From a virus, in the IMG/VR virus record IMGVR_UViG_3300046499_000591, positions 15,198-79,197 of that record: a DNA stretch of 64,000 nucleotides. One strand, given 5' to 3'. The position numbers were made by a program, and so were the translations under genes. Position 1 is the first letter of the stretch. Each line of letters starts with the position of its first letter. Positions 1 to 64,000 of the stretch are shown here, piece after piece. The notes beneath the pieces are model-generated. The model worked only from the letters and a program-made list of their open reading frames with translations. It searched no databases and was not told where the DNA came from.

Positions 1-1
1 C

Positions 2-1435
2 CCTGACGACGAGTTCACCGAACTGGTGGACGCAACCATTCCCCGCGTCGACCTGGTCGACAAGGCCGCGAACGGGACGAGCTTCCTCATCGCCAAGGCG
101 GCCGACGGCAGCCCCGCCGGCCTCATCAATCCGGACATCGTCCGCGGCCTCATCGGCAAGACCGCTGACCCCGAGCCCGAGCCGGCCGCCGACCCCAGCA
201 TCGTGAAGGAAGCGGCCATGGCCACCCCCGAAGACCTCGACCCGACCGTCGTACTCGCCGACCCGGACGAAAAGGTTGGCGGCAACGCCAACACCCCCGG
301 CTCCCCGGCGTGGGAGGCCGTCGACGCGGCCACCGCCCGGAAGTGGACCGCCATCCTCTCCCGCGCCAAGACGGCGCTCCTCGTCATGGAGGACCGCGAA
401 CTCCTCGAGTCCGCGGCCGGCGACGTCGACGCCTACGACTCCGCCCTCGACCTCGACAACGCGGCATGCGCCATCGACTACGCGATCTCGGTCCTTGCAC
501 CGTTCGCCGTCGACGAGCAGGCCGAGGTCGACGCCGCGGACCTGGAAGCGGTCGGGAAGGCCCTCGACGGCTACGACCCGGCCGACCTCGACGTCATCGA
601 ATCGCTGACCCAGGTGGCGAAGGCCGGCCGGTCCCTGTCCGCGTCGAACGAGCGCGCGATCCGGGACGCCGTCGAGTCCCTCACCAAGGTGCTCGCGTCC
701 CTGCCGGCCGCCCCCGAAACCCCGGAGACCGGCCGCCCGGTCACGAAGAAGGAGACCGACATGCCGGAGACCGGCAACGCACCCGAGACCGTCGACGCCC
801 CGGCCGTGGACCCGATCGGCAAGGCCGACGACGAGGGCAAGCCGGCCGCGGTCGCCGTCTACGACGCCAAGGGCAAGCTGGTGGGCATCGTCGCCCCCAC
901 CGACATCACCCCCATCTCCGGGGCCGACGCCGTCGACGAGGAGCCCGAAGCGGCCCCCGAGGCGCCCGCGCCGGCCGCCGCCGACCTCGAGCCGGCCCCG
1001 GCCGCCGCCGTCGGCGTCCCCGCCGAAGAGGTCGCCAAGACCACCGACACCGACTCGGACATTCTCAAGAGCAGCGACTTCCGCGACGTGGTCAAGGGAC
1101 TGCTCGACGAGCACAGCGCCGGCCAGAAGGACCTCATCACCAAGCAGGGTGAGGCCCTCCTCGAGCTGGCGGACCTCGTCGAGACCCTCAAGGGCCAGGT
1201 CAAGGCGCTGGAGGAGCAGCCCGCCGAGCCGCGTGTGTTCGCCAACGGAGCCCAGACGCAGCAGATGCTGCGCGGCCAGGACCGCGGCGCCGCCGCTACC
1301 CAGGTCGACATGGCCAAGGCCCGCGAGCTGAAGAAGGCCATGTACTCCGGTACCGCGCCCGAGCAGAACGCCGCCGCTGTCGAGATGCAGACGGCGGCCA
1401 TCGACGCGCTGATGGCGATCCACCGCGGCGCCTAA
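2..1435 (+). CDS. Prohead protease C-terminal part / capsid scaffolding protein (XkdF-like), probably 5'-truncated
   Basis: Frame open back to position 2. N-terminal VDLVDKAAN-x-x-FLIAK resembles the SLVDxPAN motif of phage prohead proteases; acidic Ala/Pro-rich body with coiled-coil C-terminus; directly upstream of the capsid gene. Confidence 0.7.
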   Translation, partial: PDDEFTELVDATIPRVDLVDKAANGTSFLIAKAADGSPAGLINPDIVRGLIGKTADPEPEPAADPSIVKEAAMATPEDLDPTVVLADPDEKVGGNANTPGSPAWEAVDAATARKWTAILSRAKTALLVMEDRELLESAAGDVDAYDSALDLDNAACAIDYAISVLAPFAVDEQAEVDAADLEAVGKALDGYDPADLDVIESLTQVAKAGRSLSASNERAIRDAVESLTKVLASLPAAPETPETGRPVTKKETDMPETGNAPETVDAPAVDPIGKADDEGKPAAVAVYDAKGKLVGIVAPTDITPISGADAVDEEPEAAPEAPAPAAADLEPAPAAAVGVPAEEVAKTTDTDSDILKSSDFRDVVKGLLDEHSAGQKDLITKQGEALLELADLVETLKGQVKALEEQPAEPRVFANGAQTQQMLRGQDRGAAATQVDMAKARELKKAMYSGTAPEQNAAAVEMQTAAIDALMAIHRGA

Positions 1436-1463
1436 CCGCCGCATCTTCCTTCACCGACCCCCG

Positions 1464-1493
1464 AGCCCCCGGCCTGACGTGCCGGGGGCTTTT
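1464..1493 (+). terminator. Intrinsic terminator-like hairpin before the capsid gene
   Basis: AGCCCCCGGC-CTGACGT-GCCGGGGGCT followed by TTT, then GCATGCCCAGGAGG (RBS). Confidence 0.75.
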
Positions 1494-1513
1494 GCATGCC
1501 CAGGAGGCACCCC

Positions 1514-3010
1514 TTGAGCGCTGCGCTCGAAAACGTCACCGCGGAGACCCTGGACGCCATCAGCAAGGCGCAGACCACGGGCATCCTGACCAACACCGGC
1601 GTCTACAGCTACGACCTGTCCGGACTGGTCAGCCTCATCCCGGTCCACACCCCGTTCCGTGACCTCGTGTCCCGCGTCAAGTCCACGGACGGTAACCCGT
1701 TCGCGAACTGGCGCGCGATCATGGACACGACCGCCGCCCAGCCGGACCCGTCGATGGGCTTCGACTTCGCGGCCAACGAAGTCGTGTTCTCCGAGCAGGA
1801 CTTCCAGGCCCGGTACAAGCCGACCGGCCTCGCCGGCATGGCCACCCAGGACGCCTTCGACCTGGGCACCGGCTACGCCGACCCGTTCCAGATCGCGACG
1901 TTCCAGACCCTGAACCAGGTTCTGATCGGTGACGACCGCAAGCTGATCGGCGGCCAGTCCTTCGCGCTCGCCCGGCCGGCCGCGCCGACCATCGCGCAGG
2001 TCGCGACCGGCGGCACCATCGGCGCCGTCGCCGTGTTCGTCGGTGTCGCGGCCCGCACCGGCTCCGGCTACTACTACGGGTCCGGCAACAGCCAGGGCAA
2101 CTCCGGGTCGACCACGTTCGCGTCGGGCGCCACCAACAGCCTCACCGCGACCGTCGGCGCGGTCCGCGGTGCGGTCGCCTACGACTGGTTCCAGTCGGCG
2201 AACGGCTCGACCTGGTTCTACTACACGACCACCACGGTCAACACCGTCTCGATGAACAAGGTCATCGGCTCGAACCAGGCGCTCCCGTCGGGCATCGCCG
2301 TGCCGGACCTCACGAGCAACTGGAAGGGCGCCGCGGCCACCGTCCCGACGTTCAACGCGGCGGCCGACAACGGGTCGGCCAACGCGAACGACTACGACGG
2401 TTTCCTCGCCAGCCTCAGCGGCGACTACAACGGAAGCGGTCAGTGGGTGCAGCCCGGCACCGGCACCACCAACCCGTCGATCTTCAAGAGCCTCGACGGC
2501 GCCGCGCTGACCCTCTCGGGCGGAAGCGTTCAGGAGATCGAGAACTACATCTTCCTGAACCTGTGGAACCAGATCAAGGCGTCCCCGACCGCGCTCATGA
2601 TGAACGCGCAGCAGGCCCAGGAGATCGCGAACCTGGTCCTCGGCTCGACCTCGGCGACGACCTTCCTGAACACCGACCAGTCCGGGCGCATCAGCGTGAC
2701 CGCGGGTGGCCGGGTCGGCGAGATCGTCAACGCCCCGGCCGGCGGCATCACCGTGCCCATCGAGGTCCACACCTCGCTGCCCCCGGGCACGATCATCGCC
2801 CGCACCGACCGCGTGCCTTTCCCCCAGGCCAACATCTCGAACGTCCTCGAGTACCGGAACCTGCGCGACTGCGCGCAGTTCGACTACGGCATCAGCCGCA
2901 ACCCCGGCGTGGCCGGCGGCGGCCCCCGCCGCGAGTTCGAGATCCGCTCCGTCGGCGCGTTCGTGAACCGCGCCCCCGTCGCGATGGCGACCCTCTCCAA
3001 CGTCGGCTAA
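1514..3010 (+). CDS. Major capsid protein (HK97-like fold inferred) with an internal beta-rich insertion
   Basis: GGAGG RBS 6 nt before TTG at 1514; about 498 aa; position between scaffold and connector genes; N-terminal YDL...LIPVHTPFRD and C-terminal GAFVNRAP..LSNV capsid-like pattern. Confidence 0.8.
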   Translation: MSAALENVTAETLDAISKAQTTGILTNTGVYSYDLSGLVSLIPVHTPFRDLVSRVKSTDGNPFANWRAIMDTTAAQPDPSMGFDFAANEVVFSEQDFQARYKPTGLAGMATQDAFDLGTGYADPFQIATFQTLNQVLIGDDRKLIGGQSFALARPAAPTIAQVATGGTIGAVAVFVGVAARTGSGYYYGSGNSQGNSGSTTFASGATNSLTATVGAVRGAVAYDWFQSANGSTWFYYTTTTVNTVSMNKVIGSNQALPSGIAVPDLTSNWKGAAATVPTFNAAADNGSANANDYDGFLASLSGDYNGSGQWVQPGTGTTNPSIFKSLDGAALTLSGGSVQEIENYIFLNLWNQIKASPTALMMNAQQAQEIANLVLGSTSATTFLNTDQSGRISVTAGGRVGEIVNAPAGGITVPIEVHTSLPPGTIIARTDRVPFPQANISNVLEYRNLRDCAQFDYGISRNPGVAGGGPRREFEIRSVGAFVNRAPVAMATLSNVG

Positions 3011-3016
3011 GCCCGT

Positions 3017-3048
3017 CGGGGCCCCGCAGCACCCGCTGCGGGGCCCCG
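3017..3048 (+). terminator. 14-bp hairpin after the capsid gene
   Basis: CGGGGCCCCGCAGC-ACCC-GCTGCGGGGCCCCG perfect stem. Confidence 0.6.
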
Positions 3049-3095
3049 GCCCGGCGTCCTCCCGTCTTCCCTCACCCCTCTTGATTGGAGCAGGC

Positions 3096-3488
3096 ATGCG
3101 CCTGTACTCGCGCATGGGCACCGTCGCCCTTGACGACCCCGAATACGGCAACTTCCAGGCCGATGCGGCCGGCGGCTTCGACTTCCCCGACGAGGTGTCG
3201 GACCGGCTCCACGGTTTCCACTTCCGCGGCAAGCCGATGTGGGAGACGGACGTCGAGCGGCAGAACCGCCTCATGTCCGAGGAGCTGGAGCGCCGCAAGG
3301 ACCCCGCAACGCTGCTGTCCGCGGTCGAGCAGCTCGTCAAGGCCGCGTCCGCGACCGCCGCCCTCACCGCCCAGGCCCCCGCCGCGCCCGCGCCGGCCCC
3401 CGCCGAGCCCGTCACGCCGGCCGAGCCGGCACCTGCGGCCAAGAAGGCCCCCGCCAAGCGATCCGCCGCCAAGACGGCCGACCAGTAA
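3096..3488 (+). CDS. Small virion accessory protein with Ala/Pro/Lys-rich tail
   Basis: GGAG RBS then ATG at 3096; position immediately after the capsid gene; high-GC codon pattern. Confidence 0.6.
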   Translation: MRLYSRMGTVALDDPEYGNFQADAAGGFDFPDEVSDRLHGFHFRGKPMWETDVERQNRLMSEELERRKDPATLLSAVEQLVKAASATAALTAQAPAAPAPAPAEPVTPAEPAPAAKKAPAKRSAAKTADQ

Positions 3489-3514
3489 CCCGGCCCCGAG
3501 GGAGGTGACCGCCC

Positions 3515-4363
3515 ATGGCTGCCACCCCGTACGTGACCGCCGCCGAGTTCGTCGCTCACCCGACGTACCTGGACCTCGAGACGCTACGCCCCGGCATCAT
3601 GGACCCGGACGCGCAGACGGCCGAGCTGACGAACGTGCTCCTCATGTCGTCCGCTTGGGCCGACAACGTCTGTAACCAGCCGCTCGGCGCGCACCGCGTC
3701 GACCTCGGCACCCAGGGCCGCATCGACGCGGACGGCAACTTGATTGTCTTCCCGTCGGACCGGCCCGTACTGTCCGTCGACGCGGTCTCCTACGGCTCCA
3801 CGTTCTCCCGCATGGCGTACGTCCCCCGGCCGGCGGCGAGGGTCGACAAGAACCAGACGATCTATGTCCCCGTCGGGGGAACCGCGACCCGCGGCCGCGT
3901 CTGGGTCGACATCACGTACACGGCCGGCTGGGTATCCACCCTTCTCGCCGAGGACGCGTTCGCCGGCGTCAACTCGCTGACCGTCCTCGACCCCACCGGC
4001 ATCATGCCCGGCGCCTCCTACCGACTGTGGGAGCCCGGCGTCGAGGAGACCGTCACCGTCGCCCCGACCTGGACCCCGCCACCCGTCACGGCCCCGGCAA
4101 CGCCCGTAGCGGTACCGCTGACCGCCCCGACCATGCACGCCCACAACGAGGGCGCCGGATGGTCCGGCATGCCGGCAGACATGCGCCTGGCGGTCGTCAA
4201 CTACACGATCAGTCAACTGATGCGCCCGGACACCGCGGCGGAGGACTCCTACCCGGACACCTCACTGTCCGCCGGCACCCGCCAAGCGGACAGCCGTAGG
4301 GACGGCAGCGGCCTCGTCCGCGAGGCCGAACGGATCCTCGGCTCGTATGCGAGGCGCATGTGA
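3515..4363 (+). CDS. Head-to-tail adaptor/connector
   Basis: GGAGG RBS; YVT-x-AEF N-terminus, ITYTAGW, P-x-DMRLAVV and EAERILGSY-x-R C-terminus typical of gp15/gp6-like adaptors. Confidence 0.7.
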   Translation: MAATPYVTAAEFVAHPTYLDLETLRPGIMDPDAQTAELTNVLLMSSAWADNVCNQPLGAHRVDLGTQGRIDADGNLIVFPSDRPVLSVDAVSYGSTFSRMAYVPRPAARVDKNQTIYVPVGGTATRGRVWVDITYTAGWVSTLLAEDAFAGVNSLTVLDPTGIMPGASYRLWEPGVEETVTVAPTWTPPPVTAPATPVAVPLTAPTMHAHNEGAGWSGMPADMRLAVVNYTISQLMRPDTAAEDSYPDTSLSAGTRQADSRRDGSGLVREAERILGSYARRM

Positions 4364-4896
4364 GCGTCCAAGAAGCCCTCGACGGCATGTGCCGCTACTT
4401 CGGCGGCGACTACGACCCGCAGACCCGCACCTACCGCTCGTCCCCGCTGTCGAAATACGGCGTCGGTGTCGTGCGTCGGGCGTGGGGGAAACGCGACGAC
4501 CACGCCGACTACTTCTGGGGCCAGCCCCCCGGCTCCCGCACCGGTTGCCAGATCGTGGTGTTCATCCCCCGGCACTCCGAGCGGCGGATCACCGTCGGCG
4601 GCGAGCACGGCGGCATGAAGCAAGTCACCTACGAGGTGACGCTCAACTGCTACATCCGATCGAACAGCGGCTACGCCGAGGACGCCCAAGACGACGTCCA
4701 CGCCCTCCGTGACGCCCTCGTCGAACACATGCGGAAAGACCGCACCCTCGGCGGCGCGGTCTTCCAGGCCGGCGAGCACACCGACGGCGGCATGGACGGA
4801 ATCGACTTCCGATACGCCCAGCCCGAGACCAAGGCCGAACTCACCAAGTCGTTCCTCGAGATCACGTTCGCCGCGATCGAGTTCGTCAACGCCTGA
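4360..4896 (+). CDS. Head-tail completion / tail terminator-like protein
   Basis: GTGA overlap with the adaptor; LVEHMRKDRTLGG motif; synteny. Confidence 0.55.
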   Translation: MSVQEALDGMCRYFGGDYDPQTRTYRSSPLSKYGVGVVRRAWGKRDDHADYFWGQPPGSRTGCQIVVFIPRHSERRITVGGEHGGMKQVTYEVTLNCYIRSNSGYAEDAQDDVHALRDALVEHMRKDRTLGGAVFQAGEHTDGGMDGIDFRYAQPETKAELTKSFLEITFAAIEFVNA

Positions 4897-4941
4897 CCGG
4901 CCGCATCTTCCCCCGCCCCCTTCTCTGCCTGCGGAGTCCGC

Positions 4942-5277
4942 ATGCCCACTTCCAAGTCCGCCAAGGACACCGACCCGACGCCGCAGCCGGAACCGTCCGC
5001 CGCGCCGGCCGCCGTCGACACCCCCGCGCCGGCCCCCGCCGAGGCACCCGATCCGGCCGACACGACCGGGCCGCCCCCGGGCGTCTACGCCTACTCGTAC
5101 TTCGCCGACTGCGTGTACCCGCACGTCCCGCTGTCCGCCCGCGCCGCGACCGCCGACGCCCCCGCGACCATCTTCGACTGGCCTTTCGGGCCGCCCGACG
5201 ACGGCCGCTGGACCCCGACCAGCAAGAGCCCGAACCAGGCCGCCGACAATGCGCCGGCGCCCTCCAGCGAGGAGTAA
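4942..5277 (+). CDS. Hypothetical virion-associated protein
   Basis: GGAG RBS; fills the gap before the tail tube gene; Pro/Ala-rich N-terminus. Confidence 0.55.
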   Translation: MPTSKSAKDTDPTPQPEPSAAPAAVDTPAPAPAEAPDPADTTGPPPGVYAYSYFADCVYPHVPLSARAATADAPATIFDWPFGPPDDGRWTPTSKSPNQAADNAPAPSSEE

Positions 5278-5280
5278 CCG

Positions 5281-6531
5281 GTGGCCCCGACGCCCGTAAC
5301 CTATGCACCCGCGAAGCAGTTCATCGGCATCGCCACCGAGACCACCCAGGGAACGCCGGTCCCGATGACGGCGACGATCCTCGTCGACGAGGCCAAGCCC
5401 AAGGACAACCCCCAGTTCCTCGACGACAAGTCGTGGCGTGGGTCGATGGGCACCGACAGCTTCGCCAAGATCGCCGGCACGAAGATAGCCGAGGTCGAAC
5501 TCGGCGGCCCCGCATACGGCGACGCCCTCGGCTATTTCATGCGGAACATCCTCGGTGACCTCTCCTGCACCGGCACGTCGACCGGTACGGGCGGTACCAC
5601 GCTGTCCGCGCCCGGCCTCGTCGGCGCCGCCTCGATCAGCACCGCGGCGACCATCCCGGCCGGCACGACTGTGCAGATCGGCAGCGGCGCGACCGCCGAG
5701 TGCTTCGTCACCGGCACGCCCACCGGCTCCGGCCCGTACACCATCCCGCTCGCCACCCCGGCCGGCGGCCTCGTGTACGGGCACGCCGCCTCGCAGCCCG
5801 TGCAGCCCGTCACCGCCCCGTTCACGCAGGCCCACTCCCTGCTGAACTCCGGCGGCGGCCAGCCGGTGTCGCACACCATCACGCACTTCCTCGGCCCGAC
5901 CGCGACGTCCGGGGCACGCCAGTACCCGGGCTTCTGCATGTCCGAACTCGGCCTCAAATGGAACGCTGAGAGCGAGCTTTTGACGTGGTCCGGCAAGGGC
6001 ACGTCGTGGCCGTCCGTCCCGGCCGGCGCTGCGCCCGTCGCCGCCCCGTCGCTGACCCTGCCTGTCGCCTCCTGGCGCATGGTCGTCGGTATCGGCGGCC
6101 CCGCGGTCGGCGGGACGCTCGTCAACACCATCACCGACGGCGAGCTGACGATCAAGCGGGAGCTGTCCCCGTACTACACGGTGTCGGGCACCCAGAACCC
6201 GTACATCATCCAGCGCGGCGGCCTCAGCGTCGAAGGCAAGCTGAACTTCATCGCGGCCGACGAGTCCCCGCTGCTCTGGATGCTGAACAACACCCAGCCG
6301 CAGCTTCAGCTCTACCTCGACAACGGCCTCACCGGCGCGAACAAGCTCGTCTTCCAGGTCGATTGCCAGATCGCGGCGTTCACCGAGTCCGAGGCCGACG
6401 GCACCAAGTCGGCCGTGGAGTACGGCAACGGCTTCCAGGCGCTGTTCAACACCACCAACGCCGGCGGCAGCGGCGGCTACTCGCCGATCAAGGCCAGCCT
6501 CACCAACAGCGTCCCGGCCGGCACCTACTAA
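5281..6531 (+). CDS. Major tail tube protein (non-contractile tail) with an inserted beta-domain
   Basis: GGAG RBS; FIGIATETTQGTP N-terminus and QRGGLSVEGKL motif typical of siphovirus tube proteins; upstream of chaperone and tape measure genes. Confidence 0.75.
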   Translation: MAPTPVTYAPAKQFIGIATETTQGTPVPMTATILVDEAKPKDNPQFLDDKSWRGSMGTDSFAKIAGTKIAEVELGGPAYGDALGYFMRNILGDLSCTGTSTGTGGTTLSAPGLVGAASISTAATIPAGTTVQIGSGATAECFVTGTPTGSGPYTIPLATPAGGLVYGHAASQPVQPVTAPFTQAHSLLNSGGGQPVSHTITHFLGPTATSGARQYPGFCMSELGLKWNAESELLTWSGKGTSWPSVPAGAAPVAAPSLTLPVASWRMVVGIGGPAVGGTLVNTITDGELTIKRELSPYYTVSGTQNPYIIQRGGLSVEGKLNFIAADESPLLWMLNNTQPQLQLYLDNGLTGANKLVFQVDCQIAAFTESEADGTKSAVEYGNGFQALFNTTNAGGSGGYSPIKASLTNSVPAGTY

Positions 6532-6587
6532 GCCCCGCCGGCGCCACCCCACCCCCTTCACGTCTTCGCCCTCGAATCGGAGCCCTC

Positions 6588-6950
6588 ATGTCTGTCACCG
6601 AACGCGTCACCCTCCCGTCCGGCGGATGGGTCCAGCTGCGCGACCCGCACACCCTCCGCCGCGGCGACAAGCAGAGGGCGATGCGTGCCGTCCAGGACAC
6701 CGACGCCGGAGAACTGTCCCAGGCCCTTGACCTCATCAACGGCCTCCTCACCGTCCTCATCATCGACTGGTCGTACCCGTACCCGATCCCCAGCGAGACG
6801 CCCGGGTCCCTGGACCTCATCCCGCTCGAGGACGACGACGCGCTCTCCGAGTCCGTCGAGGCGGCCCGCACCCTCCTCTTCCCGGGTAAGCCCGACCCGG
6901 TGAAGGACTCGAAGGACCCGGCGTCCCCTATCGAGCCCTCCGCCGACTAA
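6588..6950 (+). CDS. Tail assembly chaperone (gpG-like)
   Basis: GGAG RBS, ATG at 6588; lies between tail tube and tape measure genes. Confidence 0.75.
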   Translation: MSVTERVTLPSGGWVQLRDPHTLRRGDKQRAMRAVQDTDAGELSQALDLINGLLTVLIIDWSYPYPIPSETPGSLDLIPLEDDDALSESVEAARTLLFPGKPDPVKDSKDPASPIEPSAD

Positions 6951-7174
6951 GGGCGCGGCTGGAGGGGCACACCGTCCCGCCCACCCACCCCATCACCGTC
7001 GTCGACCGGGCGTACGACTACCTCTGGTACGCCGAGCGGTACCGATGGACGCCGGCCCAGGTCGACGAGATCCCGGCGTGGCTGGACGTGTGGCTGCCGT
7101 TGATGGCCTCGGAGGTCGACGCCGCGAAGGAAGCGGCCCACGACAAGGCGATGCGGGAAGCCGAAAGGGGGTGA
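6890..7174 (+). CDS. Tail assembly chaperone gpT-like extension (-1 frame, no start codon of its own)
   Basis: -1 frame open 6890-7174, reading ...YRALRRLRARLEGH...YLWYAERYRWTPAQVDEIPAW...; overlaps the end of gpG; absent from the supplied ORF track. Confidence 0.7.
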   Translation, partial: ARPGEGLEGPGVPYRALRRLRARLEGHTVPPTHPITVVDRAYDYLWYAERYRWTPAQVDEIPAWLDVWLPLMASEVDAAKEAAHDKAMREAERG

Positions 7175-7178
7175 CCGC

Positions 7179-7640
7179 ATGGCCGGGTCGTCCGTCGAGG
7201 TCATCGGCGTCGCCCAACTAAACCGCGCGTTCGAGGGCATGGTCGCGTCGCTGAACGCGGCGACGCGGACCGCGACGGGGCAGGCATCCCACCTCCTCGA
7301 GCGGCACATCAAGGCCACGCTGGCGACGTCCAGTCACCCGCGGGGCACACCGACGCCCTCGAGCCCGGGGGAGCCCCCGTCACTCGTGACGGGCACCCTG
7401 CGCCGTTCCATCTCCGTGAAGGGCCCCGTCCCGCTCGGCATGGGCCGGTGGGAGGCCCAGGTCGGTCCGACGGCCGTGTACGGGCGGATCCAGGAACTCG
7501 GCGGCGTCACCGGCCGCGGAGGCGCCACCGTGCTACCCGCCCGCCCGTACGTACGCCCGTCGTACGAACGGCTCGCCGCGAGCGGCGCACTAACCAACCT
7601 CTACCACTCGGCATGGCGCGCAGCCATCAACCGCCACTGA
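7179..7640 (+). CDS. HK97 gp10-like tail completion/neck protein
   Basis: P-x-x-x-TGTLRRSI, VGPTAVYGRIQELGG and PARPYVRPS motifs. Confidence 0.75.
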   Translation: MAGSSVEVIGVAQLNRAFEGMVASLNAATRTATGQASHLLERHIKATLATSSHPRGTPTPSSPGEPPSLVTGTLRRSISVKGPVPLGMGRWEAQVGPTAVYGRIQELGGVTGRGGATVLPARPYVRPSYERLAASGALTNLYHSAWRAAINRH

Positions 7641-7685
7641 CGTAACACGCGCCCGGAGGCGCCCAACCCTGGAAAGGGGGGCGCC

Positions 7686-10600
7686 GTGTCCGAGGGCACC
7701 CTTCTCCCGCCCGTAGTCGTCCGCCTCATGGGCGACATGACCCAGCTTCGCGGCACCCTCGCGACGGCTCGTACGCAGGTCGACGGCACGGCGAGCGGGT
7801 TCAAGAAGGCCGGCGCCACCGCGTACGCCGGCCTCGCCCAGATGGGCCGCTCGGTGTCCCTGATCGGCGTGGGTGTCGCCGCGGCCAGCGTCAAAATGGC
7901 CGGCGACTTCCAGGCGAAGACGATGGTCCTGCATACCGCGGCCGGCGAGAGCGTCAAGAACCTCGCCACGGTCCGGAAGGGCATCCTCGACATCTCGTCC
8001 GGCACCGGTACCGGCATCGAGAACTTGACCGACGGCATGTACCAGATTGAGAAGGCCGGTTACCGCGGCGCCGGCGGCCTCAAGGTACTCAAGGCCGCGT
8101 CCCAGGGCGCCCGCGAGGAGAACGCATCCCTCGAGTCCGTCACCAACGCGATGACGTCGGTGATGGCGTCGTACCACCTCAAGGCCACGGACTCCGTCCG
8201 TGTCATGAATGGTATGAAAACGGCCGCCGGCGAGGGCAAGATGACCATGGAGGAGTTCGCCGGCTCCCTGTCGACGGTCCTCCCCATCGCCTCGGCGAAC
8301 AACATCAGTTTCGGACAGGTGTCCGGCGCCCTCGCAACGCTCACCCAGCACGGTACGAGCGCCCGCGAGGGCACCCAGGAACTCGCCAACACCATCCGGA
8401 ACCTGGCCGCGCCCAACAACGTCGCGACGTCGACAATGCAGCGGTTCGGACTGTCCTCCACGGACGTCTCCACCAAGCTCGGCAAGCGAGGTCTGACCGG
8501 CACACTGGACCTGCTCACCAAGACCGTGCTCGGGAAGATGGGCAAGTCCGGCACAGTCCTGCTCTCGGCGTTCAACAACTCCAAGCAGGCCGCCTCCAAC
8601 CTCAAGACGATGCTCGAGCAGATGCCTGCCGGCGTGAGGAAACTCGCGACGGGTCTGCAAAACGGCTCGACGAACGTCAAGGCGTACGGCAAGGCAATCA
8701 AACAACTGCCGGCCGACCAGTACGCGATGGGGCAGCAGTTCGCGACCCTCTACGAGAAGTCGCACGGCTTCAACGACGCCCTCAAGCGGGGCGGGCCGGC
8801 GGCGTCCACGTACACCGACTCCATCAAGAAGATGACCGGCGGCGCGACCGGCCTCAACACCACCCTGATGCTCACCGGTGAGAACACCGAGGGATTCAAG
8901 GACCGGGTCGGGAAGGTCAGCGCGTCGTTCAACCACGCCTCCAAGAACGTCGAGGGCTGGGACGCCACCCAGAAGCTTTTCAACGTCCAGATGGCGAAGG
9001 CCAAGCAGACCCTGCAAGTCCTCGCCATCGAGATCGGCACCAAGCTGATACCGGTCATCACGTCCGTGATCAGTTGGTTCGGGAAGCACAAGGACATCGC
9101 CGTCGCCCTCGCGGCGGTCATCGGCGGTGTCCTCGCCCTGTCCGTCGTCGCCTACGCGGCGAAACTCGTCACGAGTGCAGCCAAGACCGTCGGCTCCTTC
9201 GCCAAGATGGGTGTCTCTGGGGTCAAGGCCGGCGCCAACGTCGTCAAGGGCTTCCGTAGCGCTTCCGTCGCCGCGTCCGACGCGTCGGGGATGGCGGGGA
9301 CGTTCGGCGGCAAGCTCCGCAAGGGGTTCGACGCCGCGGCGCGGGGCGCGAAGTCGGCCGGTGGCGCGGTGAAGACCTTCGCCTCCGCCGTCGGCCGGGT
9401 GTCGGCGAGCGCGGGCAAGGCGGCCTGGTCGGGCCTCGTGTCCGGCATCAAGGGCGTGGGCGGGGCCATGAAGACGGCCGCCGTGCAGTCCGCGTCCTTC
9501 ATACGCAGCATGGCCGCGTCGGCGCTCGCCGGGCTTCGGGCGGCCGCCGCGTGGACGGCGCAGAAGGTTGCGCTCGTCGCGTCCGCCATCGCGGAGAAGG
9601 CCGCCGCGCTCGCCCAGTGGGCGCTGAACGTGGCGATGGACGCCAACCCGATGATGCTCATCGTCCTCGGCATCGTCGCCCTCGTCGCCGGCCTGGTCCT
9701 GGCCTACAACAAAATCGGCTGGTTCCGGGACCTCTGCAACGCCGCCTTCCACATGATCGGCGCCGCGGTCGGCTGGGTCGTCGACTTCGTCAAGGCGCAC
9801 TGGCCGTTGCTGCTCGCGATCCTCACCGGCCCCATCGGTATCGCGGTCCTCCTGATCGTCAAATACTGGGGCAAGATCAAATCCGGCTTCCTGAGCGCCT
9901 ACCACGGCACCGTCAACGTCGGAAAGTCCCTGGTCAACTGGATCTCCGGCCTACCCGGGCGGGCGGGGAGCGCCCTGGCCTCCCTCGGCTCCCGGATCGT
10001 GTCGATTGCCACGCGCGCCTGGAACAGCTTCAAGACGGCCACGGTCAACAAGGCCGTTGACCTGATTGCGTGGGTCAAGGGCCTCCCCGGCAAGATCAAA
10101 TCGGGGCTCGGCAACATGGGCAGCCTCCTCCTGTCTGCCGGCAAGGACCTGATCACCGGCTTCATCCACGGTGTCTCGTCGATGGCCTCGGCCGCAATCG
10201 ACAAGGTCAAGTCGATCGGCTCGTCCGCGGTGTCGGGCATCAAGCACGTCTTCGGTATCCGCTCGCCGTCGCGAGTGTTCCGGCAGATCGGTATCTACCT
10301 CAACGAGGGCCTGGTCGACGGTCTCACCGGCAGCACCGCCAAGGTGAAGACGGCGACGAAGCGTATCGAGACCCTCCTCATGCAGACCTACAACAAGGTC
10401 TCCGACCTCAAGGGCACCCACGGCGTCAGCAACAAGTGGGTGAAGCAGCACGAGGCATCGATCAAGAAGCTCGAGGCGTACGCCAAGAGGGAAGACAAGA
10501 TCCTTCGCGCCCTCGCGTCCAAGCGTGACGCGGTCGCCGTCAAGATCAAGGCGGCACAGAAGACCCTCACGGATCTTCAGAAGAAGTGGACCGACGAGGT

Positions 10601-11384
10601 CAAGTCGGTGGCCGACGGCATCAAGCAGGGCTTCTCCATCGTCACCGAGGCCCCGCAAGACGGCGTCGCACTGACCACGCAAGACGTCATCAACAAGATG
10701 CAAGACCAGATGCAGAAGGCCACCGCTTTTGCGGCGCAGCTCCAAGCGCTCCAGAAGAAGGGCCTCTCGTCGGACCTGATCGCGCAGATTGCCGCGTCCG
10801 GCGTCGACGCCGGCGGTGCGACGGCCTCCGCGCTGTCCTCGGCGACCAAGGGCCAGATAGACCAGATCAACGCCATGAACAAGACGACCAACGCCGCCGC
10901 GAACAAGGCCGGCGGGGCGGTCGCCGACGCCATGTACGGATCGGGCATCAAGGCCGCCCAGGGTCTGGTCAAGGGCCTGCAATCGCAGGAAAAGGCCATC
11001 GAAAAGCAGATGGTCAAGATCGCAAAGTCCATGCAGAAGGCAATCAAGTCCGCTCTCGGGATTCACTCCCCGTCGCGGGTGTTCGCTGCGATCGGCCAGT
11101 GGGTCCCCCGGGGCCTGGCGGCCGGCGTCGAGGGCGGTACGCACCACGCCACCCGCGCCGTCACCCGCCTCGCCGGGTCGGTGGCAGCGGCCGGCGCGGG
11201 TTCGTTCGCCGGTAGCGGCCTGGCCATGGGCGGCGGATCACGGGGGGCCGTCGTGCACCAGACCGTGGTCGTGAACGTCGAGGGCCACGTGCTGACGGAG
11301 AAGAAGCTCCGCGACCTCGTCGAGAAGCAGATGCTCCGCCTCGGCATGCGCAACTCGACGACGTACGCGCCGTACCGGCGCTGA
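7686..11384 (+). CDS. Tape measure protein (TP901-like)
   Basis: 1232 aa, Ala/Gly-rich and helical; AMDANP..IV..I motif, Trp-spaced repeats, GIxSPSRVF twice. Confidence 0.92.
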   Translation: MSEGTLLPPVVVRLMGDMTQLRGTLATARTQVDGTASGFKKAGATAYAGLAQMGRSVSLIGVGVAAASVKMAGDFQAKTMVLHTAAGESVKNLATVRKGILDISSGTGTGIENLTDGMYQIEKAGYRGAGGLKVLKAASQGAREENASLESVTNAMTSVMASYHLKATDSVRVMNGMKTAAGEGKMTMEEFAGSLSTVLPIASANNISFGQVSGALATLTQHGTSAREGTQELANTIRNLAAPNNVATSTMQRFGLSSTDVSTKLGKRGLTGTLDLLTKTVLGKMGKSGTVLLSAFNNSKQAASNLKTMLEQMPAGVRKLATGLQNGSTNVKAYGKAIKQLPADQYAMGQQFATLYEKSHGFNDALKRGGPAASTYTDSIKKMTGGATGLNTTLMLTGENTEGFKDRVGKVSASFNHASKNVEGWDATQKLFNVQMAKAKQTLQVLAIEIGTKLIPVITSVISWFGKHKDIAVALAAVIGGVLALSVVAYAAKLVTSAAKTVGSFAKMGVSGVKAGANVVKGFRSASVAASDASGMAGTFGGKLRKGFDAAARGAKSAGGAVKTFASAVGRVSASAGKAAWSGLVSGIKGVGGAMKTAAVQSASFIRSMAASALAGLRAAAAWTAQKVALVASAIAEKAAALAQWALNVAMDANPMMLIVLGIVALVAGLVLAYNKIGWFRDLCNAAFHMIGAAVGWVVDFVKAHWPLLLAILTGPIGIAVLLIVKYWGKIKSGFLSAYHGTVNVGKSLVNWISGLPGRAGSALASLGSRIVSIATRAWNSFKTATVNKAVDLIAWVKGLPGKIKSGLGNMGSLLLSAGKDLITGFIHGVSSMASAAIDKVKSIGSSAVSGIKHVFGIRSPSRVFRQIGIYLNEGLVDGLTGSTAKVKTATKRIETLLMQTYNKVSDLKGTHGVSNKWVKQHEASIKKLEAYAKREDKILRALASKRDAVAVKIKAAQKTLTDLQKKWTDEVKSVADGIKQGFSIVTEAPQDGVALTTQDVINKMQDQMQKATAFAAQLQALQKKGLSSDLIAQIAASGVDAGGATASALSSATKGQIDQINAMNKTTNAAANKAGGAVADAMYGSGIKAAQGLVKGLQSQEKAIEKQMVKIAKSMQKAIKSALGIHSPSRVFAAIGQWVPRGLAAGVEGGTHHATRAVTRLAGSVAAAGAGSFAGSGLAMGGGSRGAVVHQTVVVNVEGHVLTEKKLRDLVEKQMLRLGMRNSTTYAPYRR

Positions 11385-11433
11385 CAACCCGTACGAATGA
11401 GGGCGCCACCGGGCGCCAGATTGGTGGTGCCCG

Positions 11434-14400
11434 GTGGCCAACCCGAAGCTGTCCTCGCTCGTCGACGCCTTCACCACGGCGGCGATCAACATAACCCTGT
11501 GGTCCTCCGTCACCGGCGGCGCCGCCACGCTGGACACGGTCAACGACCTCGTCACGCTGGCGGTACCGACCGCATTCGGGGTCACCAACACCTTCGGCAG
11601 TAATCAGTTGTTCGACGCGACCTCGAGCGCGCTCTATGCGCAGGTCGGGGCCGCACCGAACGGCAACGGCGGCACCAAGACCGTCATCAAGCTGACGGTG
11701 GACGCCAGCAACTCGGTTTCCATGCGCCTGGAAAACGGATCGTTCCTCCTGCGGGTCCAGACCGCGGGCGGGAACGTCGACACCGCCCTGGGGGCGTACA
11801 GCCCGCACGCACACCGCTGGTGGCGGCTCCGCGAGAGCGCCGGTTCCTGGTACGCGGAGGCGTCCGCGGACGGCCTGACCTGGTCGACGCTGGCCTCCTC
11901 GTCCTACACCTGGTCCGCGACGGCAGTCACGTTCGCGTTCCAGGCCGGAGCCAACGTGACCGAGGCCGCCGGGAACGTGGCCACGATCGCGAACGTCAAC
12001 ACGCGCGACGGCGGCCCGTACAACCCCAACTGGCCCCGCCTCGACGTCGGCTGGGCGCCGTTCTGGAACGCCAACGGCGGAACGTTCCCCATTGACCGCT
12101 ACGTGGAGGTCACCGACCGCACCCGCGGCTCGCTGTCCGTTCAGCGGGGCCGCCAGTACGAGACCGACCAGGTCCGTTCCGGTGAGGCGTCGCTACGCCT
12201 GGCCAACAACGACGCCGCCCTCGACCCGGTCAACGCCGGCGGCCCGTGGGCTGGCCACATCAACCCGTACCAGCCGTACCGCCAGCGCGCGCAGTGGCCG
12301 CCGTCGAGGAACCTCCTCGACCAGGTCACGGCGACGGGTGGCGACCTCGGCCCGTACGCACTCGGCGCCATCAACACGAGCTCGTCCGGCCCGGACATCA
12401 TCTCGACGACGGACGTGACCGGCGGGGCCTTCGTTACCTCCTCCTCGGCCTGGGCCGGTGGCACCGTCATGCAGTTCTCGGTGCCGTCCGCGTCCGCGGC
12501 CGGCGCGCGGCCCTGCCACACACCGCGCTGGTCCGTCATCCCGGGACAGACGTACACGGTGCAGCTCCGCGTCCGGAACATCACCGCGTCCACGTCGCTG
12601 AGCGTGCAGGCGTTCCTCGGCTGGTACACCGTCGGCACCGCCACCCCGACGAGCTTCAACTACGGCACCAGCACCGGCCTGACCGGGTCGACAACCGCCG
12701 GGTGGACGACGCTCACCGTCACCGCCACCGCGCCGGCGAATGCTGCCGGCATCGACTGCGGGGTGGCCCTCGCCGGCGTCGCCGCGGCTACCGCGTCCAT
12801 CCAGGTCGACGGCTGGCAGTTGGAGAAGGGCGCGGCCGCCACCACGTGGACGTGCCCCGGCGCCTGGACCAGCGTCTACGCCGGGTGGATCGAGCGCTGG
12901 CCGTCATCCTGGGACATGGAGGGCCTGTACGGAATCGTCGAGCCCACCGCGGTCGACACGTTCTCCTTGCTGAGTCAGCAGCAGCTCAACGACTCCTTGA
13001 CCATGGAGCTGAACGCCAACTCCCCCCGGTTCGTCTACAAGCTCGACGACCCCGCCGGCAGTGCGTCGGTGACGGACTGGGCCGGCAACTGCCCGCCCGC
13101 CCAGATCGGCATCAGCAAGTACGGCGCCGGCTCGTTGACATTCGGCGCTGCCATCGCGGCCAACGACGCCGGCGGCACCTACACCGGCAGCACCGACACC
13201 GTCGCCAGGATCAACAACTCGAACCCTGGCACCAACCTAATCACCGGCGGCGCGTCGTTCATCAAGCTGTCCTCGGCCGGGATTGTCGGGCCCGCCGACC
13301 CGACCTCGTGGACGAGGGCGATTGCGTTCCGCTACACGGGGCCGATGCCGACGTCCGGCGCCTACCTGTGGTCCAGCATGGACAATCAGCGCGTTGGCGG
13401 AGGGCCGTCGGGAAGCCACATTTACGTCTTCATCGACGCCACGGGCAAGCCCCAGGTGTGGATCCAAGGGCCCACCGGTGTTGGCACGTCCACCTTTTTC
13501 GGTGGCGCGACGAACGTGGTCGACGGCGACTGGCACCTGCTGATCTTCGGCTACAGCTCGGCCACCCAGCAGATCCTCGCGAGCCAGGACGGCTCCCTCT
13601 CCGCCTACATCGGCGGCGTCCCCACCACCACCACGCCCACCGGGCTCATCAGTGACAACGTCGGCGGCTTCGTCGACGCCACGGTCGGCAACGGCACGAC
13701 CAACAATTTCAAGGGCGACATCTCGTTTGTCTCGGAGTTCCCCGCTCTGTTCGGGGCCGCGGCAATCGCCAACTTGTACACGGCCTGGAAGTCCGCGTGC
13801 GCCGGCGAGTCGAGCGATGCCCGCTACTCGCGGATCCTGCGGTACGCCGGATACAAGGGCACCACCAACATCCAGGCCGGCATGACGACGTCGATGGGAC
13901 CCGCCTCCATCGACGGCCAGGACGCCATGAGTGCACTCCAGGCGGTCGTTGAGACGGAGAACGGCGCGCACTTCGTGGACGCGGCCGGCGGTATCACCTT
14001 CCGCGCCCGCTCCACCCGTTACAACGCGCTCACGCCCACCTACACCTTCGGGGAGCGCGTCGACCTCGGCGAGTGGCCATACGAGGACTGCACCCTCGAC
14101 TACGACAGCACCCACCTGTCGAACCAGGTCACGGTCACCCAAGAGGGCACGTCGCAGAATTTCTACGCCGCCGACGCCGCCTCGGTGAACGCGTACTTCT
14201 TGCGGACCATGTCGCGCAGCATCAATGCGTCCGACACCAACGAATGCAACGACGCAGCGAACTACCTCCTCTCCCGGTACCGACAGCCCGCGATGCGCGT
14301 CAACTCGCTGAAGCTGCACCCCAGCGCCAACCCGGCCCTCTGGCCGGTCTGCCTCGCGCTGGAGCTCGGCACCCGCATACGGGTGATGCGGCGCCCGCCC

Positions 14401-14862
14401 GGCGCCCCGGCCGTGACCGTCGAGTGCTTCGTCGAGAACATGTCGTGGGAGTTCTCCGACGACAACGAGGCATGGCTCGAGCTCCAGTGCTCGCCGGCCG
14501 ACCTCACCCCCTACGGGGTGTTCGCCGCATGGCACACCACGCTGAACACGACCGTCTCCTCCGGCGTCACCTCGATCACCGTCAAGGCGCCGGCCGACAA
14601 CACCAACCTGCTCAAACAGCAGATTGCGCCCGGGCAGCAACTCACCCTCGGGCAGGGCACGGCCAACGCCGAGACGGTCACCGTCCTCGCGGTCGGTACG
14701 ACGAGCAGCGGATGGCTGACGGGCACCCTCACGCTCACCGCGGCGACCACCAAATCCCACACCGCCGGCGACGTCGTCTGTGAGCCGCTCCCGTCCGGGA
14801 CGACCGACGCCACCACCTGGGACGCCGTCGCCAAGTTCGACAACATCGCCTTCGCCTACTAG
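11434..14862 (+). CDS. Large minor tail / baseplate hub protein with carbohydrate-binding and LamG-like domains
   Basis: Follows the tape measure gene; VQRGRQYETDQVRSG..L.N.D..LDP.N hub motif; CBM-like segment with VDGWQLEKG; concanavalin-like VDGDWHLL segment. Confidence 0.8.
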   Translation: MANPKLSSLVDAFTTAAINITLWSSVTGGAATLDTVNDLVTLAVPTAFGVTNTFGSNQLFDATSSALYAQVGAAPNGNGGTKTVIKLTVDASNSVSMRLENGSFLLRVQTAGGNVDTALGAYSPHAHRWWRLRESAGSWYAEASADGLTWSTLASSSYTWSATAVTFAFQAGANVTEAAGNVATIANVNTRDGGPYNPNWPRLDVGWAPFWNANGGTFPIDRYVEVTDRTRGSLSVQRGRQYETDQVRSGEASLRLANNDAALDPVNAGGPWAGHINPYQPYRQRAQWPPSRNLLDQVTATGGDLGPYALGAINTSSSGPDIISTTDVTGGAFVTSSSAWAGGTVMQFSVPSASAAGARPCHTPRWSVIPGQTYTVQLRVRNITASTSLSVQAFLGWYTVGTATPTSFNYGTSTGLTGSTTAGWTTLTVTATAPANAAGIDCGVALAGVAAATASIQVDGWQLEKGAAATTWTCPGAWTSVYAGWIERWPSSWDMEGLYGIVEPTAVDTFSLLSQQQLNDSLTMELNANSPRFVYKLDDPAGSASVTDWAGNCPPAQIGISKYGAGSLTFGAAIAANDAGGTYTGSTDTVARINNSNPGTNLITGGASFIKLSSAGIVGPADPTSWTRAIAFRYTGPMPTSGAYLWSSMDNQRVGGGPSGSHIYVFIDATGKPQVWIQGPTGVGTSTFFGGATNVVDGDWHLLIFGYSSATQQILASQDGSLSAYIGGVPTTTTPTGLISDNVGGFVDATVGNGTTNNFKGDISFVSEFPALFGAAAIANLYTAWKSACAGESSDARYSRILRYAGYKGTTNIQAGMTTSMGPASIDGQDAMSALQAVVETENGAHFVDAAGGITFRARSTRYNALTPTYTFGERVDLGEWPYEDCTLDYDSTHLSNQVTVTQEGTSQNFYAADAASVNAYFLRTMSRSINASDTNECNDAANYLLSRYRQPAMRVNSLKLHPSANPALWPVCLALELGTRIRVMRRPPGAPAVTVECFVENMSWEFSDDNEAWLELQCSPADLTPYGVFAAWHTTLNTTVSSGVTSITVKAPADNTNLLKQQIAPGQQLTLGQGTANAETVTVLAVGTTSSGWLTGTLTLTAATTKSHTAGDVVCEPLPSGTTDATTWDAVAKFDNIAFAY

Positions 14863-14871
14863 GAGGACCCC

Positions 14872-15420
14872 GTGGCACGCACGGTGCCCGTCATCGCATC
14901 CGAGAGCCCGGGAAACTTCCTGACCGGCGCCTTGTGGAACGCCAACGTCAAGGCGATGGGCGACTGGCTCATGGGCTCGGCCGGTAACGGCATGCCCAGG
15001 TTCCGCGGCTATCAAGCCACGGCCCAGGCCGTCGCCAATAACACCTGGGTCAGCGTCACCCTCGACACCGAGCAATACGACTCCGACAACGGCCACTCGA
15101 CCACGACGAACTCCAGCCGGTACACCGTGCAGGTCCCCGGCACGTACCTGATCGTCGGCAGTATCGGCATGGTCGCGAGCGCCACCGCCAACCGTGCTGT
15201 CCGGATCACCGTCAACGGATCACCGATTCCCGGTTCGTTCGTCAAGACGGGCGCGCCGGACGCCAGCGGCTCGTCTGGGCTCGTCTCGGTGACCACTGCT
15301 GTCTGCGCGGTCGGTGACTTCATCGAGGTCCAGGTCAACCAGAACTCCGGCGGGACCCTCAACACGGCGGCCGCCGGCGATGTGGCGTGCTCGATGGCCG
15401 CGACCTGGTTTACCGGCTGA
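14872..15420 (+). CDS. Minor tail / receptor-binding tip protein (C1q-like beta-sandwich)
   Basis: GGAGG RBS; SRYTVQVPGTYLI and GDFIEVQVNQNSGG motifs; last tail gene before a terminator. Confidence 0.65.
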   Translation: MARTVPVIASESPGNFLTGALWNANVKAMGDWLMGSAGNGMPRFRGYQATAQAVANNTWVSVTLDTEQYDSDNGHSTTTNSSRYTVQVPGTYLIVGSIGMVASATANRAVRITVNGSPIPGSFVKTGAPDASGSSGLVSVTTAVCAVGDFIEVQVNQNSGGTLNTAAAGDVACSMAATWFTG

Positions 15421-15449
15421 CCCTTCCGCCCCCCATCAGCCACCCACTC

Positions 15450-15477
15450 AAGCCCCCCGGCCCGCCGGGGGGCTTTT
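15450..15477 (+). terminator. Intrinsic terminator between tail and lysis modules
   Basis: AGCCCCCCGG-CCCG-CCGGGGGGCT-TTT. Confidence 0.75.
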
Positions 15478-15499
15478 GCATGCCCGGAGGCCCGCACTC

Positions 15500-16318
15500 G
15501 TGCTCACCCATGGCACCCTCGTTCACCGCTACCAGCCGACCGACGTACGCCTCGGCCGGCACCGCCGCCTCGACGCCCGGTCCCTGAACCACCTTCACCA
15601 CCACGACGGCAGCCAGCTCCTGCCCGTCCGGCACGAGATCCCGATCCCGATCCTCGACCAGGAAGACCTGGACGTTCAGGGCATCAACACCCACCTCCTC
15701 GTGCCCGGCGCGAAGCGGGTGAAGGCCCTCGGATCGTGCACCGCGAACGCCGGCACCGCCGGCCTCGCCTTCCTCCTCGGCGCCGGCCGCCTCGCCGACG
15801 TCGGCCTCTCCGCCACCGACCCGGTGGTGTGCGAGGAGTACGCGATCCGGCTGTACCACGAGGAGACCGTCGCCGACGAGTTCCCCGGCGAGTGGCCCCC
15901 GGACGACGTCGGCTCCTCCGGCCTCGGTATCGCCCGCGCGCTCAAGGCCCGCGGCCTCATCGGCGGGTACGTCCACGCGACCACCGCCGACGCCATCGCG
16001 TCTCTTCTGCAGAATGGCCCCGTCCTCCTCGGCGTGCCCTGGTTCCAGGCGTGGTTCACCCCCGACGCCGACGGGTTCGTCGACTCCGGCGACTGGATCG
16101 CAAGCCCCCTCGCCGGCGGACACGAGATCCTCGCCATCGGCCTCGACGCCGTCGCGCAGCGCCCCGACGGCCGCGTCATACCCGAGCAGACCGTCGTCCG
16201 GCTCCGGAACTCGTGGAACACCACCTGGGGCCTCGACGGCGAGTTCCGCCTCCGGCTGTCGACGTACGTCAAGCTGCGCCAGCACATCGACGCCATCCAG
16301 CTGAAGGCGAAGGCGTGA
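15500..16318 (+). CDS. Papain-like (peptidase C1-type) cysteine protease
   Basis: GGAGG RBS then GTG at 15500; ILDQ (oxyanion Gln), GSCTAN (Cys), GGHEI (His) and RNSW...WG..G (Asn) in C1 order. Confidence 0.8.
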   Translation: MLTHGTLVHRYQPTDVRLGRHRRLDARSLNHLHHHDGSQLLPVRHEIPIPILDQEDLDVQGINTHLLVPGAKRVKALGSCTANAGTAGLAFLLGAGRLADVGLSATDPVVCEEYAIRLYHEETVADEFPGEWPPDDVGSSGLGIARALKARGLIGGYVHATTADAIASLLQNGPVLLGVPWFQAWFTPDADGFVDSGDWIASPLAGGHEILAIGLDAVAQRPDGRVIPEQTVVRLRNSWNTTWGLDGEFRLRLSTYVKLRQHIDAIQLKAKA

Positions 16319-16746
16319 CCCGCCCGGTCACCGCACACGACCAGGCGCAGACCCACCAGTACGTCATGCACTACCCGGACCACGCCCCCCGCGAGGGTGA
16401 CCCGCACTATCGGGCGTTCGAGGCGTACGGCCGGCACCACCGCGCCGGTGCCGTCTGCTACGTCGCCGAGCGGGCCGGCCACGCCCAGTGTGCCGGCGCC
16501 CTCGAACTCCACCACTCGGTGCTCGAGTTCGCCACGGCCAACGCGGCCGACCCCAAGGCCCTGCACCGCGACTTCCCCGAGATCCGCGAGGACGCCACCG
16601 CCGACGAGGTCGCCGAGTGGGTCGAGTCCAGCCCGGGCGCCTTCCGGTGGCTGTGCGCCTTCCACCACCGCGGCCACGGCGGCGCCCACACGGCATCCCA
16701 CGCCGACTGGACGGCCCAGCTCTACGTCCCCGGCCTCATCTCTTAA
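16315..16746 (+). CDS. His/Cys-rich HNH-like (His-Me finger) protein
   Basis: GTGA overlap; C-x-V...C...LELHH...WLC-x-FHHRG..GAH pattern. Confidence 0.5.
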   Translation: MTRPVTAHDQAQTHQYVMHYPDHAPREGDPHYRAFEAYGRHHRAGAVCYVAERAGHAQCAGALELHHSVLEFATANAADPKALHRDFPEIREDATADEVAEWVESSPGAFRWLCAFHHRGHGGAHTASHADWTAQLYVPGLIS

Positions 16747-16747
16747 C

Positions 16748-16787
16748 CGGCGGCCGGCCGGCCCCTCGAGCGGCCGGCCGGCCGCCG
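16748..16787 (+). other. 16-bp intergenic hairpin with CCTCGAGC loop
   Basis: CGGCGGCCGGCCGGCC / GGCCGGCCGGCCGCCG perfect stem. Confidence 0.65.
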
Positions 16788-16850
16788 TCACCCCCCACCG
16801 TTTCGCCCCGCGGCCGCCGGCCCGGGGCCCGCATATCCGAGGCGGCATTC

Positions 16851-17279
16851 GTGTCCAACGCGTCCTCGGGCGCCAGCGCCCTAGAGACCATCTCCTTCGC
16901 CGGGGGAGCCCTCGGCACCCTCCTGACGATCGTCGCCCTCGCGCGCCGTATCCGGCCCATGCTGCGCCGGCGCGTGCACCGCTGGGACCGTCTCGACCAG
17001 CTCATGGGCGACCCGGACACCAGTCCGCCGCGCCCGGGCGTCCTCGAGCACGTCGCCGCGCTCCGCGACGAGGTCGCCGACATGCGCGGAAGCCAGGAGA
17101 CCGTGCGCCGGCTCGCCGCCGAACTCGTCCCGAACTCGGGCTCGTCATGGCGCGACGCGTACGACCGCGACCAGGCCCACCAACACCTGGTCAACACCGC
17201 CATTGCCGCGCGGCTCGGTATCGAGCTGCCGCCGCTGCCGCCCCGCTCCGTCCACCGTCACCACGACGACGAGGCGTAG
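16851..17279 (+). CDS. Membrane protein of the lysis cassette (holin-associated candidate)
   Basis: One N-terminal hydrophobic segment, short coiled coil, and EL-x-PNSGSSWRDA motif common in actinophage pre-lysin membrane proteins. Confidence 0.55.
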   Translation: MSNASSGASALETISFAGGALGTLLTIVALARRIRPMLRRRVHRWDRLDQLMGDPDTSPPRPGVLEHVAALRDEVADMRGSQETVRRLAAELVPNSGSSWRDAYDRDQAHQHLVNTAIAARLGIELPPLPPRSVHRHHDDEA

Positions 17280-17350
17280 AGCCCGGCCGGCCGCACACAC
17301 ACCACCGCCCCGCCGGCATCGCCGCGGCGGCCCCATGACCCCGGAGGTCA

Positions 17351-18793
17351 GTGATGCTCAACGGCATCGACGTCAGCGGCTACCAGTCGAACACCCCCGA
17401 CGTGTCCGGCAGCGCCTTCGTCTTCGTCAAGGCGACCGAGGGCACGTCGTACATCAACCCCAAGCAGTCCGACCAGGCCGCGACCGCCCGCGCGGCCGGC
17501 GCCGTCGTCGGCTTCTACCACTTCGCGCGGCCGGGCAACATCCAGGCGCAGGCCCAGTATTTCGTCGACAACGCGGCCTCCGCCGAGGGTGACATCCTCG
17601 CCATCGACTGGGAGGACTCCGGCGTCTCGTGCGCCGACAAGGACGCCCTCCTCAAGGCCGTCAAGGCGCTGCGCCCGACGCACAAGGTCGTCCTCTACTG
17701 CAACACCTCGTTCTGGAAGAACATCGACACCACGTCGTACGTCGAAGACGGCCTCTGGATCGCGGACTACAGCCACCCCGCGGGCTCCCCGAACATCCTC
17801 CACTCGTGGGTGTTCCACCAGTACAGCCAGACCGGCGTCGACCAGGACGTCGCGAACTTCGCGAACGCGGCGGCCCTCACGGCGTGGGCGACCAGCGACG
17901 TACCCAGCGGCACGCCGAAGTGGCGGACGCTCCTCGACCACGTCGAGAGCATTCCGGAGAAGATCTACGAGACGTGGACGTCCGCCGACGGGTGGGACAA
18001 CCACACCGAGTTCGGCGTCGAGTACGGCGAGGACGGCGTCTCGTGGTGCGTCATCTTCGACTGGGACATGTACCACGACGTCGGCCTCGACGCGATCGTC
18101 CCGAAGACCGACAACGTCGACTCCTTCACGTCGTGGGCGAAGGCTCACGGGCAGTGGTCGCTGTACCCGTCGGTCGGCGCCTGGGTCAACTTCTCCAACG
18201 GCGCCCACACGGAGATCGTCGTGGGCTTCGACGCTACGACCGTCTACACCAAGGGCGGTAACTCCATCCAGTCCGGCGCCGTCGACAACGGGCAGGGCAA
18301 TGGTGTGTGGTCCCACTCGCACGCCCGCACCGACGCGGCCGTCGTCGGCTACCTCGCCCCGCGCTTCCCCGACGGCGTATGCCCGCCCACCGCGGACCCG
18401 GCCGACCCGCGCGGCGGTACGGCCGTCACGTCCTACACGTGGCCCGGGGCGGTGTCCTCGCCGTCGAAGCCGACGCCGAGCAAGCCGGCACCGACCGCGA
18501 CGCCGACCGTCGACCTGTCCAAGCTCATCGCCGCGGCGAAGAAGGACCCGACGGCGAAGCAGGGCCACCAGACGTACGCGGTCGGCGTCAAGATCGTCGA
18601 GGCCGCGCTGCGCGCCGAAGGCCTCCTCGACAAGAAGTACGCCGGCGACGGCTCGTTCGGGTCGCTCACCGTCACGGCGTACCGGAAGTGGCAGCAGCGG
18701 CTGCACTTCTCCGGGCAGGCCGCGGACGGCATCCCGGGCATCGAGTCGCTGAAGGCGCTCGGCAAGAAGCACGGGTTCAAGGTCATCGCCTGA
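17351..18793 (+). CDS. Endolysin: GH25 muramidase + CHAP-like domain + C-terminal peptidoglycan-binding domain
   Basis: GIDVSGYQ, FVFVKATEG and LAIDWE (GH25); SWCVIF...GAHTEIV...GGN (CHAP Cys/His); DGSFG..T..AY..WQ...ADGIPG binding repeat. Confidence 0.88.
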   Translation: MMLNGIDVSGYQSNTPDVSGSAFVFVKATEGTSYINPKQSDQAATARAAGAVVGFYHFARPGNIQAQAQYFVDNAASAEGDILAIDWEDSGVSCADKDALLKAVKALRPTHKVVLYCNTSFWKNIDTTSYVEDGLWIADYSHPAGSPNILHSWVFHQYSQTGVDQDVANFANAAALTAWATSDVPSGTPKWRTLLDHVESIPEKIYETWTSADGWDNHTEFGVEYGEDGVSWCVIFDWDMYHDVGLDAIVPKTDNVDSFTSWAKAHGQWSLYPSVGAWVNFSNGAHTEIVVGFDATTVYTKGGNSIQSGAVDNGQGNGVWSHSHARTDAAVVGYLAPRFPDGVCPPTADPADPRGGTAVTSYTWPGAVSSPSKPTPSKPAPTATPTVDLSKLIAAAKKDPTAKQGHQTYAVGVKIVEAALRAEGLLDKKYAGDGSFGSLTVTAYRKWQQRLHFSGQAADGIPGIESLKALGKKHGFKVIA

Positions 18794-18802
18794 CGGCCGG
18801 TG

Positions 18803-18837
18803 CGCCCCCGCTCGACCCTTCGGGGCCGGCGGGGGCG
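18803..18837. terminator. Hairpin ending the late operon (convergent genes)
   Basis: CGCCCCCGC...GCGGGGGCG stem with a nested CCC-TTCG-GGG. Confidence 0.55.
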
Positions 18838-18943
18838 TCCCCCTTCTGTCCGATGTTCTGTCTAAGTAATGGGGGGGTCGAGACCACCTCGAGCGGCTTC
18901 ACCCCGGGGGAGGCCGGCCGACGTCGTTACCCGCCGGCCTCAC

Positions 18944-19927
18944 TCATTGGACGCCTTCGGCGGCGGCCAATTGGTCCGCGCCGCCCCGGGCGACGACGTA
19001 GAGGTCGGTGGGCACAGGCCAGCCCGGTTGCCCGACGTTCTCGCCGTTCAGCCGGCGTGCCCACTGCGAGAAGTTGGTTTCCAGGCCGTTGCCCGCGATG
19101 CGGACCCCGGGCGGCACCATCCGCGGCGTCCCGTCCGGGTACGCGCCGACGGTGTGCCGCAGCGTGACGAACAGCGCCCCGTTCGCCGGATGGTCGGCGC
19201 CCTCCCGCAAGTACCGGTCGATGACCGCGCGGCGGGCCGGCATCCACATGCCCAGCGCGGCCCGGGCGCTCGCCGGCAGCGTGAACGTCTGCACCGTCGC
19301 CTCCGTCCGGCCGGGCGGGTTGACGGTCAGCTCGATCGTGGTCCGGCCCGGGCCGAGGTGCGGGACGTCGGCGCCGACCAGGCCCTCACGGGTCACGCCG
19401 GTCGCCCAGAGGATTTCCAGCGCGGCGAGGAGCCGCAGCCGGTACGGGTCGCGCCGTGGGTCGACGGGCTCGGAGAGGGCGCGACGGAGGACTATGTGGC
19501 CGCGCGGGTCGAGTGGCGCCCGGGTGTGCTTCGACCACGGCCGCAGCCCGGGAAGCTCCCACCAGAACGGCCGGCGTCGCGCGGCCCGGTTGAGGTCTAC
19601 GAGGCCGTCCATGATGTGCCGCTGCATCGCCGGCGCGAGGGCCTGCCCGTATGGGGGGCGGGTGCGGTACGCGCCGGCGGCGACGCGGCCGAGGACGGTG
19701 TCCGGGTGGTCGGGGTGGCCCATGACGTCTCGGTGGAAGAGGGCCGGCAGGCTGCGCAGCGATTCGGCCGGCAGGTCCACGGCCGCCCGCTCGATCGTCC
19801 GTACGACGGTGTGGAGGCGTTCCTCGCGCTTCGCCGACGTATTGATCTCCGGGTCGGCCAGGGCTCGGCGTAGGGCCGCGTGAAGCTGCCGTAGAGCTTG
19901 CGGCGGCGCGGACGACGTCATGGGCAA
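18944..19927 (-). CDS. Tyrosine-recombinase-fold protein lacking catalytic residues
   Basis: RLRLLAALEILWATGVTREGLVG aligns with box I (RD.ALLELLYATG.R.SEL.G) but has T at the catalytic Arg; LPASARAAL..W...R and ALFV motifs present; no HxxR or terminal Tyr. Confidence 0.6.
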   Translation of the reverse strand: MPMTSSAPPQALRQLHAALRRALADPEINTSAKREERLHTVVRTIERAAVDLPAESLRSLPALFHRDVMGHPDHPDTVLGRVAAGAYRTRPPYGQALAPAMQRHIMDGLVDLNRAARRRPFWWELPGLRPWSKHTRAPLDPRGHIVLRRALSEPVDPRRDPYRLRLLAALEILWATGVTREGLVGADVPHLGPGRTTIELTVNPPGRTEATVQTFTLPASARAALGMWMPARRAVIDRYLREGADHPANGALFVTLRHTVGAYPDGTPRMVPPGVRIAGNGLETNFSQWARRLNGENVGQPGWPVPTDLYVVARGGADQLAAAEGVQ

Positions 19928-19983
19928 AGAGTAGAGCGATCACGTCCGATAGGTTGTCTAGAGAGGCGACGGGAGGGGCCCGG

Positions 19984-20733
19984 ATGGCGGACGGCGGCGG
20001 CGTGCCGAAGTACGAGGAGATCGCGGCGGCACTACGGGCGGCGATCTTGTCGGGCGAGTACGGGCCGGGTGAACGGCTGCCCGGCGAGAACCGGCTGATG
20101 GCGGAGTACGACGTCGCCCGAATGACGGCACGGCAGGCCCTCGGCGTGCTCCAAGCCGAGGGCCTGACCGACACCCGTAAGGGGGCAGGCGTGTTCGTGC
20201 GCACGTTCCGGCCGCTACGGCGCCGCGCGGTGCAGCGGCTCGCCGCCGAGCAGTGGACGGCCGGCCGCTCCGTGTGGGCCGACGAGGTCGACGACCGGCA
20301 GCTACTCGTGGACCAGGTCGAGGTGGCCGAGCGGCCGGCGCCCCGCCGCGCCGCGGACCGCCTGGGGCCGCCGGCCGGGCCCGTGTGCGTCCGGTCCCGC
20401 CGGTACACGCTGGACGGCAAGCCGGTGCTGTTCGCGGTCAGCTACCTGCCCGCCGACCTGGTCGCCGGGTCGCGGATCGTCGAGGAGGACACCGGGCCGG
20501 GCGGCGTCTACGCGCGGCTTGCTGAACTCGGCCACCGGCCGGTGCGGTTCGTGGAGGAGGTCCGGTCACGGATGCCGCGCCCGGAGGAGACGCAACGGCT
20601 CTCCCTACCCGCCGGCACTCCCGTGGTCCGCCTATGCCGGACCGCCTTCGCGGAGGACGGCCGGCCCGTCGAGGTCAACGACATGACCCTTGACGCGTCC
20701 GCATTCGTCCTCGAGTACGACTTCCCCGCGTAG
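19984..20733 (+). CDS. GntR/HutC-family regulator with UTRA domain (KorSA-like)
   Basis: PKYEEIAAALRAAILSGEYGPGERLPGE..LMAEYDVARMTARQAL..L..EGL winged HTH; C-terminal UTRA (RFVEEVRSRMP, PVEVNDM). Confidence 0.9.
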   Translation: MADGGGVPKYEEIAAALRAAILSGEYGPGERLPGENRLMAEYDVARMTARQALGVLQAEGLTDTRKGAGVFVRTFRPLRRRAVQRLAAEQWTAGRSVWADEVDDRQLLVDQVEVAERPAPRRAADRLGPPAGPVCVRSRRYTLDGKPVLFAVSYLPADLVAGSRIVEEDTGPGGVYARLAELGHRPVRFVEEVRSRMPRPEETQRLSLPAGTPVVRLCRTAFAEDGRPVEVNDMTLDASAFVLEYDFPA

Positions 20734-20754
20734 CCGGCGTGGTGGAGAATGGCG

Positions 20755-20789
20755 GAAGCCCCGCAGGAGGTCGAGACCTGCGGGGCTTC
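20755..20789. terminator. Bidirectional terminator hairpin
   Basis: GAAGCCCCGCAGG-AGGTCGAGA-CCTGCGGGGCTTC between convergent genes. Confidence 0.75.
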
Positions 20790-20807
20790 TGTCTGTGGCG
20801 GGGCCGG

Positions 20808-21233
20808 TCAGCGGCGGGTATCGACGAGGTGGGCGAACCGCTCGTCGGGGTCGGGGCCGATGCGGGTACCCGGCGGGTACTCCATCTCCGACATGGCGTG
20901 GCACGTCGTCGTGTAGTCGTCGCCCGGGAACTGGACCTCGACGTACTGGCCGGCGAAGCCCGCGACGGTGCCGGCCCGGCCCTCGTGCTTGACGTCCATG
21001 CCGACGAAGAGTTCGAGGCCGTAGTAGCCGCGGATGTGCTGGCGACTCGACTCGATGCGGGCCTTGATGTTCGCCGCGTGCTCGCGGAGGTCGTCGATGC
21101 GGTCGAGGGTGTTGCAGCGCCACCGGTGGACGTCGGGGGTACCCGCGGGCGGGGCGCCGTACAGGCTGTCGTACAGCGTCCGGGCCTCGGCCTCCATCGC
21201 TTCGGCCTCGGCGTGGATGGCGGCGGCGCTCAT
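20808..21233 (-). CDS. Hypothetical protein (coiled coil + SH3-like C-terminus)
   Basis: Overlaps the stop of the upstream gene; GMDVKHEGRAGTVAGFAGQYVEVQF beta-barrel-like segment. Confidence 0.6.
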   Translation of the reverse strand: MSAAAIHAEAEAMEAEARTLYDSLYGAPPAGTPDVHRWRCNTLDRIDDLREHAANIKARIESSRQHIRGYYGLELFVGMDVKHEGRAGTVAGFAGQYVEVQFPGDDYTTTCHAMSEMEYPPGTRIGPDPDERFAHLVDTRR

Positions 21234-21742
21234 GCGCTGGCCTCCTCGTTGTTGGTCTTGCGGGGGCGGCCGGGGGTCCGCGGCCGCCGTGCGGCGTACG
21301 CGATGACCTGCTCCTCGACGAACACCGGGCCGGAGCGGAGGGAGGCGACGATGGGCGGGAACCCGTCGCGCTCGGCGAGTACGCCGGCGCGCTGCCGAGT
21401 GACGCCGAGGATGTCCCCGACTTCGCTGAGGCCGGCCAGCTTCGGAATCGCGGGCTCGGCGAGGCGCCGGTCCATCTCCTCCTCGGTCATCACCTCGACG
21501 CCGAGTACGGCCGTCGAGGCGCCGGCCGCATAGGCGGCGTCGGTGGCGGCCCTGATGCCCGCGTCCATGGCCTTCCGGGCGGTGGTGGCGTCCAGCATCA
21601 TGCGGACGCTGACGTTGCCGCTGCCGGGCGCGTATCCGGTCGTGGCGTGGTGTTCGGTGAGGTGCTCGCGGATCACGTCGAGGGCGCTCTCGGGTGCGCC
21701 GTCGTTGTGGAGCTCGACGTGCACACTCCAGCCGGTCATCAT
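21230..21742 (-). CDS. HicB-like antitoxin / HTH DNA-binding protein
   Basis: Downstream of the hicA-like gene; C-terminal HTH LAGLSEVGDILGVTRQRA and PGRPRK tail. Confidence 0.55.
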   Translation of the reverse strand: MMTGWSVHVELHNDGAPESALDVIREHLTEHHATTGYAPGSGNVSVRMMLDATTARKAMDAGIRAATDAAYAAGASTAVLGVEVMTEEEMDRRLAEPAIPKLAGLSEVGDILGVTRQRAGVLAERDGFPPIVASLRSGPVFVEEQVIAYAARRPRTPGRPRKTNNEEASA

Positions 21743-21818
21743 CGGGTCTATCCCTTCCTTGCCGCTGTCGGGTGGGGGTGCGGGCCGCCGGGGTGCATCC
21801 CGGCGGCCCGCTGTGTTG

Positions 21819-22019
21819 CTACTTCCGGGGCCACTGGAACCCGGCTCGCCGGAGGTCGGCGAGGCAGTTCTTCATGGTGCGGTGGTCGGAGGCGCTGCCC
21901 GGGAGGGTGGTGACCCGGAGGCCGTTGAGCCGCACCGTCTTGTGGCCGTTCTTGGTTGGCACGACCTGGAAGTTCTGGTCCTTGAGGGCCTTTTCGAGCT
22001 TCCTCTGGTCGCTGCTCAT
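21819..22019 (-). CDS. hicA: HicA-like mRNA interferase toxin
   Basis: 66 aa, basic; KNGH..V.....VTTLPGSASDHR..KN...DLRRAGF pattern of HicA-like dsRBD-fold toxins. Confidence 0.7.
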   Translation of the reverse strand: MSSDQRKLEKALKDQNFQVVPTKNGHKTVRLNGLRVTTLPGSASDHRTMKNCLADLRRAGFQWPRK

Positions 22020-22058
22020 CTTCTCGCCTTTCTGTTGCCGCTGTCAACCTTTCTGGCT

Positions 22059-22090
22059 TCAGCTTGCCCCGTCGTGTAGCTACACGCAAG
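22059..22090 (-). promoter_or_regulatory. Leftward promoter with TGTAGCTACA operator (hicAB)
   Basis: Minus strand reads TTGCGT-GTAGCTACAC...CAAGCT; palindrome at 22075-22084. Confidence 0.7.
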
Positions 22091-22157
22091 GGGGAGCGGT
22101 AAGGAATTTTTCGGGACCAATCCGGCGATGTCGTCGGGGTGCGCTACGGTGCCGCCC

Positions 22158-22754
22158 ATGACCAACGACGACCCGCGCGGACGCCGCGACGGACGCGAAC
22201 CCATGGCCACCGCCGACCAGTTGAACGCCGCAATCGAGGCCCTCGGCATCGCCACGGGGGACGGCCCGAAGATGCCCCGGGCGCAGGCCCTCGGCGCGCT
22301 GCTGTTCTGCGTCGAGCAACTGACCATGTTCGACGTCGACCGGACCGACGCCGCCGAGGTGCGCTCCGGGTACGTCAACATGGCGCTCATGGCCGGCCTC
22401 GCCATGGAGGGGGAGCAGCTACCCGCCGGCGCCGTCATGCCCGGCCGGGAGTTCACCGAGGACTTGTGGCTCGCGGCGTCGTTCGCCGTCGCGCGCATGG
22501 CCGAGCACCGGCTGAACATGACCCTGCTCGACATGGAGGAGATGCAGCCCCCGAAGGAGCCGGGCGCGTTCAATGTCGCCTGGCCGGCCATGGCATGGCT
22601 CCGCGCGGCGGTCGCCATCGCCGGACTGATGAACGCCGGCGACGTCTCACCGCCCGAGATCCTCAAGGCGGCGAAGGCCGCGAAGAAGCATGCGGCCGAG
22701 GGCCGACAGCACCTCGCCGACCTGATCAAGCTCGCCGAGAAAGGGGCCGTGTGA
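22158..22754 (+). CDS. Hypothetical helical protein
   Basis: ORF with typical codon pattern, coupled to the next gene (TGATG). Confidence 0.65.
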   Translation: MTNDDPRGRRDGREPMATADQLNAAIEALGIATGDGPKMPRAQALGALLFCVEQLTMFDVDRTDAAEVRSGYVNMALMAGLAMEGEQLPAGAVMPGREFTEDLWLAASFAVARMAEHRLNMTLLDMEEMQPPKEPGAFNVAWPAMAWLRAAVAIAGLMNAGDVSPPEILKAAKAAKKHAAEGRQHLADLIKLAEKGAV

Positions 22755-22996
22755 TGGCCCAGGTGCGACTGATGAGCGATGACGACGGTGAGGTGTCCAA
22801 GGTGCTGGACGCCCTCATGCCCCTCCTGCGGGCTCACCCGGCCTTCGTGGTGAGCGGCACCCGTGCGCTCGGGAAGCGCGGCCCGGGGGAGCGCGTCACG
22901 TTCGAGCTGCTGCTCACCGACGGCGCCGACGGCCCCGAGGTCACGGTGGAGCGGGCCGACAGCCCGCCGCCGGCCCGCCGGGCACTGCCCCGCTGA
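22754..22996 (+). CDS. Hypothetical protein
   Basis: ATG overlaps the previous stop; MAQVRLMSDDDGEV... Confidence 0.6.
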   Translation: MAQVRLMSDDDGEVSKVLDALMPLLRAHPAFVVSGTRALGKRGPGERVTFELLLTDGADGPEVTVERADSPPPARRALPR

Positions 22997-23046
22997 ACCC
23001 GCCATAAGGGGTGTAGCGGCCCCGCCCGGGCCGCTACGCTTCCCGT

Positions 23047-23271
23047 ATGGCGAAGAACATCGAGGTACCGGTCCCCGACGACGTGTACGCGGCCCTCGCC
23101 GAAGAGGCCGAGCGCGCCGGCGTCACGGTGCCGGAGCTGGCCGGCCAGTACGTGATGCACGACGTCGGCCGGCGCCGCTTCCTCGCGGCCGCCGACCACT
23201 TCACCGAGGCGTGGGGGCCGGCGTTCGACGAGCGGTTCGGCACGGTCCGCGCCGGCGGTGCCGCCGCGTGA
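23047..23271 (+). CDS. Antitoxin-like RHH protein (partner of the Doc-like gene)
   Basis: KNIEVPVPDDVYAALAEEAERAG ribbon-helix-helix pattern; GTGA overlap with the Fic/Doc gene. Confidence 0.7.
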   Translation: MAKNIEVPVPDDVYAALAEEAERAGVTVPELAGQYVMHDVGRRRFLAAADHFTEAWGPAFDERFGTVRAGGAAA

Positions 23272-23639
23272 TCCTGACCGTCGACCGCGGCTGGCTCCTG
23301 GACGTCGCGCAGCGGTACGTCCGCCCGGAGCCCGACGTCACCGACTGGGGGAGCCTCGCGGCCGCCGTCGCCCGGCACGCCGACGAGGTCATGGGCATTG
23401 CCGTGTACCCGGAGGCCCACCACCGAGCGGCGTCCCTCATGCACCTGCTCATCCGCGTCCCCGCGCTGGAGCACCGCAGCGAGCTGTTCGGGGCGGCCGT
23501 CGCCGCGGCGTACCTGACCGCGTCCGGGCTGACCGTCACGGTGTCCCCGAAGGACGCGGCGGCCCTCGCCGAGCGCGTCCGGGACGGCCTCGGCGTCCGC
23601 GAGCTTGCCCAGGAGATCAAACGCGACTGGCTCACGTGA
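23268..23639 (+). CDS. doc: Fic/Doc-fold toxin with a degenerate active-site motif
   Basis: D-x-GSLAAAVARH...YP....RAASLMHLL Doc-like scaffold; the HPFxDGNKR position reads VPALEHRSE. Confidence 0.7.
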   Translation: MILTVDRGWLLDVAQRYVRPEPDVTDWGSLAAAVARHADEVMGIAVYPEAHHRAASLMHLLIRVPALEHRSELFGAAVAAAYLTASGLTVTVSPKDAAALAERVRDGLGVRELAQEIKRDWLT

Positions 23640-23651
23640 CCACCGCACACC

Positions 23652-23686
23652 ACGAACGCCCCGCCGGATGCCGGCGGGGCGTTCGT
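23652..23686. terminator. Bidirectional terminator
   Basis: ACGAACGCCCCGCCGG-ATG-CCGGCGGGGCGTTCGT, 16-bp stem. Confidence 0.8.
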
Positions 23687-23689
23687 CGT

Positions 23690-25078
23690 TCAGTGCTCCG
23701 ACGGGGCGTCGTCGCCGGCTGCTGCGGCGGCGGCCGCCGCGGCGTCCTCGGCCGCACGGGCCCGCTCCTCCGCCCGTACGCGCTCCTCCGTCGTACGGGC
23801 GAGTTCCTCGGCCTCGCGGAGCAGCCGGCGGACGCCCTCCACCTCGTCCCGCAGCGTATCGACGCGGGTTTCCAGCGCGCCGGCCCGTTCCGTCGCCCGG
23901 TCCACGTCGGCGCGCGCCCGCCGCAACTCGGCTTCCAGGCCCTTCCGTAGCTGGGTCGCGGCCGCCTCCACGGCGGTAACCCGTGCCGTCGCGCTCTCGG
24001 CGGCCTGGCGGGCGGCGGCGTCCGCGGCGCGCGCCCGGTCGTCCGCCGCGTTCGCGGTCGTCTGCGCGGCGCTGACGGCCTCGGCCGCCTCGGCCTTCAC
24101 GCCGGCGGCCGCGGCCCGTTCCTGCTTCACGGTCGCAGTCATCTCGTCGACGAGCCGCTTGGCCTCGTTCTGCGCCCGGCCGGCGACGGCCTCGCGGGCG
24201 GCGGCGGCCTCCTTCGCGGCCCGGACCGTCTCGGCGGACTCGGCCTTGACCCGCTTGACTTCGTCGCGGGCCTCTCGGACGGCCCGCTCGGCCTCGGCCC
24301 GGGCCTCCGCCACCAGGCGCTCCGCCTCGACGCGGCCAGCCTCGATGCGGTCGGCGGCGTCGGCCAAGGCTGCGGCTGTGTCCTCCGCGGCCTTGGTCTT
24401 CGCCCGCTCGACCTCGCCGGCCGCTTCCGCGCGGGCTGCCTCGACGTCCCGGGCCGCATCCTCGCGGGCCGTCTCGACCTCGCCGGCCGCCTCCGTGCGG
24501 ATGCGCTGCACCTCGGCGTCGAAGCCGGCCCGGGCTTGGTCGAGTTGGGCGATGGCCTCCTCGGCCGCATCGTCCGCGGCCTTCTGGAGTTCGGCGGCGC
24601 CCCGGGCGGCGGTCTCCGCGGCGTTCCGGCCGGCGTGCGCGGTGGAGGCGGTGGCCTCGGCCGCCGCGATTCGGGCGGCGGCGTCGTTGGTGACCGCGAG
24701 CATTTGCGCCTCGGCGGCCTCCGGGTCGGTGATGGTCTGGAGTTGCTGGACGTAGCGGCCGAGGTCGCCGGAGAGGCGCTGCATCGCGCCGAGGACGTCG
24801 GCGCGGAGGTCCACGGCGGTCGCGGCCGCCACGGACACGGGGCGGTCGACGTCCTCGGGCTCGGGCCGGCCGGCGGCCTTGGCCTCCCTGCGGTTGCGGG
24901 CCTTGTACGCCGTGAGCGCGTTGTGGTCCTCCCGCTCGCAGTAGACGGACGGCCGGCCGGTCGTGCCGGGGGCGCGTTCCTTCACCGGGTCCATGCACCC
25001 GGGGTACGCGCACGTCGGGGGCGCCTCGGCGTCGTCCTCGTCGCGCTCTGCCGTTTCGACGCGCTGGGGCTCGCTCAC
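23690..25078 (-). CDS. Long coiled-coil protein with N-terminal Cys/His (Zn-like) domain
   Basis: CAYPGC...GRPSVYC...DH N-terminus followed by about 350 aa of Ala/Glu/Arg heptads; GGAG RBS. Confidence 0.75.
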   Translation of the reverse strand: MSEPQRVETAERDEDDAEAPPTCAYPGCMDPVKERAPGTTGRPSVYCEREDHNALTAYKARNRREAKAAGRPEPEDVDRPVSVAAATAVDLRADVLGAMQRLSGDLGRYVQQLQTITDPEAAEAQMLAVTNDAAARIAAAEATASTAHAGRNAAETAARGAAELQKAADDAAEEAIAQLDQARAGFDAEVQRIRTEAAGEVETAREDAARDVEAARAEAAGEVERAKTKAAEDTAAALADAADRIEAGRVEAERLVAEARAEAERAVREARDEVKRVKAESAETVRAAKEAAAAREAVAGRAQNEAKRLVDEMTATVKQERAAAAGVKAEAAEAVSAAQTTANAADDRARAADAAARQAAESATARVTAVEAAATQLRKGLEAELRRARADVDRATERAGALETRVDTLRDEVEGVRRLLREAEELARTTEERVRAEERARAAEDAAAAAAAAAGDDAPSEH

Positions 25079-25126
25079 CCGTATCTCCTCGTGGTCGTGG
25101 GGCGACGCCGAGTGTACTCACGGGCC

Positions 25127-25191
25127 GGTTTCGTTCCATTCCATTCCATTTCATGGCGCGAGAATGGAACGGAATGGAATGGAACGAAACC
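25127..25191. repeat. Inverted repeat built from TTCCA/TGGAA pentamers
   Basis: GTTTCGTTCCATTCCATTCC (25128-25147) and GGAATGGAATGGAACGAAAC (25171-25190) form a perfect 20-bp inverted repeat, with further pentamers inside. Confidence 0.85.
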
Positions 25192-25287
25192 CCGGCCCGG
25201 GGTCGCGTACGCCCGTTTCCGGCCCGTAGACGCGACGGCGCCCCCGCCGGCAGTCCGGCGGGGGCGTCGTACGGGCGGAGGGGGGCG

Positions 25288-25530
25288 TCAGTCGCCGAAG
25301 ATGGTGGCGAACAGCGCGTAGATGGCGCAGCCCCCGCCGACCAGGATGAAGCCCCACACGATCAGGACGTCGAGGGGGTTGCCGTAGTCGATGGGCGTGA
25401 AGACGTCGGGGGTGTCCTCCGCCTGCTGCCGGGCTTCCTGGTTCTTCATATGCCAGCTCTGCGCGGCCATGTAATCGCTCGCCTGCTGGCGGAACGCGTC
25501 GTCGGCCTGCTGGCGTTCCCAGTCCTGCAT
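25288..25530 (-). CDS. Small membrane protein
   Basis: GGGGGA RBS; C-terminal hydrophobic helix VLIVWGFILVGGGCAIYALFATIF; own promoter upstream. Confidence 0.65.
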   Translation of the reverse strand: MQDWERQQADDAFRQQASDYMAAQSWHMKNQEARQQAEDTPDVFTPIDYGNPLDVLIVWGFILVGGGCAIYALFATIFGD

Positions 25531-25562
25531 GGGTCCCCCTCGTATAGTGCGGATGCGGCGAT

Positions 25563-25593
25563 CAGCTTCGCATCCCGTGTAGCTACAGGCAAG
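25563..25593 (-). promoter_or_regulatory. Leftward promoter with TGTAGCTACA operator
   Basis: Minus strand reads TTGCCT-GTAGCTACAC...GAAGCT; palindrome at 25578-25587. Confidence 0.65.
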
Positions 25594-25600
25594 AGGGGTC

Positions 25601-25786
25601 TTACCAGGTGCGCGGCCCCCCGTAGTACGCCCATTCGGCCTTCCGGTCGGCCTCGACCTGGATCAGAATGTCGCGCATGAAGTCACCGGTGCCGTACTTG
25701 CAGCCGGGCTTGTGCGGGAACGGGAACTGGTTCGACGTCACGCCGCAGCCGCCGCCGTCGCACGTGTCGTAGCCGTACCGGATCAC
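25601..25786 (-). CDS. Small Cys-containing hypothetical protein
   Basis: GTG overlaps the recombinase stop; VIRYGYDTCDGGGCG...HKPGC. Confidence 0.45.
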   Translation of the reverse strand: MIRYGYDTCDGGGCGVTSNQFPFPHKPGCKYGTGDFMRDILIQVEADRKAEWAYYGGPRTW

Positions 25787-26859
25787 AGGCCGATGCCTCT
25801 CATGGGGTTCTCTTCGCGGTCGTCCACGGGCCGGATGTACGCGAGGACTTGCGGCGAGTTCTCCGCCCACCGGCCCTGGGTGCGGATCGCGGAGACGGGC
25901 GCCTTCTGTCGGTACGCCTCGCTCGCGCCGCCGGCCCGGAAGCCGTGGGCGGTGTAGGTCAGTCCGTCGTCGGGGAACACGACGGCGGCCCGGCGCTGCA
26001 CCATCTCGTTGATGGCGTCGCCGGACATGGAGTCGTGGGTGATCTGGTCCCACTGGTTGATGGCGCGCAGGAGTCGGCCGGTGGTGATGCCGCGGTCGGC
26101 GAGCGCGGCCCGGTACGCGCGGACGACGCGGACGGGGTCGGTGTCGTTGTGGACGCCGCGCGGCACGATGACCTCGACGCCGTCGCCCTCCTGGTCGGTC
26201 TTGGAGGCGCGGATCAGGATGGTGAGGTCGCCCTCGTCGTCCTCGCTGATGTCTTCCAGGTGTAGGCCGGCCAGTTCGGAGCGGCGGGCCATCATCGCGA
26301 ACCCGAGGACGAGGATGACCCGGTCGCGGAGGCCGGCGAGGGTGGTGAGGTCGCACGTGTCGATGAGGGCGCGCAGCTTGGCGAGGTTGATGGGCGGCGC
26401 CTTGCGCTTGCGGGTGCCGGCCTTCGCGCGCCCCTTCTTGTAGGCGGCGAGCAGGCGCAGCGCGCCGGCGGTGTCCGGCTGGTCGCGGTAGCCGGCCGAC
26501 TTGTGGCGGGAGCGGATGACGCCGAGGGCCTGCTCGATGCTGGACGGGGCCGGCGTGCGGCCGGTGCGCTCCGACGGGGTCACGGTCATGTGCCGGACGT
26601 ACTCGGTGAGGGTGGCCGGCGTCGCCGGCAGCGGCACCCGCCCCTGGACGGTGCACCAGCCGGCGAACGTCTGCCACTGTCGGGTGTAGGCGCGTTGGGT
26701 GTTCTCGGGGACGGAGTCGACGAGGGCCTGGCGGGTCTCGTCGCTCACCTCGTGGTCGCGGTCGGTGTGGACGAGGGGCGTCTCGGGGCGTGCCGCCGGC
26801 AGGAGGTGGTCGTCGTCGACGAGCTCGGCGTCGACCACTTCGGATTCGTCGTCTGTCAC
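25783..26859 (-). CDS. Cre-like tyrosine recombinase (putative dimer resolvase)
   Basis: Complete catalytic set as in Cre: R (MMARRSEL), K (SKTDQ), HxxR (HGFR), W (QGRW), Y (LAYIR); N-terminal NTQRAY...W..F..WC core-binding domain. Confidence 0.9.
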   Translation of the reverse strand: MTDDESEVVDAELVDDDHLLPAARPETPLVHTDRDHEVSDETRQALVDSVPENTQRAYTRQWQTFAGWCTVQGRVPLPATPATLTEYVRHMTVTPSERTGRTPAPSSIEQALGVIRSRHKSAGYRDQPDTAGALRLLAAYKKGRAKAGTRKRKAPPINLAKLRALIDTCDLTTLAGLRDRVILVLGFAMMARRSELAGLHLEDISEDDEGDLTILIRASKTDQEGDGVEVIVPRGVHNDTDPVRVVRAYRAALADRGITTGRLLRAINQWDQITHDSMSGDAINEMVQRRAAVVFPDDGLTYTAHGFRAGGASEAYRQKAPVSAIRTQGRWAENSPQVLAYIRPVDDREENPMRGIGL

Positions 26860-26871
26860 GCCCTCAATCTT

Positions 26872-26899
26872 ACCCGTGATAAGCCAAGTTATCCGGGGT
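26872..26899. other. Putative 11-6-11 recombination core site (lox/dif-like)
   Basis: ACCCGTGATAA-GCCAAG-TTATCCGGGGT; arms 9/11 inverted, with the inner TAA/TTA typical of tyrosine recombinase sites; 12 bp upstream of the recombinase start. Confidence 0.7.
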
Positions 26900-27056
26900 T
26901 ATGCGCTGAACGGCTCCTGATACAGGGCCAGAAAACGGCTGTGCGGCTCCGTGGGAGCCGAACGGCCCTCCCGACGTCCGGTCGCACCGGACACGGCGAG
27001 ATCGTCGACGAGAGGGCCCGTTCTGTGGGTCGCGTTTCTACCGATCCGCGAGCGTT

Positions 27057-27377
27057 TCACCCTTTGGGCGGATTGACGAGACGGGCGCGGGAGTTCACGC
27101 ACTCGAACCGGTCCCATGGCATCGGATGGGAACACTCGTTGCCATGCTCGGGGCAGTCGGTGCAGTCCGGGCAGTAATCCTCATCCGGCCGGAACACGCG
27201 CCGACACCGACCACACACAGGGTGCCGCTTCATCCGGCCCAGATTGATCGCCAGGTTCACGGCCGCGTCCGCCGCCGTGCCCGGCTCGGGCACGACGTAG
27301 AGGAGCTCGTACTCCAGCACGGCAATGCGCAGGCGGTCGGCGCGCGACCGGGCGGGACGACGACGGAACCAGGGCAC
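27057..27377 (-). CDS. Cys-rich hypothetical protein
   Basis: CGRC...CPDCTDCPEH...C motifs; start uncertain. Confidence 0.45.
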   Translation of the reverse strand: MPWFRRRPARSRADRLRIAVLEYELLYVVPEPGTAADAAVNLAINLGRMKRHPVCGRCRRVFRPDEDYCPDCTDCPEHGNECSHPMPWDRFECVNSRARLVNPPKG

Positions 27378-27583
27378 GAGGGGACCGTACCCCCGCGTAC
27401 CGACAGAGAGCATGAAGCGCGACCCCGCACTCCCCCGCCAAGGGGACTGCAACATGCGGGACCGCGCTTCATGTGGTTGGAGCCAGGCAGCCCAGGCAGG
27501 GGCCCGACTCCTGAACGCTACGGCTCACGGACCGGCGGCCGCCACCCGAACTCAGCTTCCTGGGCGCCGGCGCATCAACTCTG

Positions 27584-28333
27584 CTACGGACGGCCGGAGT
27601 CGAACTGCTTGCCCGGGCCGCGACGCCGGCGCGCACGGGCCCGCTCGTCGGCCTCCCGCTGAATCGAGCCGAACGTCTCCTCACCCTGCCTTTTGCGAAG
27701 GTGGCGGATGTTGTTCGCAGGTATGCCGACCTTCGGCGGCCCGTACACGGCGAGGAGGTCCGACGCCTCCTGGGACGAGTAGCCGGCGGCCTCCATGGCG
27801 GCATCGTCGATGAAGACGTCGGCGTGCCGGTCGTGTTCGAGGTCGATGAGGTGGTCCTCCTTCCCACCCAAGGAGAGCACCCACAGGAAGTTCGCCGGCG
27901 GGTCCGGCTGGACGATCCGGCGAAACCGGTCGACGGCCTTGGTGTACGCGTAAAACGTCACGGCCGGCGTCGCGCGGATGATACGAAGCCAGGCTTCGAC
28001 GTACGCATCGCTGTAGAAGTCACCGCTGTCATGGATGCGGACGTGGGCGCCAGAGGCGTACCGCTTGTGCGTCAACTCCTTGATCATGCGGGCCTCCCAG
28101 CCCGGCATGTCGTCCATGAGCATGGCGAGGTTGCGCTCGTGAGCTGCGAGGACGCCGCGGAACCGGTACGTGCCGGTGCGGGCGTAGCAGAGTTTCACGC
28201 ACGCCTGCGCCTCCGGGCACGTGTTGTATGTGCGACCGTCGGCGAGCCGGCCCGCCCACGCCGGCAGCGACCAATTCCATATGCCTTCGCGGCGTAGCTC
28301 GCTGTTCTGCCGAAGCAGCCATTCGGTAGCCAT
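27584..28333 (-). CDS. GP88-like protein (radical-SAM-like Cys triad)
   Basis: WSLPA, CPEAQACVKLCYAR.G.Y (CX5CX3C), VRIHDSGDFYS and FYAYTK motifs. Confidence 0.7.
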   Translation of the reverse strand: MATEWLLRQNSELRREGIWNWSLPAWAGRLADGRTYNTCPEAQACVKLCYARTGTYRFRGVLAAHERNLAMLMDDMPGWEARMIKELTHKRYASGAHVRIHDSGDFYSDAYVEAWLRIIRATPAVTFYAYTKAVDRFRRIVQPDPPANFLWVLSLGGKEDHLIDLEHDRHADVFIDDAAMEAAGYSSQEASDLLAVYGPPKVGIPANNIRHLRKRQGEETFGSIQREADERARARRRRGPGKQFDSGRP

Positions 28334-28437
28334 ACACGGCTCCCTCCGTCGATGCGATAGGCGGAGGGACGCCTTCCAAGTGATCGCATTATGCGGTCGG
28401 CCTGCGACGAACGCGAATCATCGGCAACGATGCGCCC

Positions 28438-28779
28438 ATGAATCACCACATGATCAGGATTGCGGCCGGCGCCGTCCTCGCCGGCGCGCTCATTACCGGC
28501 TGTTCCAGCAGCGGCCCGACCGCCGACCAGAAGAGATACGCCGACGCCGCGGCGGCCGCCGACCCCGACGACTTCGGCGGGATGAAGACCGACGACCTCG
28601 CCGGCACCCTCGGGGACGAAGGCAAGGAGCTGTGCGACCAGTTGAAGAAGGGCTCGTACGCCGACGCCCTGGCGTACGCCAAGACCGGCTTCCCGGGGAA
28701 GCAAGCGGCCGCGCTCGTCGACGCCGCGGTGCTCGTCAACTGCCCGGACCAGAAGGGGAAGGTGCCGGCCGGATCGTAG
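28438..28779 (+). CDS. Lipoprotein
   Basis: Signal peptide with lipobox (LITG-C-SS); two further Cys that could form a disulfide. Confidence 0.75.
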   Translation: MNHHMIRIAAGAVLAGALITGCSSSGPTADQKRYADAAAAADPDDFGGMKTDDLAGTLGDEGKELCDQLKKGSYADALAYAKTGFPGKQAAALVDAAVLVNCPDQKGKVPAGS

Positions 28780-28797
28780 GCCGGCCCCGGAACGACC

Positions 28798-28828
28798 GAG
28801 CGCCCCCGGGGTACCTCCGGGGGCGCTC
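28798..28828. terminator. Hairpin between the lipoprotein gene and mini-array 1
   Basis: GAGCGCCCCCGG-GGTACCT-CCGGGGGCGCTC. Confidence 0.7.
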
Positions 28829-28830
28829 TG

Positions 28831-28921
28831 GGCCACAGCCCCGCGTGCGCGGGGAGCAGCGGTAGCCCGGTGGTCGACCTACAGTCTCCGCATGGGCCAT
28901 ACCCGACACGTCGGGTGGTGC
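28831..28921 (-). CRISPR. Type I-E-like single-spacer mini-array 1 (degenerate repeat - 33-nt spacer - canonical repeat)
   Basis: Minus strand: GCACC-ACCCGA-CGTG-TCGGGT-ATGGCCCA, spacer TGCGGAGACTGTAGGTCGACCACCGGGCTACCG, then CTGCT-CCCCGC-GCAC-GCGGGG-CTGTGGCC; both repeats have the 5+16+8 I-E geometry. Confidence 0.75.
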
Positions 28922-28996
28922 TCGACCGAGGAGAGGTGTATCTATCTAGGCGAAAGCACACCTGAAGTTGTTGCTTCGATGGTGCCTCGGTCGAGC
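28920..28996. ncRNA. Candidate structured RNA abutting mini-array 1
   Basis: 12-bp closing stem GCTCGACCGAGG/CCTCGGTCGAGC enclosing AGGTGT..GC-GAAA-GC-ACACCT and GAAG..CTTC helices. Confidence 0.45.
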
Positions 28997-29042
28997 GGTT
29001 CAACTATGGCACAGGCCGCTGACACCGTGCAGCCGAACCGGG

Positions 29043-29651
29043 TCACTCGATCGGGCGATGGGCGCGCCGGCACATCGTCCCGCGGCATCCCTGCCGGTAC
29101 CCGCACGGCCGGCCGCACCGGTCGCCGCCGACGCACAGCGCGACGGCGGCCTCGTCGAGGGCGGCCCTAAAGTCGTCGTCGCGGCGGGCGAGCCCGAACA
29201 CCTGGCCCGGGGTCACCTCGGCCCGGACGGCGGCCGCCTCGATGGTGGCGACGTCGCCGGCCGAGACCAGTTCGAGCACCTGCCGGCGCCGCTGCTCGGG
29301 GAACACGGCGTCGGCGGCCGTACGCCGGCGCGTACGGGAGTCGGCGTTGTGCCAGGCCAGGCAGTCATCGCACCCGCAGCCGAGGCGCCACAGCGTCGAC
29401 GGGGCGTAGCGGCTGTGGTCGAGGGCCGGCGGGTCGGTGTCGGCGGCGGCGATGAGGGCCGCGCCGGTCCATACCCGCCCTCGGCCGTCGGCGCCGGGCA
29501 CCCGTTCCCACTCGGCGCCGGGGAACCAGCCGCTGAGGACCAGGGTGTTCGTCGACGACACGGCCAGGCCGAGGAGTTCGGCGAGGTCGGCGGCGCGGTA
29601 CCGGGCGTCGGGGTCGATGCGGTCGACGACGCGGGCGAGGGGGTGGTCCAT
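29043..29651 (-). CDS. HTH + Cys/His zinc-binding protein between the mini-arrays
   Basis: GGGAGA RBS, ATG at 29651; YRAADLAELLGLAVSS HTH; LGCGCDDC..WH; second HTH-like segment; GYRQGCRGTMCRRAH. Confidence 0.75.
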   Translation of the reverse strand: MDHPLARVVDRIDPDARYRAADLAELLGLAVSSTNTLVLSGWFPGAEWERVPGADGRGRVWTGAALIAAADTDPPALDHSRYAPSTLWRLGCGCDDCLAWHNADSRTRRRTAADAVFPEQRRRQVLELVSAGDVATIEAAAVRAEVTPGQVFGLARRDDDFRAALDEAAVALCVGGDRCGRPCGYRQGCRGTMCRRAHRPIE

Positions 29652-29682
29652 GCTTCTCTCCCTGGGTATGGGGGTGTCTGCT

Positions 29683-29768
29683 GCGGTCACCTCCGCATGC
29701 GCGGAGCAGAATCCGGCTCCTCGGCGAGCAGCAGCCAAGGGCGATACCCCCGCGTTTGCGGGGAAGAG
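29683..29768 (-). CRISPR. Type I-E-like single-spacer mini-array 2
   Basis: Minus strand: CTCTT-CCCCGC-AAAC-GCGGGG-GTATCGCC, 28-nt spacer CTTGGCTGCTGCTCGCCGAGGAGCCGGA, then TTCTG-CTCCGC-GCAT-GCGGAG-GTGACCGC. Confidence 0.72.
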
Positions 29769-29816
29769 TTCGACGTCATGATGGCACACTCCGCCGGCAG
29801 CGGGCGGGGAACCGGG

Positions 29817-30032
29817 TCAGTCCTCGTTGTACAGCGACGGGAACGAGCGCCGGGCGACGCCGCCCGTGTAGGCGAGCATGTGGGCCGTCTCCGCCGGCGT
29901 CAACGGCCGTGGATCGCGGAGCCCTTCGGCGAGGCCGTCGGCGAAGCAGCGGCCCAGGTATTCCAGCGCGGCCCGGTCCCGCTCGGCGATGGTGGGCCCC
30001 ATGCCCAGGAGGCGGCGAAGGAGTCGATGCAT
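29817..30032 (-). CDS. Small hypothetical protein, first gene of the mini-array operon
   Basis: MHRLLRRLLGMGPTIAERD..., divergent from the XRE gene. Confidence 0.55.
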   Translation of the reverse strand: MHRLLRRLLGMGPTIAERDRAALEYLGRCFADGLAEGLRDPRPLTPAETAHMLAYTGGVARRSFPSLYNED

Positions 30033-30171
30033 GCCGGCAGCATCGCACGCCGCACCGACATCAGACCGTATGCGAAAGCCCCTCACGTCACAGGTACGTA
30101 AGGGGCGTTCGCAGTCTCCGCCCGGCCGGCCGGGGGTACCGTTCCTAGTGGACGCTAGGAATGGAGCCAGT

Positions 30172-31401
30172 ATGCCCCACTACGCCGACACCGGGGGGAG
30201 CGCAGAGAGCAACGGGCAGCGCCTTGCCCGCCTCCGTGCGCGCCACCGGTGGACTCAGCAACGCCTGGCAGATGAAGCCGGGTACTCTCTCGCAGCCGTG
30301 AAAGCCTACGAACAAGGGCGCCGCAGCCTGGACCGCCCCGCCGTGGTCCTCGCGTTCGCTCACGCCCTGGACTGCCATCCCACCGAGATCACCGGCGGCC
30401 CGTACTCGCCGGTGTCCACCGACACCGAGGGGCAGGTCGCCGTCGCGGCCGTCGCCGCGGTACGCCGCGCCCTGCTGCGGCACGGCCGCCCCACCAGGCC
30501 GGAGGAGCACGAGGTTGCCGCTGTCGACCTGCCGGAGCTACGGCGACGCGTCGCCGAGGGCAACGCCTTCCGCCAGGCCGCGGCTTTAGCGAAGTCCGGT
30601 CCCATCCTGCCCGCACTGCTCCGCGACCTCCAGGTGGCCGCCGAGGTGTGCGAGGGCGACCAACGCCGGGAAGCCTTCGGGCTGCTCTCGTCGGCGTACG
30701 AGTGCGCCATGCAGTACCTCTACAAGCTGGGCCACACCTCGGATGCCACCCTGGCGACCGAGCGGGTGCTGTGGTCCGCGCAGGAGTCCGGCGACCCGCT
30801 CCGCATCCTGGCCTCGCACTGGTACGACGCCGGGGAGTTCCTGTCGATCGGCGAGCACGACGAGGCCGGCGCCATCATCGACGACGCCCTGACCGAGCTG
30901 GGGACGGTCCGCGACCGTACGCCGGAGGTGGTGTCCCTGTGCGGCGCGTTCCTCCTCAAGGCATCGCTGAACTCGGCCCGCTCGGCGGACAACCGGGGCG
31001 CCGAGCAACACCTGGCGAAGGCGAAGACCGCGGCGGAGGAGCTGGGCGGCGACCGCAACGACTACCAGCTGCAATTCGGGCCGACCAACGTGGCCATCTG
31101 GGGTGTGTCCTTGCCGGTGGAGATGGGCAAGGGCCGCGTCGCCGTGGACCGGGCCGAGGGGGTGCGCCTGCCGGCGCAGTTCTCCCCGGAGCGGCACTCG
31201 CACCACTTCATCGACGTGGGCCGCGCGCACTTCTACAACGGGCAGCGCGAGGCGGCTATCGGCGCGTTCCTCAAGGCGGAGCGGCTGGCACCGCAGGCGA
31301 CCCGCATGCATGCCGGTGTGCGGGAGACCGTCGGCACGATGATCCGTACTCAGAAGCGCGGTGAGCTGGTGGAGTTGGGTATCCGGCTCGGCGTCGTGTG
31401 A
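30172..31401 (+). CDS. XRE-family HTH regulator with helical/TPR-like C-terminus
   Basis: GQRLARLRARHRWTQQRLADEAGYSLAAVKAYEQGRR HTH; FGPTNVAIW and ER.APQ motifs typical of Streptomyces XRE proteins; contains a TTA codon at 30586. Confidence 0.88.
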   Translation: MPHYADTGGSAESNGQRLARLRARHRWTQQRLADEAGYSLAAVKAYEQGRRSLDRPAVVLAFAHALDCHPTEITGGPYSPVSTDTEGQVAVAAVAAVRRALLRHGRPTRPEEHEVAAVDLPELRRRVAEGNAFRQAAALAKSGPILPALLRDLQVAAEVCEGDQRREAFGLLSSAYECAMQYLYKLGHTSDATLATERVLWSAQESGDPLRILASHWYDAGEFLSIGEHDEAGAIIDDALTELGTVRDRTPEVVSLCGAFLLKASLNSARSADNRGAEQHLAKAKTAAEELGGDRNDYQLQFGPTNVAIWGVSLPVEMGKGRVAVDRAEGVRLPAQFSPERHSHHFIDVGRAHFYNGQREAAIGAFLKAERLAPQATRMHAGVRETVGTMIRTQKRGELVELGIRLGVV

Positions 31402-31409
31402 GCGTGCAG

Positions 31410-31432
31410 AAGGGCTACGTTTTGTAGCCCTT
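31410..31432. promoter_or_regulatory. Inverted repeat between the XRE gene and its downstream operon
   Basis: AAGGGCTAC-GTTTT-GTAGCCCTT. Confidence 0.55.
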
Positions 31433-31500
31433 GGGTCACCCCCTGGTCCCTACTGTCGGTTGAGTACCCGTCACCGACTTCCCGGGCCAGGGGGTTTCCT

Positions 31501-31902
31501 ATGAGCACCGCGCCACCACCGCTGGCGTTCCTCTACGACCGCTGCTTAACAGAGAACGCCGCGATGCTGGAGCTGCGCTGCACGGCCCTCGCCGAATACG
31601 TCGAGGAGCGGGGCTGGGTAGAGGCCGGCAGCTTCGTCGACTACGGCGACGCGGCACTGACCAACGACAACCGGCCGGCGTTCGACGAGCTGCTGCGCAC
31701 CATGGCGCGCGCCACCGACGTGGACCGGGTGTGCCTGGTGTACGACTGGGGCCGCCTGAGCCACGACGCCGGCCACCGGCAGGTGTTCACCCGCCGGGTC
31801 CTGGGCGCCGGCGGCTGGCTGGCGTCCCTCAACGGGGAGACGGTGCGAATCGGAGCGGTCCCGGACGGGCGGCTGACGAGCGCACCGCAGGCAATCGCAT
31901 GA
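31501..31902 (+). CDS. Stand-alone serine resolvase-like catalytic domain lacking the catalytic Ser
   Basis: FLYDRCL (vs YxRxS), RPAFDELL and VYDWGRLS motifs; no DNA-binding domain; TTA codon at 31546. Confidence 0.7.
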   Translation: MSTAPPPLAFLYDRCLTENAAMLELRCTALAEYVEERGWVEAGSFVDYGDAALTNDNRPAFDELLRTMARATDVDRVCLVYDWGRLSHDAGHRQVFTRRVLGAGGWLASLNGETVRIGAVPDGRLTSAPQAIA

Positions 31903-32543
31903 GCCCCGTGTCCGCACCGACACCGCTCAGGCACAAGGGCCGTCCCGTCCCGTTCATCGCCGCGTGGAGCGCCGAGGTGGTTCCGTTGCCGCGCGTCCTC
32001 GTCACCCCCGTCGGCATCAGGTTGGAGGGGCACCCACCCGACCCGTCATGGGGGGTGACGTGGAAGCCGTGGCTGGACGTCCGGGGTCAGGGCGAGCCCT
32101 ACTTCGACAAGGTCCATGTGTCGCGGCAGCGCTACGTGATGCAGCCCTCTTGCCTGAGGTGTCAGGTGTGCGCCCGGCCCGTGGAGCGGAACGAACACGG
32201 CTGGCCGTGGCTGCTGGAGGACCACCGCGGGGAGCCGGGTTGGCCCGAGCAGGAAGTGACGACGCACCCGCCGGTGTGCCCGGAGTGCCAGCCCGTGTCT
32301 AACCTCCAGTGCACGCCGAACCGGGGCAACTTCGTGTCGGTCCGCGCCCGCCGGGTCCTCATCGACGGCGTGTACGGCGAGCTGTACGAGCCCGGCCGAC
32401 AGCCGGTGAAGACGGTTCTGTTCGCCGGCGATGGGCGGCTGCGGTGGATGCTCGGCGGTCAGGTTGCGGTGACCCTCACCGGCGTCACGGTCGTCGACAT
32501 GGACACCCAGACGCCGGCGCCCCGACAGGCGGTACGCCGATGA
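31899..32543 (+). CDS. Conserved hypothetical Cys-rich protein
   Basis: PVPFIAAWS, RQR..M...CQVC..P and PPVCPEC motifs; ATGA overlap. Confidence 0.7.
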   Translation: MSPVSAPTPLRHKGRPVPFIAAWSAEVVPLPRVLVTPVGIRLEGHPPDPSWGVTWKPWLDVRGQGEPYFDKVHVSRQRYVMQPSCLRCQVCARPVERNEHGWPWLLEDHRGEPGWPEQEVTTHPPVCPECQPVSNLQCTPNRGNFVSVRARRVLIDGVYGELYEPGRQPVKTVLFAGDGRLRWMLGGQVAVTLTGVTVVDMDTQTPAPRQAVRR

Positions 32544-32980
32544 CCGCCCCCGGGGCGCCGGCCGCACCGGCGCGTGTCGACGCCACCCGGATACGCCGCA
32601 CGTACGAAGCGGTCCTGGGAGACCCGCGGATCGGCCCCCCGCCCCTGGCGGACGAGGAGCAGCGGGCGCATTTCGCCGGGCTCCTGCGCGGGCACATGTG
32701 GCTGCTGCTGCCCCCGGTCGAGCAACTGGTGCCCGGCATGGCCGTCCCCTTCAACCGGAGCGCCGCCCGGCACGTCATCACCCGGGCGCGTGGCGTCCTT
32801 GCCGTTCCCGTCCTCGGGGCGTCGTCGGCCGACGACCTCTTCGACCTGGCGACGCTGTCCCGGGCGCTCCTCACTTTGTACGCGCGCCCTGACGACCGCG
32901 AAGGAGGAGCCGCCCCATGGAGGCGCAATGGGTCACCGGTGACTGCTGGCTCGGGTGCGAGCGCACCGGAGTGCCGGTGA
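32540..32980 (+). CDS. Hypothetical protein
   Basis: ATGA overlap; LRGHMWLLLP...ARHVITRAR...DLATLSRALL helical pattern. Confidence 0.6.
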   Translation: MTAPGAPAAPARVDATRIRRTYEAVLGDPRIGPPPLADEEQRAHFAGLLRGHMWLLLPPVEQLVPGMAVPFNRSAARHVITRARGVLAVPVLGASSADDLFDLATLSRALLTLYARPDDREGGAAPWRRNGSPVTAGSGASAPECR

Positions 32981-33105
32981 TCTGGCTCGGCCCGGTGCAG
33001 TGGGACGGGCAGCACGCCCCGTTCATGGTGTGCAAGGGCTGCCTCGACCGCCTCAAGCGGCAGGCGAACGCGTACTTCATGCAGCGGCAGCCGGCTGTCG
33101 CCTGA
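32917..33105 (+). CDS. Small Cys-containing protein
   Basis: GGAG RBS; GDCWLGC...WLGPV...C..C pattern. Confidence 0.6.
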   Translation: MEAQWVTGDCWLGCERTGVPVIWLGPVQWDGQHAPFMVCKGCLDRLKRQANAYFMQRQPAVA

Positions 33106-33239
33106 GCTCCACCGGCCCCCGGCGTGCGTACGCCGGCGGGCCCTCATGACCCCCGTACCCGTGCGGTGCGGGAGCGCCTGGTCGTCGTCCGGCGGCCGGG
33201 TAGGTAGCGCCACGCAATCCGACTGAATCGGAGGGCACC

Positions 33240-33701
33240 ATGGCAACACCGACAATCGACAAGGACCGGGAGACCTACGTGGTCACCCGCGACCCGCGGA
33301 CCTACGTCAAGCCTGACGTGTGGGACCGTGAGGTCATTCTGCTCATGCGCGACTACCCGTTCGACAGGGTCATGGCGGAGCGCATGTTCGCCGGCGCCGT
33401 CTCGTACCTCATCACGGCCATGGAGAAGTGGGGCCAGGGGCTGGAGATGTGCTGCGGGCGGATCGTCGACATCGCCGTCCACACGTTCATCCTCGACACC
33501 CGGAACTACCGGGAGTTCTGCGCGGAGTACTTCGACGGCCGGTTCCTGGAGCACATTCCGGAGATCGCGTTCAAGTACGACGGGAGCGTCGAGCGGACCG
33601 CCCACATCATCGCCGACAACGGGTTCCCCGTGGACTGGTCGCTGTGGGAAGCGGACTTCGCCAAGTGCGGGCCGTGCACTCCCGGCTCCAACTGCCACTG
33701 A
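33240..33701 (+). CDS. Glycine-rich-domain (GRDP/DUF1399-like) protein with C-terminal Cys-rich tail
   Basis: VDIAVHTFILDTRNYREFC...G.FLEH.P motif; ends CGPCTPGSNCH. Confidence 0.65.
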   Translation: MATPTIDKDRETYVVTRDPRTYVKPDVWDREVILLMRDYPFDRVMAERMFAGAVSYLITAMEKWGQGLEMCCGRIVDIAVHTFILDTRNYREFCAEYFDGRFLEHIPEIAFKYDGSVERTAHIIADNGFPVDWSLWEADFAKCGPCTPGSNCH

Positions 33702-33862
33702 CCCCGTAGGCCCGTAGGGGCCACCCCGTGCCCGGGACCGCTTCACGCGGCCCCGGGCACTTTTATGCCCATACGTGCGGGTTTCTGACTTTCACTCACG
33801 CCACCGTGGCGGCGTCGGTAGCGTGACGTCCCTGGAGCACGTCTCTCCCCCGGAGGATCCAC

Positions 33863-34540
33863 ATGTCCAGCGCCGCCCCCCTGACCGCAGCCGAATACTG
33901 GGACAAGTACAAGCCGCACCGCGGCGAGGGGGCCCAGCAGCGCCCCGCGGCGGCCCGCTTCGACTGGACCGGCGTGGACGACCACGGGCCCGGGGCGGAG
34001 ATCCTGGGCGCCCCGAAGGCTGCGCTCGACCTGGGGCCGGCCGAGGGCGAGAACGCCGCCTTCCTGACCCGCGCCGGCGTCGAGGTCACCGGCGTGGACT
34101 TCTCGCCCGTGCAGGTCGCCCGCGCCCGCGAGTTCTGGCGTGACGTCCCCGGGCTGGAGTTCGTCCACGCCGAGGCATGCGCCTTCCTCGACGACGACCT
34201 GCGGTGGTGGGATGCCATCTACTCGACGTGGGGCGCGGTCTGGTTCACCGACCCGGAAGACCTCTTCCCCCGCGTCCTCAAGCGCCTGGCCCCGGGCGGT
34301 GTCTTCGCCTTCTCGCACCGGGAGCCGATCGCCGGCCAGTACGGCGCGCAGCAGATGGGCGGCAAGTGGCTGGAGGGCCGCGAGACGGAACTGACGGTGT
34401 ACCGCTGGCAGTACAGCGCCCCGCAGTGGGCCGACGCCCTCAAACGCCACGGCTTTACCGACGTCCGGGCGGAGGTTCTCCCTCATCCGGACGCCGGCGC
34501 CCTGGGCACGCTTCTGGTCAGGGCGTGCGCCCCTCGGTGA
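33863..34540 (+). CDS. Class I SAM-dependent methyltransferase
   Basis: ALDLGPAEG, VTGVDFS, WDAIYS and LAPGGVFAF motifs; GGAGG RBS. Confidence 0.85.
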   Translation: MSSAAPLTAAEYWDKYKPHRGEGAQQRPAAARFDWTGVDDHGPGAEILGAPKAALDLGPAEGENAAFLTRAGVEVTGVDFSPVQVARAREFWRDVPGLEFVHAEACAFLDDDLRWWDAIYSTWGAVWFTDPEDLFPRVLKRLAPGGVFAFSHREPIAGQYGAQQMGGKWLEGRETELTVYRWQYSAPQWADALKRHGFTDVRAEVLPHPDAGALGTLLVRACAPR

Positions 34541-34599
34541 CCTTCCGTGAAGTTGTGGGTTCCGTTTGCCGCGAGGTTGATCTATACTCGCCCTCGCGC

Positions 34600-34634
34600 G
34601 GGCCGTCACCTCTTGGAGGTGGGGGCCCTTTTTT
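34600..34634 (+). terminator. Intrinsic terminator
   Basis: GGGCC..CACCTC-TTG-GAGGTG..GGCCC followed by TTTTTT. Confidence 0.75.
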
Positions 34635-34737
34635 CATGCCTGGCGGCCCGCGCGATTCCCCCGCCGGCCGGCCTCTCGACGCATGCATGACGTCACGTGC
34701 GCTCATCGCATGAATGCCCTGGTGGGAGCGTTGTTTA

Positions 34738-34834
34738 CTGTTGCGCGCGCATTAGTTACCGGGTAGCTTGTGCAGCGCCGGGTCACCGATCCGGACGACC
34801 CGCGGGCACACACCCCGGGTTGCGCGCGCAACAG
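34738..34834 (+). promoter_or_regulatory. Two CTGTTGCGCGCGCAACAG-type operators
   Basis: CTGTTGCGCGCGCATTAG at 34738-34755 and GGGTTGCGCGCGCAACAG at 34817-34834. Confidence 0.75.
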
Positions 34835-34924
34835 GCATAAGGAGATCGTGGCGTGGACACGAACCGCTCGCGTCCTCCCTCGGTGCATCCGCCGGGCGGA
34901 CGCCCGCCCAATCGGAGACCCACC

Positions 34925-35377
34925 GTGGCCCGCCCCAAGAAGCGTCCCGCCCAGGCCGAACTGCTCACCCAGGCCGCCGAGAAACTCGCGAACGTCGGTA
35001 TGCCCGAGCACGCCGACGCCATCCGCGAGGCCCTGACCGAACTCACCCGCCCCAAGGCGCGGGAGGGCAACCCGACCCTCACCGTGTGGACCACGCCGGA
35101 GATCTGGCGGGCCGCGCAGGAGGCCGGGTCGGTCCCCGACCTCATCGAGGAAGGGTTCGCCGCCCTCCTCGCCGGCCGCTTCAAGCCGGCGAAGGCACGA
35201 CGTACCACCGGCGGGCCGGCCAAGGGCAGTTTCAGCGCCCGGGCCACCGTCGACCGGCAGCGCGAGGTCACCGACTACGTCGCCGCGCACGCCGACACCC
35301 TCGGCTGGTCCCCATCGGCACGCCAGGTCGCGGCCGCATGGCTTGAGCACAAGTTCAGCCCCCGACCGCGCACGTAG
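34925..35377 (+). CDS. Putative DNA-binding regulator (tandem RHH-like)
   Basis: GGAGA RBS; basic N-terminus; two strand-helix-helix-like units; first gene after the operators. Confidence 0.6.
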   Translation: MARPKKRPAQAELLTQAAEKLANVGMPEHADAIREALTELTRPKAREGNPTLTVWTTPEIWRAAQEAGSVPDLIEEGFAALLAGRFKPAKARRTTGGPAKGSFSARATVDRQREVTDYVAAHADTLGWSPSARQVAAAWLEHKFSPRPRT

Positions 35378-35454
35378 CGCGGGCAGCGGGGCGCCGGCCT
35401 GGACGCCGACACCGGGCACGCCCCGCACACGAGTCCCCAAGGGAGACACCCCAG

Positions 35455-36639
35455 ATGGCATCCGCACCCAAGGCCGCCGGCACCGCCAGCGACCCCACCG
35501 CCCACACCCTCACCCTCACGCCGGGGCAGCTGGCCGGCCTCGAAAAGCTCCGCGAGCCGTTCCCCGAGACCGCCATCGCGAAGCGCCCCCAGATCTCGTG
35601 TGGCGCCTGCAAGGACGCGAGCACGAAGGTGTGCAACACCCACAGCAAGGCGACGTGCGCGGCCTGCGGCCAGTACGTGACCACGGCCCACAAGCACCTC
35701 GACTACGTCGGGCACGCCGAGGCCACCGACCGGCTCCTCTCGGTCGACCCCACGTGGGACTGGGAGCCGATCGCCCGGGACGACAAGGGCCGCCCGCTCA
35801 TCGACTCCGACGGCGGCATGTGGATCACGCTGACCGTCTGCGGCATGACCCGCAAGGGATACGGCGACGCCGTCGGCAAGCGCGCCGGCACCACGGCCAC
35901 GAAGGAGATCATCGGCGACGCCATCCGCAACGCGGGCATGCGCTTCGGCATGGCCCTGGACCTGTGGGCGAAGACCAAGCTGCACATCGAGCCCCCGCAC
36001 CCGGCCGAGCCGTTCCTCGAAGCCATCAAGACCGAACGCGTCTGGATGTCGTCGGAGTGGCTGGCCGGGGTCCGCCAGGAGGCCGACGAGGCCGGGCAGT
36101 TGGACTACGTCCTTCCCCGCGGCGGCGGCAAGACCCTCGGCGACATCATCGACGGGCAGCTCGCGGTCCTCGCGGACGCGGCCGAGCGGTACGCCGCCAT
36201 GCGCATCAAGGCCGACGAGGAGCGCCAGGCCCGCAAGGAGGAGCGCGCCGCGGTCACCGCGCACGTCGCGGCCTCGCACCCCGACCCGGCGCAGCAGCCC
36301 GCGCCGCCGGCCGGACAGCAGCCGCCGCCGGCGGGTCCGCCGCCGGCCGACATCGGGCCGAAGACCGCGCAGCAGATCCGCGACGCGTGCGGCCCGGTGT
36401 GGCTCGACCCGGACGGTTTGCAGCGCGTGCTCGACCGGGCTACCGAGATCCGGGTCATCAACGAGCCGGCCGACCCGTCGAAGCCGCGCGGCTCGACGCT
36501 CGGCCAGGCCCTCCAGATCCAGATCACCGAACTCCGCCGGCGCGCCGCGCAGAGGACCAGCACGACCCAGGCGTCGGACGCCGCCCACCAGTACGCCGAA
36601 CACGATGATTGGGGACACACGGGTGACGCTGCGGGATGA
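35455..36639 (+). CDS. Rad52/Sak-like single-strand annealing protein with Cys-rich insertion
   Basis: L..PFP...I, LDYVGHA..TDRLLSVDPTW.W and KE.IGDAIRNAGMRFG.ALDLW motifs. Confidence 0.8.
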   Translation: MASAPKAAGTASDPTAHTLTLTPGQLAGLEKLREPFPETAIAKRPQISCGACKDASTKVCNTHSKATCAACGQYVTTAHKHLDYVGHAEATDRLLSVDPTWDWEPIARDDKGRPLIDSDGGMWITLTVCGMTRKGYGDAVGKRAGTTATKEIIGDAIRNAGMRFGMALDLWAKTKLHIEPPHPAEPFLEAIKTERVWMSSEWLAGVRQEADEAGQLDYVLPRGGGKTLGDIIDGQLAVLADAAERYAAMRIKADEERQARKEERAAVTAHVAASHPDPAQQPAPPAGQQPPPAGPPPADIGPKTAQQIRDACGPVWLDPDGLQRVLDRATEIRVINEPADPSKPRGSTLGQALQIQITELRRRAAQRTSTTQASDAAHQYAEHDDWGHTGDAAG

Positions 36640-36964
36640 GACCCGCTGGCCGTCGATGTGGGGAGCCGGACAGGAACCTGTCCGGCTCCCCGCGCTTTTG
36701 GCGACGGCCCAGCCGACCGAGGACGAGTGGCGCTACGACGCCGCATGCGCATCAAACGAGACAGACCTCTTCTTCCCCGTCGGGACCACCGCGGGCGCCG
36801 TCGCCCAGACCGAAGCCGCCAAGGAGGTCTGCGCCGGCTGCTCCGTACGCGAGGCGTGCCTCGCGTTCGCGCTGGACACCGACCAGAACCACGGCGTCTG
36901 GGGCGGCACCTCGGAAGACGAACGCCGCGCCATAAAGCGGCGCCGCGCCAGGAGGAAGACATGA
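36623..36964 (+). CDS. whiB: WhiB-family Fe-S transcription factor
   Basis: W..DAAC...DLFFP...AKEVC..C.VREAC...GVWGGTSEDERR; start uncertain. Confidence 0.92.
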   Translation: MTLRDETRWPSMWGAGQEPVRLPALLATAQPTEDEWRYDAACASNETDLFFPVGTTAGAVAQTEAAKEVCAGCSVREACLAFALDTDQNHGVWGGTSEDERRAIKRRRARRKT

Positions 36965-37296
36965 GGGGACTGACCCGCCGGGAGCGGAACGCGGCCGCCG
37001 TCCGCGACGCGACCCTCGAGGACCTGCTTGCCGCAGCCTGGCCATGGGATATCGACCGGGTCAAGGAGGTCGCCCTCACCCTCGCCATGGTCCACGGCGA
37101 GGTGTCCGCGAACACCGTCCGGGAGGTGCTGGAGGAACGCCTCCACCACCTCATCGGGCCGGCGTTCAACAGCCTCACCCACCAGCGCGGGCCGCTGGTG
37201 AACACCGGCCGGCGCGTCCCCTCGACGTCGCCGGCGACGAAAGGTCACGGGATCTCCGTGTACCGCTGGGCCGCGTCCGCCGACAAGGCGGCATGA
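36961..37296 (+). CDS. Hypothetical protein
   Basis: ATGA overlap, AGGAGG RBS; winged-helix-like pattern. Confidence 0.65.
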   Translation: MRGLTRRERNAAAVRDATLEDLLAAAWPWDIDRVKEVALTLAMVHGEVSANTVREVLEERLHHLIGPAFNSLTHQRGPLVNTGRRVPSTSPATKGHGISVYRWAASADKAA

Positions 37297-37356
37297 ACGC
37301 GCGGGCCCCGTGGGCCTCACCGGGCCCACGCCGGCCCTGATCGAAAGGACACAGTC

Positions 37357-37557
37357 GTGTGGTTGCTGGTTACGGTCGCCGCCTCCCTGGGGGGCCTCGT
37401 CGTCGCATGGGCGGTACGGCGCCGCATAGAGCGGGAGTTGGCCGCGGAGTGTGACCGGCGCGCCCGTGACGTGCACAGCGCCCGCGCAGAGGTCGCGCAG
37501 CTACGCCGCGGCGTACCCGACGCCCTCGCGGGCCTCGCCACGGAGAGGAAAGCGTGA
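37357..37557 (+). CDS. Small membrane-anchored coiled-coil protein
   Basis: AAGGA RBS; N-terminal hydrophobic helix. Confidence 0.55.
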   Translation: MWLLVTVAASLGGLVVAWAVRRRIERELAAECDRRARDVHSARAEVAQLRRGVPDALAGLATERKA

Positions 37558-37958
37558 GCGGCCGCGGCCAGCCCCCCAAGATCGAGCCCGACCGCTACGG
37601 CGAACTTCTCGGCCTCCTCCACGACGGCCTCTCGATGCCGGCGGCCGCGGAGCGCATGAACGTCTCCCGCGCCACTCTCTACAACCTCGCCGTGCGCGTG
37701 CCGGCGATGGGGGAGGCGATGCAGCGCGCCCGGGACGCCGCGAAGGCCGCCCGCCGGGCCGCACACGAGCCGTCCGAGGGCTGCTACGTCAACACCGGCT
37801 GTCGCCGCCCCGACTGCACCCGGGCCGCGACCGACGCCCGCATCCGCCGGCGCGCCGCCAAGTACGCAACGGTCACCGCGCTGCCGGAGCCGGCCGTCGT
37901 GTCCGTGTACGAACTGCTCGCCCTCGCCGCACCACCGCCGATGGCCGACAGCGCATAG
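37554..37958 (+). CDS. HTH + Cys zinc-binding protein
   Basis: GLSMPAAAERMNVSRATLYN HTH; GCYVNTGCRRPDCT.A resembles the motif in the 29043-29651 protein. Confidence 0.7.
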   Translation: MSGRGQPPKIEPDRYGELLGLLHDGLSMPAAAERMNVSRATLYNLAVRVPAMGEAMQRARDAAKAARRAAHEPSEGCYVNTGCRRPDCTRAATDARIRRRAAKYATVTALPEPAVVSVYELLALAAPPPMADSA

Positions 37959-37969
37959 AGGAGGACCCC

Positions 37970-38314
37970 GTGGACCATGCAGCAACCCGGCCGCCCCAGT
38001 TCGATGGGGCGGCCTTCGCTTTGTACGAGGCCATGTCGGGCATCTCCGAGGCCGCATACGGCCTCCGGTGGGCCCAGGGAACCGAGTACGGGGTGTGGAC
38101 GCTCCTCGTCGTCCCACGCACCCGCTGGGGCCGCGTACGGGCCGACCACGCCGACGTCGCGTCGGCCCTCGTCACCATCCGCGCCCTCGCGATGCAGGCA
38201 GGTATCTGGATCATCTGGCCGGCCGGGGAGTTCGCCCCGCGGGTCATGTCCCTCGACAACTGGCGGGTGCGCTACGTGTCCGCTCACCTGCCGACCGAGA
38301 GGCGGATCGCATGA
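37970..38314 (+). CDS. Hypothetical protein
   Basis: GAGGAGG RBS; LYEAMS.ISEAAY...W..GTEYGVW motif. Confidence 0.65.
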   Translation: MDHAATRPPQFDGAAFALYEAMSGISEAAYGLRWAQGTEYGVWTLLVVPRTRWGRVRADHADVASALVTIRALAMQAGIWIIWPAGEFAPRVMSLDNWRVRYVSAHLPTERRIA

Positions 38315-39051
38315 CCACGCACACCACCCCGCCGCCGGCGTTCGCGACGTGCCAGTGCTGCCCCCGCCGGCTCATCGGCGTCGAGGTGCGAACCGGGCGC
38401 CTCGTGTGCCGGCCGTGCGAGCGGCGCATCGACGCCGAGCTCGGCGAGGTCGTCGACCTCTGGGCCAAGCTGCCCGGGCTCCTCGCACCGGGCACGGCCG
38501 CCGGCACCGACGGCGACGACGCCCCGCGCGCCCCCGGCCCGTCCGGGTCGAAACCGCCGGCCAACTTGGCTGTGCTCTCACTCCTCGGCGGCGGTGTCAC
38601 CGAGCCGCTCCTCGCCGAGGAGGACGCCTGGCGGCGGGAGTTGCGCAAGACGGGCCACTACCCGCTCACCCCGAACCGCGGCCGACAGGACCACGTGCTC
38701 GCCGGGACCGTCCGCTGGCTCCGCGTGAACCTCTACTGGGCCTGCCACGCCTATCCGGACGTCGACGACCTCAGTCGCGCCGTGGGCCGGCTCCTCGGCG
38801 AGATGCGCGGCCTGGTGTCCGGTGACCGGCGCCGGCGCGAAGACCTCAAGCCCGGTTGCCCGATGCCGGCGCGCGGTCACGTCGAGGACGACCCGGCCAC
38901 CCCGAAGTGCGGCGGGAAGCTCACGTACGACCCGCGGGCGGCCCTCATCCGCTGCGACACCTGCCGGCGGAAGTTCGGGCCGGCCGACTGGGACACCCTC
39001 GGCGCCGCGGCCGGCCTCATCACCATCCCGTTCACCATCCGCGCCGCATAG
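38311..39051 (+). CDS. Conserved actinophage protein with two Zn-ribbon-like Cys pairs
   Basis: CQCC...C..C at the N-terminus, CP...CGGKL...CDTC at the C-terminus. Confidence 0.65.
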   Translation: MTTHTTPPPAFATCQCCPRRLIGVEVRTGRLVCRPCERRIDAELGEVVDLWAKLPGLLAPGTAAGTDGDDAPRAPGPSGSKPPANLAVLSLLGGGVTEPLLAEEDAWRRELRKTGHYPLTPNRGRQDHVLAGTVRWLRVNLYWACHAYPDVDDLSRAVGRLLGEMRGLVSGDRRRREDLKPGCPMPARGHVEDDPATPKCGGKLTYDPRAALIRCDTCRRKFGPADWDTLGAAAGLITIPFTIRAA

Positions 39052-39059
39052 GAGGCCCC

Positions 39060-39317
39060 GTGTTCTTCCGTACGCCCGCCGAGGAGCCACCGCCCCCGGA
39101 CCTCGACGAGATGGAAAAGGCCCGCAGCGACCTCGCCAACGGCATGTTCATGATGCGCGAGTCCCTGACCCCTGCCTTCGACGCGGCGGACGGCATGCGC
39201 GCCGACCTCCTCGCCCGCGGCTGGTCTCCCTCGGCCGCCGAAATCCTCACCATGACGTGGCTCCAGCGCATCGTCATGAACTGCACGCCCCTGATCGGAA
39301 TCGGAGACCTGAAGTGA
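39060..39317 (+). CDS. Hypothetical protein
   Basis: GGAGG RBS; PAFDAADGMRADL.ARGWSP.AAE. Confidence 0.6.
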   Translation: MFFRTPAEEPPPPDLDEMEKARSDLANGMFMMRESLTPAFDAADGMRADLLARGWSPSAAEILTMTWLQRIVMNCTPLIGIGDLK

Positions 39318-39826
39318 TACGCGAGACCCCGCTGCCCGGCGACATTGGCCTGACGAGCATCACCGGCGCCGTCGGCCGGCTCATCAAGTTCGGGCAGTGG
39401 CTCAACGGCGACGGCTTCGGCGCCTACCAGCACGCGTTCGTGGTGCTGCCCGGAAGCCTGCTCGTCGAGGCGATGCCCGGCGGCGCCATCGTCGACCGGC
39501 TGTCGAAGTACGACGACCGCGACGTGCTGTACGTGTCGCCGGCCGGCCTCACCGACGCGCAGCGCAAGGCGATATGCGATGCCGCACTGCGGTACCGCGG
39601 CGTCCCGTACAGCTTCCTCGACTATCTCGCCCTCGCCGCGCACCGGTTCCACCTGCCCGTGCCCGGGCTCCGCCGCTACATCCAGTCGACCGGCCATCAG
39701 ATCTGTTCCCAGCTGGCCGACCGCGCGTACCTCGACGCCGGCCAGCACCTGTTCACCGACCGGCGGTGGGAGGGGTACATAACCCCCATGGCCATCGCCG
39801 CCGAACTCATGTGGCCCGGCCGCTGA
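39314..39826 (+). CDS. Permuted papain-like NlpC/P60 (YiiX/YebB-type) enzyme
   Basis: PGDIGL, YQHAFVV (His), EAM..G, G.PYSF and ICSQLA..AY (Cys after His) order. Confidence 0.8.
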   Translation: MIRETPLPGDIGLTSITGAVGRLIKFGQWLNGDGFGAYQHAFVVLPGSLLVEAMPGGAIVDRLSKYDDRDVLYVSPAGLTDAQRKAICDAALRYRGVPYSFLDYLALAAHRFHLPVPGLRRYIQSTGHQICSQLADRAYLDAGQHLFTDRRWEGYITPMAIAAELMWPGR

Positions 39827-40600
39827 CCGCAAGTCGTAATCCCTTCCCCGTAGGGGCTGCTTCGGGGGGTTCCGGACGTCCACGGCGTCTCGAACCCCCC
39901 ATTACTTAGACGGTTCATCGGACCGTCGAACGGGTGACGATGACGTGCCGTCATGGGCACATAACCTGCTGAAACTTGCGCGGCCGGATGCGGGGGCTTT
40001 TGCCGTGGGAAAGATGTACGCTTAGCGCGCGCCAGCGGTGCATGATCTTCCAGGTCGGCCCGCCGCGACGCACCCAGACCTGAAAAATGATCTGGGGCCC
40101 GGCTCTCCCAGGTGGCGCCAACCACCAGGCGGGAGACGGACCCCAGGTAGCGGAGGCGCCTTCAGCAAGCCCTCCGCGGACGACCCCTTACTCCAAGGAC
40201 GGTGTCGCGTGAACGATGTTACTGGCGTACCCGCCAATGTGCACACCCTGGCCCGCTACTCCGGCGTGAGGATTCCGCCGTCGAGGAGCGGGCCCTCGTG
40301 TATCCCGGCCCGGGTCGCCCTCGTTGAACTTCCTGCGACCGCCGGTCGCAGGGTGCCCATGGAACCCCCGGGGAGGGTGTTGGAAGGAAGTTGATATCGG
40401 GGGCGGCCCCGGCTCTGTCACGAGCCTCTTACCGCCCCGGCCGGCGTCTGGTGTGTCACCACCTGACCTAACCGGCCCTCATGCCACCGCCGGATCGGGA
40501 GTCACCCCGAGCCCCCGGCGAAGAACCCGGTAGTCAACCGGGCCCCTTTCCGCGTCGAGTCCCTTTGTCAGAGGGCGCATCGGCGTTTTTACGAGTCGAG

Positions 40601-41917
40601 ATGAGTATGCAGCACCTTCACGCCTCTTGTCAGCTTCGCGTGCCCGAAACGGGTCATGTCGCGCCGGAATCCACCCTCGGAACCGAACACACGTCTGCCC
40701 GCCGGCGGAAGGCGTGGGCCCCCGAGCCGTCCGAGACCATCGCATGCACGACGTCCCGGCGTACCGGCCCCCGCGCATGGCTCCGCGCCCTCGAGCGCGC
40801 CGTCGACGCCGGCCTCGTCCCCGGGTTCAACGACACCACCCTCGCCATCATCACCGTCCTCGCGTCCCGCATGGACTACGACACCGGGCACGCCCGCTAC
40901 GTCATGCGCGACGTCATGGAGCGCACCGGCCTGGGCCGGACCGCGGTCACCGACCACGTGAAGATGCTCCGCGCCGGCGGCTGGCTCGCATGGGCCGAGC
41001 ACGGCAGCCTCCGCAACGCGCTCCGCAACCTCGGCAAGCCCGGGTACGCCAAGACCGCGACCGTGTACGCCGCGACCATCCCGCCGGCCTATGACCACCT
41101 CGTGGGCCACATCCTCATCGGGTCCGGATACGACGCCCGCGTCATCGTCGACCACCGCCCCGGAGCTGTGGAAACCGTTGTGGATACCGCGGGTACGACG
41201 GCTGTGGAAAACCCCAGCGGTGAAACGGCGCGGACCCCTTCCCTCTGGGTGGATAAGGAAGAGGGTCAGGTTCAGGTAGTGGGTGGTGTAGACAGATCTA
41301 CCGCTAGCGCGGCAGTCACGAAGTCCCGCCGCAAGAGGAAGCTCACCGTCACCGGCTACAAGATCACCGGGGAGCGGATCGAGCGGGCCCGACGACTCGC
41401 CGTGTCTGTCCGCCCGTTGGTGAACTGGATTCAAGGCGCCAGCTACGACGAGCTGTCGTGGGTCCTCCTCGACCTCGTCGCCCGCGACTGGTCCGACTCC
41501 CGCATCGTGTTGTGGCTGGGGAAGGTGGGCCAGGACGTCGGAGCGGCCCGCAGACGCCCCCGCGCCCCGCACCGGGTCATCGCGGCCGCCCTCCGCCGAA
41601 AGGACCGCGAGGACGCCACCAGCGCCGTTCCCGCAGACCTCGCGGCCGAGGAGTACATGCGCCCGGCCGCCCCGAACGCCGCCTTCGCCGCGGCCCGGGA
41701 GGCCATCAGGCCGCGCCAGGAGCGCATGGTGGACTACCCGGCGGCCGACGTGCTGCCGACGCTCCGTGAGGAACTCTTCGAGCAGCGCGCGGCCGCCGAG
41801 CTCGACCCGGGCCTCGTGCGGGCAACCGCCCACATCCTGGGCCGCGATGAAGCCCTGCGCATGTTCGGCCCCCGGGCCGCCGGGATCCTCGAGGCCGCGC
41901 TCCTCGTGACCGCCTGA
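40601..41917 (+). CDS. rep: Replication initiator (HTH) protein, plasmid-type
   Basis: LASRMDYDTG...ERTGLGRTAVTDHVKMLRAGGWL winged helix and TATVYAATIP motif; internal DnaA-box-like cluster; adjacent to par genes; start uncertain (frame open from 40481). Confidence 0.7.
   Translation: MSMQHLHASCQLRVPETGHVAPESTLGTEHTSARRRKAWAPEPSETIACTTSRRTGPRAWLRALERAVDAGLVPGFNDTTLAIITVLASRMDYDTGHARYVMRDVMERTGLGRTAVTDHVKMLRAGGWLAWAEHGSLRNALRNLGKPGYAKTATVYAATIPPAYDHLVGHILIGSGYDARVIVDHRPGAVETVVDTAGTTAVENPSGETARTPSLWVDKEEGQVQVVGGVDRSTASAAVTKSRRKRKLTVTGYKITGERIERARRLAVSVRPLVNWIQGASYDELSWVLLDLVARDWSDSRIVLWLGKVGQDVGAARRRPRAPHRVIAAALRRKDREDATSAVPADLAAEEYMRPAAPNAAFAAAREAIRPRQERMVDYPAADVLPTLREELFEQRAAAELDPGLVRATAHILGRDEALRMFGPRAAGILEAALLVTA
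41167..41256 (-). promoter_or_regulatory. Cluster of four co-oriented DnaA-box-like 9-mers inside rep (putative origin)
   Basis: Minus strand GTTTCCACA (41167), GTATCCACA (41179), TTTTCCACA (41203) and TTATCCACC (41248) vs consensus TTWTNCACA. Confidence 0.6.
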
Positions 41918-42003
41918 CCCCACCTCACCCACCCGACCCGCAACCGTCGCGCCGGCGGTCGCCCTGGCCTGCCCGCACACCGACCCGACCCGAAGGGGGC
42001 CCC

Positions 42004-42540
42004 ATGGTTCTGCCCGCCAACCCGCAGATCCTCGCCGCGTCCAACATCGACGGCCCGACCGTCACGGCCGCACCGTGGACCGACGACCAGGTCTCGAACC
42101 TGAACCGCTACCAGCGGGCCGGCGTGTTCCACCCGTTCACGTGCGGCCGGCGCGACGAGCACCGCGACGACCCCGGCGTCCTCGTCGCCGACCGCGACGG
42201 GTGGCACTGCCCGGCCGCCGGCTGCACCTACCGGCAGGGGTGGGCGCACCCGTTCATGGCCATGACGCCCACCCCGGCGATGGCGGCCGTGGAGGCGGAC
42301 ATGCAGCGGATGCGGCAGATAGCGGCCGAGCCCCGCCCGTGCCTGCTCCACGAGGACGTACACGGGGAGCACGGCATCGAGTGCATGGGCGCGTACGCCC
42401 AGTGGCTCGCCGCCCACCGGCCGCTTGTCGGCAAGCCGGCCCGCGACGCGTACGCCCTCGAGGTCGAGCAGCGGATCCTCAACCGCCTCGTCCGCGGGCA
42501 CGCGCCGGCCCACACCATCAACCCCGCCTTGTCGAAGTGA
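42004..42540 (+). CDS. Conserved hypothetical phage protein
   Basis: APWTDDQV.NLN.YQ..G.FHPFTCG...LVA..DGW.CP..C.Y.Q.WAH motif. Confidence 0.7.
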   Translation: MVLPANPQILAASNIDGPTVTAAPWTDDQVSNLNRYQRAGVFHPFTCGRRDEHRDDPGVLVADRDGWHCPAAGCTYRQGWAHPFMAMTPTPAMAAVEADMQRMRQIAAEPRPCLLHEDVHGEHGIECMGAYAQWLAAHRPLVGKPARDAYALEVEQRILNRLVRGHAPAHTINPALSK

Positions 42541-42548
42541 GGGACACC

Positions 42549-42860
42549 ATGCCGAACCCCCGTCACGTGCTCACCACCCAGCCCGTCGCCCCCCGTTGCC
42601 CGGCGACCGGGGCGGACGGATGGCACTGCCCCCGCCATGCCGGCTTCGGCACCGACCACCCCGGCACGGGAAACTGTCGGCAGCACGAACTCGAGGCCGC
42701 CGCTGCGACCCGGGCCGCGCACGCCGACCGCGTCCCGCCGGCCGTGTTCCAGGAGGCCTCCTACGTCGACGGCCTCCCGTACCGCGAGACCGCCCCGGGC
42801 CCGAACGGCATCACCGACGAGGACGACGAGGACGACACCGACTGGGGCATGGTGGCCTAA
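42549..42860 (+). CDS. Small Cys/His protein
   Basis: RCPA......C...AG.GTDHPG.G.C..H motif. Confidence 0.6.
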   Translation: MPNPRHVLTTQPVAPRCPATGADGWHCPRHAGFGTDHPGTGNCRQHELEAAAATRAAHADRVPPAVFQEASYVDGLPYRETAPGPNGITDEDDEDDTDWGMVA

Positions 42861-42875
42861 CCGCGCCGACGGCCC

Positions 42876-43005
42876 GAAACCCTGCCACATGTGGCAGGGT
42901 TTCCGACGCCCCGAATCTCTGCCACATGTGGCAGAAAACGCGAGGGCCGGCACCCCCATGGGGAGCGCCGGCCCTCGAGGCGAAAACCCTGCCACATGTG
43001 GCAGA
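42876..43005. repeat. Three palindromes CTGCCACATGTGGCAG (parS-like centromere)
   Basis: Cores at 42882, 42919 and 42989; the first extends to the 28-bp perfect palindrome GAAACCCTGCCACATGTGGCAGGGTTTC; directly after the par operon stop codon. Confidence 0.8.
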
Positions 43006-43018
43006 GAATCCGGCGGTA

Positions 43019-43933
43019 CTAGTCCACCGTCACACCCGCCTCGGTGAGTGCCGCGTTGAGGACCCGCACTAGGTCCCGTACCCGCGCCGGATCCTTGCGG
43101 ACCGCCTCGCGCACGGTCTCCGGCACGAGCAGCTTCGCGGCCCGCTCCACGACGGCGCCCGGGTCGGCGGCCGCCGCGAGCGCCGGCGTCTCCTCGGGGT
43201 CGACCCTCGTGGTGATGCCCAGGAGTGCCTTCGCCTTCTCCAGCTCGTCGGGGGTCGGCGTCGCCCCCTTCTTCGTCTCGCACGCCGTCTTCCAGATCTT
43301 GACGACCCGGTCGGCCCCGTGCTGCAACCGCACCGAGTGCAGCGCGTCGACCTGCCGGGAGGACAAGTCCTCGAGGACGTAGCCGGCGCCCCGAAGGACC
43401 GCGAGGAGCGGGAGCGTCTGCGTGATCCGGTAGCCGGTGCGTTCCGAGAGGTCGTGTTGCTCGCGGAGGTACTTCGCGAAGGACCGGTAGGTCTTCCCGT
43501 CGTTCCCCTTGATCAGCTTGTAGAGCTTGTGCTCGTGGACCCAGCACAGGTACGGGCCGGCCGCGGCGATGAACTCCTCGTTGGCCGCGTCCACCTTCGC
43601 CTTCCACTGGGCCTTCGCCCCGTGGATGCCGCGCTCGCACACGGCGAGCTGTTCGGCCGGCTCGGCGTCCGGGCTGGGCAACGCCGGCGGCACGAACGCC
43701 GTCGGCGCCACGAACGTCGGCATGACCACGGCCGGGGCCGCGGCGGGTTCCGCGGGACGGGTGGCCGGGACGGCCGCCGGCTGCGCCCCGCCGACGGGTG
43801 CGTCTCCCTGCTCCCCGCCCTTTGTCTCCTCCCACTCCGCCATCACCTGCGCGCGCGTCCGGACCACCGGCGCCGGAGCGCCCGGCGGCTCCAACCCCGT
43901 CGACGGCAGCTCCTTGGGCTTGTACTTACTCAC
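43019..43933 (-). CDS. ParA partner (non-canonical ParB-like DNA-binding protein)
   Basis: ATGA overlap with parA; disordered basic N-terminus; LY...YRSFAKYLREQHDLSERTGYR HTH-like motif; no GxxR ParB-CTPase box seen. Confidence 0.65.
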   Translation of the reverse strand: MSKYKPKELPSTGLEPPGAPAPVVRTRAQVMAEWEETKGGEQGDAPVGGAQPAAVPATRPAEPAAAPAVVMPTFVAPTAFVPPALPSPDAEPAEQLAVCERGIHGAKAQWKAKVDAANEEFIAAAGPYLCWVHEHKLYKLIKGNDGKTYRSFAKYLREQHDLSERTGYRITQTLPLLAVLRGAGYVLEDLSSRQVDALHSVRLQHGADRVVKIWKTACETKKGATPTPDELEKAKALLGITTRVDPEETPALAAAADPGAVVERAAKLLVPETVREAVRKDPARVRDLVRVLNAALTEAGVTVD

Positions 43934-45075
43934 GCCGCCAACTCCTTCGCCACGGCGCGCATCGTCTCCGCCTGCGGGCTGTCCGGCGCGTACTCAAGGA
44001 GCGGGATCTCGTAGTCGGACGACTCGCGGCCCTCCACGGAGTCCTTGAGGTGGGCCAGCACACCGGGCGTCGTGAGTTCGTTCCACGCGTCGTAGAACGA
44101 CCGGGTCACCGTGCCCTTACGGGAGTCGTACGCGTTGACGATGATGCCGAGCTGGTCGACGACGATGCCGGTCCGCTCGCACTGGGTGACGATCTGGTTG
44201 TTGAGGAGCTTGTACGCGCGGAACGACGACTTGTCGGCCCACACGGGGACGAGGACACCGGAGCGCTCCATCAGCTCACCCGGCCGGCGCTGCACGTAGT
44301 CGATGGCGAGGTCGAGGCCGAGCCCGAGGTTCGGCGGGCCGTCGAGGAGGACGACGTCGTAGTTGGCCTCGACGGGGGCGAGGGCGCGGGCGAGGCAGGT
44401 GTCCCGGCCGGCGCGCATGGAGGCGAGTTCGGCGTCCATGAGGAACGCGTCCTCGGAGGCCGGCAGTATGTGCAGCCGTCCACCGAACCGCTCGCCGTCG
44501 AGGGCGATGATGGACCGGGCGAGGTGCGTCGCGGCCTTGCCGAGCATGTGCTGGAGGAGGCTGTCGCCGCCGAGCGGAAGTTCGGCGACCTGGAGCCGGG
44601 CGGAGAGGTGGCCCTGCGGGTCGTAGTCGACGAGGAGGACGCGGAGCCCCATCTCGGCGAGGGCCTGGCCGACGCCGGCAGTGATGAACGTCTTTCCTAC
44701 GCCGCCCTTTTGATTGGCAATCAGGACGCGCTGCACCGGTTGCGACACGAGCCGGTGTTCCGGGGACGGGTGGGCCTTGAGCCACACCGTGACCGCTTGC
44801 GCCATGCCCTGGACCTTGGTGAGTCCGCGGGCGTCGCACTCGGCTTCGAAGCGTGCCGGGCCGCCGGGAGGGAGGAAGACGCCCCACGACTTGGCGCCCT
44901 CGACCGGGACCGCGTCGGCGGCCGGCGCGGCGTACCAGAGGTTGAGGGCGTGGGCGGCGGCGTCCTGGACGTTCACCCCGTGCTCGGCCGCACGGATCTT
45001 GAGGTCCCGCCGCATCGACGGCATGAGGTTGACAAGCAACTTCTCGCGCGCGTTGTCAGGTGTTTCGGTCGTCAT
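43930..45075 (-). CDS. parA: ParA Walker-type partition ATPase with N-terminal tandem RHH-like extension
   Basis: IANQKGGVGKT deviant Walker A; VLLVDYDPQG, YDVVLLDGPP and IPLLEYAP.S..AE motifs. Confidence 0.92.
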   Translation of the reverse strand: MTTETPDNAREKLLVNLMPSMRRDLKIRAAEHGVNVQDAAAHALNLWYAAPAADAVPVEGAKSWGVFLPPGGPARFEAECDARGLTKVQGMAQAVTVWLKAHPSPEHRLVSQPVQRVLIANQKGGVGKTFITAGVGQALAEMGLRVLLVDYDPQGHLSARLQVAELPLGGDSLLQHMLGKAATHLARSIIALDGERFGGRLHILPASEDAFLMDAELASMRAGRDTCLARALAPVEANYDVVLLDGPPNLGLGLDLAIDYVQRRPGELMERSGVLVPVWADKSSFRAYKLLNNQIVTQCERTGIVVDQLGIIVNAYDSRKGTVTRSFYDAWNELTTPGVLAHLKDSVEGRESSDYEIPLLEYAPDSPQAETMRAVAKELAA

Positions 45076-45500
45076 GGCGAGCAAATTACCAGTCTCGGTT
45101 CCGGATGCCGGTGGGACGCCACACAACGACACCGGAGGGTGACCCGGGCGGCCGAACGCGCGTACACATCGGGTGGCGTGGTGGGGTGGCGCGTTGCCGT
45201 GACGTCGCTCTACAATCACCCGCATGCCGGGGCTTTCCCCGGCGACCTTGAAGGACTCGGCCGTCCTCTTCGCTTGTGATTCATGTCGGCAAACCTGGGC
45301 ATGAGCGGAGGGGGCGGCTCCTTTATGCGTGATCACCTGCGGGTAAGGTGATCAGCCGTGCGTTACGAAGGGGACTAGACATCACGGAAACAGTGGCGGC
45401 CGGCAAGTCGGTCTGTCACCCTGCCGATAGGGATACCGGTAGTTTCGCGTTGTCTGCCCGCGGAGAAACGCCATTCCAGCTAAGCGTGAAGAGAGACCCG

Positions 45501-45908
45501 ATGCCTGCGACTGCGGCCCATCAGCCGGACGAGGGTGGTTCCGACCTGGCGCCAGTCGTTCCCCTCGCCGCCCGCCGCAGCTTGAAGAAGGCCGTGGCCG
45601 GCCCCGCCATGACCGGCGGTGACGTCGGCGTGGATACCGAACTTCGGGAGCAGGCAAGCCGGCACTGGGCGCAGGTGTTCGCCGCCGCCGGTGTCGACCT
45701 GGGCGCCCGCAACACGGCCGCCGTCATCTCGCTGGTCACCAAGGAGCTCGAGCGCCTGGTCGGCGGTCTCCTCGTTATCCGTGAGGGCCGCGGCGAGAGC
45801 CTGCCGGCCAACCCGGCCGCCGGCGTCGACCTCACGTCGGCGATGGAGATCGCGGGCGTGCTGCGGGACCTCGCGCACGCCGCGGACGTCGCGGCCAAGC
45901 GCCCCTGA
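45501..45908 (+). CDS. Hypothetical protein
   Basis: GAGAGA RBS; helical; divergent from parA. Confidence 0.55.
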   Translation: MPATAAHQPDEGGSDLAPVVPLAARRSLKKAVAGPAMTGGDVGVDTELREQASRHWAQVFAAAGVDLGARNTAAVISLVTKELERLVGGLLVIREGRGESLPANPAAGVDLTSAMEIAGVLRDLAHAADVAAKRP

Positions 45909-46184
45909 CGCACACTCGCTATTCGCCCGTCAACCCGTCAATAACGGGCACCTCGGGCATGGTTGTACGTGGCACGACCCCCCTTGGCTAAAAGCTAGCT
46001 AACGACTAGGTAAAGCCTTGGCTGTTGATTGAACATTCCCACACCCCGTCTCCACGACTCCTTCACTGCCTGGCAATATGTGCATGCCGACCGCGACCGG
46101 AACCGATCACTCCAACCACACGGAGTCACATAGGTAACGTCGCGCACCGGTGCCAACACGAAAACGAACACCGGGGGGCGTCAC

Positions 46185-46745
46185 ATGAGTCAACCGCAGC
46201 ACACGCACCAACGAGCCGCCCTCATCTACGGGATAGCCGCCGACCCGCACTGGGCCAGTGCCGGCGCCACCCGTATCGCCGGCGCCCTCGCCCTCCCCGA
46301 ACGCCGGGCGACCCGCACGAGCGCCGGCACCCCGTACAACCTCAGCGTCTACGACCTCGCGCTCGACCTCGACCGGGCGCTCGAGGAGTTCGCGCACCGG
46401 CACGGCGTCGACACCGAGATCCCCGCCGGCCGTACCGCGGTCGCCGCGTACGCCGCCAGCCTCGCCGAGCGCGACGACGCCACCCGCGTCGAATACGCCG
46501 AACTCCGTCTCACCCACGACCTCCGGGCCGCGCTGACGATCGGCGACGCCGACGACCTCCTCGGCAAACTCGCCTGCCCCGCGTGTCTGTGCTGGTCCCT
46601 CGTCGGCGTTCCCACCCCCTCCGCCGGCTGGGCCGCGACGTGCCGCATGCTCCGCTGCGCCGTCGAGCCCGACGTCCCCCGGGTGTTCACGCTCGCCGAG
46701 GTCGCCCGCCACCACATCGCCCACCGCGACGCCCGCGCCGCCTGA
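46185..46745 (+). CDS. Hypothetical protein with CPAC.C.SL Zn motif
   Basis: GGGGGG RBS; ACPACLCWSL...TCRMLRC. Confidence 0.65.
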   Translation: MSQPQHTHQRAALIYGIAADPHWASAGATRIAGALALPERRATRTSAGTPYNLSVYDLALDLDRALEEFAHRHGVDTEIPAGRTAVAAYAASLAERDDATRVEYAELRLTHDLRAALTIGDADDLLGKLACPACLCWSLVGVPTPSAGWAATCRMLRCAVEPDVPRVFTLAEVARHHIAHRDARAA

Positions 46746-46759
46746 ACGACCGGACCAAC

Positions 46760-47035
46760 GTGTACGACGCCGCACCCCGCCCGGGCTGCGTGACCGCCAC
46801 CTTCTTCAAGAGGGTGCCGCCCGACCTCATCTTGTGGGCCGAGGCGGAGGCCGTGGTCGCGACGAGCCCGCATCCCATGAGCGCCCGCGACCTGCGCCGC
46901 AAGTACAAGGCCGCCGACCGGCCCACCTACCGCAAGTTCGGTCAGCGCGGCGAGCACGTCAGCCGGTCCGCGCTCCTCGAGTTCCACCGCGACCTGGTCC
47001 ACGGATGGCTCACCGCCACCGGCCGGCGCATCTGA
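46760..47035 (+). CDS. Small excisionase-like DNA-binding protein
   Basis: Basic winged-helix-like pattern ...HVSRSALLEFHRD. Confidence 0.5.
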   Translation: MYDAAPRPGCVTATFFKRVPPDLILWAEAEAVVATSPHPMSARDLRRKYKAADRPTYRKFGQRGEHVSRSALLEFHRDLVHGWLTATGRRI

Positions 47036-47149
47036 CCCACCCGACCCGAAGGCCCCGCCCCGAATTCCCCCGGGGGCGGGGCCTTCGTCATGTCCGGGTC
47101 CCGTGTCCACACACGGACCAGGCCCGACCTGGGAAAACTCTCCCCGGCA

Positions 47150-47167
47150 CTGTTGCGCGCGCAACAG
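47150..47167. promoter_or_regulatory. Perfect 18-bp palindromic operator
   Basis: CTGTTGCGCGCGCAACAG. Confidence 0.8.
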
Positions 47168-47331
47168 GTACGCCTTAGTGTTGTCAGTGCCGACAGGGAA
47201 ACGGGGCCGACAACCCCGGGACCCGTAACCAACCCACCCCGGAGCAGGCCGGGCGGAGCGGTCGAGTACCGCCTCCCGCCCGCCCGGCCGCAGCACCCCA
47301 CGACTTCCACCCCGCGACGGGAGACCTCGCC

Positions 47332-47760
47332 ATGCCTGCAACACCCCCCGAGACGATCGCCGGCCACCTCCGCACCATGGCCGACGACATCGAGAAGTTC
47401 GGCCTCTGGACTGACGGCCCCAACTTCATCGACCCGGCCAGCGAGCGCCTGGACGTCCCCGCGGCCGCCTACAAGGCGACCGCCGGCGGCCTGCCGTTCC
47501 TCTTCGCCATCCCCACCTGGGACGCCTCGGTCGAGGCCCGCGCCTACATCGAGCGGACGCCGGCCGCGATGGACGTCCTCGGCGCCATCGCCGCGCACAT
47601 GGCGACCGTCCGGCCCGACGCCGACTGGGCCGACGACCCGATCGAGCGCCTGTCCGCATGGCCGGACCTCCTCGGCACCACCGAGGCCGAGATCCCCCAG
47701 ACCCTGCGCGACCTCGCGCTCTCCCTCACGACCGCCGCATCCGCGCCGGCCGCCGCGTAA
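47332..47760 (+). CDS. Hypothetical protein
   Basis: GGGAGA RBS; MADDIEKFGLWT...LDV.AAAYKA. Confidence 0.65.
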   Translation: MPATPPETIAGHLRTMADDIEKFGLWTDGPNFIDPASERLDVPAAAYKATAGGLPFLFAIPTWDASVEARAYIERTPAAMDVLGAIAAHMATVRPDADWADDPIERLSAWPDLLGTTEAEIPQTLRDLALSLTTAASAPAAA

Positions 47761-47784
47761 CACCCCGCAAGGAGCACAACCGAG

Positions 47785-48681
47785 ATGACCACAGCCCCCG
47801 TCCGCCCCACCACGGTCCGCCCGGTCACCAACCCGTTCACCCCGCCGGTCCCGGCCATGCCCGCCCCGGTCGTGAGCACCGTTTCCGCGCAGGTCGTGGC
47901 CGTGACCCCGGTCATCGCCCGGGAGTGGCTGCGGCTCAACAACCGCAACCGCGTCATACGGCCGGCCCGGGTCAACGCCTACGCCCGGCAGATGACGAAG
48001 GGACTGTGGACGGTCAACGGCGAAGCCATCAAGATCGCCACCAACAACGACATCCTCGACGGACAGCACCGCCTCCTCGCGGTCGTGAAGTCCGGCGTGA
48101 CCATTCACATCCTCGTCGTCACGGGCCTGCCCCCGGAGACCCAGGACACGATGGACGGCGGCGCGAAGCGGTCTTCCGGCGACGTCTTCGGCCTCCGCGG
48201 CGAGCAGAACGCCACGATCCTCGGCTCCGTCGCCCGCAAGGTGTGGCTCTACAACTCGGGCGACCGCCGGTTCTCCGCCGGCGAGAACCCCAGCACCCCC
48301 GAACTCGTGGCCCTCCTCGACGAGAACCCGGGCCTCCGCCGCTCCGCCGACATCGCGGTCCGCGTCTACCACTCCTTCCGCTACATCCCGCCGTCGGTCG
48401 TCGGGTGCGCCCACCACCTCTCGTCGCGCATCGACCCGGACGCCGCCGCCTGGTTCTACGAGCGCCTTGGCACCGGCGCTGAACTCGCCGTGCGCCACCC
48501 GGTCCTGACCCTGCGCAAGCGGGTCATGACCGACAAGGACAACAACAAGCTCGTGCCCGACGGCCTCCACCTCGCGCAGGTCCTCACCGCCTGGAACGCC
48601 GTCCGCGACGACAAGACCCTGGCCGCCATCAAGGTCCCGCTCGACAGCGACGGCAAGTTCCAGCTCGTCGACCCCAAGTAA
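47785..48681 (+). CDS. ParB-N/DGQHR-motif protein
   Basis: VTP..A.EWL..N..NR...YARQM..G.W..NGE.I...ILDGQHRL.AVV motif. Confidence 0.75.
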   Translation: MTTAPVRPTTVRPVTNPFTPPVPAMPAPVVSTVSAQVVAVTPVIAREWLRLNNRNRVIRPARVNAYARQMTKGLWTVNGEAIKIATNNDILDGQHRLLAVVKSGVTIHILVVTGLPPETQDTMDGGAKRSSGDVFGLRGEQNATILGSVARKVWLYNSGDRRFSAGENPSTPELVALLDENPGLRRSADIAVRVYHSFRYIPPSVVGCAHHLSSRIDPDAAAWFYERLGTGAELAVRHPVLTLRKRVMTDKDNNKLVPDGLHLAQVLTAWNAVRDDKTLAAIKVPLDSDGKFQLVDPK

Positions 48682-48698
48682 CCCGCCCGGAACGCCAC

Positions 48699-48728
48699 GG
48701 GCCGCCGCCCCTCGACCGGCGGCGGCCC
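48699..48728 (+). other. Intergenic hairpin with CCTCGACC loop
   Basis: GGGCCGCCGCC-CCTCGACC-GGCGGCGGCCC. Confidence 0.65.
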
Positions 48729-48758
48729 GGCCCCCGACACGCCCCCAAGGAGCAGCAC

Positions 48759-49307
48759 ATGAGCAAGAACATGAAGGCCCACGCCCTCGAGGAAGTCGTC
48801 CTCACCACCCTCCACGGGCAGATCGGCGACGTCATCAAGACGCACCGCTCCACCATGCAGGAGCACCTCGAGGACGCCGACGTCGAGTCGCTGGCCGTCC
48901 GCCTCCCCGACGGCACGAAGGTCGCGAAGATCGTCGCGACGGACCCGGACCCGAAGCCCGACGTCGTCGACGAGGACGCCCTCATCGCGTTCGTCGCCGA
49001 GCACGCCCCGGACGAGGTCGTGACCCGCACGGTCATCGTCAACGAGATCCGGCCGGCGTACCGCAACCAGCTCATCGACCAGATGACGAAGCGCAAGGCC
49101 GCCGAGATCGTCCTCGATGGCGGCGAGATCGTCGACGTCCCCGGCGTCCGCATGAAGGCCGCCACCCGCACCCACTCCGTGCGGTTCGAGGGAGGCGACG
49201 TCGGCAAGGCCTTGGTCGCCGCCGCCTGGTCCTCCGGCGCCTTCACCAACCTCGCCGGCCTCGCCGCCCTCACCACCGGCAGCGACACCACCGGCGGCGA
49301 GCAGTGA
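48759..49307 (+). CDS. Hypothetical protein
   Basis: AAGGAG RBS; LPDGTKVAK...VVDEDALIAFV...P.EV motif common in phage early genes. Confidence 0.7.
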   Translation: MSKNMKAHALEEVVLTTLHGQIGDVIKTHRSTMQEHLEDADVESLAVRLPDGTKVAKIVATDPDPKPDVVDEDALIAFVAEHAPDEVVTRTVIVNEIRPAYRNQLIDQMTKRKAAEIVLDGGEIVDVPGVRMKAATRTHSVRFEGGDVGKALVAAAWSSGAFTNLAGLAALTTGSDTTGGEQ

Positions 49308-49750
49308 ACGCCGGCGACACCCCCAAGAAGGTGCCGACCTCCGAGGAGGTCGGGCAGGCCCGCGCCTACCTCGCCGGCGTCGCCCACGGCTTCGGCCTCC
49401 TCATCGGGGACTGGATCGGCGTAGGTGACGGCACCGCACTGACGACCGACGCGGAGGGGACGACGCTCCTCTACACCGGCGACGAACTCCACCCGTTCGA
49501 CGCGGTCATCCCGTGCAACGTGCACCGCCGGCACCGCGTCGGCGTCACCTGGCCCGCCCAGCTCGACAAGGTCCGCGCATCCGTCGCCGAGTGCAGCGCA
49601 CACGCCGCGCCGCCGGCCCCGGCCGCCCCGCCGGCCGACGACCCGCCGACCACGACCCTGCGCGTCGTACCGACACCCACCCCGCTCTGGCTCATCACCG
49701 CGGCCGCTGAAACGCCCGGAACCGACCGTCAGCGGCACGCCGCCGGCTAA
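49304..49750 (+). CDS. Hypothetical protein
   Basis: GTGA overlap; C..H..H and C..H motifs. Confidence 0.6.
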   Translation: MNAGDTPKKVPTSEEVGQARAYLAGVAHGFGLLIGDWIGVGDGTALTTDAEGTTLLYTGDELHPFDAVIPCNVHRRHRVGVTWPAQLDKVRASVAECSAHAAPPAPAAPPADDPPTTTLRVVPTPTPLWLITAAAETPGTDRQRHAAG

Positions 49751-49768
49751 CCCGACCTCGGAGACCAC

Positions 49769-50272
49769 GTGACCGACACCATGCCCGCAGAGACCGACGT
49801 ACGCCCCGCCGGCCCCGCGTTCTCCCTCATCGTCTACGGCACGCCCGGCCCGCAGGGCAGCAAGAAGCCCACCGGACGGTACCGCCGGTCGAAGAAGGGC
49901 AACCTCGTCCCGGTCCTCGTCGAGTCGTCGGCGAAGGTCAAGCCGTGGCGCGAGGCCATCGAGGAGGCCGCCCGCGACGTCATCCGCGACGCCGGCCGGT
50001 ACGTGCCGCTCGACGGCCCGCTCGAGGCCGAGATGCACTTCACCCTCGTCGCCCCCAAGCGGATGCCGAAGGACCGCGTCGCCCACACCACGTACCCGGA
50101 CCTGTCCAAGTTGCTCCGCTCCACCGAGGACGCCCTCACCACCGCCGGCGTATGGGCCGACGACGCCCGCGTCATCCGCTACCGCGCACTGTCGAAGACG
50201 TACCCCAACCTCGGCCCCCACGCCCTCATGCGGCCCGGCGTCGTCCTCCACGTCTGGACGGCCACCCCGTGA
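49769..50272 (+). CDS. rusA: RusA-like Holliday junction resolvase
   Basis: GTPGPQGSK, ESSAKVKPWR and PDLSKLLRSTEDALT.AGVWADDARV motifs. Confidence 0.9.
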   Translation: MTDTMPAETDVRPAGPAFSLIVYGTPGPQGSKKPTGRYRRSKKGNLVPVLVESSAKVKPWREAIEEAARDVIRDAGRYVPLDGPLEAEMHFTLVAPKRMPKDRVAHTTYPDLSKLLRSTEDALTTAGVWADDARVIRYRALSKTYPNLGPHALMRPGVVLHVWTATP

Positions 50273-50748
50273 CCTCCCCCCGCACCGTGCGGACCGCGCC
50301 CGTCACCCCGGGCGCGGTCCCCACCGCCGCCATCTGGGCCTTCCGCGACCGCCTCGACCGGGTCGGCGAACACCGCATCTGGGCCGGCACCGCCGACAAG
50401 GGCACCACCCCGGTCCTCTACTCCGGCGACGTCCGTTACCCGGCCCGCCGGGTCGCATGGATCCTCCACCACGGCACCGAGCCCGTCGGCCTCGTCAAGG
50501 CCGGCTGCGGCATGGCGCTGTGTGTCCACGGCCCGCACCTCACCGACGACGTCACCCGCCAGCGCGAACGCGTCCTCTATGCCGCCCTCCACGGCATCAC
50601 CCTCGCCGGCCTCTGTGCCGCCGGCCGCCACGACCTCGCCGACTTCGGATACGTCCGCGCCGACGCGCACACCGAATGCCGCGGCTGCGACAACGCCCGC
50701 CGGCGCACCGCCACACGACACGACCAGGAAGGAGCCCGGGCCGCATGA
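50269..50748 (+). CDS. HNH-like / Zn-binding protein
   Basis: WAG....G.P...ARRVAW.L.HG...CG...CV.G.HL and C..GRH...C..C motifs. Confidence 0.55.
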   Translation: MTSPRTVRTAPVTPGAVPTAAIWAFRDRLDRVGEHRIWAGTADKGTTPVLYSGDVRYPARRVAWILHHGTEPVGLVKAGCGMALCVHGPHLTDDVTRQRERVLYAALHGITLAGLCAAGRHDLADFGYVRADAHTECRGCDNARRRTATRHDQEGARAA

Positions 50749-51605
50749 CCACCGCCGCCGCCCCCGTCGCCCGGATGGTGCGCAGCCTCCCCGCCGCCAC
50801 CCACGTCCGCGCCCTCCGCCACGCCGGCCGCACCGACCGCGACATCATCGCCGCGGCCCGGATCACCCACCCCCAGCAGCTGCGCCGCGCCCACCGCGGC
50901 GAGCCGATCGGGTGGGACGTCGAGCGCCGCATCCTCACCGTCGCCATACCGAACGAGGCCGCCCTGCACGTGCCGGTGTGGAACGTCGGCACCCGCCGCC
51001 GCATACGCGCCCTCCACGCCCTCGGCTGGCCGCTCGACGAACTCGCCACCGCCCTCGACTGGCCCCTGCACAAGATCGGCAACATCCTCGCCAGCTACCC
51101 CGTCCCCACCATGGACCACCTCGCGGTGTGCGCCCTCTACGACCAGCGCTGGATGTGGACCCCCGAGGACCACGGGATACCCGCCGACGAGGCCGAGCAG
51201 GCCCGCCTCGTCGCCCGTCTCGGGCAGTGCGCCTCCCCGCTCGCCTGGGACGACGACGACATCGACAACCCGAGTGCACGCCCCCGCACCGGCCCGACGA
51301 GGGACGGATACGGGGCCCCCGACCACGCCGCGGTCATCCGCTCCCTCGCCGGCGACACGGTCGCCATGTCCGGCCGCACCCGCACCCTCGCCATCGCATA
51401 CGCCGCCCGCTACCTCGACATGCCGTGGGACATCATGGCCGACCGCCTCGACATGGACGAGGCATCGCTGCGCCGCACCTGGGAGCGCATCAAGGCGCGC
51501 GTCCGGGCCGAGGCCGGCGGCGCCCCCACCTGGGTCGACGAACCCCGCTTCACCGACCCCGATTACATCGCCGCGGACCGGCGGCACATCAAGGCCGCGG
51601 CATGA
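50745..51605 (+). CDS. Multi-HTH DNA-binding protein
   Basis: HVRAL..AG, GTRRRIRAL.ALGWP...LA and PLAWDDDDIDNP motifs typical of actinophage early regulators. Confidence 0.65.
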   Translation: MTTAAAPVARMVRSLPAATHVRALRHAGRTDRDIIAAARITHPQQLRRAHRGEPIGWDVERRILTVAIPNEAALHVPVWNVGTRRRIRALHALGWPLDELATALDWPLHKIGNILASYPVPTMDHLAVCALYDQRWMWTPEDHGIPADEAEQARLVARLGQCASPLAWDDDDIDNPSARPRTGPTRDGYGAPDHAAVIRSLAGDTVAMSGRTRTLAIAYAARYLDMPWDIMADRLDMDEASLRRTWERIKARVRAEAGGAPTWVDEPRFTDPDYIAADRRHIKAAA

Positions 51606-51838
51606 CACCGGAGGAAGCGGAGCACGACCGGCGCGTCTCCTGCGTCACGAAGGTCTGGTTCACCACTCACGCCGAGGCCAAGCGGAACTGGAAGTGGCTT
51701 CGCAAGCAGCCCGGCCGGCACCACCTCGAGATCTACGAGTGCCGCTACTGCCCCAACTTCCACATCGGGAACCCGCCCGGATACCAGACGTACCGGCGCG
51801 CCGGATCACCGAACATCACCGGCCGCCCCGCGGCCTGA
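51602..51838 (+). CDS. Small Zn-binding protein
   Basis: C..K..F.T..EAK...IYECRYC..FHIG. Confidence 0.6.
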
Positions 51839-51863
51839 ACACCCACAAGGAGCACACCGCCTC

Positions 51864-52421
51864 ATGGCCGGAGAAACCATCATCACCGTCGTCGGAAACC
51901 TCGTCGACGACCCCGAACTCCGCTTCACCCCGTCCGGCGCGGCCGTCGCCAAGTTCCGCGTCGCGTCGACCCCGCGCACCTTCGACCGGCAGACCAACGA
52001 GTGGAAGGACGGCGACAGCCTGTTCCTCACGTGCTCCGTGTGGCGCCAGGCCGCCGAGAACGCTGCCGAGTCCCTCCAGCGCGGCATGCGCGTCATCGTT
52101 CAGGGCCGCCTCAAGCAGCGGTCGTACGAGGACAACGAGGGCGTCAAGCGCACCGTGTACGAACTCGACGTCGAGGAGGTCGGCGCATCCCTGAAGAACG
52201 CCACCGCGAAGGTCGAGAAGGTCCGCCGGAACAACGAGGGATACGGCAACGGCGGCAGCGGTCAGCAGCAGTCGGCCGGCGGCGGCGGATGGAACGGCGG
52301 CGGCGGTCAGCAGCAGCCGGCCGGCGGCGGCGACCCGTGGGCCAGCCAGGCCCCGGCCGGCGGCGGCTGGAACGGCGGCGGCCAGCCGGCCGGCAACTAC
52401 TCCGACGAGCCCCCGTTCTAG
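51864..52421 (+). CDS. ssb: Single-stranded DNA-binding protein
   Basis: [25 protein letters not shown]...DEPPF acidic tail. Confidence 0.97.
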
Positions 52422-52630
52422 TGGCCGGCGCGCACGACCCCGGGGCCGGCTGCGACACCGGCCGGCCCCTCTGCGGGAAGCCCGCCCGCTTCTACCCCGC
52501 CGGCTGGCGCTGCGACGAACACCGCCCGACCGCCTACCGGTACGCCGCCCCGCCGACGGCGACGCAGCGCGGCGTACCGCTGGTGTCCGGCGTCGCCGGC
52601 CAGCCGCAGGCCACGACCCTCAGCAAGTAA
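52421..52630 (+). CDS. Small Cys/His protein
   Basis: C...CG.PAR.YPAGWRC.EH.P motif. Confidence 0.55.
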   Translation: MAGAHDPGAGCDTGRPLCGKPARFYPAGWRCDEHRPTAYRYAAPPTATQRGVPLVSGVAGQPQATTLSK

Positions 52631-52692
52631 CACCGCAGTTCACAGGCCCGGTCACCCCGTGTGGGAGGCCGGGCCGCAGTGCGTTCGAACCC

Positions 52693-52721
52693 TTGCCATC
52701 CTGTTGCGCGCGCAATAGTTT
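52693..52721 (+). promoter_or_regulatory. Promoter with operator between -35 and -10
   Basis: TTGCCA, 17 nt containing CTGTTGCGCGCGCAA, then TAGTTT. Confidence 0.75.
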
Positions 52722-52759
52722 TAGGGGGCCGACATGAAACCCAGGAGGGACCCCCCCCA

Positions 52760-53776
52760 GTGACCACCGCATACGACACCGTCGACCTCTTCGCCGGACC
52801 CGGCGGCCTCGACGTCGCCGCCAAGAACCTCGGCCTCCACCCCATCGGCATCGAATGGTCCGCCGACGCCTGCAAGACCCGCCGCGCCGCAGGACTTCCC
52901 ACGAGGGAGGACGACGTCCGCAACTACGGCCCGGCTGACTTCCCCACCGCGAAGCGCCTCATGGGCGGCCCCCCGTGCCAGACGTTCACCGTCGCCGGAA
53001 ACGGCGCGGGCCGTCGCGCCCTCGACACCGTCCTCGACCTGGCGCAGCGCCTCACCGCCCGCGAGGACATCAGCGCCGACCTCGCCGACCTCGACGACGA
53101 CGACCCGCGCACCGGCCTCGTCCTCGAACCCCTCCGCTGGGCCCTCACCGCGATGGACCTCGGTCGCCCCTATCGCACGATCGTCCTCGAACAGGTCCCG
53201 GCCGTACTGCCCGTATGGCGCGCGTACGCCGAACACCTCGCCGCCGAGGGTTACCGCACGATGACGGGCGTCCTCCGCGCCGAGCAGTACGGGGTACCGC
53301 AGACACGCAAGCGCGCCGTCCTCATCGCCTCCCTCGACGGTCCCGGCGCCCTCCCCGCCCCCGTACACCAGCCGTACGAGACCGGACGCCCGCCCGTCGC
53401 CGACGACCCGATCCTTCACCCCTGGGTGTCCATGGGTGAAGTCCTCGACCGGCCCGGCCCGTTCACCGTCGTCTCCAACTACGGCACGGGCGGCGACCCG
53501 AAGAACCGCGGACGGCGTCTCTCGACACAGCCCGCCGCCACCGTCACCGGGAAGGTCAACCGGTGCCGCATCGTCGCCCCCGACGGCGCCGAGCTCCCGC
53601 GCCTCACCAATGCCGAGGCAGGCCAGTTGCAGACCTTCCCTGCCGACTACCCCTGGTCCGGCGGAGACATCCCGCAGCAGATCGGCAACGCCGTACCCGT
53701 CCTCCTCGCCACGCACATCATCGCCGCCGCGATCGGCGCGGCCATCCCCGCCCGGCCCGTCGCCCTCGCGGTCTGA
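52760..53776 (+). CDS. dcm: DNA (cytosine-5) methyltransferase
   Basis: DLFAGPGG (motif I), GGPPCQ (IV), EQV (VI variant), PQTRKR (VIII) and QQIGNAVP (X); CAGGAGG RBS. Confidence 0.92.
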   Translation: MTTAYDTVDLFAGPGGLDVAAKNLGLHPIGIEWSADACKTRRAAGLPTREDDVRNYGPADFPTAKRLMGGPPCQTFTVAGNGAGRRALDTVLDLAQRLTAREDISADLADLDDDDPRTGLVLEPLRWALTAMDLGRPYRTIVLEQVPAVLPVWRAYAEHLAAEGYRTMTGVLRAEQYGVPQTRKRAVLIASLDGPGALPAPVHQPYETGRPPVADDPILHPWVSMGEVLDRPGPFTVVSNYGTGGDPKNRGRRLSTQPAATVTGKVNRCRIVAPDGAELPRLTNAEAGQLQTFPADYPWSGGDIPQQIGNAVPVLLATHIIAAAIGAAIPARPVALAV

Positions 53777-53799
53777 CCACCCGAGCCGTAACCCCCGGC

Positions 53800-53827
53800 C
53801 CGCCCCGGCACTCGACCGCCGGGGCGG
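53800..53827 (+). other. Intergenic hairpin with ACTCGACC loop
   Basis: CCGCCCCGGC-ACTCGACC-GCCGGGGCGG. Confidence 0.65.
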
Positions 53828-53852
53828 CCTCTCACCGCCCAGGACCGCCCTC

Positions 53853-54305
53853 ATGTCCAGCACCACCCCGCCCACGCTCGAGCAGCTCCTCAACCTGATC
53901 GACCGCGCCGAACGCAAGGGCCTCAACGCCGCCGAGGGCGACCGCCTCCGCGTCGGCCTTCGCTTCCTCGCCGAGGACTACCCCGGGGACCCCGGCGACG
54001 TCGTCTCCATCGACACCGTCGACCTCGCCGAACTCCGGCGGAAATACGACAACGCTCGCAAATTGGCCTGGCGGTGGAGGCGCCGCGCCCTCGTCCTCGC
54101 CAAGTCGCCGACACCCGAGCCCGCGCCGCCGGCCACACCCGACCCCGCCCCGGACGTGCCGGCCGCCCCGCCGGCGACGACCGACGACCGCGACGCCCTC
54201 CGCCGCGTCACCGCCCTCGCCCAGCGCTGGATGCACATACCCGCCAAGCGGGCCGCCGCCGCCTCCATCCTCTCCACCATCACGAATCGAGACGCCGATG
54301 ACTGA
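53853..54305 (+). CDS. Hypothetical protein
   Basis: LEQLLNLIDRAERK.L...E..RLR.G pattern. Confidence 0.6.
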   Translation: MSSTTPPTLEQLLNLIDRAERKGLNAAEGDRLRVGLRFLAEDYPGDPGDVVSIDTVDLAELRRKYDNARKLAWRWRRRALVLAKSPTPEPAPPATPDPAPDVPAAPPATTDDRDALRRVTALAQRWMHIPAKRAAAASILSTITNRDADD

Positions 54306-54633
54306 CCGCGCCCCCAAGCCGCCGCTCCCCGCCGCCACGTTCGCGCCCTTTCCCCGTATCCCCGTGGACACCGAGGAGGGGAGCCTCCACTACCGGCTCA
54401 CCACCATCGCCCGACGTCCCGCCGCCGAGTGGGTCATGGGCCCCGACGGCCCGTACAAGCACCCCGACATGACCATGGCGCAGACCATCCGCGGCGCCGT
54501 CGCCGAGGCCCTCCTCCACCTCATGGAGCTCGGCGTCATCGACGTCGACACCGAGCGCCTCGACGCCCCTCACGGCCTGCCCTGGGCCCGCGACGACTTC
54601 CGCCCCGCATCGGAGGACCCCGCCCGTGTCTAA
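54298..54633 (+). CDS. Hypothetical protein
   Basis: Overlapping gene in the operon. Confidence 0.6.
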   Translation: MTDRAPKPPLPAATFAPFPRIPVDTEEGSLHYRLTTIARRPAAEWVMGPDGPYKHPDMTMAQTIRGAVAEALLHLMELGVIDVDTERLDAPHGLPWARDDFRPASEDPARV

Positions 54634-55882
54634 CCCGTGCCCCCGGCACACGAACGCCCCCGTCATCGCAGGCCGATGCGGGGGCTGTTCGCTTCCCGCG
54701 GCCCCGGCCGAGTGCCCACCCGGCACACACAGCCTCTTCGACCCGTGCCCCGGCGACTGCACCGACCCCGTCGCCGACACCATCCGCGCGGAATCCATCG
54801 CCCCGGTGACGACCGAGGTGACCATCGACGCCACGAGGATCATGGAAGCCTTCGCCCGCCTCCCCCGCCGCATCCCCGTCCCGGCACACCCCGACACGGA
54901 ACGCCGCACCCGGTACGCGGCCGCCATCCGCCACCACATCAAGGCCCTCACCCTCCCCGCACCCACACCCGGCGGCGCCCCCCTGCTCGGCGCCACCGAG
55001 TACGACCTCGCCGACGTCGTCCTCCTCCTGGCCGACGCCGAACTAGACCAGCTCGGCGAGGAACTGGACGCCGCCGGCGCGACCATCGCTGGGCAGACAG
55101 CGCAGATGACCGAGCTACGCGCGGCACTCGACCAGACCCGTGCCGAACGTGACGCCGCGCTCCGCGTCGCCGAGGTGTGGGCGGACGCACCCGACCCGCT
55201 CGTCCGCCACAGCGCCGCCGACCTCGCCGACCTCCTCTCCGCCATCCGCGGAGCACGGCCCGCCCGACTCCTCAACTGCGGCTGGTGCCACGAGGAGGAC
55301 GGCGAGGAGGTCCACCCGCACCCCGAGTGCCCGGTACGGACCACGCCCGGGACAGCGACCGAAGCGACCGAGCACTGCCCGACCCCGGAGACCCACAACT
55401 GGGGATGCGGCTGCCCCACGGACCAGCTCCCGCTACACGCCGAATCCGGCATCGACACCCCCGGCTGCGACTGCCGCCATAACGGCATGGGCCCGAAGTG
55501 GCATGCACAGGCGTGCACGTGGCTCGCAACGATGACCGTGCCGCACCCCGACACGGTCACGGCCGCCCCCTGCGGCGAGACGAGCACCGGCATGTACGGG
55601 CGCCTCCTCGGCCCCTGCCTCAACACGCCCCACCCCCCGACCACCTTCCACCGCGACGCACACGGCGCCGAGTGGCGTGAGTACGGGCCCGACGACCAGC
55701 TCCGCGCCGAGCGAGACCGGTACGCGAAAGCCCTCGACAAGATCGGCGACTTCAACAAGCTGGTGGCAGAGGGCTCCTGTCGCGTCCACGCGGCCGAGCA
55801 GGCCCGCGACACCCTCGCCATCCTCGACCGCCACCTACGGCCCCCCGCGGCCCCACGACGCCCCGAGAAAGGGCAACGATGA
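54626..55882 (+). CDS. Mosaic Cys/His-rich hypothetical protein
   Basis: Many short Cys/His modules (CGWC.EE..EEVHPHPEC, HNWGCGC, GCDCRH) around a coiled coil. Confidence 0.6.
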   Translation: MSNPCPRHTNAPVIAGRCGGCSLPAAPAECPPGTHSLFDPCPGDCTDPVADTIRAESIAPVTTEVTIDATRIMEAFARLPRRIPVPAHPDTERRTRYAAAIRHHIKALTLPAPTPGGAPLLGATEYDLADVVLLLADAELDQLGEELDAAGATIAGQTAQMTELRAALDQTRAERDAALRVAEVWADAPDPLVRHSAADLADLLSAIRGARPARLLNCGWCHEEDGEEVHPHPECPVRTTPGTATEATEHCPTPETHNWGCGCPTDQLPLHAESGIDTPGCDCRHNGMGPKWHAQACTWLATMTVPHPDTVTAAPCGETSTGMYGRLLGPCLNTPHPPTTFHRDAHGAEWREYGPDDQLRAERDRYAKALDKIGDFNKLVAEGSCRVHAAEQARDTLAILDRHLRPPAAPRRPEKGQR

Positions 55883-56016
55883 ACATGCAGCCCGGCGACC
55901 TCGTACTCGCGGCCCTCGTATGCGCAGGCATCGGATGCGTCCTCCTCCTGGGCGCCGGCCTCACCGCCCTCACCACCGCCATCCGCTACGCCCGCACACC
56001 CCGGGGCAACGCGTGA
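55879..56016 (+). CDS. Small membrane protein
   Basis: ATGA overlap; 45 aa with one hydrophobic helix. Confidence 0.55.
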   Translation: MNMQPGDLVLAALVCAGIGCVLLLGAGLTALTTAIRYARTPRGNA

Positions 56017-56201
56017 ACCCGCCCGAGGCCGCCGCCGTGTTCGTCCTCGCCATCACCGCGTACGCCTCCGGCCCCCTCATCGCACCCCGGCAACGCACCC
56101 CACACCCCACACCGCCACGCCCCACCCCCTCATGGGCACGCAACCGCACCGAAGCCCGCCGTATCGCCCGAGCCACCCGAACACGCGGAGAACGCCCATG
56201 A
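56013..56201 (+). CDS. Small membrane protein
   Basis: GTGA overlap; hydrophobic N-terminus, PSWAR motif. Confidence 0.5.
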   Translation: MNPPEAAAVFVLAITAYASGPLIAPRQRTPHPTPPRPTPSWARNRTEARRIARATRTRGERP

Positions 56202-56386
56202 GCCCCAACCGCACGACCGCCACCCTCTTCACCGCGGCCGCCACCATCGCCACCGCCGAGACAACCCTCACCGCACTGTGCATGCCGTACCGGATCATCC
56301 CCGTCATCACCGGGACAGCCGCCGGACTCCTCTCCATCCTCGCCGCCACCGAATGGACCGCCCTCCACCGCGAGGCAACCCGATGA
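56198..56386 (+). CDS. Small two-helix membrane protein
   Basis: ATGA overlap; two hydrophobic segments. Confidence 0.5.
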   Translation: MSPNRTTATLFTAAATIATAETTLTALCMPYRIIPVITGTAAGLLSILAATEWTALHREATR

Positions 56387-56625
56387 GGCACGGCCTCGAC
56401 CTCATCTGCGCCGTCTTCCTCGGCTACCAGTGGGGACGCGACAACCGCGCCGCACGCCTCCTCAACTGGGCCGAGGACGCCATCACACCCGGCTGGCGCA
56501 CCTGGCGATTCTGGCCCGCCGCCCCCATCGTCCTCGCCGTCATCGCCTGGCTATGGATCGCACACCCCCGCCGAACCCTCGCCAACCGCCGCTCATGGAA
56601 GCACGACAACGAGACCGCGATGTAG
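56383..56625 (+). CDS. Small membrane protein
   Basis: ATGA overlap; Trp-rich hydrophobic helices; its stop lies inside the operator palindrome. Confidence 0.55.
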   Translation: MRHGLDLICAVFLGYQWGRDNRAARLLNWAEDAITPGWRTWRFWPAAPIVLAVIAWLWIAHPRRTLANRRSWKHDNETAM

Positions 56626-56642
56626 CTACACGAGTAGCTACA
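56621..56642. promoter_or_regulatory. Adjacent TGTAGCTACA / AGTAGCTACA operators at the end of the rightward operon
   Basis: TGTAGCTACA-CG-AGTAGCTACA. Confidence 0.65.
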
Positions 56643-56694
56643 GGTCATGAGGATGCCGCCAGCGCCTCTTGGTCATGACGCCTCGCGCACACGT

Positions 56695-56724
56695 AAGCCC
56701 CCGACCGTCATGGTCGGGGGCCTT
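56695..56724. terminator. Bidirectional terminator
   Basis: AAGCCCCCGACC-GTCAT-GGTCGGGGGCCTT between convergent operons. Confidence 0.75.
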
Positions 56725-56751
56725 GTCGTGTTTCCGGGGGTGGTGCGGAGG

Positions 56752-57210
56752 TCAGGGGCGGGGCGTGGGATGTACGCCGGCGGCCTTCATGGATCGGAGG
56801 AGGGCGTGGGCGAGGTCGTCGTACTCGAACGTGTCGGGGTCGACCTCGCGGAAGAACTTCTCGATGGTGTCGGTGAGTAGGTCGACGGTGGCCACGTCGG
56901 CGGTGGTGACGTCAGCGACCGTCCGCGGGGCCGTGGGGGCGTCTGCGATCCATTCGGCCAACGCCTGCCCGTACGTGTCGTGTACGGCGTTCTCGGCGGC
57001 GTGTAGCCGGTCGGCGTCGGCGAGCAGCGTGGCGAGGTGCGGGGCGTGGGCGTGGAGGGCGGTGCGCAGCCAGTCCGGCATGACCATGTGGAGGCTGCGC
57101 GGGGTGTTCGGGGGGCGGCCGTCCCGCTCGAGGCAGTCGCGGAGAAACGCGCGGACGTCCTCCGGGGTGTCGAGGGTGACGCCGGCCGGCGGGGCGGTCA
57201 TGTCGAACAT
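56752..57210 (-). CDS. Hypothetical protein
   Basis: GGGAG RBS; helical ORF. Confidence 0.6.
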   Translation of the reverse strand: MFDMTAPPAGVTLDTPEDVRAFLRDCLERDGRPPNTPRSLHMVMPDWLRTALHAHAPHLATLLADADRLHAAENAVHDTYGQALAEWIADAPTAPRTVADVTTADVATVDLLTDTIEKFFREVDPDTFEYDDLAHALLRSMKAAGVHPTPRP

Positions 57211-57224
57211 TGCTGCTCCCTGCG

Positions 57225-57536
57225 TTACGCGGAGTGGGATCGGTCGTGGTGGACTTCGGCGGCCGTGATCCCGTTGACCTCAAGGTGCGGGGCGAGTTCC
57301 GCGGCGAGGGCGAGGGCCTGGGCGTGGTCGTCGTGAGGGTAGTGGTGCGCCGTCGATGCGCTCGGCTCGGTGGCGCCGTCGGGCCCGTAGTAGGCGTGGC
57401 CGTCGGTGACGACCCAGCCGCGGGGGCGGAGTTCGACGTGGAGGGCGTAGTACCGGTGGTCGCGTTCGGTGGGGTCGAAGACGGATACGGCGTAGCGGGT
57501 GACGGCGAGGATCACGGGGGGCGTCGGTGCGGTCAT
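57225..57536 (-). CDS. Hypothetical protein
   Basis: AAGGA RBS; TRYAVSV...V..R..GWVV motif. Confidence 0.6.
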   Translation of the reverse strand: MTAPTPPVILAVTRYAVSVFDPTERDHRYYALHVELRPRGWVVTDGHAYYGPDGATEPSASTAHHYPHDDHAQALALAAELAPHLEVNGITAAEVHHDRSHSA

Positions 57537-57598
57537 GGTGACGGGTTCCTTCATGGGTGGGGCCCGGCAACCCGTGGGGGCGGCCGGGCGCGGTGGTT

Positions 57599-57814
57599 CT
57601 AGTCGGCGGGGTAGAACTGCGCTCGTTCCGTGCACCACAGGGTGTGCGGCTCTCCGGTGTCGACGATGACCCCGTGTACGTAGAAGGCGCGTTCGTCGAC
57701 GCGGTGCGGCCGGGTCTCCTCGATGCGGTCCACGCGGAACCTCGGGGACGTCATGCTCTTGCTATAGACGACGTCCCCCATACCGAGTTCGAGTGTCGAC
57801 TTGTGCTGCGCCAT
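57599..57814 (-). CDS. Small SH3-like hypothetical protein
   Basis: GAGGA RBS; LGMGDVVY...FRVDRI beta pattern. Confidence 0.6.
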   Translation of the reverse strand: MAQHKSTLELGMGDVVYSKSMTSPRFRVDRIEETRPHRVDERAFYVHGVIVDTGEPHTLWCTERAQFYPAD

Positions 57815-57840
57815 GGGGTTCCTCTCGTGTGCGGTGTGGG

Positions 57841-57873
57841 CCGGCCGCTGCCCGGTCGAGTGGCAGCGGCCGC
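57841..57873 (-). repeat. CTCGACC-loop hairpin, duplicated at 58245
   Basis: CGGCCGCTGCC-CGGTCGAGT-GGCAGCGGCCG. Confidence 0.75.
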
Positions 57874-57879
57874 CGTGGG

Positions 57880-58143
57880 TCAGAGTCCGAAGGTGTTGCA
57901 GTACTCGGCGATCACGCGGCAGCCGATCAGCTTGACCGACTCGGGGCGGTTGTCGCCGCGGTTGCAGCGGAACGTGTAGGCGGCGCGGATCGTGCTGAGG
58001 ATGCTGTCGGTGGTCATGCGGTCCATGACGGTGTTGAGGTCGTGTCCGGGGTGGTTGCCGGCGGCGATCACCTTCGCGGCGTTCGCGGCGATCCAGGCGA
58101 CGACGTCGGTGGTGGTCTTCAGGTTCACGGTGGTGGCACTCAT
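57880..58143 (-). CDS. Hypothetical protein
   Basis: GGGAG RBS, directly behind an operator-flanked promoter. Confidence 0.65.
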   Translation of the reverse strand: MSATTVNLKTTTDVVAWIAANAAKVIAAGNHPGHDLNTVMDRMTTDSILSTIRAAYTFRCNRGDNRPESVKLIGCRVIAEYCNTFGL

Positions 58144-58172
58144 GTCGGTACTCCCTGTTCGTTCCGTCCTTG

Positions 58173-58211
58173 TGTAGCTACAGCTTGCCCCATCTGTGTA
58201 GCTACACGCAA
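58173..58211 (-). promoter_or_regulatory. Leftward promoter with two TGTAGCTACA operators
   Basis: Operators at 58173 and 58197; minus-strand TTGCGT ... CAAGCT. Confidence 0.8.
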
Positions 58212-58244
58212 GCCCTGGGCGTGCGGAATCCCCAAACCGGCGCG

Positions 58245-58275
58245 CGGCCGCTGCCCGGTCGAGTGGCAGCGGCCG
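58245..58275 (-). repeat. CTCGACC-loop hairpin, duplicate of 57841
   Basis: Identical 31-nt sequence. Confidence 0.75.
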
Positions 58276-58299
58276 GCGCGCCCGGTTGGGCGGCCCGGG

Positions 58300-58755
58300 T
58301 CAGTAGTCGTACGGGGCGCGGCCGGAGCAGCCGTACGCGTTCGGCAGCAGGATCGTCAGCGCGTTCCACTCGCCGACCGTCTCGCACACCGTGCACTGGC
58401 CCATGGGGGCCGCGTCGTCGGCGTGCTGACGGCCGATCGCCCGCACCTGGTGCGCCCGGGTGTTCGTGGTCGTGGTCGTCGACGAGACGACGCCCAGCGC
58501 GGTCCGGCCGGCCGGGGTGAGGACCCACACCTTCACGTCGTACGTCGTCGCGGTCCCGGCGACGGTGCGCGTGCGGGTCATGACCTTGACGGCCTCGATC
58601 AGCCCGCGGTCGTGGAGGGTGCGCTCGGCGTTGCCGTCGATGGTGGTGAAGCCGGCCTCGACGCGGAGGAGGGCGGCGACGTTGCCACCGGCGATCTTGA
58701 CCAGCGCCTTGCGCTGGGCGGGGGTGATGGTCACGGGCTTCGTGGCGGTGGTCAT
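58300..58755 (-). CDS. Hypothetical protein (winged helix + Cys pairs)
   Basis: ITPAQRKAL...L.DRGLI...LTPAGR.AL winged helix; C..C at the C-terminus. Confidence 0.65.
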   Translation of the reverse strand: MTTATKPVTITPAQRKALVKIAGGNVAALLRVEAGFTTIDGNAERTLHDRGLIEAVKVMTRTRTVAGTATTYDVKVWVLTPAGRTALGVVSSTTTTTNTRAHQVRAIGRQHADDAAPMGQCTVCETVGEWNALTILLPNAYGCSGRAPYDY

Positions 58756-58786
58756 GTCCGGTGGCTCCCTGGGCGTTGTGTCGTTG

Positions 58787-58825
58787 TGTAGCTACAGCTT
58801 GCCCTACCCGTGTAGCTACACGCAA
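58787..58825 (-). promoter_or_regulatory. Leftward promoter with two TGTAGCTACA operators
   Basis: Operators at 58787 and 58811; minus-strand TTGCGT ... CAAGCT. Confidence 0.8.
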
Positions 58826-58887
58826 GGGGTAGAGAAAAGCCGTGCCGCCCATCTCCCCTCGACCGGGTGATGGACGGCACGGCTTGG

Positions 58888-59442
58888 TCAATGATCCGGC
58901 GCACCCCACACGTCGGGGGTGTCACCGCAGCACGCCGGGCACATGCACCGGCAGGTGTTCTCCCGCCCCGTGCACGGCCCCGGCTGGCCCGGCTCGCCGT
59001 CCTCGTGCGCCGGCGCGCCCGGGCAGTACGGACCCGGCTCCAGGCACTCGGACACCGCGCACTCGTGGGTGGCGCACCACGTGCGCACAGCCGTGTCGAG
59101 CTGGTCGTCACCCTTCGCGCCGGCGTACCGCATCGCGTCGGGCTCCCACGGACACAGCGCCTCCACGGGCGGGGGCGGACACGGCGGCGGCCCCTCGGGC
59201 CCGTCCGAGGCGTGCCACGTCCAGCCGGACGGCATCCGGTACTCCACCCACGGCCCGTGCTGGCGGGACCGGTGCCGGATGGCGGACACCCCACACACCG
59301 GGCACCGCTTCCAGTCCTCGCCGGCGCCCTCCCACTGGTGTGGGTCACCGGGCCGGGCGGCGAGGTACGCCAGCAAGTCGGAGACCGCGGCCCGGTCCCC
59401 GGGCGACCACTGCGCCCGGGGGTCGTTCCCACACCGCATCAC
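58888..59442 (-). CDS. Cys-rich hypothetical protein
   Basis: GTGA overlap; multiple Cys pairs. Confidence 0.5.
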   Translation of the reverse strand: MMRCGNDPRAQWSPGDRAAVSDLLAYLAARPGDPHQWEGAGEDWKRCPVCGVSAIRHRSRQHGPWVEYRMPSGWTWHASDGPEGPPPCPPPPVEALCPWEPDAMRYAGAKGDDQLDTAVRTWCATHECAVSECLEPGPYCPGAPAHEDGEPGQPGPCTGRENTCRCMCPACCGDTPDVWGAPDH

Positions 59443-59690
59443 TCCTCCGCGTCGGCCGGCCGCGGGCCGAGCCAGTAGAGCAGCGAGTTCTCCCGCTCCC
59501 CGGTCTCCTCCGGCGTCAGCTCGTCGCCGGCCGCGCCCGCCTCCGGGATGCGGTCGCAGAGGGCGCGCACTGTGTTGCACGCCTTTTCGACGTCCTCCCG
59601 CTCCTCCGCGGTGAGGTCGGCGCACTCGTACACGGCCGCGAGAGCGGTGAGGGCGCGCTTCGCCTTCGGGTACGTCAGCTTCTTCGTCAT
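59439..59690 (-). CDS. Hypothetical protein
   Basis: MTKKLTYPKAKRAL..., helical. Confidence 0.6.
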   Translation of the reverse strand: MTKKLTYPKAKRALTALAAVYECADLTAEEREDVEKACNTVRALCDRIPEAGAAGDELTPEETGERENSLLYWLGPRPADAEE

Positions 59691-59693
59691 GGG

Positions 59694-60197
59694 TCAGTCC
59701 TTCCGGAAGCGGTGCTTGCTGACCGGGTGGTCGCAAAGGCATGTGGTCGGGGGGTCGGTGCGCAACGTGTCCGGGGCGCCGTTCCACCGGTACGCCTCGC
59801 AGTCGCACAACTCGCAGTCGCGCGGCGTCATCTCGAACGGCCGGCGGGGTGCCGGCGCGCGGCGGCCGGCCCGCGCGGCCTTGGGGAGCTGGAGCCACAC
59901 GGCCCGCCTCTCCCGCCAGTCCTCGGTGCGCACGTACTTCTCGACGGCGGCGACGAGGTCCCGCCGGCGCGACGCGAAGACGAAGACCTGGCCGTCGGCC
60001 TTGAGCCAGTCAATGACGGCCCGGGTGTCGAGGTGGTCGGTGTAGAGGCTGGCCGTCCAGAGGCCACGGGCGCGGTACGTGTGCTCAACCACCAGCACGG
60101 TGCCGTCGACCTCCGTGAACCGCCGGCCGTCGTCCCGGGAGACGCGGCCGCCCGTCATGGGGTTCGTGTACGAGAGGCGGATCGCGGGACCGTCCAT
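59694..60197 (-). CDS. Hypothetical protein
   Basis: Start overlaps the previous stop; C-terminal CELC.C...C.C.H....H. Confidence 0.55.
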   Translation of the reverse strand: MDGPAIRLSYTNPMTGGRVSRDDGRRFTEVDGTVLVVEHTYRARGLWTASLYTDHLDTRAVIDWLKADGQVFVFASRRRDLVAAVEKYVRTEDWRERRAVWLQLPKAARAGRRAPAPRRPFEMTPRDCELCDCEAYRWNGAPDTLRTDPPTTCLCDHPVSKHRFRKD

Positions 60198-61288
60198 CAG
60201 TGGCACTCCGGGCCGTGGTAGATGCGGCAGTAGTCGTCGGGGTGGACGTTCGCCACGTGGTCGCGGAGAGCCCAGACGTCGGGCTTCACGACGTCGCACA
60301 ACGTGCACGCGCCGGCCTCCGCAACGAGGACCGCGACGTAGTCGATGGCGTCCCGGTCGCCGGCGGCCGCGGCGCGCTCCCACACCGGGCGCGCAGCGGC
60401 GGCGTCCTCGAGGAGTTCGACCAACTCGGCCATGCGGCGGAGCTGCGCCGGCAGGGGCCCGTCGACGTCGCGGAGGTCGGCCAACTCGACGGCGGCCGCG
60501 CACGGTCCGCACAGGTCTTCGCCGTCCGTGCACGACCAGCCCTCGTTCGCGGTGAGGTGATCGCGCGCCACCTGCAACCGCTGCGCCTTCGTCATGGCGT
60601 CGTGCACGAGGTAGTCGTGGGAGACGGTGACGCGGCACTCGTCGCAGAACACGGCGATCCGGCACGGGTACGCCTCGGGCGGGGTGGTGAGGAGGATCGG
60701 CCCGGTGGGCACCGTGCGCTCGTCGACGACGAACCCGTCGGCGCGCAGCGTCGCGGCGTACGCGGCGACATGGTCCCGCTGCTCCGCCCAGCGTTCGTGG
60801 CTCGACAGCCGGTCGGGGTCGGTGAGGTCGGGGTTCGGCATCTGGTGGTGGACGCGGGCCTGGTCGTCGGTCCCGAGGGCGATGGCGAACCCGGGGGTGA
60901 TGCACGACCCGTACTCGTTGAGGCCGGCGGCCGGGTGGACGGCGGCGAGCACCGCGGCGGTCACACGGACCGCGATCGGCTGTGTGGGCCGCTGCGCCGC
61001 GTTCCGGGGTTCGGGGGTGCCGTCGGTCGGGACGGTGGCCGTCGTGGCGTCTGCGGGGCGCGGGGGCGTGTTCTCGGCGGGCATGGGGTCTTCCTCCGGG
61101 GTGTCGGTGGCGGTGGCGAAGAGGTCGAGGGTTCCGAAGCCGTCCCCGGGCGGGTCCTCCATGAACGGGAACAGTGACGTCTGCACGGGGCGTACGGGCC
61201 GCCCGAAGTGCGCGGGGGTCATCCGGTCCCAGCGGGGGGCGTGCGGGGCGCGTGCGGGGCGGTGGGGGCCGTCGGTGGTGTCGGTCAT
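60197..61288 (-). CDS. Mosaic hypothetical protein with Zn motifs
   Basis: GAGGA RBS; FCDEC...GWSC...DLCGPC and a C2H2 finger at the C-terminus. Confidence 0.55.
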   Translation of the reverse strand: MTDTTDGPHRPARAPHAPRWDRMTPAHFGRPVRPVQTSLFPFMEDPPGDGFGTLDLFATATDTPEEDPMPAENTPPRPADATTATVPTDGTPEPRNAAQRPTQPIAVRVTAAVLAAVHPAAGLNEYGSCITPGFAIALGTDDQARVHHQMPNPDLTDPDRLSSHERWAEQRDHVAAYAATLRADGFVVDERTVPTGPILLTTPPEAYPCRIAVFCDECRVTVSHDYLVHDAMTKAQRLQVARDHLTANEGWSCTDGEDLCGPCAAAVELADLRDVDGPLPAQLRRMAELVELLEDAAAARPVWERAAAAGDRDAIDYVAVLVAEAGACTLCDVVKPDVWALRDHVANVHPDDYCRIYHGPECH

Positions 61289-61320
61289 CGGGCGTGTCCT
61301 CTCCGGGGAGTGACGGCGGG

Positions 61321-61737
61321 TCATGCGGCGCGGGTGGGGCGTTCGGCGCGGCGGGCGGCTGCGAGGAGGTCGGCGTACTGGGTGCGGGTGATGCGCGGGT
61401 GCGCGTCCCAGAAGTCGAGGAGTTCCTCGGAGGCGTAGCGGGCGGCGCGTGCGGTGGGTCCGGTCCACAGGTCGCGGGGGTCGATACCGGCGGAGTGGCC
61501 GGCCTTGTTGAGGAGGTGGCCGCGGCAGGTGTGTTCGGCGGCGAGCCACTGGGCGTGGGCGTAGTCGAGCCATTCGGTGACGGCGGCGTCCCAGCGGGCT
61601 TTCACGTGGGCGCGCTTGCGGTCACGGAGGTCGCGGCGGTCGCACTCGCGGCGGATGGCTTCCTGCGTGGCTTCACCGGCGGTGCCGTACAGGGTGCACA
61701 GCTCGTCATCGGTGAGGTTCCGCAGGTCCTTCTTCAC
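61321..61737 (-). CDS. Hypothetical protein
   Basis: GGAAGGGG RBS; AEHTCRG.LLN..G...GIDP..LW.GP...A.RYASEEL..FW...PR motif. Confidence 0.65.
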   Translation of the reverse strand: MKKDLRNLTDDELCTLYGTAGEATQEAIRRECDRRDLRDRKRAHVKARWDAAVTEWLDYAHAQWLAAEHTCRGHLLNKAGHSAGIDPRDLWTGPTARAARYASEELLDFWDAHPRITRTQYADLLAAARRAERPTRAA

Positions 61738-61758
61738 GTCGTCCCCTTCCGTGTGGTG

Positions 61759-61796
61759 TGTAGCTACATAATATGCCGTCGTGTAGCTACACACAA
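61759..61796 (-). promoter_or_regulatory. Leftward promoter with two TGTAGCTACA operators
   Basis: Minus-strand TTGTGT-17 nt-TATTAT; operators at 61759 and 61782. Confidence 0.8.
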
Positions 61797-61820
61797 GCCC
61801 CCGGAGGTACGAATGCCGCT

Positions 61821-61851
61821 GCGCCCCGGCCGGGTCGAGGGGCCGGGGCGC
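61821..61851 (-). repeat. CTCGACC-loop hairpin, duplicated at 62310
   Basis: GCGCCCCGGCC-GGGTCGAGG-GGCCGGGGCGC. Confidence 0.75.
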
Positions 61852-61883
61852 AGCAGGGGCGGAGGGCGGCGGGTCGGGGACCG

Positions 61884-62267
61884 CTACGCCCCCGGCGGGC
61901 ATCCGCACGGCGCGGGGTCGGTCGTCCAGTCCGCTATCGCCGCGTCGTGCGCGGCGTCGTCGCGATCGGCGGCCGCGCGGAGGTTCGCGGCCTTGATGGT
62001 GAAGCCGCGTCGCTCGAGCTCGTCGGCCCGCGCCCGAACCTTCGCGACGGCCGCACGCATCGCGTAGACGTCCGCAGCGCGGGCGTACGCGGCGCAGGAG
62101 TAGTGCGACCACACCCGACGTCCAGCCGGGGTGATTCCCACCGGCTCGTAGCGGCTGACGTCCTCGGTGACTACGCCGGCGTTCTGGCACGCCGTCATTC
62201 CGGCGGGGAGGGAGACGGTCGCACCGGACGGGAAGGTGAACGTCACGGTGCGGGTGGTGGTGTTCAT
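61884..62267 (-). CDS. Hypothetical protein
   Basis: AAAGG RBS; bounded by duplicated hairpins. Confidence 0.6.
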   Translation of the reverse strand: MNTTTRTVTFTFPSGATVSLPAGMTACQNAGVVTEDVSRYEPVGITPAGRRVWSHYSCAAYARAADVYAMRAAVAKVRARADELERRGFTIKAANLRAAADRDDAAHDAAIADWTTDPAPCGCPPGA

Positions 62268-62307
62268 GTGCGGGTGGTGCCTTTCTGCGGGGCGTGGCGG
62301 GGGGTGT

Positions 62308-62342
62308 GGGCGCCCCGGCCGGGTCGAGGGGCCGGGGCGCCC
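62308..62342 (-). repeat. CTCGACC-loop hairpin
   Basis: GGGCGCCCCGGCC-GGGTCGAGG-GGCCGGGGCGCCC. Confidence 0.75.
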
Positions 62343-62390
62343 GGGTCGGACGGGGCGCGCCGGCAGGGACCGCCGGCGCGCTGCCGGCCA

Positions 62391-62750
62391 TCAGCCGACG
62401 AAGACCTGCACGTAGTTGCGGACCGCGTTCTCCAACTCCTGCACGTTGGCCGCCAGGCGCGGCAGCGCGCCGTCCGCGTTGTACCGGGTCAGCTCCCGGT
62501 CGTCGACGCCCGCGCCGTGCTCGGCGAACGTGAGGTGTGCCGCGTCGAGCTTGCCCACCGCGGGGTTCAGGACGGTCACCACGACGCCGTCGTACGTGTC
62601 CTCCCGGATCGTGCGGGCGAGGGTGAGGGTGAACACCAGGCCGCCGACCCGGCCGACCTCCTGGCGGCCGGTGACGACCGCGCCGGGGATGAACCGGCCG
62701 AGGAGGTGCAGGGACTCGAGGGCTTCGCGCTGGTTGACGGCGGTGGTCAT
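62391..62750 (-). CDS. Hypothetical protein
   Basis: CAGGAGG RBS; YDG..V.V....G.LD...L.F.EH motif. Confidence 0.65.
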   Translation of the reverse strand: MTTAVNQREALESLHLLGRFIPGAVVTGRQEVGRVGGLVFTLTLARTIREDTYDGVVVTVLNPAVGKLDAAHLTFAEHGAGVDDRELTRYNADGALPRLAANVQELENAVRNYVQVFVG

Positions 62751-62789
62751 GGGGTGCCTCCTGGGCGTTGATGGGTTGGGTGTCGGGGC

Positions 62790-62820
62790 GCGGCCCGGCC
62801 CGGTCGAGTGGCCGGGCCGC
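62790..62820 (-). repeat. CTCGACC-loop hairpin
   Basis: GCGGCCCGGCC-CGGTCGAGT-GGCCGGGCCGC. Confidence 0.7.
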
Positions 62821-62833
62821 GCGGGGTAGTTGG

Positions 62834-63181
62834 TCAGGCGGCGAGGGCCATCTGCTCGACGGCCGCGATGTACTCGGCCTTGCGGGGCTTGTAGTTGGCG
62901 CGGAGGACGGCGACCTGCGCGGCGGTGTAGTGGTGGCGCACCTTGCCCTGGTTGCGGTCGTTGCGGTCGTTGCGGACGACCCGCACCGGCTTGACGCCGA
63001 GGCGCTTGGCGACGGAGCGGAGGCCGCCCGCGACGCCCTTGGCGGTCTCGGTCGCGACACCGGCGGCGATGGCGTGGGTGGCGATCGAGCGGGCCCGGCC
63101 CCGGCGGATGGAGGAGGCGAGGCGGTGGGCGGCGGCGCGCTCCCGGACGATGCGGCGGGCCTTGGCGGTGTTCTTGTTCAT
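62834..63181 (-). CDS. Basic hypothetical protein
   Basis: CAGGAGG RBS; Arg/Ala-rich; YKPRKAEY motif. Confidence 0.65.
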   Translation of the reverse strand: MNKNTAKARRIVRERAAAHRLASSIRRGRARSIATHAIAAGVATETAKGVAGGLRSVAKRLGVKPVRVVRNDRNDRNQGKVRHHYTAAQVAVLRANYKPRKAEYIAAVEQMALAA

Positions 63182-63222
63182 CGGGTGCCTCCTGGGCTGT
63201 TCGGTCGGGCCGTCCCCGTCCG

Positions 63223-63261
63223 TGTAGCTACACTCTAAGGCGCATGTGTAGCTACACGCAA
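63223..63261 (-). promoter_or_regulatory. Leftward promoter with two TGTAGCTACA operators
   Basis: Minus-strand TTGCGT-18 nt-TAGAGT; operators at 63223 and 63247. Confidence 0.8.
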
Positions 63262-63279
63262 GGGGGTGTGGGCGAACAA

Positions 63280-63510
63280 TCAGGCGCCGGCCGCCGGCTG
63301 TCCGGGCGCGGCCGGCACGCCGACCCGCAGCAGCTCCCAGCCCTCGGGCCAGTCCTGGGCGGCGACCCACTCGAACTCGGCGACGGCGGCGGCCTCCGCG
63401 GCCTCGTCGCTGCCGTACTCCTCGGCGGTGAAGTAGCTGGGCTCGAACACCGACTCGTCATAGGGCCGTCCGTGCTCGTCGACGGCGTGGAGGATGAACA
63501 GAGCGGCCAT
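63280..63510 (-). CDS. Small acidic hypothetical protein
   Basis: AAGGAGG RBS; very acidic, 76 aa. Confidence 0.6.
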   Translation of the reverse strand: MAALFILHAVDEHGRPYDESVFEPSYFTAEEYGSDEAAEAAAVAEFEWVAAQDWPEGWELLRVGVPAAPGQPAAGA

Positions 63511-63658
63511 GACGGCCTCCTTCGTGCGTTGTGGGCGTGCCTGGGGGCGTTCCCGGGCGGATTGCGACGGCACCAGCCGGCGGGGCTGGGGGCGTGGCGA
63601 ACGGTCCGGGGGTGGCCGGCTCCCGTCCGGTCGAGTGACGGGAGCCGGCCGGGGGCGG

Positions 63659-64000
63659 TCAGCCCATGCGGCGGCTCTCCTGGAGGAAGGAGCGGGCGCC
63701 GTCGCGCGCCAGGCGGTCGGTCTCGTTCGTGATGGCGCACGTGCTCTGCGACTCGCCGCGCATGAGCACCTCCATGCAGTCCTCGCGGACGCTCTCCACG
63801 GCCTTGGCGGCGCCGGCCTTCTCCATGCGGCGGAGGACCTGGCGCCAGGGCTGCGCCTTGGCCTGGGCCTCCATGACCGGCTTGAGGGTGTAGGAGTCGA
63901 TCTGGCGGCCGGCGGTGACGACGTCGACCAGGGCGGCGCGGGCGCTCTCCTCGCGGCGGACGGCCATCTCGGCGGTGAAGCGGACGTTCTCGGCGTAGTC
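63659..64000 (-). CDS. Hypothetical protein (5'-truncated by the window edge)
   Basis: Frame open to the window end; helical. Confidence 0.55.
   Translation of the reverse strand, partial: DYAENVRFTAEMAVRREESARAALVDVVTAGRQIDSYTLKPVMEAQAKAQPWRQVLRRMEKAGAAKAVESVREDCMEVLMRGESQSTCAITNETDRLARDGARSFLQESRRMG

Follow-up and report, generated by a model that had tools for sequence, protein, structure and literature searches.

A stand-alone type I-E-like mini-array in a Streptomyces phage-plasmid that may supply a guide RNA to host Cascade

The element and the locus

The IMG/VR virus record IMGVR_UViG_3300046499_000591 is 98,216 bp long with a G+C content of 71%, and the window analysed here is the 64,000 nucleotides that run from position 15,198 to position 79,197 of that record. 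The record encodes a tape measure protein, a minor tail protein, an endolysin and a weak match to a head protease, together with a ParA-like partition protein and a single-strand annealing protein. Tail and lysis genes thus occur together with a ParA-like and an integrase-like gene, which identifies the element as a temperate tailed phage of the phage-plasmid type; it probably exists as a phage-plasmid and does not integrate as a prophage. In the window the tail and lysis genes lie at 7686-11384 on the plus strand and the gene for the ParA-like protein at 43930-45336 on the minus strand; the contigs of relatives are ~98 kb long.

The locus of interest holds two small arrays of CRISPR-like hairpins, which we call mini-array 1 and mini-array 2. 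The neighbours of mini-array 1 encode an integrase-like recombinase, a GP88 protein, a DUF732 lipoprotein, an XRE regulator and a resolvase-domain protein. Mini-array 2 (29683-29768, minus strand) consists of two I-E-like hairpins, with stems CCCCGC/GCGGGG and CTCCGC/GCGGAG, 28 nt apart, and lies 0.8 kb upstream of mini-array 1 on the same strand. Between the two stands the gene for P0006 (29043-29651, minus strand), a 202-aa winged-helix-like protein with a Cys/His-rich tail, whose start codon follows the end of mini-array 2 by 31 nt. The divergent gene for the XRE-family regulator (phrog_5823; 30172-31401, plus strand) is also found beside the P0006 locus in the relatives L148, L150 and L215. 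The 98-kb record, with an estimated completeness of 89%, gave no match to Cse1 or Cas6e, so any processing of these hairpins must rely on host proteins. Hosts that possess the I-E machinery are common: of 381 Streptomyces genomes sampled, 158 have Cse1. The sequencing runs that contain the mini-array sequence are DNA metagenomes only.

Anatomy of mini-array 1

Mini-array 1 is oriented on the minus strand, in the order first repeat (R1), 33-nt guide, second repeat (R2) and terminator hairpin. R1 (28921-28893) is made up of the flank GCACC, the stem arms ACCCGA and TCGGGT around the loop CGTG, and the 8-nt I-E-type handle ATGGCCCA (28900-28893). The guide, or pseudo-spacer, occupies 28892-28860 and starts TGCGGAGACTG, and R2 (28859-28831) follows with the flank CTGCT, the stem arms CCCCGC and GCGGGG around the loop GCAC, and the tail CTGTGGCC. 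When the sequence was read again and parsed, the coordinates of the initial annotation proved right, as did its description of the R1 stem as rewritten yet wholly paired: all six pairs are Watson-Crick, and pairs 1 and 6 are A-U in place of the canonical C-G, with both sides altered. Its sum of 8+33+21 = 62 nt for the would-be product is likewise correct, and 62 nt is also the period of mini-array 1.

Directly 3' of R2 lies a GC-rich terminator hairpin with a 12-bp stem (28828-28798, minus strand), which is shared with the convergent DUF732 lipoprotein gene. Upstream of R1 there is a leader (28921-28995, minus strand) with an AT-rich core and an 11-nt inverted repeat, CTCGACCGAGG at 28995-28985 and CCTCGGTCGAG at 28931-28921, part of which folds into a long hairpin in an RNA fold. 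Further upstream, ~80 nt from R1, stands a promoter-like extended -10 motif, GTGCCATAGT (29003-29012, minus strand), which is recognised by its conservation; a scan with consensus promoters found nothing. R1, R2 and the terminator hairpin all form in an RNA fold of the unit (z = -2.7), and an Rfam gathering scan of the window matched no family.

Match to host type I-E repeats

The 19-nt core of R2 is present in more than 120 actinobacterial I-E loci, from Streptomyces, Micromonospora, Nocardiopsis and other genera, mostly as long arrays with a 61-nt period. The consensus of these loci is CTGCTCCCCGCGCACGCGGGG followed by the handle ATGG[T/A/C]CCC, and it shows that the initial annotation was right to say that R1 keeps a handle, since ATGGCCCA is a natural variant of the host form. 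The view of R2 as a near-textbook Streptomyces I-E repeat stands for one half only: the first 21 nt match the commonest I-E repeat of actinobacteria at every position, whereas the 8-nt tail is degenerate. The halves that have been kept, the handle of R1 and the hairpin of R2, are precisely those that remain in one mature crRNA. In its dimensions, too, the unit is that of a type I-E array, with a 29-nt repeat, a 6-bp GC stem, a 4-nt loop and an 8-nt handle of type ATGGNCCN, and with a 33-nt guide and a 62-nt period beside the usual 32-33 nt and ~61 nt; the cognate cas genes that accompany a complete system gave no Cse1 or Cas6e match in the same 98-kb record.

Such a resemblance is hard to ascribe to chance. 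There are 144 perfect 6-4-6 hairpins on both strands of the 98-kb genome, and an RTGNNCC handle follows only one of them, which is R1; first-order Markov genomes contain on average 0.5 perfect hairpins with such a handle. R1 also stands in exact register with R2, the single canonical repeat, and as R1 is the only handle-bearing perfect hairpin where 0.5 are expected, arithmetic from the hairpin counts makes its placement in the correct 62-nt register upstream of R2 an event of ~1e-5.

Relatives and conservation

Homologues of mini-array 1 were found in a 98.5-kb contig of a Streptomyces sp. isolate (L149; GCA_042791555.1) and in a metagenome contig (L166), the latter through a search of JGI metagenomes with the guide core. 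The closest relatives of the phage, L003 and L148, lack mini-array 1, which is thus dispensable, and it is rarer than the hairpin arrays that precede P0006 homologues. The three elements share the leader, with the extended -10-like motif GTGCCATAGT at the same place and the 11-nt inverted repeat, the arms of which are kept with small changes in L149 and L166. All three have a valid I-E handle and a canonical R2. Their flanks differ, by an insertion of ~100 nt and by extra hairpins; the terminator hairpin stands directly after R2 in this phage and in L149. In L166 (3860-3660, minus strand) R2 is followed by three more hairpins, with stems CTCCGC/GCGGAG, CTCTGC/GCAGAG and CTCCGC/GCGGAG, and beyond R2 there is a second, 32-nt spacer-like segment and then a terminator, so that a unit of this type can belong to a longer, multi-guide array.

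The stem and handle of R1 in L149 are identical to those of this phage, and L166 has the near-canonical, paired stem CCTCGC/GCGGGG. Where this phage and L149 have A-U at pairs 1 and 6, L166 has C-G; pair 3 is C-G in the first two and U.G in L166. Across the three elements, then, two pairs are changed on both sides and one becomes G.U while 18 of 18 cells remain paired, a covariation that traces to one lineage split among three homologues, two of which share the R1 state. These pairs were counted by script in ungapped register, as MAFFT shifts the R1 of L166 by one base.

The guide is conserved unevenly. Positions 1-20 are invariant in the three elements except for position 3 (C/T) and position 6 (A/C), which gives the 5' pattern TG[C/T]GGNGACTGTAGGTCGAC; over positions 21-33 only 5 of 13 are invariant, against 18 of 20 in the first part (Fisher p = 0.005, three elements). 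Position 6 is the base that is flipped out by I-E Cascade. The pairing of R1 and the conservation of guide positions 1-20 together point to selection that preserves both the processing hairpin and the PAM-proximal stretch of the guide. Such a combination, seen here in three sequences, is what would mark a crRNA-like regulatory guide, and it speaks against a remnant in decay as well as against a pure decoy. The claim that selection keeps the processing signal is thereby borne out in two homologues, in which the R1 stem stays paired while its sequence differs and the handle stays valid. The accompanying suggestion of a regulatory or decoy guide fares differently in its two parts: the distribution of invariant positions favours a guide, and the conservation of that guide speaks against a pure decoy.

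Host CreR-like mini-arrays and the search for a target

Many of the 65 Streptomyces cas3/cse1 upstream regions that we collected carry mini-arrays of the host. In five loci (L138, 4274-4440; L135, 7945-7800 on the minus strand; L220; L264; L278) these lie upstream of cas3 or of a cas3-cse1 fusion, and 100-300 nt further downstream there is a site that their pseudo-spacer matches and that has CAAC in front of it. Experiments on the type I-E system of S. mobaraensis have established AAC as its PAM (PMC13572051). In four of the five guide/target pairs position 6 is mismatched, and several host pseudo-spacers begin TGNGG, like the guide of the phage. The five pairs of pseudo-spacer and CAAC site indicate, at the level of sequence, that CreR-type autoregulation exists in the likely hosts. 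The target site in L138 overlaps a TTGACA -35-like hexamer.

The guide of mini-array 1 was then compared with the cas promoters of such hosts. Across the 65 upstream regions the best match covered 13 of 16 scored positions (guide 1-20), lay inside a coding sequence and was no better than those of shuffled guides, and none of the element-borne spacers gave a match above controls there. No host pseudo-spacer in the 65 upstream regions or in ~120 array loci had at least 9 PAM-proximal bases in common with the guide. The initial annotation had proposed looking for seed matches next to a PAM in host cas promoters and in competing elements; the former gave nothing above shuffled guides in the 65 regions, and the latter nothing above controls in phages, plasmids, IMG/VR and metagenomes.

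Within the phage's own 98-kb genome, with every sixth base ignored, the best match was 19 of 28 in total with seed runs of at most 8, which is the level of chance, and no match lay near mini-array 1 or had an AAC PAM. A relative (G001, 49 kb) and the Streptomyces phage Ignacio likewise contained no target of the guide. Among 50,697 INPHARED phage records, blastn returned only chance matches of 20/21 nt in tail genes of mycobacteriophages (E = 2), and 72,556 PLSDB plasmids held no protospacer; two plasmid matches, H20 and H21, were set aside as ordinary arrays. Exact degenerate patterns found no target in IMG/VR, and the 57 matches in JGI metagenomes were all due to chance except for the homologue L166. 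Discarded matches include those of 20 nt in L195, L200 and L183, which lie in AT-rich intergenic DNA beside an Lrp/AsnC-type gene, and one in L173, which is unrelated sequence.

Host chromosomes gave a similar picture. The full guide with up to 3 mismatches had no target in 401 Streptomyces genomes, and in the same genomes an AAC or AAG followed by the seed gave 9 matches against ~13 in a backward control; the best of these (L141 and L144, 21/28) lie inside a coiled-coil gene and were rejected. With up to 1 mismatch the conserved 20-mer found 1 match in 401 Streptomycetaceae genomes, against ~15 in the control. A 14-nt match in L099, at the end of a transposase-like ORF, was dismissed. Together the genome-wide searches covered ~770 Streptomycetaceae genomes, a set that excluded the strains carrying the elements L149, L150 and L152.

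P0006 and similar hairpin arrays elsewhere

P0006 matches no Pfam or NCBIfam family and has no tblastn match in phages, and a comparison with PDB folds returned nothing significant beyond weak winged-helix regulators. Its homologues occur only in Streptomyces genomes or elements and in soil metagenomes, several of them on contigs of ~97-130 kb. Each of the 12 relatives examined has 2-6 I-E-like hairpins ahead of the gene. The stems of these hairpins differ from one another through compensated changes (CCCCGC/GCGGGG, CTCCGC/GCGGAG, TCCCGC/GCGGGA), and a variant promoter-like motif, GTGCCATCAT, precedes mini-array 2 in this phage and its relatives. A GTGCCAT[A/C][A/G]T motif is found upstream of every inspected homologue (window 29683-29787, minus strand; L003, L148-L152, L213-L218), and the last hairpin stands ~30 nt before the ribosome-binding site. 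The segment between the last two hairpins, which takes the place of a spacer, is itself an inverted repeat, conserved and with arms that covary (CTTGGC/GCCGAG, CTCGGC/GCCGAG, CTTGG/CCAGG, CCTTG/CAAGG), and these arms give it the look of an operator or of a third hairpin, not that of a guide.

An integrated relative in the chromosome of Streptomyces mexicanus (LR732544.1; L219, 10001-12897) contains a P0006 homologue, then a gene for a 229-aa protein and a solitary gene for a 465-aa Cse1-like protein, which matches TIGR02547 with 85 bits in its N-terminal half only. This gene lies at the edge of the element beside leuS, and no further cas gene stands within 20 kb of it; additional, weaker Cse1 matches are found in many Streptomyces genomes. 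Between genes of phage Ignacio (MT451980.1; L002, 1270-1600) lies an array of six degenerate I-E-like repeats, unannotated and with a spacing of ~48-62 nt, and the same array is found in Piccadilly, Vondra, Eklok, Cumberbatch, AxeJC, Eastland and HFrancette. It ends just upstream of the start of gene 54, the product of which is weakly similar to P0006 in the latter's C-terminal half (pairwise E = 1e-4, 32% over 112 aa).

Comparison with known systems

Several kinds of crRNA-like RNA invite comparison. Host crRNA-like RNAs such as CreA and CreR, stand-alone I-E mini-arrays near cas3 and prophage copies of them have been described, and degeneration affects the distal repeat, not the first, in many of the stand-alone mini-arrays (Shmakov et al. 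2023, 10.1101/2023.03.03.530964). The premise of the initial annotation, that a degenerate first repeat and a conserved second one characterise such RNAs, is thus inaccurate by the same account. Mini-array 1 is like the CreR/CreA units in having two repeats, one of them degenerate, and a guide with a conserved seed, and its repeat family is that of the Streptomyces CreR-like mini-arrays upstream of cas3 or cas3-cse1. In contrast to those units, which lie inside cas loci, have an AAC-flanked match in the neighbouring promoter and in many cases degenerate at the distal repeat, mini-array 1 has non-cas neighbours in a record in which no Cse1 or Cas6e was detected, has its proximal stem rewritten, and shows only chance-level matches to its own genome where an adjacent cas or creT promoter should match. 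Membership of the CreR/CreA class is excluded on these two grounds, the missing cas locus and the missing adjacent target, and the analogy drawn in the initial annotation is not borne out, as neither a cas locus nor a nearby or host cas-promoter target was found. A CreTA-type unit was rejected as well, because no toxin-like target adjoins mini-array 1.

Closer parallels are found among viruses. Cracrs are viral crRNA-like anti-CRISPR regulators that redirect host Cascade; they have been described experimentally, with validated I-E arrays and with candidates that target CRISPR-Cas loci of Actinomycetota, and are defined by at least 9 PAM-proximal matches to a host CreA/CreR pseudo-spacer (Liu et al., 10.1101/2024.10.29.618823). 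Like them, mini-array 1 is encoded by a virus or plasmid, here a tailed phage with a ParA-like gene, outside any CRISPR-cas locus, has repeat-like hairpins on either side of its guide and a putative promoter and terminator of its own, and would depend on host Cas proteins; I-E examples and stacked arrays exist among Cracrs, too. It differs in that no CreR seed match of 9 bases or more was found in the 65 upstream regions and ~120 array loci, in its host genus, Streptomyces, and in its 33-nt guide, compared with the 24-nt pseudo-spacer of the validated I-E Cracr (10.1101/2024.10.29.618823). With virus-borne mini-CRISPR arrays it has in common a cas-less virus, a single spacer and repeats of the host type, but the spacers of those arrays match related viruses, whereas no protospacer for this guide was found in phages, plasmids, IMG/VR, metagenomes, G001 or Ignacio and its PAM-distal part is unconserved. 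Racrs are repeat mimics in phages, often encoded near anti-defence genes (Camara-Wilpert et al. 2023, PMC10651486), and mini-array 1 shares with them and with solitary repeat units the phage-encoded mimicry of host repeats. Racrs sequester Cas proteins and need no guide, however, while the guide is the most conserved part of mini-array 1, with 18 of 20 positions kept in its first part and 5 of 13 in its distal part; the hairpin arrays of the mini-array 2 type, with their odd spacing, fit the Racr class better. As CreR/CreA is excluded and membership of the Cracrs is unproven, mini-array 1 is placed in a broader known kind, the virus-borne crRNA-like RNAs or mini-arrays, and it appears to resemble known crRNA-like RNAs in every feature testable here.

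A guide for host Cascade

We consider it most probable, with a probability of about 0.6 for the proposal and its mechanism together, that mini-array 1 is a stand-alone gene for a single type I-E crRNA-like RNA, and that it belongs to a temperate phage-plasmid of Streptomyces whose record yielded no cas genes. Transcription would start from the element's own conserved promoter-like motif and end at the hairpin after R2, and host Cas6e would cut the R1 and R2 hairpins at their 3' base. The product would be a 62-nt RNA starting AUGGCCCA, with a canonical 5' handle, the 33-nt guide and a canonical 3' hairpin, which host Cascade would load instead of a host crRNA. The conserved PAM-proximal 20 nt would then steer Cascade to a fixed DNA site, to the benefit of the element. 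Given that no cas genes were detected and that the guide is conserved in two related elements, it is most likely that mini-array 1 borrows the CRISPR machinery of its host, and this conservation points to a guide under selection rather than to a remnant or a pure decoy. We infer that mini-array 1 acts as a regulator: binding without cleavage, and so transcriptional control of a promoter of the host or of a rival element in the manner of Cracr or CreR, seems the most likely outcome, and interference against a competing element a less likely one.

One step of this scheme deserves caution. Cas6e reads both the sequence and the shape of the stem and straddles its terminal pair (PMC3902920), and R1 has A-U rather than C-G at the bottom of its stem; cleavage of R1 is therefore not assured, and the A-U pair may lower or block it. 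That two elements have the compensated R1 state in common suggests that it is tolerated.

The strictest form of this idea holds that the guide copies a host CreR pseudo-spacer, so that host Cascade represses its own cas3/cse1 promoter and I-E immunity is switched off. Such RNAs exist as a class that includes I-E arrays and Actinomycetota (10.1101/2024.10.29.618823), Streptomyces I-E loci carry CreR-like mini-arrays with AAC-preceded downstream sites (L138, L135, L220, L264, L278), AAC is the PAM of a Streptomyces I-E system (PMC13572051), and the TGNGG start is common to several host pseudo-spacers and the phage guide. Against this, the best match in the 65 cas3/cse1 upstream regions (13/16) is in coding sequence and no better than shuffled guides, no host pseudo-spacer has 9 or more PAM-proximal bases in common with the guide, and AAC/AAG-plus-seed matches stay at control level in 401 genomes, which leaves a copy of host CreR unlikely but far from negligible. 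Distinctly doubtful is a role as an ordinary spacer by which host Cascade-Cas3 would destroy a competing phage or plasmid and so exclude superinfection. No other role is reported as often for mini-arrays of viruses (Shmakov 2023, 10.1101/2023.03.03.530964), the predicted crRNA is complete and looks canonical, and the phage itself has no self-target; yet no protospacer came to light in 50,697 phage records, 72,556 plasmids, IMG/VR, JGI metagenomes and ~770 Streptomycetaceae genomes, and divergence limited to the PAM-distal 13 nt is unlike selection for full-length interference.

The remaining explanations dispense with a guide altogether. In a decoy of the Racr type the hairpins would soak up Cas6e and Cas7 and the apparent guide would be targetless, for which one can cite the known repeat mimics of phages (PMC10651486), the second hairpin array 0.8 kb upstream, the arrays of 2-6 hairpins before every P0006 homologue and the six such hairpins of Ignacio and its relatives. 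A decoy has no need, however, of a conserved 20-nt guide segment that varies at the flipped position 6, nor of a canonical handle and a canonical 3' hairpin at exact crRNA spacing, and we regard it as quite improbable. That mini-array 1 is the decaying remnant of an array acquired from a host or plasmid, or else a structured 3' UTR or terminator region with no CRISPR role, would agree with its absence from the closest relatives L003 and L148, with the degenerate tail of R2 and the highly structured RNA, and with the single covariation of handle position 4 and guide position 28, which hints at an internal helix. It is very improbable all the same, given the compensatory changes in R1 and the retention of the leader, the handle, the 5' part of the guide and both hairpins in three elements despite their differing flanks.

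We also speculate that the guide belongs to a wider kit by which Streptomyces phage-plasmids hijack Cascade, a tentative and on balance unlikely extension. The kit would comprise a promoter-linked P0006-leader array of 2-6 compensated I-E hairpins, the single-guide unit in some members and the solitary Cse1-like gene in one integrated member, and the guide would redirect host Cascade to a non-cas target, for example a promoter of host defence, of development or of a rival plasmid. If true, this would mean a use of Cascade beyond the mimicry of CreR.

Phage-borne guide mimicry is itself a known kind of phage trick, and the silencing of cas genes by phages has been shown in enterobacteria. The binding site of the present guide would tell whether actinobacterial phages silence cas genes as well or steer Cascade elsewhere. 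Streptomyces type I-E systems are now used as endogenous tools for genome editing. If an RNA of a phage-plasmid does load into host Cascade, it would be a natural modulator of these systems, and its compact cassette of leader, repeat, guide, repeat and terminator would already be tuned to Streptomyces; the compensated stem of R1, moreover, probes the amount of sequence that Cas6e really needs.

As for pairing within the unit, handle bases 4-7 (GCCC, window 28900-28893) could pair with guide positions 25-28 (GGGC, 28868-28865), both on the minus strand. The counterpart in L166 is ACCC with GGGT, in which handle position 4 and guide position 28 have changed together once; none of the main explanations needs this covarying pair.

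What the first reader, a model, noticed from the sequence alone, without database searches (positions are those of the whole stretch)
29683..29768. Mini-array 2 with an atypically short 28-nt spacer in the leader of the HTH/Zn gene
Seen: two different I-E repeat variants (CCCCGC and CTCCGC stems) only 28 nt apart, ending 31 nt before the ATG. Known: I-E spacers are usually 32-33 nt, and length-altered crRNA mimics can form aberrant Cas complexes. Inference: a Racr-type decoy, or Cas6 cleavage of the mRNA leader that ties expression of the gene to the presence of a host CRISPR system.
Basis: partly seen in the sequence, partly recalled or inferred. Interest (0 to 1): 0.78.

Follow-up and report, generated by a model that had tools for sequence, protein, structure and literature searches.

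The report
Phage CRISPR-repeat mimic as gene leader
A temperate Streptomyces phage carries a small fixed imitation of a type I-E CRISPR array as the leader of a DNA-binding protein gene, probably to decoy or sense the host's CRISPR proteins, a known counter-defence in a layout not yet described.

Summary
On the minus strand, 29740-29768 and 29683-29711 are two different 29-nt type I-E-like repeats. They are separated by 28 nt and end 31 nt before the ATG (29651) of a 202-aa double-HTH, Cys-rich protein.

The unit is inherited, not acquired. In 13 of 16 related Streptomyces loci (phage, linear plasmid pFRL3, chromosomes) the same order recurs: promoter-like motif, repeat A, "spacer", repeat B, a conserved 31-nt leader, SD, gene.

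The spacer is homologous across loci. It varies by indels (23-33 nt) and folds into a hairpin whose arms co-vary. I found no protospacer and no match in two host cas loci. The 98-kb phage contig has no cas genes. All four carrier genomes I could search hold real I-E arrays, against 41 of 101 sampled Streptomyces species.

Best reading: a hard-wired crRNA mimic, transcribed with an Aca-like regulator, that engages host Cas6e/Cascade. This is Racr/Cracr-type counter-defence. Folding also predicts that the 5' flank of repeat A masks the SD, so Cas6e cleavage could switch the gene on. None of this has been tested in the laboratory.

The scan has already reported similar I-E repeat mimics on other phages, including a Streptomyces phage. 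I class this as a new variant of a known kind.

The parts
29778..29789 (-). Conserved promoter-like motif GTG-TGCCATCAT (candidate extended -10). It ends about 10 nt before repeat A.
   Evidence: TGCCAT(C/A)(A/G)T or a one-base variant lies at the same place in the 13 array-bearing loci. Homology with pFRL3 starts about 10 nt further upstream, at GGCGG (about 29799). The sigma-70 consensus scan found no canonical promoter, so the promoter role is inferred.
29740..29768 (-). Repeat A (psi-R1): type I-E-like repeat with stem CCCCGC/GCGGGG, loop AAAC, a handle-like GTATCGCC and an unusual pyrimidine 5' flank CTCTT.
   Evidence: The stem is invariant in 11 aligned leaders. The S. prunicolor copy shares TCCCCGCCGACGCGGGGGTG with that host's own CRISPR repeat.
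29712..29739 (-). Psi-spacer of 28 nt. It is homologous across loci and forms a hairpin (GCCCUUGGC / GCCGAGG.GC) that includes the end of the handle.
   Evidence: Alignments. Predicted hairpins of -10 to -18 kcal/mol in 11 of 13 loci. Arm variants are CUUGG/CCAAG, CCUGG/CCAGG, CUCGG/CCGAG and, with G.U, CUUGG/CCGAG. No protospacer found.
29683..29711 (-). Repeat B (psi-R2): I-E-like repeat with variant stem CUCCGC/GCGGAG, loop GCAT and handle-like GTGACCGC.
   Evidence: Stem position 2 is U-A in 6 leaders and C-G in 5, a compensatory change. One leader has a G.U at the loop-closing pair.
29652..29682 (-). Conserved 31-nt leader with ACACCCCCAU and the SD GGGAGAG (29656-29662).
   Evidence: This is the most conserved non-repeat segment in A4. 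In minimum-free-energy folds the SD pairs with the CUCUUCC flank of repeat A in 9 of 13 leaders. The SD is less accessible than in shuffled leaders in 11 of 11, and opens after a cut at repeat A or B.
29046..29651 (-). Gene for a 202-aa DNA-binding protein with an N-terminal MerR/excisionase-like wHTH, a second HTH and two Cys/His clusters. Candidate Aca-like regulator.
   Evidence: GC3 0.88. No Pfam family. A 28-member, Streptomyces-only family. AlphaFold2 pLDDT 86.7. Only HTH-type structural matches.
30175..31401 (+). Divergent XRE-family regulator of 408 aa, the conserved neighbour of the module.
   Evidence: HTH_31 at E 3.7e-12. The same arrangement is seen in L016, L017 and L023. It is 86% identical to the S. 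mexicanus copy.
28831..29011 (-). Downstream sister unit: a second TGCCATAGT motif (29003-29011), a 12-bp-stem structured RNA, repeat D (28893-28921), a 33-nt spacer (28860-28892) and repeat C (28831-28859).
   Evidence: The whole unit is conserved at 84% in L023, with a homologous spacer. It is absent from pFRL3.
28798..28828 (.). A 12-bp GC hairpin that closes the leftward unit and the convergent gene 28438-28779.
   Evidence: Read directly from the sequence. It is identical in L023. There is no T tract, so the terminator scan did not call it.

Best explanation
Mini-array 2 is a fixed, inherited imitation of a type I-E CRISPR unit (psi-repeat, psi-spacer, psi-repeat). A temperate Streptomyces phage, and related plasmids and prophages, transcribe it as the 5' leader of a gene for a DNA-binding protein.

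In a host with a type I-E system, Cas6e most likely binds and cuts at the base of the two hairpins. This releases a short crRNA-like RNA with a handle-like 5' end, a structured 28-nt body and a 3' hairpin. That RNA occupies Cas6e and Cascade subunits without guiding them to a target. It would therefore be a decoy or competitor of the Racr/Cracr type.

The same cut separates the mRNA from the upstream leader. The downstream protein would then act as the HTH regulator of the operon, in the manner of an Aca protein.

Shown here: repeat identity, conservation, gene linkage, absence of cas genes and of any target, and co-occurrence with host I-E arrays.

Inferred: transcription start, Cas6e cleavage, Cas sequestration and the role of the protein.
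For: 1. The repeats are true I-E derivatives. They have a 6-bp CCCCGC/GCGGGG-type stem, a 4-nt loop and an R-U-G...CC handle like real Streptomyces repeats. In S. prunicolor, repeat A shares 20 consecutive nt with the host repeat.

2. The module is conserved as one piece in 13 of 16 fetched loci of a 28-member gene family, on a phage, on linear plasmid pFRL3 and on chromosomes. Homology with pFRL3 starts about 10 nt upstream of the promoter-like motif.

3. Stems are kept by compensatory changes. Repeat B position 2 is U-A in 6 leaders and C-G in 5, and there are G.U pairs on the sense strand. This points to an RNA hairpin on the gene's strand.

4. The setting is a mobile element. The window holds a tape measure gene, a GH25 lysin, an integrase and a single-strand annealing protein. 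There are no cas genes on the 98-kb contig.

5. All four carrier genomes I could search hold I-E arrays, against 41 of 101 sampled Streptomyces species.

6. Short psi-spacers (21-24 nt) and linkage to HTH-containing Acr/Aca genes are described for type I-E and I-F viral crRNA mimics (bioRxiv 10.1101/2024.10.29.618823; PMC10651486).

7. The spacer drifts by indels between 23 and 33 nt while the repeats stay fixed. That is expected if its sequence does not guide anything.
Against: - There are no expression or processing data. No RNA run holds the locus.
- The sigma-70 scan found no canonical promoter.
- Repeat A and B differ from every host repeat seen: 19-23 of 29 identical by my own reading of the repeats listed. 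Whether Streptomyces Cas6e accepts them, especially the CUCCGC/GCGGAG stem, is unknown.
- The psi-spacer hairpin could hinder Cas7 loading.
- The co-occurrence statistic is small (4 of 4 against about 40%, p about 0.03), and two of the four carriers are part of the background sample.
- Strict linkage to one gene family suggests the hairpins may serve that gene and not counter-defence.
Confidence: 0.45

Rival explanations
1. The unit is a Cas6e-responsive translational switch. The full-length leader masks the ribosome-binding site: the CUCUUCC flank of repeat A, and possibly CCCUUGG at the start of the psi-spacer, pair with CCAGGGAGAG. Cas6e cleavage at repeat A or B removes the masking strand, so the DNA-binding protein is made only in cells with an active type I-E system. 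This is compatible with the decoy reading and may act together with it.
For: - Minimum-free-energy folds pair the 5' flank with the SD in 9 of 13 distinct leaders.
- SD accessibility is below the shuffled-leader mean in 11 of 11. It rises from 0.04 to 0.30-0.39 in the window after a cut at A or B.
- The flank-SD duplex beats shuffles at p <= 0.01 in 3 loci and at p 0.07-0.1 in 4.
- Repeat A keeps CUCUU in 8 of 13 loci, although real repeats and repeat B have GUGCU or GUGGU there.
- The 31-nt segment up to the SD is the best-conserved part of the leader.
Against: - The predicted transcription start is assumed.
- The pairing is not significant in 5 loci, and there are no clean compensatory changes in it.
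- Any pyrimidine tract pairs with an SD.
- RNAalifold proposes a different long-range partner.
- The sequences are related, so the 11 of 11 result is not 11 independent tests.
Confidence: 0.2
2. The unit is a Cracr-type guide. The processed RNA loads into host Cascade, and its PAM-proximal bases (the conserved CYUGG...) direct Cascade to a promoter, of cas genes or of another gene, and repress it without cleavage.
For: - The mini-array sits on a mobile element and has a short psi-spacer, as in the Salmonella prophage CracrIE array (24 and 21 nt; bioRxiv 10.1101/2024.10.29.618823).
- The 5' end of the psi-spacer is its most conserved part.
- L017 has a three-repeat, two-spacer version, like the multiplexed Cracr arrays.
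Against: - No seed or extended match in the two host I-E loci fetched, including the cas3 upstream regions. The only near-hits are at chance rate or lie inside a decayed array.
- No match on the phage contig, in IMG/VR or above chance in host genomes.
- No host CreR-like element was seen.
- The spacer is a self-paired hairpin whose arms co-vary, which is unexpected for a guide.
Confidence: 0.12
3. The element acts without Cas proteins. Repeat-derived hairpins were exapted as an ordinary structured 5' leader for mRNA stability or translation control. Alternatively, the palindromes act in DNA as operators for the XRE neighbour or for the encoded HTH protein.
For: - The element is strictly linked to one gene family and often to the divergent XRE gene.
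- The stems are invariant palindromes with free loops, which would also fit dimeric operators.
- High-GC DNA is rich in hairpins: there are 72 perfect 6-4-6 hairpins on the contig.
Against: - Handle-like 3' flanks and the 57-61 nt repeat period are kept, although neither role needs them.
- G.U pairs favour RNA over DNA symmetry.
- A second unit with the same motif and a 62-nt period lies downstream of the gene.
- Carrier genomes all have I-E arrays.
Confidence: 0.18
4. It is an ordinary phage-borne mini-CRISPR array whose spacer targets a competing mobile element through the host's interference machinery.
For: It has the repeat-spacer-repeat layout on a phage. Relatives have 31-33-nt spacers and a near-canonical period.
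Against: - The spacer is inherited and homologous across diverged loci, and it varies by indels.
- No protospacer in IMG/VR, in phage or plasmid collections, or on the contig.
- The repeats are not identical to each other (18 of 29).
Confidence: 0.03

Closest known systems
Racr, RNA anti-CRISPRs encoded as solitary repeat units (RacrIF1, RacrIC1, RacrIE1/IE2; Camara-Wilpert et al., Nature 2023, PMC10651486)
   Same: - A CRISPR-repeat mimic on a phage or plasmid, outside any CRISPR-Cas locus.
- It keeps the hairpin that Cas6 binds.
- It lies next to a small regulator or anti-defence gene.
- The host carries the cognate subtype.
   Different: - Two different repeats flank a conserved structured 'spacer', instead of one solitary repeat.
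- The unit is the 5' leader of a protein gene, not a free-standing small RNA gene.
- It is from Streptomyces.
- Inhibition has not been tested.
Cracr arrays and viral crRNA-like regulatory RNAs (Liu et al., bioRxiv 10.1101/2024.10.29.618823), and viral mini-arrays in Shmakov et al. 2023 (10.1101/2023.03.03.530964)
   Same: - Psi-repeat, psi-spacer, psi-repeat layout on a mobile element.
- A short psi-spacer: 28 nt here and 23 nt in relatives, against 24 and 21 nt in CracrIE.
- Degenerate repeats, including a one-base loop deletion in a relative (L017).
- Linkage to an HTH-bearing gene, as for acrIF24.
   Different: - The defining match of the psi-spacer to a host CreR/CreA spacer or a cas promoter was looked for and not found.
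- The psi-spacer folds on itself.
- The unit is fused to the downstream gene's leader.
CreTA / CreR host mini-arrays (CRISPR-repressed toxin or cas autoregulation)
   Same: A degenerate two-repeat unit with one fixed spacer lies directly beside the gene it may control.
   Different: - CreA and CreR lie inside cas loci and act by guiding Cascade to a promoter.
- Here there are no cas genes, no promoter match and no toxin-like gene.
acr-aca operons
   Same: A promoter drives a counter-defence product and then an HTH regulator in one transcript.
   Different: The first product would be an RNA. The HTH protein (202 aa, two HTH modules plus Cys clusters) matches no described Aca family in the libraries I searched.

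Membership tests
Type I-E CRISPR repeat | About 29-nt unit with a 6-7-bp G+C stem (CCCCGC/GCGGGG type) and a 4-nt loop | tested here: met
   Real Streptomyces repeats have the same architecture. Repeat B has a compensated U-A at stem position 2.
Type I-E CRISPR repeat | 8-nt 3' part that becomes the crRNA 5' handle (R-U-G-N-N-C-C-S in Streptomyces arrays) | tested here: inconclusive
   GTATCGCC and GTGACCGC resemble GTGAGCCG and ATGGACCC but are not identical. Relatives carry exact real handles: ATGGTCCC, GTGAACCG and GTGGCCCC.
Adaptive CRISPR array | Near-identical repeats, 61-nt period, spacers acquired from foreign DNA, cas genes in the genome | tested here: not met
   The repeats are 18 of 29 identical and the period is 57. 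The spacer is inherited across loci. No protospacer was found. No cas genes lie on the contig.
Racr (solitary repeat unit RNA anti-CRISPR) | Repeat mimic on a virus or plasmid outside CRISPR-Cas loci | tested here: met
   Phage context, pFRL3 and no cas genes.
Racr (solitary repeat unit RNA anti-CRISPR) | Solitary repeat without a flanking second repeat | tested here: not met
   There are two repeats here and three in L017.
Racr (solitary repeat unit RNA anti-CRISPR) | Promoter within 250 bp upstream | tested here: inconclusive
   A conserved TGCCATCAT motif lies about 10 nt upstream, but the sigma-70 scan found nothing.
Racr (solitary repeat unit RNA anti-CRISPR) | Binds Cas6/Cas7 and inhibits interference | not testable with these tools
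   This needs pull-down and plaque or conjugation assays.
Cracr / viral crlRNA | Psi-R, psi-S, psi-R unit on a mobile element with a shortened psi-spacer | tested here: met
   28 nt here and 23-33 nt in relatives.
Cracr / viral crlRNA | At least 9 PAM-proximal bp shared with a host CreR/CreA spacer or its promoter target | tested here: not met
   No such match in the S. prunicolor and S. zinciresistens I-E loci. Whole-genome hits are at chance level. Only two cas loci were examined.
acr-aca type operon | HTH regulator encoded downstream in the same transcription unit | tested here: inconclusive
   The protein folds as wHTH plus HTH and starts 31 nt after repeat B. Co-transcription and autorepression were not tested.

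The most novel reading that the evidence does not exclude
The leader is a natural Cas6e-operated switch. A crRNA mimic masks the ribosome-binding site of a phage regulator, and cleavage by the host's own CRISPR processing enzyme unmasks it. The phage would thereby sense whether the cell it has entered has an active type I-E system. It would respond by making a DNA-binding protein that sets counter-defence or the lysis-lysogeny choice, while the released RNA soaks up Cas proteins.
Probability: 0.2. Interest if true: 0.85.

Novelty: new variant of a known kind. Interest (0 to 1): 0.55.

Why it matters
RNA mimics of CRISPR repeats are a recently recognised phage counter-defence, studied so far mostly in Proteobacteria and Firmicutes. 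I found no paper describing one from Streptomyces.

Here the mimic is welded to the leader of a regulator gene, and that arrangement is kept across phages, plasmids and chromosomes. If Cas6e does cut it, this would be a natural example of a mobile element using the host's CRISPR enzyme as an input signal for its own gene expression. It would also be a ready-made Cas6e-responsive part for Streptomyces engineering.

If Cas6e does not cut it, the element shows how CRISPR repeats are recycled into ordinary RNA structure.

Tried and rejected
- **Rfam and tRNA scans** of the window found nothing.
- **Protospacer searches** for both window spacers:
  - on the 98-kb contig with up to 9 mismatches, and with a seed-only search: self-matches only;
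  - in IMG/VR with every sixth base free: none;
  - for the mini-array 1 spacer, in plasmid and phage collections: only hits with E >= 1.
- **Match of 14 psi-spacers** to the S. prunicolor and S. zinciresistens I-E loci. There were four 12-mer near-hits, which is about the chance rate. The one near cas3 lies in a decayed array spacer.
- **Whole-genome pattern searches** for the conserved spacer cores gave counts equal to the reversed-pattern control.
- **A loose pattern** for repeat end plus spacer start across 401 Streptomyces genomes was non-specific. The 30 sampled loci were coding sequence or true arrays, and no host CreR was found.
- **RNA evidence:** no RNA holder listed. Only DNA runs from rhizosphere and soil metagenomes hold the stretch.
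- **Relatives of a virus record** cannot be drawn. Genomes behind loci from the look-up of encoding contigs are not held, so only four carrier genomes could be checked for arrays.
- **Foldseek** against PDB and BFVD gave only weak HTH matches for the protein.
- **Column-wise covariation counting** of the psi-spacer hairpin on alignment A4 was abandoned, because MAFFT puts the 3' arms in different columns. The arms were read per sequence instead.
- **The psi-spacer hairpin** is only moderately more stable than 61 real high-GC spacers. It falls in the lowest 5% in 4 of 13 psi-spacers.
- **Complex prediction** was not used, because no protein-protein claim is made.

Full report
**What is in the sequence**

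The feature reads on the minus strand.
- Going 5' to 3', the first element is a motif GTG-TGCCATCAT at 29778-29789.
- Repeat A follows at 29740-29768: CTCTT, stem CCCCGC, loop AAAC, stem GCGGGG, then GTATCGCC.
- A 28-nt spacer occupies 29712-29739.
- Repeat B lies at 29683-29711: TTCTG, stem CTCCGC, loop GCAT, stem GCGGAG, then GTGACCGC.
- A 31-nt stretch with the SD GGGAGAG comes next.
- The ATG at 29651 opens a 202-codon gene that ends at 29046.

The stem motif occurs three times in the 64-kb window, all within 925 bp. Shuffles give 0.32 expected, and none of 100 reaches three.

**Are these CRISPR repeats?**

Yes, by descent. Real type I-E arrays in Streptomyces genomes are built the same way: 5 nt, CCCCGC, a 4-nt loop, GCGGGG and an 8-nt tail such as GTGAGCCG, ATGGACCC or ATGGTCCC, with a 61-nt period.
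- In S. prunicolor, the copy of repeat A shares the 20-nt core TCCCCGCCGACGCGGGGGTG with that host's own repeat.
- Relatives of the window carry exact real tails (ATGGTCCC, GTGAACCG, GTGGCCCC) on repeat A.
- The window's two repeats are diverged copies, 18 of 29 identical to each other. By my own count against the repeats listed, mini-array repeats in two carrier genomes share 19-23 of 29 positions with their host's repeat.

**Setting**

The contig is a virus record of 98 kb.
- The window carries a tape measure protein, a minor tail protein, a GH25 lysin, a tyrosine integrase, a GP88-family protein, a single-strand annealing protein and a ParA-like protein. It is therefore a temperate siphophage or prophage of a Streptomyces-like host.
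- The unit lies in the integrase/regulator region. It is divergent from a 408-aa XRE regulator.
- tblastn with five ORF products of a host I-E locus, including Cas3 and Cse1, finds nothing on the contig.

**The unit is inherited together with the gene**

The 202-aa protein belongs to a family of 28 proteins, all from Streptomyces or soil metagenomes. I fetched 16 loci: linear plasmid pFRL3, S. sp. P17, S. zinciresistens, S. prunicolor, S. mexicanus, a record named S. scabiei, S. chartreusis and S. misionensis by the sources, an IMG/VR contig and several metagenomic contigs.

Thirteen of them keep the same order: TGCCAT(C/A)(A/G)T motif or a one-base variant, repeat A, spacer, repeat B, conserved leader, SD, gene. 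Of the other three, one is decayed (L020), one is rearranged (L021) and one is a truncated paralogue (L006).

Homology between the window and pFRL3 starts about 10 nt upstream of the motif and is lost further upstream. The mobile piece is therefore the motif, the array and the gene.

L017 has three repeats and two 31-nt spacers. Its first repeat has a one-base loop deletion.

**The 'spacer' is not an acquired spacer**

It is homologous across loci: CYTGG, a variable middle, then GCGCGCC-AGGGAG. It differs by indels:
- 31-33 nt where both repeats are canonical (prunicolor, the IMG/VR contig, L017, L023);
- 25-28 nt in the window and five other loci;
- 23 nt in pFRL3, P17 and zinciresistens.

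The 28-nt length is thus one step in a shrinking series.

The segment, together with the last bases of the handle, folds into a hairpin of -10 to -18 kcal/mol in 11 of 13 loci. The arms co-vary: CUUGG/CCAAG, CCUGG/CCAGG, CUCGG/CCGAG and, with G.U, CUUGG/CCGAG in the window.

Compared with 61 real spacers from two host arrays, the psi-spacers are more structured than the mean in 12 of 13 cases. They fall in the lowest 5% in only four. The energetic signal is moderate, and the arm co-variation is the stronger argument.

Repeat B shows a clean compensatory change, with U-A in six leaders and C-G in five, plus one G.U pair. G.U pairs on the sense strand favour an RNA structure over a DNA palindrome.

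**No target**
- Neither window spacer matches the contig beyond itself.
- Neither matches IMG/VR with I-E-style flipped positions left free.
- The mini-array 1 spacer finds nothing significant in the phage or plasmid collections.
- Fourteen psi-spacers were compared with the I-E loci of S. prunicolor and S. zinciresistens, including the regions upstream of cas3. Only chance-rate 12-mer near-hits appeared.
- Genome-wide pattern counts equal the reversed-pattern controls.

The defining feature of Cracr RNAs is a PAM-proximal match to a host regulatory spacer or cas promoter (bioRxiv 10.1101/2024.10.29.618823). That feature was therefore tested and not met, within the limits of two cas loci.

**Link to host I-E systems**

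Four genomes that carry the module could be searched whole, and all four have I-E arrays. In a sample of 101 Streptomyces species, 41 do. This is suggestive (p about 0.03) but rests on few, partly overlapping genomes.

**A possible switch**

I started the RNA 6 nt after the motif, which is an assumption.
- Minimum-free-energy folds pair the pyrimidine flank of repeat A (CUCUUCC) with the SD (GGGAGAG or GGAAGAGG) in 9 of 13 distinct leaders, enclosing the whole array.
- The SD is less accessible than in dinucleotide-shuffled leaders in all 11 aligned sequences. It opens when the RNA is cut after repeat A or B; in the window the value rises from 0.04 to 0.30 and 0.39.
- The flank-SD duplex beats shuffled flanks at p <= 0.01 in three loci, is borderline in four and is not significant in five.
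- RNAalifold instead pairs the start of the spacer with CCAGG just before the SD. The 3' half of the spacer (CCAGGGAG) itself resembles the SD region.

These are predictions on related sequences.

**The protein**

The AlphaFold2 model is confident, with pLDDT 86.7.
- It shows an N-terminal MerR/excisionase-like winged helix and a second HTH with two Cys/His clusters.
- Structural searches return only HTH regulators, stand-alone roughly 125-aa actinobacterial HTH proteins that match the C-terminal half, and a Streptomyces phage Eklok protein.
- A DNA-binding regulator is the safe call. 'Aca-like' is an analogy from position only.

**The sister unit**

Downstream of the gene lies a second TGCCATAGT motif, then a 12-bp-stem RNA fold, a degenerate repeat (ACCCGA/TCGGGT stem, tail ATGGCCCA), a 33-nt spacer, a near-canonical repeat (CTGCT-CCCCGC-GCAC-GCGGGG) and a strong hairpin. 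The whole unit is conserved at 84% in L023, spacer included, and is absent from pFRL3. It shows that the same promoter-like motif drives a free-standing repeat-mimic RNA. This supports a role for these RNAs beyond control of the gene.

**Comparison with what is known**

RNA anti-CRISPRs made of solitary repeats (Racr; PMC10651486) and viral crRNA-like mini-arrays (Cracr; bioRxiv 10.1101/2024.10.29.618823; viral mini-arrays in 10.1101/2023.03.03.530964) are the closest kinds. This locus shares several features with them: the mobile-element setting, repeat mimicry, a short psi-spacer and linkage to an HTH gene.

It differs in four ways:
- it has two unlike repeats around a structured, target-less spacer;
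- it is fused to a gene leader;
- that fusion has been kept over a whole gene family;
- it is paired with a second unit.

Earlier notes of this scan describe I-E repeat mimics on other phages, one of them a Streptomyces phage. The principle is therefore not new, although this layout is.

**Verdict**

Most likely this is a hard-wired type I-E crRNA mimic that works through host Cas6e/Cascade as a decoy (confidence 0.45), possibly doubling as a Cas6e-operated switch for the downstream regulator (0.2). Cas-independent use of the hairpins remains a serious rival (0.18). I class it as a new variant of a known kind, with interest 0.55.

Noticed in passing
L016:5500-6897 (S. mexicanus chromosome LR732544.1): Two genes downstream of the homologous module lies a lone 465-aa Cse1/Cas8e-like gene. 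Pfam CRISPR_Cse1 matches at E 2e-31, over the N-terminal half only, and the protein is 29% identical to a real Streptomyces Cse1. No other cas genes lie within the 8.6-kb locus fetched, and a tRNA synthetase gene follows. It could be a decoy subunit or a relic.
   Followed up: partly
L017:3818-4000: This relative has a three-repeat, two-spacer (31 + 31 nt) version of the leader array. The first repeat has a 3-nt loop. A local hairpin (GCCUUCCGGAGGC) covers the SD in place of the long-range pairing.
   Followed up: partly
window 28831-29011 and L023:4604-4900: The downstream 'mini-array 1', with its own TGCCATAGT motif, a 12-bp-stem RNA fold and a closing hairpin, is conserved at 84% in one relative, spacer included. 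In repeat D both end pairs of the stem changed in a compensated way (ACCCGA/TCGGGT).
   Followed up: partly
window 29712-29739 versus 29652-29670: The 3' half of the psi-spacer (GCCGAGGAG here, CCAGGGAG in relatives) resembles the gene's own SD region (CCCAGGGAGAG). The start of the spacer can pair with either, which is the layout of an anti-SD / anti-anti-SD pair.
   Followed up: partly
window 30175-31401 (+): A 408-aa XRE regulator with a TPR-like tail is the divergent neighbour of the module in the window and in L016, L017 and L023. It is 86% identical to the S. mexicanus copy, so regulator and module often travel together.
   Followed up: partly
window 1-18800, 25786-26898, 35347-36639 and 43933-45351: Phage hallmarks: a tape measure protein (7641-11384), a minor tail protein (5278-6531), a GH25 lysin (17339-18793), an integrase, a single-strand annealing protein and a ParA-like protein. 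The ParA-like gene hints at a plasmid-like prophage lifestyle.
   Followed up: no
window 29817-30086 (-): A small open frame (71-89 aa) lies between the XRE gene and the array. It has no Pfam or PHROG match and is absent from relatives, whose intergenic region is only about 270 bp. It is probably not a gene.
   Followed up: partly
window 31402-31902 (+): A short protein with only the N-terminal resolvase domain (E 1.4e-6) lies directly after the XRE gene. In L017, a HATPase_c_2 protein and then a DUF6415 protein occupy the equivalent place.
   Followed up: no
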